The notes below the pieces were generated by a model. It searched no databases and was not told where the DNA came from. It worked only from the letters and a program-made list of their open reading frames with translations. DNA of 64,000 bases. Source: Octopus vulgaris (Eukaryota). The position numbers and the translations under genes were made by a program. Position 1 is the stretch's first letter. Each line of letters starts with the position of its first letter. Shown piece after piece: positions 1 to 64,000 of this stretch. Where the stretch lies: assembly GCA_951406725.2 (NCBI GenBank), contig OX597825.1, forward strand, positions 67,022,001 to 67,086,000. Direction: 5' to 3'.

Positions 1-325
1 ACACACACACACACATTCACACACACGTACAGACAGATACCAACCATTCTTCACACTTTCTTATCCTAGAACGCACTTTCTCTTTGTCGATCTACTTCCG
101 ATCATTTCAAAAATGTAACCACACGTGGATTGTTGGCAACTTTTCATCCGTCTTCCTTTTCTTTTGGAACTTTCCTATGTTTCCTGTTATCGAAGACGAG
201 CTATCCGCGGAACGTAAAGCAACCACTCTTTCCTTCTCTGAGCGTCTTATTAATATTTTACATGTGCTACGTCCATGTGTTGTTGTTTGTTCTTGTCTTC
301 TTTCTGCGTTTTTTAAAATCAAGTT

Positions 326-400
<75 letters not shown>

Positions 401-867
401 GAAATTTACAGAAAAACGAAAGACGAAAACAGGTGTATAAACAACAAACAGTACCAGTTTCTGTAGCGAGTCTTCTAATTATTAATATTGGGTTACACCT
501 GAACTTTTCTTTGGTGCTTTTGGTCAGCTTTTGAGCTCTCACTGATCAAAGTGGAGTAGTTTGGTAAGCAGGAACCGGTCTCTTTTATTCGTTTGATTAC
601 TTTGTATACTCCTGATCTGCTGACAATGTCTGTCAAGATCTTGAAAATCTCGCCAAGAGTTTTCTCTTTCCTGAAACCCTTCCAATTGCTTTACTCGTTC
701 CATTCAGCTTAATTACTAGCTTCAAGTATACTAAATTTCAAATATAATTTAGCTTTAATACTACCTTAGATGTTTAGAGTATTATATTTCTGAAATAAGA
801 ACAGAAATGTTAATTAAATTTAAGTAAAACAAATGTCTACACTTGGATTAATCGTCGTGTATATATA

Positions 868-1629
868 TTTATTTCTTTATTTCCCACAAGGGGCTAAGCA
901 TAGAGAGGACAAACAAGGACAGATAAAGGGATTTAGTCGATTACATCGATCCTAGTGCGTAACTGGTACTTAATTTATCGACCCCGAAAGGATGAAAGGC
1001 AAAGTCAACCTCGGCGGAACTTCAACTCAGAACGGATTATCGGCAGACGAAATACCTATTTCTTTATTACCCACAAGGGGCTAAACACATAGGGAACAAT
1101 CAAGGACAGACATAGGTATTAAGTCGATTACATCGACCCCGAAAGGATGAAAGGCAAAGTCGACCTCGGCGGAATTTGAACTCACAACGTAACGCAGACG
1201 AAATACCGCTAAGCATTTCCCCCGGCGTGCTAACGATTCTTATTTATTTATTGCCCAGAAGGGGCTAAACATAGAGGGGACACACAAGGACAGACGAAGG
1301 GATTAAGTCGGTTATATCGACCCCAGTGCATAACTGGTACTTAATTTATCGACTCCGAAAGGATAAAAGGCAAAGTCGACCTCGGCGGAATTTGAACTCA
1401 GAACGTAACGGCAGAGGAAATACCTATTTCTTTACTACCCAGAAGGGGCTAAACGCAGAGAGGACAAACAAGGACAGACAAACGGATTAAGTCGATTATG
1501 TCGACCCCAGTCCGTAACTGGTACTTATTTAATTGACCCCGAAAGGATGAAAGGCAAAGCCGACCTCGGCGGAATTTGAACTCAGAACGTAACGGCAGAC
1601 GAAATACCGCTAATCATTTCGCCGCCTTA
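868..1629 (-). mobile_element. Tandem array of four partial/complete tRNA-derived SINEs (group A)
   Basis: Repeated ...CCCACAAGGGGCTAAAC...GACCCCGAAAGGATGAAAGGCAAAGTCGACCTCGGCGGAATTTGAACTC. The minus strand has B-box GAGTTCAAATTCC. Confidence 0.9.
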
Positions 1630-1644
1630 TCTTGTATATATATT

Positions 1645-1952
1645 ACTATAAACGAAAAGTATAATAGTCACTAAATGCGGCTAAGGGCGTCAAGACACCT
1701 ATACTACTTGAAATAAGAGCTAAAATACTCTAATCCTGTTGTAAAAGCTCATAAGTGTATACATATATGCTCACAGGGGCTGCAATCGCCAAAAAGACAC
1801 CGACTTGAGAATCCGTATAATGAAAGTTCAGCTTCGGCTATTTCCGTAACATCTTTAATAGGCTACGGAAATATAATAGACACTAAGTGGGACCAGGGGC
1901 GGTAAGACACCTAAATGCAAAACTGCTCTATTGCTGTAGTAAAAGCACATGA
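1645..1952. repeat. Diverged direct repeat (period ~210 bp)
   Basis: TATAATAG.CACTAA.TG.G.C.A.GG.CG..AAGACACCTA...TG.TGT.GTAAAAGC.CAT occurs twice. Confidence 0.6.
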
Positions 1953-2126
1953 CTACGTTTCCATAAAGGAAACATGCATATTTAATGTGTTGTGTGTGCG
2001 CATGTGCGTATATGTCACTCAAGATATATAGCGATATTCGTAATATATCGATACAGCTTTATATACACACGCATACACATACACACACATGTATATCCCT
2101 ACACACACACACATACACACGCACAC

Positions 2127-2158
<32 letters not shown>

Positions 2159-2275
2159 CAATATATATGCGTCAATAAATAAACATGTAGAGGTGAAAGA
2201 TTTTGTTATCTATATTCTTGAATGTGCTTATTGTATTTCACGTGGACATGTACGTGTGTATACGTGTGTGTATGT

Positions 2276-2332
<57 letters not shown>

Positions 2333-2544
2333 GTGTGTGTGTGTTTGGATCAGTATGTTTCCATTACTTGAATTTTTCCAAATCTTACCATTTTACTTCT
2401 TTGAAAATATTGCCGTTCGCAAAAAAAATAAGAAAAAAAGAACACAGATGATAACCTATATTTCTGCATTCTTTTTTCCATTCGCATTCCTTGTACAAAT
2501 CCTTATCAGATTAGATATAAGTAATTTTCACTATATTTTCTGCA

Positions 2545-2546
<2 letters not shown>

Positions 2547-2597
<51 letters not shown>

Positions 2598-2721
2598 ATT
2601 ATTGGTATATATGGGAATATTCATATTTATATGTGTATGCTTCAGTGTGTTTGTGTGTCTATGTATTTGTGTTTAAATATATCTGTGTATATATATATGT
2701 GTGTGTGTGTGGGTGTCTGTG

Positions 2722-2777
<56 letters not shown>

Positions 2778-2869
2778 TATATAAATATATATATATATAT
2801 AAATATATATATATGTATATATATATATGTATATATATATGTATATATATATATGTATGTATATATATT

Positions 2870-2926
<57 letters not shown>

Positions 2927-2993
2927 ATATATATATATGTATATATATATATGTATATATATATGTATATATATATATGTATGTATATATATT

Positions 2994-3060
<67 letters not shown>
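2547..3060. repeat. Compound (TA)n/(TG)n microsatellite, representative of dozens in the window
   Basis: Direct inspection. Other long tracts lie at ~325-397, 4970-5235, 9900-10480, 27120-27560, 31350-31850, 34940-35260, 37290-37612, 58365-58480 and 61722-61912. Confidence 0.99.
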
Positions 3061-3061
<1 letters not shown>

Positions 3062-3399
3062 ACTGTTGCTCGTATTTCTATGAGACCCTGAGCGAAACAC
3101 CTGAAAAATACGGAAGGATCAAGAGAGAGGAAGCGAAATAGTAAGAGAGCAAACGAATGAAATTGGTGAATGGAAGTCTGCTCTGAAACAAATGCATATG
3201 CATGTAGCCGAAGAGATGAATTCGCACATACGTATATAGTGACAGTGATGCATTTAATTTTACATAAACTATATCGAACAAATCCAAATCATGTTGGGTG
3301 TCTACATGGAAAAATATTCCTGGAGTGTTTGTGTGTGCCTCTGTGTGTTTGTGTGAGTGTGCGTTTGTGTGTGTATATACATATGGACACATATACGTA

Positions 3400-3903
3400 T
3401 CCCTCTGTTATGGAATAGGTTCATAAACACCAACTCAAGGAATGCTGGTGGAATATTCCCATCCAAACGTCTGTCAAATGTGAATAAGAGACCGGATATT
3501 GTTGTTTGGTACGTGGGGTTGGGTGGCAAAGGTATGTACCCTGCATATATAAATATCTGTTTGAAAATCAAAGAAAAATAGGATATTTATGGACAAATAC
3601 TTCGAAACTTCCAGCTTCTATATCCAGGCTATGAATTCATTTTCATACCAATAATAATTGGATCACTAGGTTTTGTTAGTAAATACTTAAAGGAGAATCT
3701 GGATAAACTGGGATTTTCAGAAAGAGAAATCGACCGGTTAATTCGTACATTACTAGTACAATCTGTGAGTGGAATAGTAAAGATATGCAAGATTTTTCTC
3801 AAGTTCTAAATGTGAATTTTTGAGTGTTAACTACTTGCCAAAGATGGAGCCTTGTATCTTAGTTGGAAACCGGCTCCCTCCTCAGCGGAAGATTCATAAT
3901 AAT
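3400..3903 (+). mobile_element. 3' end of an RLE-type non-LTR retrotransposon (R4/Dong-like)
   Basis: KRPDIVVW...PAYINICLKIKEK*DIYGQILRNFQLLYPGYEFIFIPIIIGSLG...LVQSVSGIVKICKIFLKF*, a restriction-like endonuclease domain. It is followed by a short 3' UTR (GGAGCC...GGCTCC) ending in TAATAA. Confidence 0.75.
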
Positions 3904-4993
3904 TAAAAAATAGAAGTGACTTACAAAAATACTCTGTTGCTGATGTTGAAATTCCACTGAAGGAAACATGGAACTAGGTTACAAAGCGGCTCTTTCTCTA
4001 TTACCAAGAAATCTTGAAATAAAACTGAACAATGACATAAATACATACATACATACATGCATATATGGATAGATGAATGCATGTGTTGTTATAGAAAAGA
4101 TGCGTACTATAGTGTATATGGTTTGGTATTTGGACCCAAAATATACTAATATAAGCGATCAGAAAGAAGCATGTGTGAGTGTGTGTGTGTATAAAACAAT
4201 ATACAGTACCTTGTGACTGGGTGTGTGTATATAGGCCATTAACGATACAGACTAACGCCCCTTCAAAAAAGCATTTAAAAACTAATCGGTAATAGATAAA
4301 CTTTAAACAGGGATTCGTTTGAGTCTAGAGAGGAGCCAGTTGTTCCATTGTGAGAAACGAAATATAATTCAGATACTTGAAAGAGACCAGGAAACAGCTG
4401 ATCAATACTGGAATGGTCAGTCTTCATCACTTTATCCCTCTAAATGCTTAGAACTTCCTTATAATCTCACCTTTAAAATAGGATGGTAATTTATAGTCGA
4501 CCCGACCATTTTCTTCTCTTTTGTGTGTTTCTTTATGTATTTTGCATTGTGATTATAATTGCATTTTGTCTGTCGCTACATCTATGGGTTTAGTTATGTC
4601 TTTCAACTGTTGAAAATAACATCATTTCGGGTATGCATTGTCACACAGAGTGAAATGAAAAGGGGATTCAACAAAGGTCTTATTTAAACAATCACTTAAG
4701 GAGACGCATTTAGCATCTTGGAGGTATAATAACGATCACACAACACATCAATAATGTACTACAGTTTTAAAAACGTGTCGAAACGATTATAGTGGTTTTA
4801 TACAAAGAATGTTGTCCATTCCATTGTCGAATGTGTATTTATTTATATAAACTCTGCGGATAGTACGGAATTCCTGATATATGTACAGTAGCAGAAGCCT
4901 TACTATTCTTTGATAACACCAGGTAGCCAATAACTGCGGACGAGCTTTGAATAGAATTTTACCTGGATCTTATATATATATATATATGTGTGC

Positions 4994-5049
<56 letters not shown>

Positions 5050-5075
5050 TGAGTGAGTGAGAGAGGAGAGAGAGT

Positions 5076-5111
<36 letters not shown>

Positions 5112-5128
5112 TAAAATGTTTATGTATA

Positions 5129-5237
<109 letters not shown>

Positions 5238-5845
5238 TATTCATTTATATTTTCTGTGTATTTGTGTATGCATATGTATCATATTACTATTGCACTTATA
5301 TTAACATGAATCTTCTCTACAAATAAAAAAAAAATGTATTCCAAGATCATTTAATGTTTTTTCTCAGAAACATTTATTTTTTTGTTTCATTCTTTGCTTT
5401 TAATTTTCCTACGATTTCTTATATTCCTGAGGCTATATATATATGCTTCCTGTGCCCTGACCACTTCATTCTTTTACGCTCTTTATCTTAATTCAATATC
5501 AACAATATATATATATATAACTAAGCGCTTTTAGTTTAGTACACGATTTCTAATTTGCAAAGAAATGCGCCTGAGGAGTTATAGAAAAATATAGCAATTT
5601 CAGTGAAAGATCTTGTTCTCTGAACTCCTAAACAATCAATACGCTTTCCATGACCTGTTGGTGCAGTACATAGTTACATACAAATACATAAGAGGAGACA
5701 CAATGCTACGATTTGGTGAGTATGTACGTCACTCAGTTTAACAAATATGGTTTCCGTAATCATTCGAAGGTTTACGCACATACACACATGCATACACACA
5801 CACATACACACACACACACACACACACAGACAGACACACACAGAG

Positions 5846-5919
<74 letters not shown>

Positions 5920-5925
5920 GTATTA

Positions 5926-6446
5926 TAGTAAAATCTATTTGCCAACGTAAAGTGGCAGTTCTGCGTAGAACCATGTTACTACCGTTTAACCCCGGGAAGA
6001 CATCTTTTCCGGTTGGTTATTGACACAATCTGCGGCAGAAATATACTCCGAGCAAGGGAGCGTAATGCTCCCATCTAGCAACTACCAGTGCCACGAGAAC
6101 AATAGTTTCTGGGTAATTTCCCGTCCTCCCTGCTGGACAACCGCCGGCTAGAGATAGCAGCTTAATCGGCCTTACCTACAGTGTATAAATATATAAGTGA
6201 AAGACAGTCACTGATCCCTTAATGAGTAAAACAGCTAGTTTTAAATCTGTGAATGAGATCTATGTGGTAACTATACTGCGTAGTAAAATCAGTTTGCCTA
6301 CGTAAGGTGGCAATCCTGCGTAGGATCTTGTTACTACCTTTTAACCCCAGGAAAACATCTTTACCAGCTGGTTATAGATACGCAATCTGTGTCTGGAATA
6401 CACTGTAAACAAGGGAGCGTGCTACTCCAAATTTACTTCTAGCAGT
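5926..6446 (+). repeat. Diverged tandem repeat (period ~355 bp) with conserved hairpins
   Basis: 5926-6090 aligns with 6281-6446; compensatory changes occur in the stems. Confidence 0.75.
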
Positions 6447-6476
6447 ACTATACAAATATATATATATATATGTATG

Positions 6477-6569
<93 letters not shown>

Positions 6570-7498
6570 AAGGTCTAACGTTCGATGTAATTGGTCAGTT
6601 GAGATTTAAAAACAAAAGTCCAACTATTGAGACCTACTATTGAGACTATTAAGATAAATAAATAAATGAATAAGAAATGGTGTATGCTGTAAGGGGCCCC
6701 AAAACGCTTAGGATAGTAAATGCTAGATTTAAAAGATAGTAATAATATAAAATAAATATTAAGAAACGAACATATTCGGACATTTAGGAAGTAAGGTGGT
6801 TGGTATTAAGAATGGTCAAAACGTTTTTAATAGGAATGTGAAATTTGTAAAAACAATGAAACGAATTTTTTTCAGTAGGATAACTAGGGAAATATTTATG
6901 GTTAAAGGGACGTAATAACTAGATCAAGTGGCCTAAATTAGGGACTGCTGATCTGCCATCCGGGATACCAAATTAGTGAGCTGATTAACCCAACAAGCAG
7001 CTAATTTTCCACCTAATTGGTTAAACAATCTATAAATCAGTCAGCCTAATGGTCAATTAAATTAGTAACATATTAGCACAGTTACTCGCCACACACCCAA
7101 ACTCTACGCATACACACACGAACACACACATGCACACACACACACTACAAACAACACACACACACGATACATATACTTACACGCACACACCTTTGTTTTC
7201 GACCTGGTTTTGACCTTGCTGGACACAAAAAAGTGCCACTCCTTTATGACAGCTGGCCTGCCATGCCTGTTATTCACCATACATACATACACACACACAC
7301 GCACGCACGCACAAACACACTTGTCATCCTTGCACACACACACACACACACACGCACCCACACACATTTCCTGTCTTTGAAACTCTCTTGTTTTTAAAAA
7401 TCATGATTCGTCTACCTTTCAACTTTTGTTCTTTCAACATGTGATCTCTTGAGCACCACCAGCAAAACAATTTTTTCCTCTGTCTTCCCTTCTCCTTT

Positions 7499-7533
7499 GT
7501 TTCCGACGAAAAGCTCCGCTCGAAACGTTAAAC
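7499..7533 (+). ncRNA. Minimal hammerhead-like motif (CCGACGA core, ACGU stem III)
   Basis: GUUU-CCGACGA-A-AAGC ucc GCUC-GAAA-CGU-U-AAAC. More decayed relatives lie at ~185-220 and ~57488-57522. Confidence 0.55.
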
Positions 7534-7739
7534 CCTCCTTCCCTTCTTTCCTGAGCGTCAAATAATTCTTTAATTGTTCCACGTCCTCGCGTTGGTGTGT
7601 TTTTTTCTGTGTTTTCTTGTTTGGATTATCTATATATATATATGTGGGGAGAGTTTACGAAAAAAACAAAAGACGAAGACAGGTGGTGTACAAAACAAAC
7701 AAATGTTAGAGTATAACGCTCAGGAATAGAAAAAAAGTA

Positions 7740-7773
7740 TTTTACGTTTCGAGCCTACGCCCTTCTACAGAAA
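7740..7773 (-). ncRNA. Minimal hammerhead-like motif (CUGUAGA core)
   Basis: UUU-CUGUAGA-A-GGGC guag GCUC-GAAA-CGU-A-AAA. A related copy lies on + at 49295-49330 (CUGUGGA-A-GAGC guag GCUC-GAAACGU). Confidence 0.55.
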
Positions 7774-8344
7774 GGGACGCAGAAAAAACGAGGAGAGAAA
7801 CAAGGAGAGAAAAATGTGTGTAGTGGCTAACGATATATCATATATATACATATACACCCATGTGCATTCACATACACGTATGCACATTTACATACAGTAT
7901 CCATCCACTCAAGTACACACACACACACACACATATATAAGTGTTAAAAAATTATTTCGTTGTGCTGGGATTTAGTGAAATGAGGAAATACAATAAGGTG
8001 TCTCAATTAAATAGAAGTAGACCAATGAGGACTTAAGGTGGTCTACAAAAAAACTGAAGTGAAATAAACCAGCAATGAGTATGAGATAGTAAAATGTTAC
8101 AAAATACTGACAAATTCATTATGGAGGAGGAAGGTACTATTAAGAGTAGGGGAATGGAAACTTGAGCAGTCTATAGTCCAAATTTATGATGAGCGTTAAA
8201 AGAACTAGCGTTATATAATTATAAGCGGGTGTAAAGTTTATTTTGAGTAGTAGTAAAATGGTCCATCATGATATAATATAATTTAGTTATTATGTGTAGA
8301 AGAAGGGTCTCAAACCTCAGATGTATATATATATACACACACAT

Positions 8345-9700
8345 TTATATATATTCATACACACATATATATACACATATACATACATAAATATACACAT
8401 ATCTATACACGCATAGATATCTCAAGACAGACACATACAGACAGGCATGCAGACACACATATCTATATACACCTATACATACATACCCACATATATAAAC
8501 ATATAGTACATAAAAGAGTGTATACTCATATATAGCTCTGTTTGGATGGTAGGTTGGATGGTAGTGGATTGTTTGGATGGTAGTTTCGCGCGGTTTCGGT
8601 ATTATTTTTTCGTTCAATTTCGGTTGGTGTTTTCGAATAAATTGTTCTTCTTTGACCTTACGAAAATGTTGCTTTTCTCTCAATAGTTTGAAGAAAGGAA
8701 ATATTTTAAATTTTCTTTTCCCACATGTTTCGAAGTGTTCATAGCAATTTGTTTTTCTAAGAGAAGGCACATGGATTTGTTGCTTATGTACCCTTACTCT
8801 CTCATATAGTTCAATGCTCGTTTCACCAATGTAGTGTTCGTTGCATTCGGGACATGTGGTACAGTAGATTATGTTTCTAGATTTCAAATTCATATTTAAA
8901 TTTATTATAAATGTGTTGTTGTCTTTGAAAGATATTTGTTCTCTCTTAATGTAATCACACGTTCCACATCGAGGGTCACTACATTTTTTAACATTCTTTG
9001 TTATTTCTCTAGTTCTAAATCTTGCTTGGGTTAAGAGCTTTTTTAGGTCTGCTATAAATTATTTTTGATTCTGTAATTTGTTTTTTCTTGGTTAGTGTTG
9101 AAGAATAGGGAGGTATCTTTTCGCAGTATTGATGATGTCATGATTTCTTGGATTGTGGGCGATGACAAAAGGAACGCTTATGTGTTCATTTTTATTTTTG
9201 TGCGTTTGTTTTCCTTTGGCGTCTGTAGATTGAATTGTCTATGCATCTTGCACACGGTATTTTTATCCTTGTTTTGGTTTAGCTTCTTGTAGAAGTGCTG
9301 GGCATTGAGCTGTTCCATAACCATATCTCTGTAATGGTTCTTGTCCACGATAACTATTGCCTCACCTTTGTCAACATCTTTGAAAACTATCGAAGAATCT
9401 TTTTGTAAACAATATAATACTTCCAACTGATCTTTAGATATGTCGGATTTACATTTCCTTTCTGTCATATTAGTTTGAGATGATCACCGTAGGTATTCTT
9501 CTAATGTTTGTCTTATTTAAGAGAAGTATGATATCTGTTCTGTTTTAAACAAGTGATTGGTCTGTGTATCCATTATTTAGAAAAAATCTTCTCAATCGTA
9601 ATTTACGACGAAATTCTTCTGTGTCTTTTATGAGTTCAGCTTCTAGTCATTTTATTCCATTTTCTATAATTTTTATATTCTTTTCTCTTTTCTGTGTATA
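8345..9700 (-). mobile_element. Penelope-like retroelement remnant, internally deleted (N-terminal region joined to linker plus GIY-YIG endonuclease)
   Basis: GIY-YIG: NIIYCTTCPECNEHYIGETS..LYERVRVH...CYEHF...EEQFIRKHQPKLN, preceded by KCSDPRCGTC. The PLE pre-RT motif SIVFKDVDKGEAIVIVDKNHY lies at 9178-9468. No RT catalytic core lies between them. Confidence 0.85.
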
Positions 9701-10151
9701 TTTTTTGTATGTCTACTTGTAAGAAAAAATCTTTTTTTTTTGTTGAGCAACCAGGGAAACATAATTTTCAGTTTGAAAACGGCTACTTGAAGTTCGAAAC
9801 TGATATCAGAGTAACTCACTGTAAACATTATTGCTAAAATTAAAATAAAAATGATCCACTCAAAAAGCTATCTCTACTCATTCTTTCAAATAAATACTCA
9901 CATATACATACATACACACACACATGCACACACACAAACACACACACACAAACACATACACACACAAATATATACATATTTATATATATACATATATACA
10001 TACATATATATGTATATCAATACATATATAAATATATATTTGTATGTATATACACATATATATGTATATATACATATATATACATATATATACATAAATA
10101 AATGCTTGCATGGATATATCTATATCTATCTATCTATCTATCTCTCTCTCT

Positions 10152-10190
<39 letters not shown>

Positions 10191-10210
10191 CATACATACA
10201 TACATATATA

Positions 10211-10245
<35 letters not shown>

Positions 10246-10338
10246 ACTACATAATATACTACGGCTAATAAAGAGTTTTAGTGTGTGTTTTTTTCATAAT
10301 TATGAACAACTGACGGATTACAGATCATGTACATACAT

Positions 10339-10369
<31 letters not shown>

Positions 10370-10376
10370 TACACAC

Positions 10377-10486
<110 letters not shown>

Positions 10487-11186
10487 TTAGTGCTAAGCAT
10501 AAAAAGGCGTGGCACTGTCTCTTCTATTTTAGCCTCGGGCCTGCCAAACCTTTCTGAGGTGATTTGGTAGACGGAAACTCTCTCTCTCTGTCTCTTTCTG
10601 TATATGTATGTATGTATGTATGCATGTATGTATGTATGTATGTATGTATGTATGTATGTATGTATGTATGTATGTATGTATGAATGTATGTATATATGTA
10701 TGAATGTATGTATGTATTATGTTTGTGTGTGTGTATGTGTGAGTGTGTGTGTTTGTGAGTGCCTGTGTGTGTCATTGTGTCGGTGCTTGTCTCCCACATT
10801 GTTTACGTCCTCGTTAGGTAGCGGTTCGTTGCAAGAAAACCGATAAAATATGTAACAGACTTGAAACTAGACGAAATACGTCCGGCTAAAATACCTCAAG
10901 GCGGTACCCCAGCATGGCCACACTCTAATAACTGAAACATGTGAACGATAAAAGATGAAAGATATACATATTCACACAACGCACACATATGTACATAGGT
11001 CCGTAGATATACTGTCACTTTCAAATTATATAAGATGTGCGTGCGTGTGTGTGTGTTTGTGTGTGTCTGTGTGTGTGTCTCTCTCTTTCCCCCTCTCTCT
11101 CTCTCTGTCTCTGCGTGTCGTGGTAGAGTAACATCCAGAAAATAGAGCTGTTGTCAATTCATACATAATTTAAGTATCGTTGAATC

Positions 11187-11521
11187 TGAGACCCCCTTCG
11201 GTCACAACACAGACTATGGGATTGCACCTAGAAAGTTTCCCACCGAGGCACAAGTCCGGGCAAGGTTGTTTATGGAAGACCAACAGTCGCCCATGCACAC
11301 CGGCCTCTACTCTCCACGCCACCAGTGTTATCCAAGGGAAAGGTAAAGGGGCCGATACAGCTTGGCACCTGTGACGTCGCAACTCATTTCTACAGCTGAG
11401 TGAACTGGAGCAACGTGAAATAAAGTGTCTTGCTCAAGAACACAACACGCAGCCGGGTCCGGGATTCGAGCTCACAACCTCACGATCGGAAGCTCGACGC
11501 TCTAACCACTGAGCCATGCGT
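11187..11521 (-). mobile_element. SINE group C
   Basis: Reverse complement matches 32804-33140 along its length; tRNA-like head. Confidence 0.88.
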
Positions 11522-12299
11522 TTCATTGAATAATATACACAATTTCAATGTACTTACTGTTGCTGGATGGGTAGTCAATAAACAATGCTCATCTCTTACT
11601 GATTATTTATGTACCTTGCTAAATTCCATATTTCCATTTCCTACGATAATGTATTTCCCTCTCTATAATTCATCATATGTAAATGAAACAATGTTAGCGA
11701 TTATTAATAGATATTACAATATTTGCGTAACCACTCAGAAGTAGCTATATCGTAAACAATGCTATTTGAGATTTATTCTGGTCTATTGCATCGCTTTTAT
11801 CAGAAACGTTTTGCGAAAAATCTTAACAAATGGCAAAACTCAAAAATTAAAAGCAAATATCATGAGAATAACTTTTGAGATGCAGAATTATATCCCCGAT
11901 GCATTTAATGTGAAGTGAAATGTAATAAAATTTATTACAATAAGATTAATATAATGGAAATTTGGATTAGATTCCTAAATTAATTTGGCATGACGGTGAA
12001 TGAAAATAGACACTTTCACCTCCTAAATAACTACTGAAATTGAATATATTTGCATATATTAATTTTGGTTCTGGGTAACAAATGCAATTTAGATAAATGA
12101 ATTAATATGTCATCCCTGGAAGTGGTGTTCCAAAATGAATTATATAGTAACACGCGTGCCTACTGTAATGGATATAAACAACGTATACATATCTGTTTAC
12201 ATACATGGATATTTACACGCATACATTCATAGATTCATACACTTGCTTACGTACAAGCATACATATGTACACTATATATATATATATATATAATGATAA

Positions 12300-12544
12300 A
12301 CGTCGTCCTTTTCAAGCCTAGCCAGGTTCATTGGCCCGGTTTCCCGGTTTCTGTGGCGTATGTGTTCCCCCCCAGCCGGACGGGACGCCAGCCCATCGCA
12401 GCGTTACTCAAGAAACAGGAAGACAGAGTGAGAGAAAGTTGTGGCGGAAGAGTACAACAGGGGTAGTCACCGGAGCCTCGTGGAGCATTTTAGTTGTTTT
12501 CGCTCAATAAACACACACAGCGCCCGGTCTGGGAATCGAAACCG

Positions 12545-12545
<1 letters not shown>
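12300..12545 (-). mobile_element. SINE group C variant, 5'-truncated
   Basis: Body as in 62678, tail as in 47515. Confidence 0.8.
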
Positions 12546-12607
<62 letters not shown>

Positions 12608-13787
12608 AATCAAGGAATGGCCATAATAGGCCATTCACCCACTAGAAATAACAGCCAAAGCTTCAACCGCAAAATAACATCAATTCCGCAAACCAGGAGA
12701 AAATTAAAAAAACATTTACCCTGTAATTTCTTATACGATGCACCGTTTCATCTATTGTTTAATGGCAAATAAATTCTACGAAATTTTTTTGCCACCCTAT
12801 ATTGATTAATTATATATATATATATATATATATTAAACTGAGATGTTAATTGGTGAGACCAAATGAATTTTCTTGAAAACTTTCTTGGTAAATATGTGCT
12901 TTGCCAAAAGAAAAGAGAAATACTAAACATTAACAGCTTGACAAAACAGCTGAAACACCTGTGTCTGTTTAGTTTTTGAGCATACAAATATCAGCGTTAG
13001 GTTTAACATATCAGTTATGAAAGACCCATTGATAAAGTGAAGGAAAAAAACTGAAATTGTCAAGAATGTAAAGGAAACCGTGATAATTAGGATAGTTATT
13101 CCGCAACAGGCATATCATTCACAACAACATTGCAGAATCTATTTTGACACCGCCGTCAAGTTTCTGAATTTCATATTACAAGAAATGTAGCAAGCTTGTT
13201 GTTAAAACTCGGAAACTGCTGGGAATTTCAACATCATTTGAGATGGAAATGAATTATATTTCTCACTCATGGTGAGTGGGGGTTACCTTAAATTGTGATC
13301 GATTTCATATGAGACTCGGTCAGTAACACTTAAGATATATCGCCAACAGAGGAGAAAAAAATCTATCAACAATTCTCTCGCTGAAGTCCCTGAGCTTCAA
13401 AATAAAATTATTTGAAGGATAGCAAATGAACCCGAGGGGAGACAAAAAAAAAAACAAAACAAAAAAAGCAGCGTGAGTAAATTCCTAGGAAGAGATCATT
13501 GTAAAACACTATATAACACTATAACGATATAACAGATATACCAATTGATTGAGAAGGCTGTATGGCGATATTTGATTCTTAAAACATAAATATTGAAGAT
13601 AATCAACCACTGAAAATTTCCCTACATAGAATGCCGTAATCCCAAGAAAGGACGGTGTACAGTAAATACAAAAAATATCAAGTGACAAACAATTGAACGT
13701 TATTTAAAATTACAGGACACAACCACGGGATTTAAAACTGGGAGAATGTCCTTCCTTTAGATACCACATTTTCAAGTCCTTCAATAT

Positions 13788-14010
13788 CTATTTCTTTACT
13801 ACCCACAAGGGGCTAAACACAGAGGGGACAAACAAGGACAGACAACCGGATTAAGTTGATTATATCGACCCCAGTGCGTAACTGGTACTTATTTAATCGA
13901 CCCCGAAAGGATGAAAGGCAAAGTCGACCTCGGCGGAATTTGAACTCAGAACGTAACGGCAGATGAAATACGGCTACGCATTTCGCCCGGCGTGCTAACG
14001 TTTCTGCCAG
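13788..14010 (-). mobile_element. SINE group A
   Basis: Near full-length copy with A-box TGGCAGAAACGTTAG and B-box GAGTTCAAATTCC on the minus strand. Confidence 0.9.
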
Positions 14011-14499
14011 AATATCATTACGCGACGTATTATTCAGTGAAATTTAGAATGGTGAAAGAAGTAAAAATGTTTATTACAGTTAACATATATTACAATATCA
14101 ATCGAACAATCAAAAGAATTATAAGAAGCTAACGTAAAATAACTATCATATCAACACAAAAGAGGCTTTATTATATCTGTAACTTGATACAGTGAAGTGT
14201 TCCCTGAGGATCTGGTGACGTCAAACGTTTATATGCAGTCGGAACTTCTATCGTGAGCTTCAAACAGCCATGATATTGAAATGCGTCTAGGGACTTTAAT
14301 AAACAGTTGTGTTTATCCATATTTTCCTACGTTTACTCTGTAGCTCATAACTGGTAAAACTACGCAGTATGATAGTTAATTAACAACTATACAGAAAGCA
14401 GACCTGATTATGAAAACATACATGGAACTGTAAATTTAACAGTAACATTCTTACATATACATGTACACATAAATTTTGCTATACATATAGAGATGTATA

Positions 14500-16000
14500 C
14501 ATATTCTTTTATTCATCTATTTTTTCATGCGCTCCTGCCTAAAGGATGTACGATTCTTGGGCACCACCAATATTATCAACTTTTCAAAGGTCATTCTTTA
14601 TTTATTTGCTTTTGGTAAACGAAGGACTTCGATATTGCTTCTCTCGTTTTAGTTTCTTGCCGCGATGTACGTTCATCTGGGATTTTGGAAAGCAGAAAGT
14701 CAACTTGCTTCTTGAAAACTATCTATCCCTATAACATGTAGATCCCTTAGATGTTTTGGAAAGATAAGAAATAGCTGTGAGCCCATGAATTTCAAGTTAT
14801 TCCAGTACCTTGTCCTCATTTAAACGGGATGGCTGGGGGTCTTTGGAACAGTGTAGGGAGTTCAGTTTGGCGGCCAAAAATTTGCTAAAGTTTGGTGTCA
14901 ACTTTTCAAGGATATTCTATGCATATATCACTGTATATCTCTCCTCTCTTCGCCCCTGACATTAGAGTCGTAGCATTCTCCCAGTAGATCAGCCGTTCCA
15001 TTAATGCAATTTTTTGTGTGTATCACTGCTGAACTTCCTCAGATCCCGCTATTAACTTGACACAGTGCACTGGCCACAGTTGCTAGTAGTAGTCCAGACG
15101 GCTGAGTACAAATGTATTCCATAGAACCAGCATATCATGATCTTGGTTGTGTGCATGTGAAACGAGGAGTCGTTGCTCATATCAATCCCCAGATCACGCA
15201 GTGTACTTGATTCCGGATATCGCGCTCCATTTTGTCCAAAGTATCTCTGCAGCAGCATGTTAGCACAAGCTGGGTGATAGAGGTGGGCTTGAAAATATCC
15301 TGCATAAAATTGCATATATATGGCATCGAGGTCATTCTGTAGAAGATTAGCATCGAAAGACGCCTTGACTGCCTGTACAACTATGGTGTCATCGGCATAA
15401 CAGTACAGTAGCAGCCCGAAGAGGGTTCGCTAAGATATTACACTCGCTATTACTGTCTCTTTCGCGAGGTCTTCCCTCTTATCTTTCAAGTCATGTAATC
15501 AATCTCCCATTTGTCTGGCTATGCCGAGTTTCAGTAGTTTGTAGCATATCATCCCGTGATGTCAAGATGTCTCACATCAACGTTTGTAAGATTCATTTGT
15601 TGTTTCAATACCCAGCCATATTGCTGCAGAGGCTGAACAAGTCAGTTTCTTCCTGAGAAGAAGCTATGGTAGATGTCAGGGAGCAAGACATTATCTTCTA
15701 GGAAAGTTATCATCTTCCTCTCGACAATGATTTCCATGACTTTACAGACGTGAGATTTGAAAGACAGGCTTATAATTTTTAGAACACGCTCTGCTAATTC
15801 CTTTATGGATAGGACAAATTATGCCTTCATTCAGCTTTTTTGTGAAGTGGTCTATTTGCAAGGAAGCTTTGGTAGGAGATTTTTAGTGGTTTTAGTAGCG
15901 CCTCTTTGCATTTCTTTAGGGTTGCCGGGACTACAAGATGACGAAGTGAAACATTTTAACAGTTATTGTATGCATGTATCAATATCCACCGGTTCGTCTA
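14500..16000 (-). mobile_element. Decayed CR1/L2-group LINE reverse transcriptase
   Basis: YADDT at ~15384-15398, DLGIDMSNDSSF, and RRRERY..IY near 14930-14960; many stops and frameshifts. Confidence 0.8.
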
Positions 16001-17564
16001 CATGTATACATTTAGAAAATCGCATATTCAAAAAGAAGAAAAAAGGCAAACAAAGAAGGCTTATCTCTTTGACAGTGGCCAAGTTGAATTCTGAGTACTG
16101 CTTTATCTAAAAAAAAACCCTATTTATACGTACATATATTCATACACGCATGCGTTTGAGGACTGCAACATCATCTAGATTTGCAATCGGATAACGGGCA
16201 TATAACTGAAGCACTGTTGCTGACATCGCTTGTGATCTTCATTATGTCTCGGATGAGAAACACATGTCCCACATTCATATAGCAACGCTGAAATACTCAT
16301 GTTTTATAAACCTTCAAGTTTGTCCCAATTGAAATTCCAAACTGAAACCACAAAATTCCACCCAATTGTTAGAATGTGCCACTGGTTTTATTGATTCAGA
16401 GAGAGAGTTTTATCATCATGAGTATCTGTCAACTTCAAAGAATTGAATATACATAAAATCAACTCATATTTATCCACCGCCAACAATTTCTATCCATACG
16501 CATAAATCTTTGGTTCAGAGTAAGCTTTACCTGATGCAGACAGTGTCATACATGCATACATACATACACACATACATACATAGTTATGTATGGAAGTCAA
16601 ACTCATTGCTTACGAAAAATGGTTGTGCTTGGATGTATCCCGCAGACTTGGGGATGAATTTAATATCGATGTGATAGATAGACTTTCATGAATTTATGAC
16701 AGGAACAACAGCTTATATTTCGAAGGATTTTGCTTATGCAATGCAAAAGCCAAAGATATCGACTAAACGTCCAATGAACAAAAGTGACAGAGCAGAAAAC
16801 ATACAAAGCAAACCCGACTGAAAATGTCGATTACGTCACATTTTTGTTAGGATCGCGCCTTTGATCAGCAACTGTCCAAAGATGTCATTAACACAAAACT
16901 TTTCAAAGCTGAGCGATATTCAATGTCATCCGAGAAAAAGACTACTCTGGGATAAACATGTTTAAGAATATCTTTTATTATAGATACAGATACGTTTCAA
17001 TACATTCGCATCAAAACTCTGACAAGTACAAGCATAACAGTCTTTATATAATTGCTTGGGACAGAGAACAGAAATTATGGCTTGATAAATTTCTTTGGGA
17101 ATGACGCAAAAAAGAAGTATGTCAGCTGCTTTGAAAAGGTGAGCATATATTTACAGAGAGCAGGAAAAAATAAAATACAAAACATAGAAACCGTATTATG
17201 TTCATATACATATGTGTGTGTGTACACAAACAAATTATAACTTATTTGCATACTTGGCTAAAGAAATAAAGGTCAAGTTGACAATAGCGCTAAAATCACG
17301 GATTAAAAGATTAAAATTAAAGTTAGTGACCATCAACCACACAGTGTTTTAAAGATACACTGTAAAAGCAGGACAGAAGAGATTATGCAAGAAATTATTG
17401 AAGAGCAAGATGTAAGTCTTCAACAGTTGTTATTATGTATATTACGTTCCTTCTTAGAAACCAGATTCTACGTTAGAGAAGGAATACAAATACCTAAAAT
17501 CAAACTGAACATATACATGCATGCATACATACACATATATATACACACACGCACACACACACAC

Positions 17565-17765
17565 AGGGGACAAACAAGGACAGACAAACGGATTAAGTCG
17601 ATGACATAGACCCCAGTGCGTAACTGATACTTAATTTATCGACCCCCGAAAGGATGAAAGGCAAAGTCGACCTCGGCGGAATTTGAACTCAGAACGAAAC
17701 AGCAGACGAAATACGGCTACGCATTTCGCCCGGCGTGCTAACGTTTCTGCCAGCTCGCCGCCTTA
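17565..17765 (-). mobile_element. SINE group A
   Basis: Head AAGGCGGCGAGCTGGCAGAA intact, 3' end truncated. Confidence 0.9.
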
Positions 17766-19146
17766 GACACACACACATATATATATATACAGAGATGTAC
17801 TTGCATGGCAGATGACCTGATATGAGGTCCTGTGCTGAAACAAAGACAATTGCAGCGTGATAGGAGTTTATAGCCCATTCCGTGCTGCACGGAAATATGT
17901 CTTAGAAAAACTGGAATTAAATCATTTGAGTCGCAAATGGTGGCGTCGTTTACAGGACGCTGTGTATATCATACATAGTTGCATATATAAATACATAAGC
18001 GTGTATGTGTGTGCGTGTGTGAGTGTGTATATGTGTTTGCGTGCATGCGCATTAGGCTCTCCTGATAGGGTAGAAATCATAGTATTTTCAACGTAGCACT
18101 CAACTCGAACTCGTAGCTATCAATACTCTCGAATTAGAGCCTCGATGAAGACTACAAGTCCACTGGTGAAGAAAATCCAGATACTTCACTGGTAGATTTA
18201 TCGTGTTGGTATTACGAAAAGTAATGAATATTGTAAATAAGAAAAGGAAAAAAGTGTTTAGCACACCTAAAAAATGTAATGTGTGATAAGCTTTACCCTC
18301 AAATTCTTATTGGGTTATATATATATATTCGTGTGTATACGTGTGTGTGAGGTGGGGGTGTAGACGATTATATAATTAATTTACCGAAATGACTAGTTAG
18401 CTTCGTAATTACTGAAATAATATCTCTCAATTTACATTATCAGATACAAGATTATTATGACCAACGTTTGACGCAATTTGTTTATCTCAGGAGTCGAGTT
18501 GGCTGCGATCACTTATGCTCCGAGCGCATGAACATCTGTTAATCACTGCAGAGCACCGTCTGAACCCAGATATGGAAATATACTACGCAAAGCCATCAAT
18601 GAATGACTATTTATTTCGAAAAGGGATTTCCTGTTATCGCGTGCCACTGTTTCGTTTGGATCGGATGTCAGGATGCGTGGATTAAAGTCCATTGATTATG
18701 ATCCACCTTGCGTGTGATGATATTAATTGCTTATAGCTGCACCGTGCGAACTCAACTTACACATTGGATACAGTTAAAATACAATCCCAAAATAAAAGCA
18801 TCCAATTATACATGCCTTACATCGTCTAAGGTAGAAAGCACCGCGGATGCACTAGAATCTGCAATGCACTTCAGTACAGTGTATCATTGATGTTACCATA
18901 ATAGAAAGATTGGATCAGGTGTCAGTGGCGGCGTAAATAAGATTTTTGTGCACAAATCAAGATCGTTATGTTATATAAATAATGTAAAGTATGAGATCAT
19001 GCATGATAAACTAGAATAATTGAGTTGACACACGTCATGTAGTTCAGTCAACAATACATAACTATTCTCCTTTACTACGTATTTTTTAACAATTTTTTTA
19101 AAATTGTTTTATATGCCAGCAATAATTTGCATTTGATATCAAATAC

Positions 19147-19581
19147 GGATCTTTTCGGTTTGACCGGCAGTTTTTTAAAATAATTTCCACGTTACTAAAC
19201 ACTTTTAAACTTCGTATACTGGTAGAATGTGTTTATAAAACATCTTTTTCTCTTTGCTTTATAGAGAAAATTCTATAGTTTGTAAGATATTTGTTTTTCT
19301 CTTCTTCAAATTCTGCAATTTCAACCAATCAATGACATTTATTGAAGCGAAAACATTCTGTGCCGTATGAATATGTCCCTCGTTTAAGCAATAGATTGGG
19401 TTTATTTACATTTCTGAAGAAAAAAATACCTTTCCCCCATCCCTAACCCTAACTAACCCTAACTCTAATCCTAAATCTAAAACAGATTGAAATGCAATAG
19501 ATCGATACTAGGGTCATAATTATTGGTGACAATTTCATATGACAACGCTAGATAAAACTGCCGTTCAAACCGAAAAGATCC
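19147..19581. mobile_element. MITE with 28-bp TIRs and 8-bp TSD (Merlin-like termini)
   Basis: TIR GGATCTTTTCGGTTTGAcCGGCAGTTTT / AAAACTGCCGTTCAAACCGAAAAGATCC. TSD TCAAATAC at 19139-19146 and 19582-19589. Internal CCCTAA repeats. Confidence 0.88.
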
Positions 19582-19999
19582 TCAAATACATATCCCTTAA
19601 CATCTGCAAGTTAATCAATTGAAATATATGCCTGTATGTAGACGTGTGTTTGCTTAGGGAATGAAAATAAACACATCTCTATACATGCATACAGGCATAG
19701 GTCTAATTCTCGCACAGATTCAGGGCAGACGCTCAAGAGAGAGAGCTTTCAATGAAGATGTCGCGAAAGCGACGATAGAACTATGAATAACAAACAACCA
19801 ACTGTTTGTTTAACCAGCACATTAAACAAATGATTGATTACTTAGCTTGGTAGATATTTAACTAATTTACTAATAATAGAGAAGAGATATTGAATCAATG
19901 CCTTTGTTATTATTATTGCCGTAATGGCCCTCATAACGTGCAAGAGAATACATAAGCTTAAATCAAAATTAAACAACCAATATCTGACACACCTCTCAA

Positions 20000-20400
20000 A
20001 TGTATAGAAGAATTTATTCATCTCGTTAGTAAAATCTTGAGCTGGGAAAGCAATGTAAACACGCCGTCGACAAGTTAATATCAAGTGTAGAAAATCTATG
20101 CTTCCAGACGACATGCAAAGGAACCTCTTTCAAGCAAGAGTTAATTCTGTTCAGTTGCAAATCTACCCAGCATGAACTTTACTTCAAAGCCAGAATCGAG
20201 ATTGAATTCGGCCTACACTCGCATGCTAAGAGTTTTTGAATGTCACTTGGAGAGATCGTCTAATCAGTGAGCGCTTGTATGGGGACCTCTGTCCAATACC
20301 AGATATCATCAAAGAGCATAGAGATAGATTCGCTAAGCATTGCTGGAGAGCTAAAGGCGAAAGTATTACTGAAGCTCTCTTGTGATAGCCTACAGAAGAA
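20000..20400 (+). mobile_element. Decayed RTE/RTEX-like LINE C-terminal fragment
   Basis: RNLFQA.V...AYTRML...NVTWRD...LYGDL..I...R.RFAKHCWRA..E, a pattern typical of RTE-group C-termini. Confidence 0.6.
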
Positions 20401-20419
20401 AGAGCTAGCATAGACGACA

Positions 20420-21070
20420 CAAGAACCACAGGACGGGACATTCGAAGCCCTCAGTCATCAGTCAAGAACCAGATCATCTTAGCAATTTCGGCTGATTAAT
20501 CTTGAGATTGCTCCGATATGGCCAGCCCGCCACGGGAAATCTAAGCCAAGTGCATTAGATCCCCTGGAAGAAAGCTTCGAATGTATACAACACGAGGACG
20601 GAAAACGAAAGAAGTACACGAACAAAAATACAGAATACGTGACAACAATAAGAATATAAAAACGTAAAAACAATAACGGTAAAAATAAAGTATAAAAAAT
20701 AAATAACAAAACAAAACCAGGACGTAGGACAAGGGTCTTTCGACAGGACGAATTGAGCATGGGGCTAGCTTATGAAGTTGTGCCTAATGGCCACAGGGAG
20801 ACGAACAAGTACGTGTTGCTTCAACGGCTGCTGGAACGAAAAGAGCGTTCAACAGCGGCTAGCGGTCACGTGAGAACAAAAGACAAGAGAAAGGGACAGA
20901 TGAAAAGAGAGAGAAGGTGGACGAGGGAGGAGAAGAAAGAGACAGATCGAGGGGGCTGGAGGTGAGAGAGATAGAGAAACGTAGAAGGGGGGGGGGGAAA
21001 CGGATGGAGAGGGAAAGAAAGGAGGGGGAATAAGGGAGGAGAGAGAGAGAGAAAGAAAGATTAAGAGTCG
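20420..21070 (-). mobile_element. Non-coding repeat carrying permuted hammerhead copy 1
   Basis: Same layout as the 33867 unit on the minus strand: CT-rich stretch, TCACGTGA, T-rich region, permuted HHR, then GTCCTGT. Confidence 0.45.
20446..20512 (-). ncRNA. Candidate non-circularly permuted hammerhead ribozyme, copy 1
   Basis: Minus strand reads AGCAAU-C-UCAAGA uuaauc AGCC-GAAA-UUGCU aagaugaucuggu UCUUGA-CUGAUGA-cugag-GGCU. Stem III is AGCAAU/AUUGCU, stem I is UCAAGA/UCUUGA, and stem II is GGCU/AGCC (or CUGA/UCAG). The cleavage triplet is AUC. Confidence 0.7.
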
Positions 21071-21074
21071 TATC

Positions 21075-21255
21075 GAGCTTCTACAGGACTAGAACTGTTT
21101 CATTCAAAAGAAATCATCAGGAAGCTTTCTGATGATTTCTTTTGAATGAAACAGTTCTAGTCCTGTAGAAGCTCCTTCTATAAAATAAATTAATTTACTC
21201 TGCTATGTATTGAGTACCTTATTTACTGTGGTTAACCCCGACTCAACCCGGGACC

Positions 21256-21258
<3 letters not shown>
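21075..21258 (+). mobile_element. Short PLE-type terminal repeat with 100-bp fold-back palindrome
   Basis: Near-perfect palindrome 21075-21174 centred on AAGCTT, with a unique tail to 21258 and then (TA)n. The same family occurs inverted at 43704-43900. Confidence 0.75.
21123..21173 (+). ncRNA. Type I hammerhead ribozyme (mirror copy on minus strand at 21076-21126)
   Basis: AGCUUU-CUGAUGA-UUUC uuuu GAAU-GAAA-CAG uucuaguc CUG-UA-GAAGCU: complete core, three stems, GUA triplet. Confidence 0.8.
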
Positions 21259-21302
<44 letters not shown>

Positions 21303-21444
21303 AAAACACCTTTTATCAATTCAAAATGATATATATATATATATATATTGTGAAATTTGATTTAGTATTTCTAAATTGAAATTTTCCCTGTAAGTTAGGA
21401 ATAATATTCCCTCAAATTATTATTATTACTATTATAATTATTAT

Positions 21445-21985
21445 TGAGTGAGAGAGCAGTGCATGCCATCAAAGTGACACTGGGGTAAAATATACGAAGC
21501 CCAATATACCCATCATGACTATCCGTCTGATAAGGGTACACCAGGCACATGCATCACAACCATATGTGCGCGACATGGTGATCTCATATCAAGATAAACA
21601 GCACATGACCTTGCAGGTGGGGCCCAGTTAGAATTTTCTTCAGGTTGAGTAGCCCATCCCGCTCAAAAGGTCCCTGAATAAGGGTTGTTTAAGGATGTTG
21701 AAAGAACCACCCATGTTTCCAGAGGTGAAATATTCAAACCTGAAAGAATTTCTCTCAACACACGGCCTAGATGCTCCCCCACTACTTCTGCTCGTGATCA
21801 GAGATGCACATATCGTCAGCCACTAAGGGACATGCTCAACTGGTTAAGGTCAAACAACTGACAAGCAAATCCGTGGTATTGAGCAGAATATTTGCTGTAG
21901 CCCATCTTTTATACCAAGACAAAACAACGTACATGATAACACTTCCAATCAGTTAAGATCAGAAGCCATGAGAGCCACTGCCTGT
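21445..21985. mobile_element. Interspersed repeat inserted into a (TTA)n microsatellite
   Basis: GC-richer 540-bp non-coding block with (ATT)n on both sides, consistent with a TAA-targeting element. Family not determined. Confidence 0.5.
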
Positions 21986-21989
21986 ATTA

Positions 21990-22036
<47 letters not shown>

Positions 22037-22042
22037 TATATG

Positions 22043-22101
<59 letters not shown>

Positions 22102-22271
22102 ATAAGCAAAACATTCAAACACTAAGATTTGAAATAAGATGTCACTACTATTAATATCATCAGTGGATAAAATTTAAAATTGATGGTATCAACAGCAGTG
22201 ACATAGGTGCAAGACAAAACCAGTTGCACTGTCTGGGTTTAACGTGACGGTCGTGAATTGTTACTAGGTGG

Positions 22272-22329
22272 TTCATACGGAAAAGGCTCAAGGATTAAAG
22301 ATCCAGAAGCCGAAACCCGGGTATGTGGA
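22272..22329 (+). ncRNA. Degenerate type I hammerhead
   Basis: UUCAUA-CGGAAAA-GGCU...AGCC-GAAA-CCCGGGU-A-UGUGGA. The stems are intact, stem III is the palindrome ACCCGGGU, and the core has two substitutions. Confidence 0.55.
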
Positions 22330-22501
22330 TTAGCTAAACTGCATAATATTTTATTTTGTGCTTTTGAATGTATTAATTCTCTCCATTTTCCTCGCATACT
22401 GGTTTTCTCTGTTATCTCGGTGCTGTATGGTGGATTAATTTAAGATTTAGCTCTTATTTCTAGCAGATGTATGCTCTTTAAGCATCATTACGCTTTGTCT
22501 A

Positions 22502-22565
<64 letters not shown>

Positions 22566-22985
22566 TAGTGTATAAGAGTTTATACATAGAGTGGAGACTA
22601 CCATGTGGAGTCCTTATAAGCTAGACAGGGCAGTCACAACCCAAATCACGAAACATGTTCTTACATTGCACGTTACTTGTAATCAATTAATTTGTGAATC
22701 GATTGATTAACCATCCGTGGCGATCCGTAAGGTCGCTGGGAAATGCATAATTACGAAGCTATAATGGTTAATTAATGAATTGATTGACTAATTATGTGAT
22801 CATTTACGGCGAAACTTATGGGTATAGGGTTAACTAAGATTTTTATTCAGTCAAGTATCCGACATGCAACGGTCACTGTAAGAATATCTCTTTCGTGGTT
22901 TGCGTTTTAACTGCTCACTCTAGCAAGTAAGGAATCCACATGGTGGTCTCCTCTCATTGTATAACCTTTTACCTTTTATACACTA
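22566..22985. mobile_element. Old fold-back/MITE-like element with ~115-bp imperfect inverted termini
   Basis: TAGTGTATAA...GAGACTACCATGTGGA.TCCTTA..GCTAGA..GGGCAGT versus ACTGCTC..TCTAGC..TAAGGAATCCACATGGTGGTCTC...TTATACACTA. Confidence 0.65.
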
Positions 22986-24404
22986 TTATATTATAGGAAT
23001 ATTTATGTCTTCCGACTCTTATTACGTATGCTAACCACGGGCATTAATTATTAATTTAATAATATCTACTCTGTATTGATATAGTCATATATATATATAT
23101 ATATATATACATGATTCTCCTGAAGAAAAACGGTTATTTTATGTCATGCAGGTGTTTTATTCATCAAGAAAAAACATGTCGTGAACGTGTACCCATTATT
23201 ATTTGTTCTTCAACACACTCGTAACCTTCCCTGAGTTGGATCTTGAGCCTACAATGGACCCTGGAATACGTGCTGGTGTATACTCCTCTGCGATTCTTAC
23301 GTATACCTTGTGTATTTGGTCTATACTTGTGAATGTTGAATGTACGTGAAACGGGAAGGACGAATTCGTATCTACTTTAGTAATTACTTGAGTGTCCCTA
23401 TGGACTGTAAGTGCACAGGCACGCTATACCCGACACTACCTTGGTGCCTTTGATATTTAAATATCTTGATTCCATTAGATACTGAAAATTTTATTATATA
23501 TATACATATCTATCTATCTATTTTCCACATAACTTATGCCAATTATTATAGTGTCTCTTCATTCCCCAAACCGTATCGATACCATTCTTTCGATGTTCTG
23601 CTTTGTTAAAACCAGAAATGGCACTTAGGAATGAAGCATTAACGTTTGAGATCATTTAATTTTTCCCAAGAGATCAATAGACCGATTGAGTAAACCTATC
23701 AATAGTGAACCTATAATGACTACCGGAAACAGCCATAAGTCAAATTTACTGCAATGTACTTCTTTAGTCCATAACTTTATTTAATGCATCAATGTGAGAG
23801 CCAAACTGTTGCTTTACCCTTTTAAATGGATGTAATATATTTCTATACTTCTCTATATGTGTGCTTGTGTTTGAGAAGAGGTGAGATTACTGTGTGTCGG
23901 TGTAGGTAATTTGAACACACAATGCAAGATATGGTAGATTCACAATTAGAAATATCATGTTGAAAAACATCACCATAAATAATAACCTGAACAGTGCATT
24001 GTAAATCATGTTTATATATTGATATTGTTCCGGAAACGGAAACAAGCGATCTATGAAACTATGAAGTCTATTCACGATGTCACATTGCTTAACATGACAT
24101 TCGCCTGGTTTTGCAAATGATTCGTTTTACAACTCCATTTTAAGTGGGGAGAAAAAACGGACAAGAAATATTATAAATAATAGAAAATCTATCAATATCT
24201 CTCTCTATATTCAAATCACCGATGTTCAATGACAACAAAATATGTGTCTGGGTGGTGGCTAGATTTAAAATTTCGCAACACAACGTTTACCCGGTTTCAA
24301 GTTCAATTCCATTGAAAAACACTTGCGGTAAATGTGATCCGCTATGGTATTCGGGTTTCAGTAATACTTTGTGAGTGACACATTGATGGTGGTTGCTATA
24401 ACGA

Positions 24405-24448
<44 letters not shown>

Positions 24449-24528
24449 CGTCGGTGAAACGTTAATCTGAAAACAAGCACACTGTAAGTTATAGAGCAGT
24501 ATATAATATAGAGTTAATGCCGGTTTAT

Positions 24529-24712
24529 GGAATTACCATGGGTTTGACGTCCATAAAACGCTAGGCTTTAAGGTGTGTCATCAGATCCCAAAACATATTG
24601 GATTGAGAATTCCTCAGATCCCCAAACCAGTTTCCTTAAGGCAGAAAGTTTTGGGATCTGATAATACGCCATAATGCCAAACACTTTGTGGAGTGAAACT
24701 TAGGGTAATGCC
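24529..24712. ncRNA. Two decayed, oppositely oriented hammerhead-like motifs (24529-24589 minus; 24653-24712 plus)
   Basis: GGGAU-CUGAUGA...CAAAC-CCAUGG-UA-AUUCC and GGGAU-CUGAUAA...GAAAC-UUAGGG-UA-AUGCC. Each has one core substitution. Confidence 0.45.
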
Positions 24713-24729
24713 ACAAAACGATTTTATCT

Positions 24730-24772
<43 letters not shown>

Positions 24773-24831
24773 TGTGTATGTATGTATATATATATATATA
24801 TGTATAAGGGTGGAAAGGAACACACGAGTTG

Positions 24832-25201
24832 ATATATATGAAAAAACAAGTCAAAAATAGAAAATGCTAAGATAATTTTATAGTGAATCTTTCAGTACCG
24901 GTTTCGGTCATTTTGGGACCTTTTCAACTGTAACGATTAAATAATTAAATTTAGAAAAATTAGAAGATAAGTTTTTTTAAAAGTTTTGCAAGTGCAAACA
25001 AGGGAGTCAGAGAAAGGCAGAATGCTACTTATATCTGAACACTACTACAGAAATATTCTTTTAAAAAAACTTTTCTTCTAATTTTTCTAAATTTAATTAT
25101 TTAATCGTTACAGTTGAAAAGGTCTCAAAATGACCGAAACCGGTACTGAAAGATTCACTATAAAATTATCTTAGCATTTTCTATTTTTGACTTGTTTTTT
25201 C

Positions 25202-25209
<8 letters not shown>
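24832..25209. mobile_element. Inverted pair of ~150-bp PLE-type terminal repeats with a ~73-bp spacer
   Basis: 24832-24983 is the reverse complement of 25057-25209 with about 2 mismatches. Each arm carries a minimal HHR. Confidence 0.75.
25111..25148 (+). ncRNA. Minimal type I hammerhead with U3-A8 core variant (mirror copy at 24893-24930, minus)
   Basis: CAG-UUGAAAA-GGUC ucaaaau GACC-GAAA-CCGGU-A-CUG. Stem III is the palindrome ACCGGU, typical of PLE minimal HHRs. Confidence 0.72.
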
Positions 25210-25241
<32 letters not shown>

Positions 25242-25527
25242 TCATACTGGCGGATATAACCACCCTTTCTCGCGATCAAAATGGTAGTTTTTTATTGTTT
25301 TACTTGTTTCGGTTATGTGACTGCGGACATGCTGGAGCACCGCCTTTAGTTGAAGGAAGAGACAGGAGGATTATTTCTTTGTATGCCAACGACTCATTCT
25401 ATCGGTATATTATTGTAAACAGCTAAGTTAAGGCGACCTAAACACGGCAACATCGGTTGTCAAGCGATGGTGGGGGCACAAACACATACTTACTGACAGA
25501 CACACACACATACACATATATCTATAC

Positions 25528-25574
<47 letters not shown>

Positions 25575-25706
25575 GTTATATATATACATATACACACATA
25601 TATATGCATACATATATATATACATATAAATATATATATACACATATATAAATATATATATACACACATGTATATATATACACATGTATATACATATGTA
25701 TATATA

Positions 25707-26085
25707 CAATTGCGTCAGAAATTAATTAGCACTTCTCAAATTTCTACATTAAATAGGTTAAATCAATTAACCTATGAGCTGTTCAAAACGTCTTACGCGA
25801 TGAGAAAACTTAGTATGGTGTGATTTCGGTCCTTGCGAGGCGCTACCTATATCTATTAAACAAAGGAAGTTTGTCTGCATCCGCACTCCAAGTTGTTGTT
25901 GCACTGCTATGTCAACATCATAAGGCTGTAGACTCTCAAACTGCTCTGCAAACAAAGTTACGTCATCGTTCTGCGCAACAGTGAACTCGCAACAAAGCAA
26001 TAGTTCGAGATATGGCCACTAGGTGACAGCACATACCTTGAGTGAAGAGCAGATCAAGGGTGCTAATTAATTTCTGACGGTAGTG
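25707..26085. mobile_element. Tc1/mariner-type MITE
   Basis: TIR CAATTGCGTCAGAAATTAATTAGCAC / GTGCTAATTAATTTCTGACGGTAGTG with TA on both sides; no ORF. Confidence 0.8.
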
Positions 26086-26192
26086 TATATATATATATAT
26101 ATACATGTATATGTATACATGTATATATATCCATGTGTATAAGTATATGCATGTATATACTTATACACATGAATATATACGTGTATATATAC

Positions 26193-26237
<45 letters not shown>

Positions 26238-26247
<10 letters not shown>

Positions 26248-26708
26248 TGGTAAAGTAAAAAAATTCACTTTACCGCACACCGAACTTTTCAGAAATAGCA
26301 GCCAAAAATTTGGCTATTTCTTCAACTGCAAGTAAAAGTCTCCAGACAATGCATACTCAGAAAATAACTCACATAGGTATAAGGGAAAAACAATAAAAGA
26401 TCACATCCATATAAGATCTTATATGGATGTGATCTTATATGGATGTGATTTTTTAATTGTTTTTCCCTTATACCTATGTGAGTTATTTTCTGAGTATGCA
26501 TTGTCTGGAGACTTTTACTTGCAGTTGAAGAAATAGCCAAATTTTTGGCTGCTATTTCTGAAAAGTTCGGTGTGCGGTAAAGTGAATTTTTTTACTTTAC
26601 CATATTTTTATAAATTAATACTTCAAATATACCGTAAATGGTCCTTTTACATACCGAATACTGCTTGGTCGAATTGATTAACAATTAATTCATTCTACCC
26701 TTTTTACT

Positions 26709-26711
<3 letters not shown>
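26238..26711 (+). repeat. ~375-bp near-perfect palindrome plus 100-bp tail, between (TA)n tracts
   Basis: Arms 26238-26416 and 26417-26612, with the axis in AGATCT and a 16-bp duplication on the right arm. The unique tail runs to 26711. Confidence 0.85.
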
Positions 26712-26779
<68 letters not shown>

Positions 26780-27502
26780 TGTGTGTGTGTGTGTGTGCGT
26801 GTCTGTGAGTCTGTGTTTGTACCCCCACCATCGCTTGACATCTGTACAACAGTAAACATTATTATACTCATTACTTTAAAACACAAAATTTTTGTAACTA
26901 CCTCAACTTAAATGTCAACCTACTTTAATAAACCAATACATATATATTTAATTCAATCAAAAATAATTTTAATAAAATTATCCTCTCAACTAAAGTGAGA
27001 CACATTACAATTATGTTAATTTTTGTTTATATATATTATTCAAATTTTTTTCCAGAAACAATTTCCATTACTTCTACTATGTTACGACTTATCTCATTTA
27101 AGCAACCAGAGTTACGCCCTATATATGTATTGTACGTATATATATATACTTATATATAAAAAGATATATATGCATACAAATATACATGTTTATATATATG
27201 CATATATACACATGTATACATATATATAGATATACATGTATATTTATATATATATATATATATATACATATATAAATATGTATATATATATATACAAAAT
27301 ATATACAATATATATGTATATGTACGAATATATATGTATTTCTCTATACATATATATATATATATATATTTATGTATATATATATGTATATATACATAAG
27401 TATATATACATACATATATGTATATATACATAAATATCTAGATATATATGCATATATTCATAAAAGTATAAAAACCGCTTTATTTGTGAGATGACTCAAT
27501 GT

Positions 27503-27559
<57 letters not shown>

Positions 27560-27566
<7 letters not shown>

Positions 27567-28490
27567 CTAAATAAGCAATTTACTTTCTTTCTACAATTAG
27601 AACCGAAATTTCCATCTCTACGCAAGTCTTCAACAATTGAACTATTATTATTAAGCAAATAGCTATCCTCGTCATTATTACTAAAACTTATATTTCAGTC
27701 AAAACCATAACTAACATTCTGGCTAATGGGAAAATCAATAACATTAGCATCTAAAGAATCGATCTCGTTAACACTAACTGAGTTATCACGACGTTAAGAA
27801 CCAGATAATTTCTTCTCATTAATAGAATAATCTAGGATAAATTCCGAGAAACCGAAAAAGTAACCCCTTTAGGGATCTCGGACACAAAATCTCATAGTGT
27901 CTACCATTTTTAACCAAAATGTTTCAAAAACAATTTATAAATAGCCCCAACTAATTTACTTTATAGTTGACCGGCAAAGGGAATAATATACCATATAATC
28001 TCATTCTTGTCCAAAAGTAATTAGAATGACCTAAATTATTAACCTTATAAACCTAGTTAGAATTATTATCAAGATGATAAAAACCAGATAATGAAATGTC
28101 ATTTGAATCAACGCTGAAGTGGATATATATATTTTCTGTTTTTGATAAGTTTGGCATTCTGTTAATATATTTCTATCATAATTTAATTGTTTGCCCATTT
28201 CTGGGCTATTGCAAAGGTCTTTATATTTTAGTTGGTAGAACCCATTCATTCCAATAATGAATTCCTGAAGAAAAGCATAATGTGTTTCATTTTGTTTTGA
28301 ATTAATTAGACTTGGAAACAACTTGTAGAGCTTTTATTGGGTATATACCAGCTTGGGATAAAGTAACGTCTACTCTTCTATTTTTTCCTTTTTCTAAGAT
28401 ACTTTATTTATTTATTGTACCAATATTGAATCGGCAGGCTTGGATATTTAACATCCCTTTGAATGATTTAGGTCTTTACTTCTTCTTATG
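27560..28490 (-). mobile_element. Decayed Penelope-like 3' fragment
   Basis: Remnant endonuclease-like text (TECQTYQKQKIYISTS), a decayed HHR-like motif at 27594-27639 (CAAUUG-UUGAAGA...GAAAUUUCGGUU-C-UAAUUG) and (TA)n flanks. Confidence 0.5.
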
Positions 28491-28509
28491 ATATATATAT
28501 GTATGTATG

Positions 28510-28567
<58 letters not shown>

Positions 28568-28739
28568 TGTATGTATGTATGTATGTATATATGCATGTAT
28601 GTATGTTCTATCTTTTTACTACTATTACTACCACTAGTAGTAACAAACACATTTGACCTCTGTTGATCCCATGGATATGAGGCCTTTTGTCTCCTTATCG
28701 CACAGAAATGGCCATTGCTGATCTTGCCATCATCTGCCG

Positions 28740-29062
28740 GGCGTGTGGCTTAGTGGTTAGGGCATTCGGCTCATGATCGTAAGGTTGTGAGTTCGATTCC
28801 CGGCGACGCGTTGTGTCCTTGAGCAAGACACTTTATTTCACGTTGCTCCAGTCCACTCAGCTGGCAAAAATGAGTTGTACTTGTATTTCAAAGGGTCAGC
28901 CTTGTCACTCTCTGTGTCACGCTGATTATCCCCGAGAACTACGTTCAGGGTACACGTGTCTGTGGAATGCTCAGCCATTTGCACGTTAATTTCACGAGCA
29001 AGCTGTTCCGTTGATCGTATCAGCTGGGACCCTCGTCGTCGTAACCGGCGGAGTCTTTTTAA
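28740..29062 (+). mobile_element. tRNA-derived SINE group C with 11-bp TSD
   Basis: A-box TGGCTTAGTGG, B-box GAGTTCGATTCC; TSD ATCATCTGCCG at 28729-28739 and 29063-29073. Confidence 0.9.
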
Positions 29063-29208
29063 ATCATCTGCCGAATCTATTTACAGACCTTGGAATTTAA
29101 TCTGTTCACAAGCTGGTTTTACCCTGTTCCTACTATTCTCTGAAACCATCACGTATTTATGATTATCTCAAGTACAAGACAAAAATATTATTAAAAAACA
29201 TTTAATAA

Positions 29209-29618
29209 TAGGCGCAGGAGTGGCTGTCTGGTAAGTAGCTTATTTACCAACCACACGGTTCCGGGTTCAGTCCCACTGCGTGGCACCTTGGGCAAGTGTC
29301 TTCTACTATAGCCTCGGGCCGACCAAAGCCTTGTGAGTGGATTTGGTAGACGGAAACTGAAAGAAGCCCGTCGTATATATGTATATGTATATATGCGTGT
29401 GTGTGTTTGTGTGTCTGTGTTTGTCCGCCAAGCATTGCTTGACAACCGATGCTGGTGTGTATATGTCCCCGTTACTTAGCGGTTCGGCAAAAGAGACCGA
29501 TAGAATAAGTACTGGGCTTACAAAAGAATAAGACCTGGGGTCGAGTTGCTCGATTAAAGGCGGTGCTGCAGCATGACCACAGTCATATGACTGAAACAAG
29601 TAAAAGAGTAAAAGAGTA
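29209..29618 (+). mobile_element. tRNA-derived SINE group B with internal microsatellite and (AAAGAGT)n tail
   Basis: Head AGGCGCAGGAGTGGCTG..TGGTAAG, B-box GGGTTCAGTCCC, internal (TA)/(TG) tract, tail GTAAAAGAGTAAAAGAGT. Other copies: ~10505-10962 (+), ~25290-25500 (-), ~51275-51445 and 51857-52020 (-). Confidence 0.88.
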
Positions 29619-30446
29619 AATACCTTTTAAATTATAAATGAAAATAGTAATAACGTTGGTAATAATAGTGATAATAATAATAATGAAAATAATAATAATT
29701 TAGCCAAAACTCATGTCAGATCAGAGGAAATATTAACAATGACAAATAGTAAAATAATGAAAATAATAATATCACTGATAATAATAAAAATGAGAGGAAG
29801 CGGTTGGAATTTCCTTATGCTCTGATTGTTTATACATCTTGTGATAGCGTCACAATAAAAACACAGGCAATTGCGCAACCTGATAATCGCTACCTCATAT
29901 AAGTGACAATGAAAAACAAAATATTGTGAAGAACGGTGGTAATAAAACTTAAACCATTGATCGTTAGAGTGTTGCACCCGGCAGGCTCAGAAATACTGTT
30001 TTGACTCCAGCCTGTCGTTGTCCAGCAAGGAACCAGCACATAGACCTTGAAGCTATCAAAAGACGGTTAATGGAAAACAGCAGCAGAAGAAATGATGAAA
30101 ATACAGTCCCTACTGATTAACGTGATCTCATAGCAAAAATCAGAGGTGTAATCTCTAATAAACCACAGGAAAGGAACAGTGGTAGGTTGCTGGATGAGAG
30201 ATATATAGATTGTTTTGAAATAGATAATAAAACTAATGGTGACATGACAGATGGGCTAAAGGCGATCTATGACAGAATAAAGGCAAGGCTATCTGGTACT
30301 TATTCTATCGACCCAGAAAGAACGAAAGGTAATTTCAACCTCAGAGGAATTCGAACTGAGACTTAGCGACAAATAAAATGCATTTTCTCTTAACGAATCT
30401 ACCAGCTGGCTGCAGCAACAACAACCACAATAATAATAATAATAAT

Positions 30447-30666
30447 GTGGCCATGCTGGAGCACCGCCTTTTAGTCGAGCAAATCGACCCCAGGACTTAT
30501 TCTTTGTAAGCCTAGTACTTATTTTATCGGTCTCTTTTACCGAACCGCTAAGTACTAGGCTTACAAAGAATAAGTCCTGGGGTCGATTTGCTCGACTAAA
30601 AGGCGGTGCTCTAGCATGGCCACAGTCAAATGACTGAACAAGTAAAAGAGTAAAGAGGAAAGAGTA
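30447..30666 (+). mobile_element. SINE group B 3' portion with 5' inverted duplication
   Basis: 30447-30520 is the reverse complement of 30551-30623, followed by the normal tail. Confidence 0.85.
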
Positions 30667-31399
30667 TTTGATTTTGTGGGATAGTAATAGTGATTATATC
30701 GTTGCAGTTTCCGATCGATACTTATTTTATCGATTTACACGACGAACGTCAAAGCTGAGAAGAATTCGAAATCAGAACTTAAAGAAGTTTAACGATATAC
30801 CGTATTATATTTTAAGTGTTGACCTGTTCATTCTGCATATCATTGGCACAGATAATTGAATATTTTCTGTGTTGATCTTCCGTCTTTGGAGCTCATATTA
30901 TAACAGTAGTCAAGAAACTTATCTCTCAGTGTGCACAAAGTTATAAATGTTAATACGAAGATAATCATTATGCATGACTATAATAAAATGTATTTGACAT
31001 ACGTGTGTTTTTATATAACATATCTTTTCACGGTGTCAGCTCCGCGTTGATGTTAGCATATACGCGCAAGTTGAAGAAAATGGGTTTACCGTCAATGTAT
31101 ATAATACCTGTTGGGATACAGATATCGGCATCGAAGATATGGATTATCAGCAAAGATATTTACTTCACCTGATGCCAGAATTAGATTGTTGATCTGTATT
31201 CTCTGTCAAAAGTCGAGTGTCGATTACTTACATTCTGTGTAAAAGCCCTGGGCATGATAAAAATACTTAAAGACGTAAAGTTAGAAAATGCGAGATATGA
31301 GCATCTTATGAGAGAAAATTATTAATTTATTTTTCTCTCTCATTCTATTTACACACACACACACACACACACACATATATGTATATATGTATGTAAGTA

Positions 31400-31451
<52 letters not shown>

Positions 31452-31615
31452 GTGTTTGTGTGTGTAAACATATGTGTATATATGTGTGTGTGCCTGTGTG
31501 TGTATGTCTGTGCATGTGTACTTATATGTATGTATGTTTGTTTGCATGTATGTATGTATGTATGTATGCATATTTTTCCCAACTTCACAGTACTCAAATT
31601 TGGTGATATGTAGTA

Positions 31616-31656
<41 letters not shown>

Positions 31657-31790
31657 TTCTCTCTCTCTCTACACACACACATATATATTTATATATGTTT
31701 ATATGTGTGTATATATATTTGTGTGTTGTGTATATATGTATATATATGTATATATATATGTACATGTATATATATGTATATGTATGTATA

Positions 31791-31831
<41 letters not shown>

Positions 31832-32169
31832 ACGTACATATACATATACTTCATTTGGGGTGGCCAAAGCTACAAATAGATTCCTGTAAAGAGACATCTT
31901 TCAACAGTTTGTAAGCGTGCCATATATGCCATATTGGGACTTTGTTATGTGACTCCATTTCGGATGAGAATACACGAAGCTACACTAGACTGCACATGAT
32001 TTTGAGATAAATAAATAAACAAAAAGAAATTATTTCTCCTATCCGCTGTTGAGCACTCATTCTCAATGTTCGATATTGTTGAAAAAATACTTCCGTCGTT
32101 CTTAAATAACGGATGAACGCTAAAAAAGGAACATAGAATAAAAAAAAATACATGGAAAAATATAAAGTA

Positions 32170-32420
32170 CAAGCATCACTGAAGAATATATTCTACCTCC
32201 AATGAAATCATCTCATCAATAAAACAGATGGCCTAAAGAAAAGTCCTATATTTTCGATAAATACATGACCAGCCCTCGTTCCAAAGACCATTATCGATTT
32301 AGTTCTTTCAAAAACACACCACATATTAAAGACCTAGATAGATTTCAAGATAGCTACATAAAACTTGTTAAGAATGTGAACTTCAACGATAGATCTAAGA
32401 GATTCGAAGCAAACTAGGGA
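32170..32420 (+). mobile_element. Penelope-like N-terminal ORF fragment
   Basis: Translates with breaks as SLKNI...KDHYRFSSFKNTPHIKDLDRFQDSYIKLVKNVNF, resembling the PLE N-terminal pattern. Confidence 0.5.
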
Positions 32421-32708
32421 TATTCCCTAATTCTTTGACGATTGAACTTATAAATTATTGATATATTTATTTTGGATATTTCTTAATTATTCCTCTTTGC
32501 AGATAGAATAGTTGTCTTATACAGAAAGCTTTGTTCAATGACGTATGCACTATATGCACAGATATTCTTGAAACAGATATAAGAAATTATAAGTATTATT
32601 TCTTAATCTCTTCTTTACTCTAATAGCTCAGAAATTACGTTTGAATTATAAATTATGTACTCTAAAGTGATATTACATGTTTATATTTCATATATGCATA
32701 CATACGTA

Positions 32709-32754
<46 letters not shown>

Positions 32755-32803
32755 TACATACACATATATACATACACACACACATATATATATATATATA
32801 AAT

Positions 32804-33140
32804 GTGAAGGCGCATGCCTCAGTGGTTAGAGTGTCGAGCTTACAACTATGAGGTTGTGAGTTCGAATCCCAGACCGGACTGTCTGTTGTGTTCTTGAGAA
32901 AGACACTTTATTTCACGTTGTTCCAGTTCACTCAGCTGTAGAAATGAGTTGCGAAGTCACAGGTGCCAAGCTGTATCGGCCTTTGCCTTTCCCTTAGATA
33001 ACACTGGTGGTATGGAGAGGGGAGGTCGGTATGCATGGGCGACTGCTGGTTTTCCATAAACAACCTTGCCTGGACTTGTGCCTGGGAGGATAACTTTCTA
33101 GGTGCAATCCTATGGTCATTCATGACCGAAGGCGGTCCCT
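32804..33140 (+). mobile_element. SINE group C
   Basis: Head GGCGCATGCCTCAGTGGTTAG...GAGTTCGAATCCC. Confidence 0.88.
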
Positions 33141-33804
33141 ACATATATATAAATGTAATTTAGTTTCAGTTTTATTAGGTATTTAAATTGAGGCACGTTA
33201 TTAGGAGGAACTAATTCGCCCATTCAGAAAATATTAGGTGAGTATCAAACTTTATGCAGAATCCCAATCACCAGTAATATTCTTCCAGGGTATGCAGATA
33301 GCACAATCTAACTTAGTGAATAAATCCTGTCCTGTTTGTTCAGACATGTACTTTATATAAAGATATTTTCCATATTTCCCAAGTCAAAAATCCAAGGTAA
33401 AATATAAATGAGTAACATTCATTACGGCCGTTTAAAACGATTCCTTTAATTTATCAGTAAAAGCATTGCAACATTATAAAGAAACCGTTCTCATCAGATG
33501 ACTGCATAGACTTCAATTTTAAAGGACAAGTTATATATTCAAACATACTCATATCTTCAATAGGGAGCAAATATTTTACACTGATTCCGCTGCTAATTTT
33601 TTGGCAGATTCTGTGTGTGTGTGTGTGTGTATGTGTGTACAGTTGTGTATCTTTGTGTCAGTTTTTTCCCCTACACCAGCTCACTGTGTTTAAGTCTCTG
33701 TGAATTTTCACCTCATCAAATTACCAGGCTTCAGAAATTTAATTCTCACGTAAATACATTAGACTAAAAATTCAACGCAGTGCCCCAGATAAAAGTCAAA
33801 AACA

Positions 33805-33866
<62 letters not shown>

Positions 33867-33873
<7 letters not shown>

Positions 33874-34786
33874 AATAAATAAATAAAACATATGCATATA
33901 TACATATATGTACGTACCTACCTCTACATGTATATATACATGCATATATGGGTACAGGACACCCAAAAAAACGTCGAACACAATGAGAAACGAAAACATA
34001 AACACAAAAACAACGAAAAAATAGCGTACAGGACATACAAAACAAGGAAAATTCCCCTTCTTCAGTCGCCTTAGATTCATCTACTCCACGTTTCGAAGGT
34101 CAAGGCGATACATGACTTCAATGAAAATTTCCTTCCCGCGAAAATCAATTTAAATAAAATTTGAGATTTTTTTGCGGAGGGGTTAAAATGGTAACAAAAA
34201 CAGGACAGCAATGACAATACAAAATATAAACAGTAAAGGACAGGACGCAGAGAATAACAGTAACACAAACAAGAAGGGCTGTTAAGCCAAACGAGATAAA
34301 CATTTTTTTTTTACGAAGGCTATTTTTTGAGACAGCAAGGAGCAACAAATTTACCGTCTCTACTTGGAGGAAGCCAGGAGAAGAAAGACAGAGATAACCA
34401 TCTCATCACGTGACTGCGAGGGGAGGGAGGAGGTGGAGTAAGAGAAAGGGAGAGAAAAAAAGGGGAATGGTTGTAGAGAAAAGAGTGAAGAATGAGAGAG
34501 AGAGAGAGGGAGAGGCAGTAAGATAGAAGAAAAGGAAAGCCAAAAGAATGAAGGCTGAGAAAGGGAGGGGGAGAGAGAAAGGTTAAGAGTGAGCATCATT
34601 ATTAATATTAAGAACAACCTTACTTAGAAATGGATGCGTGAGTTCCGTCATATAATAAATAAATAAATAAAACATATGCATATATACATACATATATGTA
34701 CGTACCTACCTCTGCATGTATATATATATGCATATATGGGTATAGGATACCAAAAAAAACGTCGAACACAATGAGAAAGGAAAACA
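33867..34786 (-). mobile_element. Non-coding ~784-bp unit plus part of a second tandem unit, carrying the permuted hammerhead (putative non-autonomous PLE / retrozyme-like element)
   Basis: 33867-33998 is repeated at 34651-34786. The unit has a CT-rich stretch, no real ORF, and ends at (TA)n. Confidence 0.55.
34052..34115 (-). ncRNA. Candidate non-circularly permuted hammerhead ribozyme, copy 2 (different sequence family)
   Basis: Minus strand reads UCAUGU-A-UCGCCUU ga CCUUC-GAAA-CGUGGA guagaugaaucu AAGGCGA-CUGAAGA-AGGGGAA. Stem III is CAUGU/ACGUG, stem I is UCGCCUU/AAGGCGA, and stem II is weak (GGGG/CUUC or GAA/UUC). The cleavage triplet is GUA. Confidence 0.68.
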
Positions 34787-34836
34787 CAGTCGCATCTCGG
34801 TTTTCGAACAACTCTGATCACGAATAAATCTTGCTT

Positions 34837-34891
<55 letters not shown>

Positions 34892-34938
34892 CACGATGTA
34901 TTCGACATCAGAGTTGTTCGAAAACCGAGATGCTACTG
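34787..34938. mobile_element. Small pogo/Tc1-type MITE whose spacer is a (TA)n tract
   Basis: CAGTCGCATCTCGGTTTTCGAACAACTCTGAT... / ...ATCAGAGTTGTTCGAAAACCGAGATGCTACTG, imperfect arms of ~50 bp. Confidence 0.7.
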
Positions 34939-35076
34939 TATATATATATATATATAAGTATGTATATATGTAAGTATGTATGTATGTATGTATGTATGTA
35001 TGTATGTATGTATGTATGTATGTATGTATGTATGTATGTACGTATGTATGTATATTCATATATCTACATATGCGTA

Positions 35077-35138
<62 letters not shown>

Positions 35139-37338
35139 CAAACATATACACATATATGTATGTATATGCATGCATATATATATATATAGGCATATATATA
35201 TATATATACAAACATATGCACATATATGTATGTATGTATAGATAGATAGATAGATAGATAGCTATACACACAAACGGACAGACAGATAGAATAGATAGAT
35301 AGATATTACAAGTGCTATAAAAAGGGACGGATATGGCTGTTACATAACGAATACAGTCATGCAATGGTTTATGAGCATCTGCGAATAGATAGGTAGTTGT
35401 CGATGCTTTCTGTATTACATATTTATTCATATCCTCCTTATGAGTGATTATTACTTCATAGATTTTGTGAGATTATTATTAACGTTCTGCGCACGCCTCT
35501 CCATATATTCTTGCAATACTTCTGTGTATATGCATGCATACGTATACTCGTAACTGTTGGTATTTCAAGCGAAGCTCTTATTCAGTCGGTCATATATGTG
35601 CACGCGTGTGTGTATGTATTTGTATGTGTGTGTATGCGTATGTATGTGTATGTGTTTGTGTGTGTATGTGTGCGTATGTATGTTTGTGTGTAGGTAGTGT
35701 TGTAGATAAAATAACAAATACGCGGTAGAGACAGACAATAAGACAACGTGTGAGGTTACGTTACGTATGTGCTCCAATACTTGCTAATTAGAAATAAGAA
35801 GGCGCTTGGCTTGATGGTTGTGGTATTGGCCTCGCGCTGAATCACCCCAAGAAATACGTTAATGTACCAGTTGAGCACTGCTGTCGATATAATCGACTTA
35901 CCCACTCTCTCTAATTTGCTGGCTTTGCCCCAAAATGTGAAAATAATATTAAAGAATGAGAAACGTTGTTGTCCAATTGCTCTCTATTTAACAGTGTAAG
36001 GGGTGTTGTATGAAAATGATGACATGCCTTAAGACTGTTTCATGTATGTGGTAAATTTCATTAATCTATTTAAATAATTTATGCTGGCAGAGACTGCTAA
36101 AATCTTTAAGTAGAACCCAAACTAATTTCAGTAATCAAAGTTACGTGAAAGTGGTTTAGTCTTTAAACAAATTATCTTGTGAAATCTAAAGAACTGAATA
36201 AAATTTAGTGGAGAATATCCATATTAATTTTATGATGAAGTTCAGGGTTTGTGGGAGAGATATGAGACTAAGGCGCTGTTTACACGAGGTTATAATTTCG
36301 TTACGCTTATAACGAGAAGATTTCCATAGCAAATAAAGTAGCTAAGCTTTCTAAGGAGCATAAAATTCCATATCTCTTATGATCGGAACAGGACTGATCC
36401 TGAATGTTATTTTCCATTTCATTATGTAGTAAATATTATTTCACTCTCTGTATAAATCTCTTCTGAATGGAAGAATTTATAGATTACTTTCTGAAGTAAT
36501 TTACTTGGAAAATAGCAATTACTTCACTTCATCTGATAACCCAATTTTTTTCGAACTTTTATTCCATCAATATCGCCCCAGTATTCAGTATTCATTAACT
36601 ACAAACTTTCAAAATGTGGCAGTTTGTTTGGCGGAATAAAGGCTTAGCGACATTTCTTCTTGCTCCTTGTGATCTCAAATCCCGTCGAGGTTAACTTTGC
36701 ATTTCTTCCTTCCAGGGCAATAAAATCCAGTACTCATGAAGAACTGAGGTGGATGTAATCGACCTTGTTCTCTAAACTGTAACTGCTGGCCTTGTGCCAA
36801 AATTTGAAACAATTATTAACTCACGGACACACTTATTATAGACTCAATTTGAGTATATGCAATTTTAAATGAATGCTAATGTTAGATGCTCTTTTCCTGA
36901 TCGTTAATACAAAACAAATATTCTCTCCTTTTTTCGGCTAACCTTACGTTTTCAATATTCTGTATCGCTCTCGTGTATTAAACATCTGACATCCAGACAA
37001 AGATTCCATACTCTTCTAGTTTTACGATGACAATACTTACCCACACCAGTTCAAGTATATTTATGTATACATTACATTTTATTTTCATATCATAGTTTGA
37101 TAAGTCAGCCTCAGTGAAATTTCGAATTAAAAGTAAACTATTTATAAATATTTTATTTTGCTGCGCATCGTGTAGTGAGTTCCACCGTCATTTATATTAT
37201 TGTCTTACGGTTACTGAGATTACAATGGTATATATATATATGTACACACAAACATGATTACATACGAATGTATATATGTGTGTGAATATATACATACACA
37301 GATATACATGTATATATATATATATGTATATATACATA

Positions 37339-37436
<98 letters not shown>

Positions 37437-37457
37437 GTATATATATGTATATATATA

Positions 37458-37520
<63 letters not shown>

Positions 37521-37542
37521 CGTATATATATGTATATATATA

Positions 37543-37619
<77 letters not shown>

Positions 37620-37622
<3 letters not shown>

Positions 37623-37915
37623 TCTTCCTTCTCGAGCCATTCCTGGCTCAAAAGAGCCGGTTTCCCGGCTTCTTTGGCGTATAGGTTGCCCGCGTGGACG
37701 GGACGCCGTTCCGTCGCAGGTGACCTGCAAGATGCAGGGGGAAAGAGTGAAAGAAAGTTTTGGCGAAAGAGTCAGCAGAAGTTCGTCATTACCTTCTGCC
37801 GGAGCCGCGTGGAGCTTAGGTGTTTCGCTCATAAACACACATCTCCCGTTCTGTTTTTCGAACCCGCGATCCCTCGACTGCGAGTCCGCTGCTCTAAGCA
37901 CCAGGCCATGTGCCC
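37620..37915 (-). mobile_element. SINE group C variant
   Basis: Minus-strand head GGCACATGGCCTGGTGCTTAG...GGGTTCGAA; body CACCTAAGCTCCACGCGGCTCCGGC shared with 62678. Confidence 0.8.
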
Positions 37916-37974
37916 CCACGTGTATGTATATATATATATATATATATATATACATTGGCATATATACATATGTA

Positions 37975-38008
<34 letters not shown>

Positions 38009-38791
38009 ACCAAAAATACAAACTTATAAATATACACATACATATATGTATAAAAAATTCCATGTTTATATATAGATATATATACGCCCGTGTTATATGT
38101 GCATACGTACGCGTGTATTCGTGTGTCTATGCATGTGTGCATGTAAAGATATAACGTGAGGTGAGAGAGACACGTAGTTCTATCATTATATTAATGTATG
38201 TATGGACTTGTGATTCATACGTATATCTATGCAGTTTGATAGAAGTAAATAAGTACTCCAGAAATTTTTATTATCAAATTACATTAGCTGTAACTGTCTT
38301 GCGGTTTGTGTCTCTGTTTTACTTTTTCTCAAGTTACTTGGAATAATTACGGTGCATTCAAATGTATTATTTTGCAGTTTTTTTCAGGCAACTGTCCGGT
38401 ACTAGGTCGACTTCGTATCTGATTCCACTAAATTATACATGTTCATTAAATAATTACCTACTCGTATAAATGTGATTTTTCTCTTTAATGTATATTATAG
38501 TGTGCATTAATAGTGTGCCTAAACGAGAAAACATAGGAGAACTGAAGGATTTGTTCCTTTTTTTTAATTTTCTTAATACTCTTTGTAGATTTTTTTTCTG
38601 ATTGTAAGAGACGTTTTCGCTTTCGGTATTCTGTTTGTTTCATAAACATAAAAAGAGAATAGATATATGTATGTGGGTAAGTATGTATATGTGAGATTGG
38701 GTGTGGAGACCGATATGAAAAATAAACTTTAAAAACAAACATATCATTCTTTGAAAGTAGATATTTTTTACACGAAGACACACACATATAC

Positions 38792-38845
<54 letters not shown>

Positions 38846-38934
38846 GTAGATATATATATATATACTTATATGTATATATATATATATGTATGTATGGATA
38901 GATAGATAGATAGATGTGTGTGTATGTGTGTGTG

Positions 38935-38978
<44 letters not shown>

Positions 38979-39489
38979 CATATATTCATACACACATGAA
39001 AGTAAAAGAGAGACGCGCACACATTATCACATCATATGCATGCACCAATATGGATGTGCGCATATGAAGTTGAATGTAGGTGTGTGCATATCTAGACACG
39101 TATAAGAATATATAGTGAATATACTGATGAAAAGTAATGAAAATTTCTACAAAGTACTTGAAGATGTATTCCTTTTTGATCTGTAATTAACCGACATTGA
39201 CTGAAATTTATGTGTTCTTGTTGTTTCGCCAGTATCAAAATCGTTTACGCATCTTGTACACTTGTACACTTCTGTTTGGTGGAAATGTATAGTTCATATT
39301 TCTTAAGCAAATTTCGACACCAGCAAGTCTATAAATAACACCATAACTATCCACTTTGTAGTGTTATATATTCGCCAGTTGTGATAGTAACTGCTGCGTG
39401 TGCGCGCGCTTGTGTGCATGTGTTTGTTGATAGATATAGCCATAGACATTTAAATATATTCATACATTTGTAGAAATATATATATATGT

Positions 39490-40920
39490 AAGGTACAAAA
39501 AGTTAAGAATAGTTTAGTTAAATTTTTCCGTAGAATGGGCTTAAGCATCGTTTTTGATGATGATATGACGAAGGCCAACTTTTTAGACATTACACTTAAC
39601 TTACACAATAACTCTTACTTCCCATACCACAAACCATCAACCAATCTTAAGTATATTAGCAAACTCAATAATCATTCTATGACAATTACTAGGAACTTAG
39701 TTAAAAATATTTCATTTAGATTTCTAGGTTATCTGCTAATGTTGACATTTTCAATGATAAGGCCGAATTTTATAACTCTGAGAGAAAGTTACCTACATTA
39801 ATTCCATTCAATCTTATTCTATCTTTACCAATGTAGATATGAAATCTAGTTGTAAGGATATAAACGATATCAATTTTAATTTATACTCCAAAATCAAGCA
39901 GAGCTAGAGAGATAACCCTTATTTAATCCCCTATTTTCATTCTAAAGGTAAATCTATGTCTTTTGAAAATAATTACACTAAAAATAAGATAACTAATAGT
40001 AAAACCATTTGGCTAATTATTCCATACGGGAGGTAAATTAAATCTAATCTTCCTTTGCAGTTTCGTGAAGCTATTATTAGGAATTTTCCAAAAATTCTAG
40101 GTATTACTCTATTATCAGCTCACACACGGTTAGGATAGGTTTTTTCCGTCACAAAAAATCTCATGCAAATTATCTCTTCACATAATATTAACCTGTTAAA
40201 TTTTAATACATTTACTAATACTAACATTAATTTAGCTAGTACCATCCATCCCCCTAGGAATATTAATAACAAGGTTATTGTATCTGAAGTCAATTACAAC
40301 AAAATCAAGTTTATGTCAAGTAACTCTAAAATTAAAAATTCCATATACCAGTGTTAAATTACTACTGGTAATGAAGTATATTTTTATACAGGAAGCACAT
40401 CTCAGTTATCAATGGAATGTCTAACCATTACTCTACATTTAGGGATAGAAGGAAACGTAACAGTACAGGGCTTAGTAAATTAATTTGGAATCTAAAAGAC
40501 AACAATAAACAATTTAATTTAGATTGGTTGATTCTCTCAATCTTGATACCTTATGACAAAGGGTAGGAATTCTGTCTTCTTTGTAAATCTGAACTATTCT
40601 TTATTCTTTTTTTTTTAATCCCCTTGTAAACACGGTTATAGAGCGTGCATACCGATGTAAACATTGGCGGAAACGCACGCTTAGTTAATACAACTGATAT
40701 CTTAGAAACTTGTCGGAAGTAAAAGAATTTGAATAATACACCTGCGTTTAACTCCATTTATTTATTTATATATATTTTACAAACTATTTCACGTAAACCC
40801 GACGTTTTTATCTTTAAATCAAGGAGTTACAACCGTTTTACTTGTGTGAATCTTTGCTACCCTGGTAACTATTCATATACTTTTTCCATGTGAATTGTTA
40901 ACAAGGGAAAAATTCACGCA
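39490..40920 (+). mobile_element. Penelope-like retroelement 3' fragment (RT thumb plus GIY-YIG), decayed
   Basis: ANFLDITLNLHNNSYFPYHKP..NLKYI...NNH is the RT thumb. NSIYQC*ITTGNEVYFYTGSTS...NHYSTFRDRRKRNSTGLSKLIWNLKD...FCLLCKSE is the endonuclease. Stops and frameshifts are present, and the element is flanked by (TA)n. Confidence 0.85.
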
Positions 40921-40931
40921 TCTATATATAT

Positions 40932-40977
<46 letters not shown>

Positions 40978-41201
40978 ACATATACGGTGAGATTCGTGTG
41001 AAGGAATTTTAATATTTTGGATGTGTGAAATTAGTCTGAGTCGCCTTATTGCGTCTAAGTGTTGGCCTTCCTTCGAGTGCTGCACAGATCTATAATTATT
41101 CATGCCGTAGGCGGAAATTAGATTTATTAGAATAATATATGAGCTGCTAAGATTTGGTGTTGTTGGGTATGAAAATTTTATGAAGTTATTAAATATTTTA
41201 C

Positions 41202-41237
<36 letters not shown>

Positions 41238-43662
41238 ATGTATGTACGTATGTATGTATGCATATATGCATGAAATTAAGAGATACAGGCAATATTAATA
41301 GCAAAATGCAGTCCTTATCTATAATGTAACGTGGATGTTGATTTTTAAACACAGAATATTGCATTATGTACCTTGAGAAAACCTGTCGTAGTGATTCCTG
41401 GTAATAAATGCTCTCGTATTTATATCATTCACAGACTAGACACGTCTGCTATGGACGCCTTAACTGCCAAATCACATGATATCGCCGTGTATTGGGATCC
41501 TCAGTGACACACATCCGGTAGCGACAACAGCTGAAACTCCCGCCAACGGCTTATAGAATATCAGTGTCTGGTCTTGTACTGATATTGCAAATAGACAGTG
41601 TGCTTATAAAAAAAATAATCAATAAAGATAGAAACTGTAGTAATACCAGAAACCGTTCTTCATCTCCAAAGTAACGGCACGTTGTGTAAGAACCAGAAAA
41701 CTGCTTTATTTATCTTGAGAACCTTTTCATAAGGATCCGTGACGCATAAAACCACTCCTGTTCATATCGGCAGACGAGAACCTCCTGCTACGACTGCCTG
41801 AGATACCAGTTCAAGTAATTTCGCCTTGCTTTAAGCTCCACAGTTACAGACATCCATTTATTTTGCCTTTAGCAGGCGGTTCTCGTCTGTGAACGATATA
41901 CGTGCGAGTGCTTTTATGGACCAACAGTACATCTGTGATGTCCTCTCAAGGTAATGAATGCAGGATTCTGTGCTCTAACAAGACATCCACCTTACTTTCG
42001 AGATGAATATACACAGACACACATTTATATATACAGCATAGATACATATCAAGAGAGAGAGAGAGCGAGAGATACATTCGTACATATCTATGTGTGTATG
42101 TGTTTACGTGTGTGTGTGTTTGGCGATTTTGTGGTTTATTTTATGCATTAATTTTCAATCAGAAAATGTACAATAGTAACCTGCTGCTAGATTCAAATCC
42201 ATGTGTTCCAAATCACGAAGAAACCGAATTACCATCCAATCTTATTAAGGCGTTCTTCCCCGTTGCAATTCATGTAATTTTGTATAGACCTGCTAGTTTA
42301 GATATTTCTTGAGATTCAAGGCTTTCTAATTGCATCTTTAGGATCTGTGGTTGGTGTTCTGAAAACAGGTGGCCTTCATTCGTCAAGAATCTCAGTGTAT
42401 TCACGTTAAAATAAATTACTCACTCTCACTCTGTGTCACTCTGTGTGGGTGTGTGTCTCTTTCTGTCTCTCTCTCTCTTCGACTAATCCTCTGGCCATAA
42501 TTTTCAATAAGGTCGAATGTAATATATAAGCAACGTAATTCACTAAAGAAAATGTCCAATTAGATGGTTTCCTTGGAAATTATTTTTCCTAAATAGCACA
42601 TCATATCAAATCTGTGTTTCAATTTTCAAGTTCCTTAACCTTTACAAGTATGCATTTTCTGTAGATTGCATAACTTAACCCATGCTACAGTTTGAACACA
42701 AACTTTGCTGCTCCCTAGTCCGTGTCAACAGCGGCAAAATTGTCTGTACGAACACGCAAACCTTTTCTATTTCTGCTCTTTGTGGAAGATATGTTTGTCT
42801 CTAAGGTCAATCGAGATATAGATCCTTGTAAATAACGATGAAACACACAGCTATGTGGGGTTTACTAACAATCACTTTAAAATAAGGTCTTTGCAACATC
42901 TTACACATTCAGGTACCGCTTCACTACTTTAATAAATGGGGACCTGATAGGTTAATATCATCAACTATAGACTCGTATTTTTTCAGAAAATCTGCCCTCA
43001 CCCAAATATTTAACGGGAGCTACTCTAAGGTGATTGTAAAAAGCCGATTATATTTTTTACAATTTCAAACTAAAGAACGGGTATTCTGAATCTTGATGAC
43101 AGCTGCATTCTTGTTTATTTCAAAACTTCAGACATCTATTTTCTATTTTTCTATAGCAAGAAAGAAAAGGTTTTATGTTCTATATAATGGATATGAAATA
43201 TTCTGAAAAGCAAAAATTTGAAAAAAGAGAAAAAAAAACATACAAGCATCCATTAACATTAAACTTTATTAACAATAGCCGCCCCTTTTTCTTACGTGTT
43301 ATTTGTTTTGTTTATTTATTCATTTATTATTTATTTATTTTTTTTACATATGATACTGAAGACACGAAAACCACATGATTTTGCACGTGAATAGAGGAGG
43401 ATACCAAGAAATAATTAAATAGTTGAATGTATGACGCATTTTCTAACGTTCTTTTCTGCCACCAATGAAATCTCTGCATAATGTTGACTATTCATATTTC
43501 GATGTGTATGTTACTTATTATATTTATATAATTTATGATCATATTGATTTCCTACTTAAATCATACGAATAGTCGGGTTTGGGAAACTCAGAGATGGGAT
43601 GGCATAAGTTTCACAAACTAACACAACACACACACATACATGCACAGACTCACACATACAGG

Positions 43663-43703
<41 letters not shown>

Positions 43704-43706
<3 letters not shown>

Positions 43707-43892
43707 GGTCCCGGGTTGGTTCGGGGTTAACCACAGTAAATAAGGTACTCAATACATAGCAGAGTAAAATTAATTTATTATATAGAAGGAGCTTCTACAG
43801 GACTAGAACTGTTTCATTCAAGAGAAATCTTAAGGAAGCTTCCTGAAGATTTCTCTTGAATGAAACAGTTCTAGTCCTGTAGAAGCTCCTTC

Positions 43893-43900
<8 letters not shown>
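43704..43900 (-). mobile_element. Short PLE-type terminal repeat with 124-bp fold-back palindrome
   Basis: Palindrome 43777-43900 with its axis at 43838/43839; (TA)n on both sides. Confidence 0.75.
43837..43887 (+). ncRNA. Type I hammerhead ribozyme, same family as 21123
   Basis: AGCUUC-CUGAAGA-UUUC ucuu GAAU-GAAA-CAG uucuaguc CUG-UA-GAAGCU. The minus-strand mirror copy has a core mutation (CUUAAGA). Confidence 0.8.
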
Positions 43901-43941
<41 letters not shown>

Positions 43942-43944
<3 letters not shown>

Positions 43945-44174
43945 ATAAAACGGTAAGATAACAAAAGAAAGAAAGAGACCTCAATATTATGTAAATAGAG
44001 GAAATTTATCTATACAATATGTTACATTACTCGTTAGTCAAGATAAAACTCTGAGTTTCAGATGCCGAAGTGGAAATCCACAACACCATCTCTTCGGTTA
44101 TCTTCGGATTTCCACTTCGGCATCTGAAACTCAGAGTTTTATCTTGACTACCGAGTAATGTAACATATTGTATA
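43942..44174 (-). mobile_element. Short PLE-type terminal repeat with partial inverted duplication
   Basis: Arms 44011-44079 and 44106-44174 are inverted, an HHR is on the minus strand, and the element is embedded in (TA)n. Confidence 0.65.
44040..44104 (-). ncRNA. Type I hammerhead variant (U4 to C) with extended stem II
   Basis: AAGAUAA-CCGAAGA-GAUG...CAUC-U-GAAA-CUCAGAGU-U-UUAUCUU: 7-bp stem I, near-palindromic stem III, GUU triplet. Confidence 0.65.
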
Positions 44175-44487
44175 TATATATATATATATACCATAGTCTA
44201 TAATATTTCGACTGATTATGGCTAAGAACCCAGTGATATATAAGTTACGATACTAAATAACGAATATGAAATTTGTAAGAATTTTAAAGCCAGCTTGTAC
44301 CCTATTCCGGCACAATACTGAATCATCTTCAAATCTTTCGCATATTTATAAAACAAAATATGAATGAGTGAATGGCAATTTTATCAGAAAAAGGAAACAA
44401 ATAAGAGACGCATGAATAAATTGGAAGACTTGAAAATGATTGGTAATATCTTTTCCTCACTAAGAAGTTCATATGATGGATACACAA

Positions 44488-44498
44488 GTAGTAGTAAC

Positions 44499-44576
<78 letters not shown>
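44488..44576 (+). repeat. (GTA)n trinucleotide microsatellite
   Basis: About 29 near-perfect units; explains the poly-Ser and poly-Thr ORFs. Confidence 0.98.
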
Positions 44577-44582
<6 letters not shown>

Positions 44583-45611
44583 AGTAGAGCAGCAGTAGAA
44601 GTAGTTGGTGGTGTTGCTATAGCGGCTGTATGTTAGGTTATGTTGATACACGGTCGCGTTCCTTTATATAGAATTGTGTGCTATTTCTGATGTCCGTTCC
44701 TTGAAAACATTTATTTTTTCTTTCGTCAAATGCAACCAGACTTCCCAAACAGCACAACACCAATCACATACACATCATTTAATGGAAGATATTAGCACTA
44801 ATTACTAAACACATCATGTCAACAGAGGAATCAGCAATTAAAATAACTTAGTTCACGAGCTTAGGCAATCACTAAACTCATTAGATTAATAAATATTTAC
44901 AAATCAGTTAGAAAATACAGAGATCATAAACCAACAAGGCCCTATAACATTTGACCATCTAAACAACAGAAATACCGTAAAACGTGTCCAATACTTCGTA
45001 CAATCATATATTATAAATATGCATTAGTCACATATATCTTAAATAATGTATTTTCAATGTCGGTTAAAATGTTACTGTTTAAGCAAAGAGGCTTAAAACT
45101 TTGGCACTATGCCACGGCTCTCCTGTGGAGAAGCTTATAATTGTGTAAAACGACTCCAGTTTATAGCAGGTAATTATTTTATTGATGCCGGATTAGGATT
45201 ATGAAAAACAAAGCGAACTCCAGCGAGATTTGAACGTAGTATGCAACACTATGTAAACGAAATAGCACAGTGTTTACGCTGCAATTTTTTTTCTGTCATT
45301 TTATTTTTGTTTAAATGAAACGAAATCTATAATGGAAATTTTAAATGAAAAATGTATACACTCCAATGTAATCATTAAAAATATATTCTTGATTTGATTT
45401 TGTACCTGGTTGATGGGTATATGCGTTATTATCTCAAGGAATTATCGATGATTGTTGAATGAGTTCCAATGCTGCTAATTCCAGAAATCGATTTAATCCT
45501 CCATGCTTCCCATGTGACATCGATGTCTTGAAGTGTATTTTTATTCCAAATGCATTTAATAGAATATTTTTCAATTAAGAATTTATAACTGAAGACAGAA
45601 CCAAAGGCAGG

Positions 45612-45652
<41 letters not shown>

Positions 45653-46124
45653 TTTGTTGAGGAATGGTATAGTCTGCAGAACTGGTTTCAGGATACTGCT
45701 GGGAATTATTGTTTCGAAACCCAACCTCCAGGAGATGAAATAATTAAAATAGGAGGATTTGAACTCTGAACATGGTGGGACGAAAGTATATGTTGTTCTT
45801 AAATTTAGTTCAGCCACCGAAACGAGCCGTATTTAAACAATAATATCCTAGTTAAAGATGAACTCGTAGTTAATACAGGATCTGTAGAATGAGTAGGTAT
45901 TTACAATCAGTAAGTTAACACTGCACATGGATAGAATACATTACGTGCTCATGAATAATGGTGGGGTACGTACTCATGGTGTGATTATATAATACAGTAT
46001 TTTCTCCTATCGTTCACGTTGATTCTTCAATATATTTCTTTTAAAATATTAAAATTTTGTTTATATATGATTTGAATCATTGGCAAATGTCTTTTCTTTT
46101 GATGTCGTTTTTTCCCATCATCCT

Positions 46125-46851
46125 TCAAAGTTTCGATGTTGAAGTTTTTAGACTACTGACTGGTCGTGATGTCATGTGAGAATCGAAAGAATCTGACCGC
46201 TGTCTGCGATAAATACCATCTCCTAATTTTGTGCAGAGGTAGCAAAGCGAAATGCGGAATTTCTTGCGAAAGTTCTGGCTAAATATACTATAAAGCACTG
46301 GATTTGCTGCCGAATTTATATATGAGAGGCTAATAGAGAAAACTCTGTACGACCAAGTACTCTCGAACTTTTTAATAGCAAAAGTATTATAAAAGAGAAG
46401 AACTTGTGGTGGAAGATAGCTGAGCACATATATAATTACACAAGCCATTAACATTTTCACAACACCCCTCCTGGCTTTGACGGCTTCATGAGATTTTTCA
46501 GATTTACGATTATTTTCAGTTCGCATCTGGAATCTTGTTGTTAGTTCTTTTGCGCTGACGAACAGTCGGCGGGCGATTATGGAATACAATACAATCTGTA
46601 TGCCTATTGGAAAGTAAAAGTATAAGAATGCTTCAGCGTATTTGTAGAGCACCCTGTACATTATGTCATAAGGTTTTGGAAACATCAGCGTGCAAAATAT
46701 CAATTTCGAATGTCCAAACAAAAGACCATTGAAAATCACGGTTGGTAACCCGCAAATGAGCGCTATTGGCCAGATACAGACTATTGTTAGGATAACTTTC
46801 TTCTTGCTGCAGAGAATATGAGCCTTGATGGGATATACAATGGCTATAAAT
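46125..46851 (-). CDS. Terminal coding exon of a class A (rhodopsin-like) neuropeptide-type GPCR, TM3-end to C-terminus
   Basis: Polypyrimidine tract plus acceptor (tttcttgtttctttttattttcag|a) gives a phase-2 start inside the Arg of the D/E-R-F motif: RFIAIVYP. Then TM4 CIWPIALICGLP, ECL2 Cys (IFCTLMFP), TM5 FYFPIGIQIVLY, TM6 SYLPP, TM7 NSAANPVLY, helix 8 SQNFRKKF and a Ser/Thr-rich tail ending in TGA. The exon is 727 nt with no frameshifts. The ORF-track start at 46922 is intronic. Confidence 0.93.
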
Positions 46852-47514
46852 CTGAAAATAAAAAGAAACAAGAAACGTGTTACATATTTAACATTTTTTA
46901 AAAATAGTAATACAAGATTCATTCGAAAATATTATGAAATCACATTCTACTACAATTAAGATAAAACATATCGAGTCTTTTATACAACCCAATTCACTTC
47001 CTTTCCATGTGTTGCTACAAAACTACTTTTCTTTTCACTAATTCTACTATTTCTATACAATTTTTAGTGAAACTGCAAATCAGATGTTACAGTACTTGTT
47101 CCATTTCTCCTCGTCATAAATTCCTCCTCTATTCCGTTTTCTATGCTTTTAGAATCTCATCTCATCATATGGCTTTCCTATTTTTACTTCTTTCATAGGT
47201 AACATTTTAAATAAAATACTTATGTGTTGGCTTCGACTAGTTATCAATAACACTAAATGTTCTGAACTGCTCTCAGCGTATTTCCTATATTCTTGGATCA
47301 AATTGATAGAAGTATCATAACCGCTATTTTCGTTACAATTCATCCCAGGATATTGCTGCTAAACACACCGCCATTATTTTCAATTCCTTAAAATGCTTCC
47401 AAACCTCGATTTGGAAAGCAGCGGTTAATTATAAATAACCATGATCCTTGTTACATGAAATATTTGTAGATAACGAAAACAATTTGAAATATTTACTGAG
47501 TAAAGCAACAACTG

Positions 47515-47770
47515 TGGAGGCGCGTGGCTTAGTGGTTGGGGTGTCAGCATCATGATCGTAAGATTGTGTTTTCGATTCCTGGACCGGGCGACACGTTGTG
47601 TTCTTGATCAAAACACTTCATTTCACGTTGCTGCAGTCCACTCAGTTGGCAAAAAGGAGTAACGCTGCGATGGACTGGCGTCCTGTCCTGATGAGGAACA
47701 CATACGCCATAGAAACCGGGAAACCGGGCCCATGAGCCTGGCTAGGCTTTAAAAGGTCGCAAGAAGAAGG
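47515..47770 (+). mobile_element. SINE group C (short-tail type)
   Basis: tRNA-like head; tail GAAACCGGGAAACCGGGCCC shared with 12300-12545 (-) and partly with 37620-37915 (-). Confidence 0.85.
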
Positions 47771-47804
47771 AGAAAACAACATGTTTTCTTTATAACGGTT
47801 GTAC

Positions 47805-48921
47805 AAGGCCTGAACGTTTGCAGTGAAGGGCTATTCGATTACATCAAACACAGTGCTTAGCTGGTTCTTATTTAATCGACCCCGAAAGAATGAAACGCGA
47901 AGCCTAACTCGGCAATATTTGAACTCAGAACGTAAAGACAGATTACTTGTTTCAAACTTTGGAACAGGGACAGTAGATTTTTAGTGGATAGAAGTCAACT
48001 GCATTGACACTAAGATTCATTTTACAAACACTTAATAGTATTTCAAATTCTGACATAAGGCCAGTAAGATCGGGGAAGGGGTTAAGTCGATTACAACACC
48101 CCACTAATGCTCAACTAGTACTTGATTTATCCTCGACCCCAAGAGATGACTCGGCAGAATTTGAACTCAAATAGTAAAAACGGACGAAATGCCACTTAGC
48201 ATTTTCTTTCCGGCGTGTTAATAATGCTAATCATTTTGTGGAAGTTATCTATGGTAGTACCAGGTCCAGAAGTGCTCTGAAACACTATATAGTTGACCGT
48301 CGTCGAATGCCAAGAGATTTCCCGACTTTATCATCTTACCCATCACCAGATTTCTATATATTTCCACCATACAACTTCTGACTGTATTGCTGAACTGGTA
48401 GGGGGCAGTGAGCACCCGACGACATCCCAGATGCCAGCAATGCTTTCTACTATATACAAAAGGCCCAAAAATTTTGAGCGAAAGGGATTGTCGATTATAT
48501 CGACTCTAGTGTTCAATTGGCACTTACTTCATCGATCCTGAAAGGATGAAGATCAAAATCTAACTCTATACAACTCAGAACATAAAGACGGACCAAATAC
48601 AGCTAAGCACTTTCTTTGACATTGTCGATATTGTGGGTTCGTAATTACTATAATAACGAATATTAATAATTATGAAAATAATGGATATTAATGATAATTA
48701 TAATAATGATATTAAATTTTAGCCACAAGGGCAGCTAGGGGGAGGGGATTAAATCGATTTCATCGACCCCAGTGCACAACTGGTAGTTATTTAATCGACC
48801 ACGAAAGGATGAAAGGCAAATCTCGACATCGGCGGAATTTGAGCTTAGAACGTAGCCGCAGACGAAATACCGCTAAGCATCTCGTCCGGCATGCTAACGA
48901 TTCTGCCAGCTCGCCACCTTA
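47805..48921 (-). mobile_element. Cluster of about four group A SINE copies of differing age
   Basis: Best copy at 48722-48921; decayed copies near 47805-47940, 48045-48230 and 48455-48615. Confidence 0.75.
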
Positions 48922-50752
48922 ATAACTATTATAATTATGAATGAAAATGGTTTTTAATTTAGACCCAATGTTATGAATATTCAACAGTTGCGGAAAGTCG
49001 ACACTATCAACCCCAGTGTTTAGTTCGTACTTTATTTTTTTATGTTTTGGAATTATCAAAGTTGATCTGAGTGAAATTTCTACACAGAATGTAATACGCC
49101 AAAAAACATACTACATAGCAGATATACATATATATTACTTACTCTAATACACATACACAAACAGACAGACATACACACACGCACACACACACATACATAC
49201 ACACACACACACACAGACACACACATATATATATATGATCGATCACTAGCCACTACACAGTTTTATTTTCTCCCCTTTCTTGTTTCTGTGTTCCTTTCTG
49301 TGGAAGAGCGTAGGCTCGAAACGTTTAATACTTTTTCACTTCCCGAGCGTTATACTAATACATCTCTGTTTGTTGTCTACACCACATGTCTTCGTCTTTT
49401 GTTTTTTTGTTTGTGAATTCTCCCAATATATATACACACATACACAAACATAAGCCCATATACAGTATATTTCTTTCTCTCTCTCTCTCTCTCTCTCTCC
49501 CCGAATCTTTAAAGATTTTGCCAAATCCTCACGTGTAAATGAATGCGATTTCTACAAAAACTGAACACGACTTACATATTTATTGCTATTTAGCAATATT
49601 CAATTTCCGATTGGAGAGTGGTCTGGGAAAAATTCAGGCAATAAATATCGATTGATTAATGATATACCACATCTGAACTCCCCGACTCTACCCCCAAAAT
49701 ATGACCCTATCTAAACGACAATCCACACTATTCTAGCTTTCAGTATTTTTACAAAGTGGGAACCTATTGAATTGAATAATAGAATGTACAACAAACGTTC
49801 AGTAATAAAGAACGATTTACTGGCAAATATTTTGCGTAAAATTGATATAGTCAAACAGTTACAGAACAGCAGAATCATCAACACGTCGGACACAATGCTT
49901 AGCGGCATTTCTTCTGTCATTTGAGCATTCTGAGTTCAAATTCTACCGCGATCGTCGGCACGGGGATATAGTTGAATTGTAGAAGGCACTAGCGCTGGGT
50001 GCCATAAAGGGTTAACTGAAACTGAACCATGAGGTTGGGAATTAAATCTCTTACTATTCAACCATTCCTGCTCCTTATATTTTTGTCAGACAGAAAACTA
50101 GTCAACATACGCGGAAAATTGCGTCGATAACATCAGTATAACAACAGTATTGATCCAGAACAATCACACCGCTTACACAATAGCCTGTTTTCAGTTTCAC
50201 TTGAATAATCCAAAAGCTTCGAGTGACTGACTTCGCTTAAAATGGTTCGATAATATAAACAAACACATTTACTTGTTATTTACTACAGGAATATTGGAGA
50301 ACGTATGTTTTTGGCACCAGAAATATTGTTTTCATTCGTGTACAAGAGTATATGCAGTATGATATCGCAGAGACGGCCTGATAGTATAATAATTTATATT
50401 ACACAACAAAATTCATGGTAAAAATGAAAGACTTGTCTCCATGTTAACATATTTCTAGTTACTGTAAAAGAATAGCATATAGTGTAATAAGATCTTGTTC
50501 AAAAAGAACATAATATTGTTTTGCGATTGGAGTGGAGCTGAATACAGAAGTATTAGTGTTGTTAACAGAAGTAGAACGGGACGCTTGTTGTCTATAGAAA
50601 ATGGATTCAACTGATATTACGTTTGTGTCGTGATTAAAGATCATCTCTCAACAGTGATGTTTAAACGCCTTTCAAATTGAATATATTCATAAATACTGAA
50701 ACTTAGTTTCATACACACACACACAATCGCATGTACATATAAGTATACGCAG

Positions 50753-50801
<49 letters not shown>

Positions 50802-50943
50802 ATAATTTAGAGCATCTAAGAGATACCGCCATGCTGAAAAGAGCAGCGAATATCTGACTCTAAAACCATATTAAATACCCATACAGCACAAGGACAGAAG
50901 ACAAAAAAGTGAAAATATAACAAGTAAAAAAATTTACTGGATA

Positions 50944-51002
50944 ATTCCAGATCCCGAATTTCGGACTTTGCATTTAGAAATACATTGCCTCATCAGTGGA
51001 AT
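50944..51002 (-). ncRNA. Type I hammerhead ribozyme in a PLE-type terminal repeat
   Basis: AUUCCA-CUGAUGA-GG caaUGUAUUU cu AAAUGCA aagu CC-GAAA-UUCGGGAU-C-UGGAAU: 6-bp stem I, AUC triplet. Confidence 0.75.
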
Positions 51003-51221
51003 ATACGCAGAGAGTAACATAATTGCATATATATATATATATACATACAACATACGAATACTTACATTTACGAACGTATACATACATATATATACACGTA
51101 TGCAACATGACCAGTTTAAATTACCCTCTTCGTAACTCCGTCGTGGGATATCACCGCAGTAAATACAGTGACGAAATAAATTTAGCGATCTTCTTCTTAT
51201 ATATATATATATATATATACG

Positions 51222-51267
<46 letters not shown>

Positions 51268-51486
51268 ATATATATCTTTTACTCGTTTCACTCATTAGAC
51301 TGCGGCTATGAGGGACAGCGCCTTTTTTGTTAAAGCGTGGTACATATTTAATCGATGTTACTTGCCGAACAACAGTAAATTTACTGGGACGTGAATACAC
51401 CAATGCTTGTTGTTAAGCGGTGGTGAGTGTGACAAACAGAAACAAAAGCACACAAACACACACACATATATACATACATACATATA

Positions 51487-51519
<33 letters not shown>

Positions 51520-52321
51520 TCATTGTTGTCTATAGAAAATGGATTCAAATGATATTATGTCTGTGTCGTGATTAAAGATCTCTCAACAGAACGATGAATA
51601 GGCTTGCGTAAACCATGGTTCGTTTTTCTCTCTTACTTTATTATCATCTTATAATCATCTCATAATAATGACTTTTATGACTCATATTACTGCCTCAGTC
51701 AATCTAAATGTATATATTTGTCGTTACCTGTCATAAATAGCCTTTTTCTATTTGCAAGGTGCATTTTCGTTGATTTTTCATATTTTACCCTTACATTTCC
51801 ACATGTATTTTATATTTTCTTTTCGTAACCTATTTCTACTATATATATATATATAAGACGGGCTGCTTTCATTTTTCCGTATTCCAAATCCACTCACAAG
51901 GTTTTCGTCGGATCGAGGCTATACTAGAAGAAACTTGTCCAAATTGATAGACAGTGGGAATGAACCCGGAGCCATGAGGTTGTGAAGCAAGTTTATTATC
52001 ACACAACGACGCCTGCACCTATTATGCATATACTGGATGGGACTGGATTGCCTACGTTCAGTCCACGACATGTCGAAGATCTCAGCTTGTTCTTTCCACC
52101 AACCACGGTCTGATGTGTAGGCCGTGGTTTTGAGCTTGACATCATACTAGTTTGATGGTCCTACTCTGGCACACAGGGTTGACATAGCTGGGTAGAGAGG
52201 TATACTATTTTATACTCTTGCCCAAGAGTAGTTAAGTTGATTACCTCGACCCCAGTGCGCACTGGTAGTTATTTCATCGACCCCGAAAGGATGAAAGACA
52301 TAGACCCCGAAAGGATGAAAG

Positions 52322-52354
<33 letters not shown>

Positions 52355-52865
52355 CACGTCAATAAAGGGGACAAAGTCACTAGTCAGCACCAGTATTGCT
52401 GGAAATAAGAGTAAAAATTCTCTATAGACAACAAAAGCACTATCTTTTGAGTTTTAACTCCTATTTCTAGCAAGACTAGTACTGATTAGTGCCCTTGTTC
52501 ATTTTAGTGATGTATATGTATTTACTGTTAGGTTGTAAAATTGCGTATTAGCTGCCTATATTATATATACATATTACTTTAATGAAAATATTCAAAATGA
52601 ACTGATAAGCTTGTCCTGCTTTGGTTTTCTTTTCCTTTTTAATATATATATATATATGCACAAACATATATATATATTTCTTATAATATGCCTAGCATAT
52701 CTATATATAGATATTTTATATCAACATATCTATATGAATCTATGTACATGCGTATGCATGCGAGTGTCTCTGCTCAATTTCTCTCCCACTTACACATTCT
52801 CTCTCGCTCTCTCTGTGCGTATATATCGATAAATATGATGCATATGGACGTTAAATAACGATGTA

Positions 52866-52946
<81 letters not shown>

Positions 52947-53864
52947 CATGTGAGTTTTTTGTGTGTGTAGTTAGAGATATAAAGCGAGAAGCTTTCACAC
53001 GCATAAGTGTACAAGTGTTCGCGTGTGTCTTTGCTTCTGACTATAATACATAAACTATGTAAAAACAATATATTTTGTTAGGGTATGTTACTCTTATTTG
53101 ATAAAGCTCGAACAGGACATCGGATGAATGAAGATACGAGGATTCAATGAAGGACGATAACTTAATAAGATATATATATATATATTTGATTATAAAAACT
53201 GAATTAGTTGTTGTTTCAGGTTATAGCGATAACGTGGAAGAGAACATGGTCTATAGATTATAAACGTCGTGGAAACGTGTTCATGCCATTTTAATACTAA
53301 GATCTTTCAGATGTGATATTGCTTTTCTTCTTTATCAAAATGCGAAATAGTTATACGTATATAATTCATGTATTGGCATGAATCCTTTTAATATACACAG
53401 CAATGGAAAGTTAGTGTTGTTTCTCACACTTTGTGCAGTCATTGTAGGAAAATGAAACCAGAGTCACGTAGTAGATTTGCCAATATATTTAACTATATTC
53501 GAACTATTCAACATAACATAAGGTCAAAGGTTTTTGTGTATGAAGAAAGCGAAGAAGACATGATATTCATTCGTGTGCTTCCAAAATTAATGAAACCGTT
53601 TCATTGCATTTTGAAAAATGGGGAAACAATATATAGTGGATTCATTGTTTTTGTAACGCAGCAAAAATAATGTTGAAATCTAATTATATCCACTGTTACG
53701 TCTGCTTGCGTTCTGAGTTCAATTGCTGCACGAATTCACTTCCTATTTCCACTGTCCAGATTATAGAAAGGGCTACAACTTTAAAAACGATGTGTCTGTC
53801 TAGTCTTAATCCACTGATTAAAATCAGCAAAAATTATACACTGCAGCTCAAAATTTAAATATTC

Positions 53865-54050
53865 TTTTCTACTCTAGGCACAAAGCCTGAAATTTTGGGG
53901 GAAGGGGCCAGTCGATTCGAGCGACTGGTACTTAATTTATCGATCCAGAAAGGATGACAGGCAAAGTCGACCTCGGCGGAATCTGAACTCAGGACGAGAA
54001 GAGAGAGGAAATACTGCTAAGCACTTCGCCCGGCATGCTAAAGTTTCTGT
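53865..54050 (-). mobile_element. SINE group A
   Basis: GGCAAAGTCGACCTCGGCGGAATCTGAACTC core. Confidence 0.8.
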
Positions 54051-54759
54051 CACCTTTCAAAAGTTTAATATTACGAACAAATAATGAAGGAGAGCGGGAT
54101 ATTTTCCCGGAAAACCAAAACAAAACCATCTCTTTGAATGTGTCCAGTAAATATTTTACTGTGGGGGAGATATATTGTCGAGAAAGACTACTACCTAGTC
54201 TTTTAAAGCGTTACTATTCAAACAGAAGTAACGACCCATGTATACATTGTTTCACACGAAGTGCTTTCTCTTTAGCGAAAAGATTAAACAGTAACAACAC
54301 GTTTTCATAATTAGTTTCTGTTATTTTGAGGAAGTGAAATAATATGTTTGTATAAACTACAATCACTGATTTCATAACATGAAAGTGTAATAATGGAAAA
54401 TACTAAAATACTATAAAGCAAAATCCACGAATGTCCCCTAAACAAATTGCTAACAAATGAGAGATATAGTTTGATAAACTATTTCAAAATCACATATACA
54501 ATAATATTCGGTATACTATCTCTCTCTGTTTTACTCTTTTACTTGTTTCAGTCATTTGACTGCCATCATGCTGGAGCACCGCATGCGTCGGAAAAAATTC
54601 TTTCGGTTATTTCAAATCTCGCCGAGGTCGTCTTTGTTTTCTAGTTTTAAAATAAAGTACCATGGAAGTAAAGGGGCCGATGTTAACGACTTGTTCCTTA
54701 ACTCCTCAAAATTGCTGATTTAGTGTCAAATCTTGAAACAACTATTGATTTCAAAATTT

Positions 54760-55202
54760 AGCACAAGCTGAACAATTTCAAGACGAGAAGTTAAGGCGAT
54801 TTCCTTGATCTGAGTGTTCAGCTGTAATTAGTTTTTCGATCCCGAAATGGATGAAAGGCAAAGTCGAGCTCAGCAGAATTTGAACTCAGAATGTAAAGAC
54901 AGCGAGAAGTTAAGGCGATTTCCTTGATCTGAGTGTTCAGCTGTACTTAGTTTTTCGATCCCGAAATGGATGAAAGGCAAAGTCGAGCTCAGCAGAATTT
55001 GAACTCAGAATGTAAAGACAGCGAGAAGTTAAGGCGATTTCCTTGATCTGAGTGTTCAGCTGTACTTAGTTTTTCGATCCCGAAATGGATGAAAGGCAAA
55101 GTCGAGCTCAGCAGAATTTGAACTCAGAATGTAAAGACAGCGAACATGCAACTAAGTATTTTTTTCCCGGCGTGCTCACGATTCTTCTAGCTCGCCACCT
55201 TA
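54760..55202 (-). repeat. Group A SINE with a 120-bp internal segment triplicated in tandem
   Basis: Units start at ~54784, 54902 and 55022 and are almost identical. Confidence 0.9.
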
Positions 55203-55779
55203 AACTTGAAACAAGCATAGTTTTAAATCTACTCGCCCAGTGCAAGTGATATCAGCAAAACGTTAAATTTAATATTTTGTAACGTTACTTTACGACTTGA
55301 AATATAAGTATGCTAGATTCCACTTTGACATACTTCCTGCTCCCGTCAACTTCATTTACTAAATTCCTCTCTCTATAATGTATGACATAGAAAATGTAAT
55401 TATCATGTTATATTTCGCATTTACAGCAATAAATGTTGTTAACTGTTATTTGAGGCTGCCTTCAAGACACTCATTTAAAATCCGACATAGTTATATGGTG
55501 GTGACAATTTCATAAGATTACCATAAAGGTGGTATCAAACTTACACCCTCTGAGGGGAACGGAGAAAGAAAATGCAAATTTTCAAGGAATATTAATTATT
55601 TAAATTGCATATATAATTCCAAGATTAACATCAAAAACCTCAACGCTTATGTGAACAATATTAATGAGAATGTTAGAAGTTAAATAGATAATGGTAAAGT
55701 ATACATTTGTGACTTCAACGACAACAAAGTCAATGTGACAAGAGTGACAGGTATTAACAGCTTTAATAGAACGGTAGAT

Positions 55780-56000
55780 TGCCAGAAGCGTTAGCACGTC
55801 GGGCGAAATGCTTAGCGGTATTTCGTCTGCCATTACGTTGCGAATTCCGCCGAGGTCGACTTTACCTTTCATCATTTCGGGGTCGATTAAATAAGTACCA
55901 GTCACGCACTGTGGACGATGTAATCGACTTAATACCTATGTCTGTCCTTGTTTGTCCCCTCTGTGTTTAGCCACTTGTGGGTAATAAAGAAATAGGTATA
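55780..56000 (+). mobile_element. SINE group A (left member of inverted pair)
   Basis: Sense-orientation copy; B-box partly deleted. Confidence 0.9.
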
Positions 56001-56279
56001 AGAATATCAAAAATAAACAATAATATAAATAAGTAGTGAAAAATTTTTTTTAAATTGAAGGATGAAATTAAATAATACAAATAAATAATAAAAAATAAAG
56101 ATTGGTAATAATGAAAAAATAGATGTGAATAAATCAGCAACAGAAAAGGAAAAAAATTCGGTAAGAGAAATAGAATCAGTAACAGAAGTAATAACATATT
56201 ATTAAAGAATTTAGAAATAAATAAAAGAATTATAAAAAGGAGTATTTTTTAAGGGGTTATGGGAGAAGTAACTGAGAAG

Positions 56280-56470
56280 AGGAAATTGTGTTGAGTCCAA
56301 AAGGAGTTTGAATACGCAGAATGAAAATGTAACGGTGTTCCAGGCGGAGTCTAGAGTTGGTGGATCCATGGTTAGGGTAAGGCCAAATACGGTGAGATCT
56401 TAAGTAGATTGGTCGGCCAAGCGAAAATGACGGGCGACGATGTTTTTAAGTAGACAAACGTCTGGTAGGT
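56280..56470 (-). mobile_element. Penelope-like GIY-YIG C-terminal fragment
   Basis: IVARHFRLADQST*DLTVFGL...HGSTNSRLRLEHRYIFILRIQTPFGLN, with a frameshift; this is the typical PLE endonuclease end (xPxGLN). Confidence 0.65.
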
Positions 56471-56660
56471 TCACACAGGCAAAACACCTGAAATTTGAAG
56501 AAAAGCTAATTGTGTTACTCGACCTTGACACTATTATGTCTTCTCTTATTTTTCGACTTTGCCGCAGCGAAAGGAAAATCTATGATTTGGAAGTAAAACG
56601 TAAAGACTAGAAATATAATACCACGAAGCACTTTATCCCACGGGCTAACGATTCTGGCAA

Positions 56661-56900
56661 TATACCTATTTCTTTATTACCCACAAGAGGCTAAACATAG
56701 AGGGGACAAACAAGGACAGACATAGGTATTAAGTCGATTACATCGTCCACAGTGCGTGACTGGTACTTATTTAATCGACCCCGAAATGATGAAAGGTAAA
56801 GTCGACCTCGGCGGAATTTGAACTCACAACGTAACGGCAGATGAAATACCGCTAATTATTTCGCCCGGCGTGCTAACGTTTCTGCCAGCTCGCCGCCTTA
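56661..56900 (-). mobile_element. SINE group A (right member of inverted pair)
   Basis: Full-length copy; shares private variants with 55780-56000. Confidence 0.9.
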
Positions 56901-57615
56901 TTCTCATACCACACACCACACACACCAAACACAGATCTGCCTGCACACACGCACAGAGACAACACACATATACACATGCAGGCATGTACATGAACGTACA
57001 TACACTTTCACACACACATAGAGGTACACACATCTCCACACGCGCACACACACACACTCACACACACACACACACACATATATATACATATATATACAAC
57101 GAGAGAGACAGAGCGACACAAAGACAGATACACACGTACCCATACACATGTGCACATACATCTACACATTCTTACTCCGTCTCCACATATACATATACAT
57201 ACATACACACACAGTTACAACCACACAGACACGTTAACACGCGCACAAACCTACACACGTGAATTTATAACCACACACACATACAACCATAATACAAACT
57301 CTAACACCCACACACTCAGACAAACACACACAAATGCTACACCCACACATAAATGCTGACCATTTGCACAATCTCCTGTGCCAGCAAGCACTTTCTCTTC
57401 ATTTCTTCCGGTCATTTAAAAAATATGATTACACGTGATTGTTGCTGATCTTTTTACGCCTTTGTCTTGAACTCTCCGGTTTTCCCTGTTTCCGAAGAGG
57501 AGTTATGCTCGAAGCGCAAAACTACTACTCTTTTCTTTCTCTGAGCGTCTTATTAATGCTTGTGCTACGTCCACACGTTAGTTTGTTCTGATCTTTTTCT
57601 CTGTGTTTTTGAAGT

Positions 57616-57664
<49 letters not shown>

Positions 57665-57738
57665 TGTGTGTGTGTGTGTGTGTGTTTGTGTATGTATGTA
57701 TCTATACATACATATACATACATATAAATATATATATA

Positions 57739-57790
<52 letters not shown>

Positions 57791-57978
57791 ACAACAGTAG
57801 CATTCAAACGAATCGAACATAGTCTCCGATGGTTTTACATGGGACCAATTCCGCAGGGTAGAGATTGATTATAAGAAGAATCGATGTGAGCAGATATGGA
57901 GGCAATTATGCGGATAAACAAATTAAATATAAGAGCTTCGGATTGATATAGTATGTAAGTGTCTGTATGTGTGTGTGC

Positions 57979-58018
<40 letters not shown>

Positions 58019-58109
58019 ATGAGTGAGTATGTCTGTATATGTACGTATATACACGTATGCGAAAGCACACAGATAGTTGTATACAAATGTATATCTATCT
58101 ATCAAACAA

Positions 58110-58170
<61 letters not shown>

Positions 58171-58208
58171 TTATGAGATGACATTTTAAGAGAAAAAGAT
58201 GTAGTAAT

Positions 58209-58257
<49 letters not shown>

Positions 58258-58360
58258 GTTATGAATACATTTTGTTTTGTCCTGATATTACATACCATTA
58301 TCAATTTCCTTCACATCATTACGTTTACATCTCACTGGAATTATGTACAGATATTATTCT

Positions 58361-58482
<122 letters not shown>

Positions 58483-58747
58483 GACATAGATATATATATA
58501 TACATATATACACTACCATATTGCCATTGTATGATCAACCTAAATGTTTCGACCACAAGTAAATCTATATTTCGAACGCATGATTGGTTTTTTTAATATG
58601 AAGACAATCGAGCTTGGAGCAGAATAAATTTATCTAAATCAGAATAATTGTGATGGAGAATGCGTAAATCAACTCACATAAAAGCATCTGAATACACACA
58701 CACGTTCATTTATATATATACGTATATATTTGTATGTGCGTGTATGC

Positions 58748-58791
<44 letters not shown>

Positions 58792-59890
58792 TTCTAAATA
58801 TACACTCACATGCACACATTTATAACTGAATTATGTTTGATGTGTATATCATAATAAAACTGAAGCCAAGGTTACAAATATATGTATATTGAACATACAA
58901 TCGTAACCTTCATTACAGTTTTAAACACATAAACTTTGTATCGAAGTTTCAATTTATTAATCTGTACCGTCAGCATTGAACCAGAGTGTAAAATCTGGTT
59001 TAAACCTATCACCTTTAGAATACCTATACTAGAAATAGAATATGTGAACATATATTACAAACACACATTCTACGCTTACAAAGAGAATATGCAAGAATTA
59101 GATGAATATTTACTGTAGCATAGATGAAAGTATAGAATAAGCTCGTAAATCGGTGCGAACATAGAAGAAATCTACTAAATATCACTAATAATATATTACA
59201 GACATTTAAATTAAAAGTTTCTCCTCATTACCGTACTACATATATGTAATGAAATGAATAAGCTATTAACGGCAAATGCAGTTCATTAATAGCCTGGCAA
59301 TCGTAAAAGCATTAAACTTCACGACTTCTGTTGTCGATTTACCATGCACTTAGAGTTAGGGGAAATTGCAATGCACTTCACTAGACAATAGGAAAATGAA
59401 GTAGGTAGCAAGGTATTAGTTTCATTATTGAGATCACTTTTCCTGTCATGTTTAGTTTTACGCCAAAGATTCTTCCACAAATAATGTTTAATGATCGAAT
59501 CAATACTCCAGCATAACGCAATGTTGAAGTAAATTCGTTGACAACCATGCAAACCTATAAATAAAGGAATAAAGAAATTGTAGATGATGTGAAAGTCTAA
59601 CAGTCAAAATTTACCTCGTCAGAGCAACGTGTTTAATAATCACATTGACTCTGCATGTATTAAAAACGCAGGAATATTCGTCTATATCATCTCATACTGT
59701 ATATTGTAATTTTCCGAAGTCTGCTTAATATTTAGTTATCAGAACAGATACCCGCTTCAAAGTAATGTGTCTGGTGTCGTTTATAATGAATTTAAAGATC
59801 GCTGCAAGTTGCGTCAGATAATAAGATTATTAGAGGGCCAGTAGGTAACTAATCTAAAGTTGGACCTCGCGTTCATCTATTGTCATGTAT

Positions 59891-60100
59891 ACTCTTTTAC
59901 TCTTTTACTTGTTTCAGTCATTTTGACTGTGGCCATGCTGGAGCACCGCCTTTAGTCGAGCAAATCGACTCCAGGACTTATTCTTTGTAAGCCTAGTACT
60001 TATTCTATCGATCGCTTTGGCCGAACCGCTAGTTGCGGGGACGTAAACACACCAGCATCGGTTGACAAGAGATGTTGCGGAGACAAACAGAGACACACAA

Positions 60101-60160
<60 letters not shown>

Positions 60161-60323
60161 GACGGCTTCTTTCAGTTTCCGTCTACCAAATCCACTCACA
60201 AGGCATTGGTCGGCCCAAGGCTATAGTAGAAGACACTCGCCCAAGGTGCCACGCAGTGGGATTGAACCCGGAACCATGTGGTTCGTAAGCTAGCTATTTA
60301 CCACACAGCCACTCCTACGCCTA
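59891..60323 (-). mobile_element. SINE group B, full length
   Basis: Reverse-complement match to 29209-29618. Confidence 0.9.
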
Positions 60324-61426
60324 TGTATGATATTAAATGTATCTAATATGGTATTTCTACCGTTTACTTATATATCATAGCTGTTGGTATATCGTTTTTG
60401 ATTAATATTAAAGATATCGTTATGTCTAAGTTGTGTTTTATGTTATTTGATGTTGTTTTATTTCCTTTTGTTATTTGAACTTTTATAGTGGTACAAATTT
60501 GTATTATTGGTGTTTCTAAGTCTGTGGAAATCAATAACGACTTTGTTTTCATACTCAAACCAGTTTCCCAATTCTTGTTTTCGAACGAACATGTCTTTCA
60601 AAGAAAAATAATTATTTTATTGTCAGACAAGTATTGTTGAGTACGTTTCATGTACAAATCTTTTCTACATGAGCTACTCGTCCGTGAAGAATCAGCACAA
60701 GCTTTTATAACCACACCACAGAGAATCAGTTAACTGTGTATCACAATGGGTTCTAGCAAATATTTTGCCGATACTTACGGATTTTCTGAAGGCGATAACG
60801 AATGTTAACAATCATAGTTCGAAACTACTTTTTTTTCCTACAGGCAGTTATCGGTTTTGCAGATTCCTTCTTTGTGCATTAGCTTAGAATCCCTTATAGA
60901 AAAAAAAAACCCAAAAGGGATGTACAGTTTGTTTCGAGATAGGATATTTCTATACAAGCTTCCAGTTGCATTTGTATGCAGGCGTTGAGTTCCATATTTC
61001 CATTGAAGAAACGGAGATAAAACTTACGGCGATGATATACAAAATGAGTTTTTTCAATTAATATTTTCATTAATATTGTATGAGGAATATCTTAGTAATT
61101 TAACATAAAGCTAAGTTAAGAACTCAAATACAGTCAAATACGACTTGTATCCTTCGGTCTTAAAGGATTGTTTTATATTACAGTAGAGCATTTATAACTA
61201 AGTCTCAGTCTTGATTTCTTTGGCAGCAAATGGAAAAGAACGATACGCACATGCTTATATATCCAGTATTCAATTGTAAAGTGCTTGCATTGAGTTATTA
61301 CTTATTTCCCCAATATCTAGTCAGGAAGAATATGTGTCGGTCGAAAGGAAATGCCCTTCATAGTAACTATCGTTACATTATGAGTCTTCCGTTTTTCATA
61401 ACTCTACACCTGTCTATCTATACAGC

Positions 61427-61459
<33 letters not shown>

Positions 61460-61718
61460 CACACACGCACGCCCCAACCCGGGACCTTGAAGACTGCCTT
61501 AATGCAAGAAAGTATACCAGACCCTTAATATTTTATATTCAGTATTTCATCTATTCAATAAGACAATCAATACTTCATTTCATTTTGATATATATATTAT
61601 TTATACTATATATTCTATATTCTACATTCAATTTATAAAGAATATAAAAAAACATATAAATCAGAGTTGGAATTCCTTTGAATAATATATCTCCCTTTAT
61701 ACACAATCATACAAACCC

Positions 61719-61839
<121 letters not shown>

Positions 61840-61849
61840 TATAGATAGA

Positions 61850-61885
<36 letters not shown>

Positions 61886-62677
61886 TAGATAGTTAGATAG
61901 ATAGATAGATATATTATAAAACAATTCTTACAATTCGCCAAGAAAGTACGGAAGAGAAAATTGCAAGATAGTTTCGCCTCACCTCTATTCATCCATTTCA
62001 ATACAAAATTTCTGAACTTACGCTTTGTCGTAACTAAATTGAATTTCTCGATAAATGATAGCTCTACCACTACCACTACCACCACCACCACCACCAGCAT
62101 CTCTACCCAAGAAAAATTCTACCTCGTAGGGTAGTGCTAATCATGATTTTAAATCTTCTTCTTCACCAGCCGAACCAGTAGCAAACACCTTACTTTGCTG
62201 AATTTTTTTTCTTCTGTCTAAATATTGACATCTGCCGGACGTAAAATTTGGCACTCTCGAGATATGCAATATTCAAATAGAATGTAACTTGGCAGTTCTC
62301 CTCTTCGTACAAATGCAATATTTCAATATATACACAGACACACATTTACTTAACTTACATTCATCCTTACACACACACACACACAATCACACCTACTCAC
62401 ATATACACACACATTTAAACACGTATTGTGTCGGTAACAATCTCACCGTATTATGATTTGAGCATATTAGAAAGTATTGGTTGTTTTGCATTGTGGTTCG
62501 AACTATATATCTTGAACTTTTGGTACATTGCTACTCTAATGTCGTGTGTTATATTAAACCTTTCATTTACGTGAACGTGTCTTTAAAAATCTTCATCGCT
62601 CGTTGCAGAAATTTGGGACATTTTTGGATCACATTACTTTTGCGTCTACTATTGTGGTTGAAACTGTACTTACATAC

Positions 62678-63065
62678 GTGGAGGCGCAATGGCCTAGTGG
62701 TTAGGGCAGCGGACTCGCGGTCATAGGATCGCGGTTTCGATTCCCAGACCGGGCGTTGTGAGTGTTTATTGAGCGAAATCACCTAAAGCTCCACGAGGCT
62801 CCGGCAGGGGATGGTGGTGATCCCTGCTGTACTTTTTCACCACAACTTTCTCTCACTCTTACTTCCTGTTTCTGTTGTACCTGTATTTCAAAGGGCCGGC
62901 CTTGTCACTCTCTGTGTCACGCTGAATATCCCCGAGAACTACGTTAAGGGTACACATGTCTGTGGAGTGCTTAGCCACTTACACGTTAATTTCACGAGCA
63001 GGCTGTTCCGTTGATTCGGATCAACCGGAACCCTCGTCGTCGTAACCGACTGAGTGCTTCCATCC
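62678..63065 (+). mobile_element. SINE group C with 10-bp TSD
   Basis: A-box TGGCCTAGTGG, B-box GTTTCGATTCC; TSD ACTTACATAC at 62668-62677 and 63066-63075. Confidence 0.9.
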
Positions 63066-64000
63066 ACTTACATACATATATTCTGGATATACTTCTGGCC
63101 TTGTGAAGGGAGTTAACAACGATACAATGTGATTATATCTTCGCTGTTATCCCCCTTATTTCAGTTTCAGTGTAAAATCCATTATCATTTTTGGACGACA
63201 GTTGTAAATGTTGGATGATAATGTTTGCTTGAATATTTTGTTGGATTTCCACAAACATTACTTTTATGTGTTTAGAAACCTTGGTTGGGATAGATCTGTA
63301 TCAGTTTAGAGTATTAGGAGAAATTAATCTATATCAAGAACAAATCGTTTGGCAGCAGTTAACCCGTGTTTCTCCAGTCTTCCCTGGAGACGTCTTATAT
63401 TTCAATACTGTAAGTTTTAAGTTGTATATTTAACTAGCTTCAAGACATTAAGTATTTAAACGTCTGGCTGAAATTTCTCATAGTTCGATTCTAGAGTTTA
63501 GTCATTAGCTTGTCTCGAGAAACTATTAATATGCAAGAAACTATTAATATGCATATGCAAGAAGTAATTAATTTGAACATAATTTTTGGTTTATACATTA
63601 TATTGTAAGAAGTGCTGTATTGTGAAATCAATGAACACGAAGAGAACGGAAACAGGACAGTAGGGATACGTTTTAAGAAAGTTAATTTTTTAACGTGTAA
63701 AAGGAAGGGATCCCTTCAGACACACACACACACAATCACACACACCCAAACACACACGCACACACACACACATACACACACACATATATATATATATACA
63801 TACACTCACATTCACGCACGCATGCACACACACACATATGAAAAATCAAAATAAGTAACAGGATATCAAGTAGTAATGCAGTATGGCCGTTTCAAGTGGC
63901 TCCATGTAATTGAACAATGCAATCATTACAGTGCTATCTTCAGTTGCACAAATAAATTGAATCTTAACAAGTAGTACACATTAATATAATTTCTATTAAA

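Follow-up and report, generated by a model that had tools for sequence, protein, structure and literature searches.

Putative Hammerhead Ribozymes Opened Between A9 and G10.1 in Two Non-coding Penelope-like Families of Octopus vulgaris and in Naiad Elements

Two Non-coding Elements and Their Hammerhead Motifs

The window, i.e., the whole analyzed stretch of 64,000 nucleotides from Octopus vulgaris, carries two repeat elements on its minus strand, designated A and B, each of which contains one hammerhead-like motif (Table 1). Both elements are non-coding and lack the Naiad open reading frame with its N-terminal GIY-YIG and C-terminal RT domains. All 40 scored genome matches of A (of 1566 candidates) were 100% identical over 101 nt, with a tandem spacing of 772-784 bp, and all 40 scored matches of B (of 1538 candidates) were 97-100% identical over 96 nt. 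Among 47 B copies, the core deviated by 2.3% vs. 3.6% in one flank and was thus barely better conserved. The units of both elements end in (TA)n and share a fixed 3' end, and their 5' end is truncated to varying degrees; partial tandems, inverted 5' copies and a (TA)n target also occur, as is typical of Penelope-like derivatives.

Table 1. Features of elements A and B in the window
Feature	Position	Strand	Evidence
Element A, 5'-truncated and 3'-clipped copy of a 780-bp non-coding tandem unit	20409..21074	-	98-99% identical to the unit from locus L006
A, stem II 10.x strand, G10.1 at 20527, 21 nt 5' of H17, pairs with 20495-20490	20522..20527	-	6 bp; A1 covariation; fixed-offset peak
A, helix IV 5' strand, pairs with 20475-20469, 6/7 pairs in the window copy	20515..20521	-	A1 covariation
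A, cleavage block: stem III 16.x strand, AUC, predicted cut 20506/20505, stem I 1.x strand	20500..20512	-	Descriptor, alignment; 5'-end cluster of genomic copies at +1..+12
A, stem II 11.x strand, G12-A13-A14-A15.1, stem III 15.x strand	20481..20495	-	Alignment A1, covariation
A, helix IV 3' strand, stem I 2.x strand, CUGAUGA core (C3-A9); no stem II strand after A9	20455..20475	-	Alignment A1
Element B, about 1.15 units of an 804-bp non-coding tandem unit ending in (TA)n	33870..34786	-	87-90% identical to the unit from locus L046
B, stem II 10.x strand, G10.1 at 34135, 26 nt 5' of H17, pairs with 34099-34095	34131..34135	-	5 Watson-Crick pairs; alignment A2
B, helix IV 5' strand, pairs with about 34081-34073	34120..34128	-	A2 covariation; 6-bp run in the window copy
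B, stem III 16.x strand, GUA, predicted cut 34109/34108, stem I 1.x strand, stem II 11.x strand, GAAA, stem III 15.x strand	34086..34115	-	Descriptor, alignment A2; 5' ends enriched 3' of the predicted cut
B, helix IV 3' strand, stem I 2.x strand, CUGAAGA core	34059..34081	-	Alignment A2

A preliminary description of this DNA had recognized the three hammerhead strands in the order cleavage block, GAAA block and CUGANGA block at both minus-strand sites, and this order was found again. The complete core is present in both motifs, comprising C3-A9 (CUGANGA at 20461-20455 in A and 34065-34059 in B), G12-A15.1 (GAAA at 20489-20486 and 34094-34091) and U16.1-H17, with the NUH triplets AUC (H17 at 20506) and GUA (H17 at 34109) rightly placed, which upholds the proposed cut positions. 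Stems I and III pair in both copies, as claimed, with 6 bp (A) and 7-8 bp (B) in stem I and 6 bp each in stem III. A descriptor consisting of the cores, a stem I of at least 4 bp and a stem III of at least 3 bp, in which stem II was not used, matched exactly two sites in the 64 kb, namely the A and B motifs, vs. a mean of 0.02 and a maximum of 1 in 100 dinucleotide shuffles.

The motifs also escape the established classes, as had been stated. Types I, II and III are circular permutations of the order CUGANGA-GAAA-cleavage around a three-way junction that is free of a pseudoknot, an arrangement from which both motifs depart, and no Rfam hammerhead family covered A or B at E<=10; among 150 of the 218 Rfam hits for the whole window, all were simple-repeat noise. 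Single-strand minimum-energy folds of the motifs did not produce the pseudoknot.

Stem II and a Fourth Helix

The motifs reach further in the 5' direction than first described, to 20527 (A) and 34135 (B), and it is there that the better-supported stem II strand resides. Stem II and helix IV were absent from the descriptor that retrieved the matches for alignments A1 (20 A-clade sequences) and A2 (22 sequences of the B clade), whereas stems I and III in A1 had been selected for. Covariation, a check that had been proposed at the outset and was performed here by comparison with shuffles, supported the four-helix model in A1 (87.5% paired, double changes in 16 of 22 pairs, 0/500 shuffles) and in A2 (89.8% paired, 0/500 shuffles), these shuffle counts not being probabilities because the aligned rows are related and were chosen by the authors. 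Taken alone, the 5' stem II in A1 was 87.5% paired and covaried in five of six pairs, with slid controls at 7-46%, and the G10.1-C11.1 pair occurred in 19 of the 20 sequences. In A2, the corresponding strand of B was 99.1% paired but showed one double change only. Stems I, II and III around the core with G10.1-C11.1 are thus backed by covariation, stem II by way of its 5' strand.

Helix IV was 85% paired in A1 (double changes in five of seven pairs, 0/500 shuffles) and 89.3% paired in A2 (double changes in four of six pairs). This fourth helix accounts for the linker around "AGAUGA(A)UCU" that had attracted attention earlier; the linker is present in A and B as one strand of the helix, but varies across families. 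Pairing of the GAAA-to-CUGANGA linker with the 11.x strand (78.8% paired, covariation not above shuffles in 428/500) was superseded by helix IV. The 5' and 3' flanks could also pair with each other (75% paired in A1). Such a helix shares positions with helix IV and stem II and is left as a possible inactive conformer.

The preliminary description had drawn an ordinary type-SGC hammerhead in which the strand after A9 makes up stem II, with a bulge or an inserted base, and had itself flagged this stem as the weak point. Four pairs with a 2-nt bulge can indeed be drawn in the window copy of A, and G-C, G-U, G-U, G-C after one inserted A in that of B; in Penelope hammerheads, positions 9 and 10.1 are typically separated by an additional base, as described in the accessible part of PMC4209133, and the end of Naiad_Plae is able, by eye, to form both versions of stem II. 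Nevertheless, the strand after A9 was 44.7% paired in the A clade (n=20), with covariation not above shuffles (167/500), so that the 3' strand of the earlier model gives way to a stem II partner located upstream of the cleavage block. In a fixed-offset scan counting Watson-Crick pairs of 5, peaks appeared at -21 (4.2, n=26; 4.0, n=37) and -26 (3.4, n=48), and the best register 3' of A9 attained 1.8-1.9 vs. 4.0-4.2 for the 5' strand. Likewise, the stem II duplex energies were -3.2 and -3.1 kcal/mol for the 3' strand vs. -10.0 and -7.3 kcal/mol for the 5' strand. Moreover, helix IV continues the 5' strand, which matches the relation of the published "I" helix to stem II. An ordinary SGC fold is accordingly regarded as very unlikely. 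In clade B, the strand after A9 was 94.3% paired with the 11.x strand, two of the four pairs being G-U, and covariation was not above shuffles (183/500); stem II of this clade, taken alone, is ambiguous.

Occurrence Across the Genome and Beyond

A loose pattern matched 10,274 times genome-wide vs. 1,179 times in the reversed control, and a pattern shutting out both window families still matched 326 times vs. 13 in the control. Many unrelated families with different stem sequences have these four helices in common, and the 21-nt offset as well. In metagenomic and viral sequences, a pattern that did not require the 5' stem II gave, among the matches listed, 101 distinct ones, of which 98 had no stem I of at least 5 bp; the three that had one all possess the 5' stem II, with 6, 6 and 4 contiguous pairs. 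It could be argued that a chance arrangement was multiplied by the copy number of two repeats, since copies within a family are not independent. That unrelated families share the helices and the offset, also outside this genome, argues against such an origin, which the covariation contradicts as well and which is hardly credible.

5' Ends of Genomic Copies

An unbiased map of the first 100 of 359 A termini placed 14 of 89 5' ends at +1 to +12 from the predicted cut, three of them exactly at +1 (binomial 4.7e-7), with 0/75 at -21 to 0 and 0/92 at +41 to +60. The predicted cut site was run through by 75 of the 100 copies, and 19 of the 100 passed a second site. For B, the first 80 of 341 anchors gave 11/63 ends at +1 to +12, 14/77 at +13 to +30 and five at -26 to 0 (binomial 0.002), a cluster broader than that of A and spread over +1 to +30; reverse-transcriptase stalling inside the pseudoknot could also give such ends.

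The run-through in A and the spread in B would equally suit a hammerhead-derived fold that has lost cleavage and serves as a recognition signal for the RT or as a packaging signal, the 5' ends then reflecting stalling in the pseudoknot. Cleavage was found to be dispensable for the insertion of a Poseidon element in vitro, and its site did not coincide with the end of any RNA-seq read (PMC11167929). On the other hand, core words, NUH and G10.1-C11.1 are retained across divergent families and phyla. In addition, the A ends break off abruptly at +1. The 21 nt of structure lying further upstream contained none, nor did the 3' edge of the fold, the place at which a stalling enzyme ought to leave them, and this speaks against stalling. 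Loss of cleavage thus appears unlikely.

Relation to Naiad Elements

Naiads were reported to lack canonical hammerheads, some being flagged HHR_core or HHR_half_core, in the accessible part of Craig et al. (2021; PMC8557442). The fold described here was seen by eye at the ends of 9 of the 53 Naiad consensuses published there, from several phyla, and was not evident by eye in the visible sequence of 42 of the 53 ends (PMC8557442). Accordingly, the proposal of a rearranged hammerhead family of cephalopod non-autonomous retroelements holds with regard to its non-circular permutation, its high copy number and its being missed by type I-III models, but its restriction to such elements does not, as the fold also occurs at the 3' ends of autonomous Naiad consensuses. 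A family with 331 matches in this genome agrees with the Octopus Naiad consensus ends, as far as these are given in the source, and two of its genome copies carry an RT-like remnant upstream of and colinear with the fold. An RT-like remnant matched the RT of an intact 781-aa element (locus L225) pairwise at E 3e-5; Pfam gave no match for three such remnants.

The A and B units revealed no homology to this Naiad family by sequence. In the search for an autonomous partner, the fold was found in sense downstream of 0 of 30 GIY-YIG loci examined (of 148 matches), and with the two window fragments as queries no GIY-YIG or RT match appeared in the flanks of loci L001-L120. The occurrence of the same fold at the 3' end of some autonomous Naiad elements suggests the origin of the A and B units.

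Proposed Ribozyme and Its Implications

Very probably, A and B represent two non-coding Penelope-like (retrozyme-like) families with units of about 800 bp, each unit harboring one hammerhead ribozyme with an SGC fold permuted by an opening between A9 and G10.1 and predicted to cleave itself. This predicted ribozyme consists of the standard core, stems I-III and a fourth helix tying the far ends of stems I and II, with the strand order, from 5' to 3', of stem II 10.x and helix IV, the cleavage block, the GAAA block, and finally helix IV, stem I and CUGANGA. Its topology would correspond to the published type-SGC secondary structure after circular permutation, and as the backbone is opened between A9 and G10.1, the RNA would be complete once A9 is made. 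Catalysis presumably follows the usual G12/G8 acid-base mechanism. The A9 phosphate together with G10.1 forms a metal site, which a backbone break at this position could weaken.

Tandem transcripts may be cut into unit-length RNA, on which the RT of an autonomous Penelope-like element would then prime internally, always at one position that lies about 150 nt (A) or 270 nt (B) downstream of the cut, with insertion into (TA)n targets. On cleaved linear RNA, copying would stop near the 5' end created by the cut, and on uncleaved or circularized RNA it would run on through the site and result in partial tandems.

In a wider sense, the hammerhead topology opened between A9 and G10.1 is likely to be an ancient ribozyme of Naiad Penelope-like elements in several animal phyla and of thousands of non-coding dependants, active in vivo as judged from the 5' ends of copies, and to make up part of the hammerheads reported missing from Naiads. 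If so, a seventh strand arrangement would join the six thought possible for hammerheads, and the core would tolerate a backbone break at A9/G10.1. Non-circularly permuted ribozymes, hitherto encountered in metatranscriptome RNAs of unidentified origin, would thereby gain a place in animal chromosomes, and in high copy number. Besides, the view of Naiads thriving without hammerheads, which was used to argue that ribozymes may merely parasitize these elements, would have to be revised, and the 5'-end pile-up would allow cleavage during Penelope-like retrotransposition to be read from genomic copies.

Comparison With Known Systems

The literature check that had been called for regarding the topology showed that the block order cleavage-GAAA-CUGANGA was already published as type SGC, from metatranscriptomes (Eckert 2023; PMC10085705). 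According to the available text of that study, SGC was found in metatranscriptomes only and CSG in metagenomes only, a single GCS candidate being the sole representative from the genome of a known organism. Type SGC (HRIMA-1 and a variant) and type CSG share with A and B the cyclic block order, the mutually crossing stems I, II and III, the short connection from stem I to stem II and the extra helix joining the far ends of these two stems, which in A and B is helix IV. Unlike in SGC, the stem II 10.x strand of A and B does not adjoin A9 but precedes the cleavage block on its 5' side, and the topology therefore differs from the published form; a stem II strand directly 3' of CUGAnGA is lacking in the A clade and the Naiad family, clade B alone being ambiguous. 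Furthermore, thousands of copies occur in an animal genome here, unlike for SGC and CSG. In the main text of that paper, CUGAnGA and the adjacent paired bases were assumed to be contiguous and the A9-G10.1 bond was taken as unbreakable, and on this basis the search would miss a form opened there (PMC10085705). Our literature searches found no precedent for a break between A9 and G10.1.

Like A and B, the Naiad clade features (TA)n targets, partial tandems, inverted 5' copies and a fixed 3' end, as far as described in the available text (Craig et al., 2021; PMC8557442). Animal non-LTR retrozymes, in the accessible parts of two sources, likewise consist of non-coding tandem units with one hammerhead per unit, which is also the organization of A and B, and a Penelope-like mobilization was proposed for them; they carry type I hammerheads, which A and B do not, and are mostly 170-400 nt circles, whereas A and B feature a predicted permuted ribozyme in units of about 800 bp and are known from genomic copies (PMC7229834; bioRxiv 10.64898/2026.07.22.740005). 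For A and B, the records searched listed no RNA dataset, and four runs compared with the units, all of them contigs, showed no junctions. Finally, the pseudoknot-containing hammerhead of Zhan et al. (2024) resembles A and B in that a pseudoknot and a fourth helix take the place of the usual contact between loop I and loop II, but there, according to the available text, A9, G10.1 and C11.1 close the loop in the usual order and the block order is canonical (PMC11300833).

Hammerhead motifs in the window

The preliminary description of the hammerhead-like motifs of elements A and B, both on the minus strand, holds, and they are a real feature of this DNA. A descriptor of two core words (CUGANGA, C3 to A9, and GAAA, G12 to A15.1), U-H, a stem I ≥4 bp long and a stem III ≥3 bp long, with stem II not demanded, gave exactly two matches in the 64-kb window, compared to a mean of 0.02 over 100 dinucleotide shuffles. 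No Rfam hammerhead family was found over either site at E≤10. The block order (cleavage block, GAAA block, CUGANGA block) departs from types I-III and has already been published as type SGC, which was validated in vitro and is known from metatranscriptomes only (Eckert et al., 2023; PMC10085705).

Coordinates of the elements and accompanying features (window positions unless an outside locus, L, is named)
Feature	Position	Strand	Observation
Element A	20409-21074	-	H17 (base before predicted cut) at 20506
Element B	33870-34786	-	H17 at 34109
Palindrome	21075-21174		Canonical-order (type I) hammerhead words inside, stem I 6 bp, U-U pair at 10.1/11.1; directly adjoins 5' end of A
Palindrome	43773-43904		Same words, stem I 6 bp and U-U pair
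Long inverted repeat	34786-34939		Adjoins 5' end of B; (TA)n in its middle
Long inverted repeats	24832-25209, 26235-26615, 44004-44181
Penelope-like ORF fragment	8348-9058	-	GIY-YIG domain (E 2.6e-6)
Penelope-like ORF fragment	39454-39798	+	RT thumb by eye; no useful Pfam match
Open frame	46128-46931	-	Rhodopsin-family G-protein-coupled receptor (7tm_1, E 8e-24)
Another repeat family	863-1623, 13784-14010, 17559-17765, 55780-56900		Dispersed and tandem, ~190-230 bp, many copies
Intact ORF	L225:1406-5087 (G000:C16)		781 aa, RT and C-terminal GIY-YIG, recurring in many loci; preceded by a 359-aa open frame; hammerhead-like core at 3' end of element, U3/A8 replacing C3/G8
Predicted ribozyme in outside locus	L006:1516-1569		Contig depth ~100x rest of unit in one presumed RNA run, few-fold in the large one; probably due to words common to related families

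Position of stem II and a fourth helix

In A-like subfamilies, the bases following A9 are unpaired with the strand preceding G12. An offset scan was performed on 112 distinct matches whose selection used just the cores and stems I and III (one removed for a simple-repeat flank), the counts including off-family and truncated matches. The five bases before G12 formed 4.2 of 5 Watson-Crick pairs with a strand lying 5' of the cleavage block at offset -21 (n=26), a second group peaked at 4.0/5 at -21 (n=37) and a third at 3.4/5 at -26 (n=48); the best 3'-strand registers reached 1.8, 1.9 and 2.9 of 5. In A1, an alignment of 20 of the 23 distinct A-clade types (omitting one decayed A copy and the off-family loci L039 and L208, which are without pairing at -21), this 5' stem II is 87.5% paired, with both-side changes in 5/6 pairs and G10.1-C11.1 retained in 19/20 sequences. 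Its score was reached by 0/500 shuffles and slid controls were 7-46% paired; as the alignment rows are related, the shuffle counts are not probabilities and the slid controls weigh more. For the A clade, the stem II originally proposed, with the strand after A9, is rejected, being 44.7% paired in A1 with no covariation signal. As another candidate for stem II, a helix between the linker and the 11.x strand was tried and likewise gave no covariation signal in A1. A2 comprises the window copy and 21 of 28 B-like matches (omitted were six without 5' flank, by truncation or rearrangement, and one near-duplicate). Here, pairing in the 5' stem II reaches 99.1%, with a single double change, and the 3' alternative also pairs (94.3%, half G-U, covariation not above shuffles), so that B by itself is ambiguous on stem II.

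A further helix joins the stretch immediately 3' of the 10.x strand to the part of the GAAA-to-CUGANGA linker that directly precedes stem I. This helix IV is 85% paired in A1 (5/7 pairs covarying) and 89.3% in A2 (4/6 covarying), a third family showing 4.3/5 pairs at one register (n=33), and it explains the AGAUGA linker noted earlier.

Genomic families and 5' ends of copies

The 2.8-Gb host genome holds 1566 candidates for A and 1538 for B, with 40/40 scored copies at 100% identity over 101 nt and at 97-100% identity, respectively. The units (780 and 804 bp) are non-coding and alike in simple sequence only. Partial tandems are frequent, some copies carry an inverted 5' copy, 5' ends are variable, and 3' ends are fixed at +152 (A) and about +270 (B) from the predicted cut, both leading into (TA)n. 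Fixed 3' end, variable 5' end, partial tandems, inverted 5' copies and (TA)n are the signature of Penelope-like elements (PMC8557442). A pattern leaving out both families gave 326 genome matches vs 13 in the reversed control, and a looser one 10,274 vs 1,179, with many families and differing stems.

The 5' ends of A copies were mapped from the exact 3' terminus (359 sites, 0 in the control; first 100 fetched). Of 89 copies at risk, 14 have their 5' end at +1..+12, and three of these lie exactly at +1, the first base after the predicted cut, compared to 0/75 in -21..0 and 0/92 in +41..+60. The rate at +1..+12 is 0.013 per base vs about 0.001-0.003 elsewhere (binomial 4.7e-7), this 12-base window having been prompted by a biased earlier list and then tested on a separate A sample. 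At the next ribozyme upstream in A tandems, 2/21 end at +1..+12 and 0/19 just before. For B (first 80 of 341 anchors, 42 extending past the fetched stretch), 11/63 copies end at +1..+12 and 14/77 at +13..+30 (binomial 0.002); five end at -26..0, two being microhomology over-extensions on inspection. Most simply, these ends would arise from reverse transcriptase reaching a cleaved 5' end of its template, a few bases being lost on joining. Alternatively, the enzyme may stall in the pseudoknot, an explanation better suited to B than to A. The site was read through in three quarters of A copies, so most templates would be uncleaved or circular. For a Poseidon element, internal priming was shown and cleavage was dispensable in vitro (PMC11167929).

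Relation to Naiad elements

Craig et al. describe Naiads as lacking canonical hammerheads, with some records, including octopus and squid, marked HHR_half_core (PMC8557442). For 53 consensus records from the supplement, the terminal few hundred bases and the core-word matches were surveyed by eye (PMC8557442). At least 9 of these 53 records carry by eye the whole fold with 5' stem II (Amil, Aacu, Anas, Movir-2, Chem-3, Plae, EuTe, Obim, Ovul), at offset -21 in Plae, Obim and Ovul, and two show it partly, i.e., Bfor (stem I only 2 bp) and Esco (stem II unsure). Going by the labels, Amil, Aacu, Anas, Plae and EuTe are probably corals, an acanthocephalan and a crustacean. At the same place, nematode Naiad ends feature canonical-order hammerheads, and Naiad-1_Movir, Naiad-4_Chem and Naiad_Mley presumably twister-like words (by eye). 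Likewise by eye, Naiad_Ptep shows a variant with a local hairpin serving as stem II, and an unnamed motif, a candidate further ribozyme, is common to bivalve, hemichordate and two Clytia records.

A 331-match family in this genome (0 in the control) agrees with the Octopus Naiad consensus ends, suggesting that the genome is that of an octopus. In two copies of the family, the fold stands in colinear order with an RT-like remnant. The remnants resemble an intact RT (pairwise E 3e-5) and had no Pfam match. A and B are not homologous to this family, hence their proposed descent from Naiads rests on shared fold and target. The intact 781-aa RT/GIY-YIG element is a candidate for mobilising A.

Among the 101 distinct pattern matches listed from metagenome and viral contigs, three have a stem I of at least 5 bp, and all three carry the 5' stem II, which the pattern did not demand. 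Metagenome contigs L553, L527 and L438 show the same fold in AT-rich, non-coding surroundings, L438 being similar to coral Naiad ends.

Comparison with known hammerheads

In literature searches, mostly without subscription papers, neither a permuted hammerhead in animal retroelements nor one split between A9 and G10.1 turned up; they did return papers on type SGC, on Naiads, on retrozymes and on the pseudoknot hammerhead. In all features open to sequence analysis, the motif behaves as a hammerhead, and it is quite likely an active ribozyme with a split core block. A break between A9 and G10.1 seems plausible because Penelope hammerheads conserve an extra base between these two positions (PMC4209133). 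In the pseudoknot-containing hammerhead, A9 and G10.1 are contiguous, unlike in the present fold (PMC11300833). Eckert et al. took CUGAnGA and its adjacent paired bases as inseparable, which leaves six possible orders, and the arrangement of A and B lies outside these (PMC10085705). Helix IV corresponds exactly to the 'I' helix of type SGC, which likewise connects the distal ends of stems I and II (PMC10085705). The secondary structure is accordingly that of type SGC whose two termini have been linked and whose backbone is broken between A9 and G10.1. The motif is not a member of types I-III, nor strictly of type SGC: its block order is known, and its strand connectivity and host setting are apparently new.
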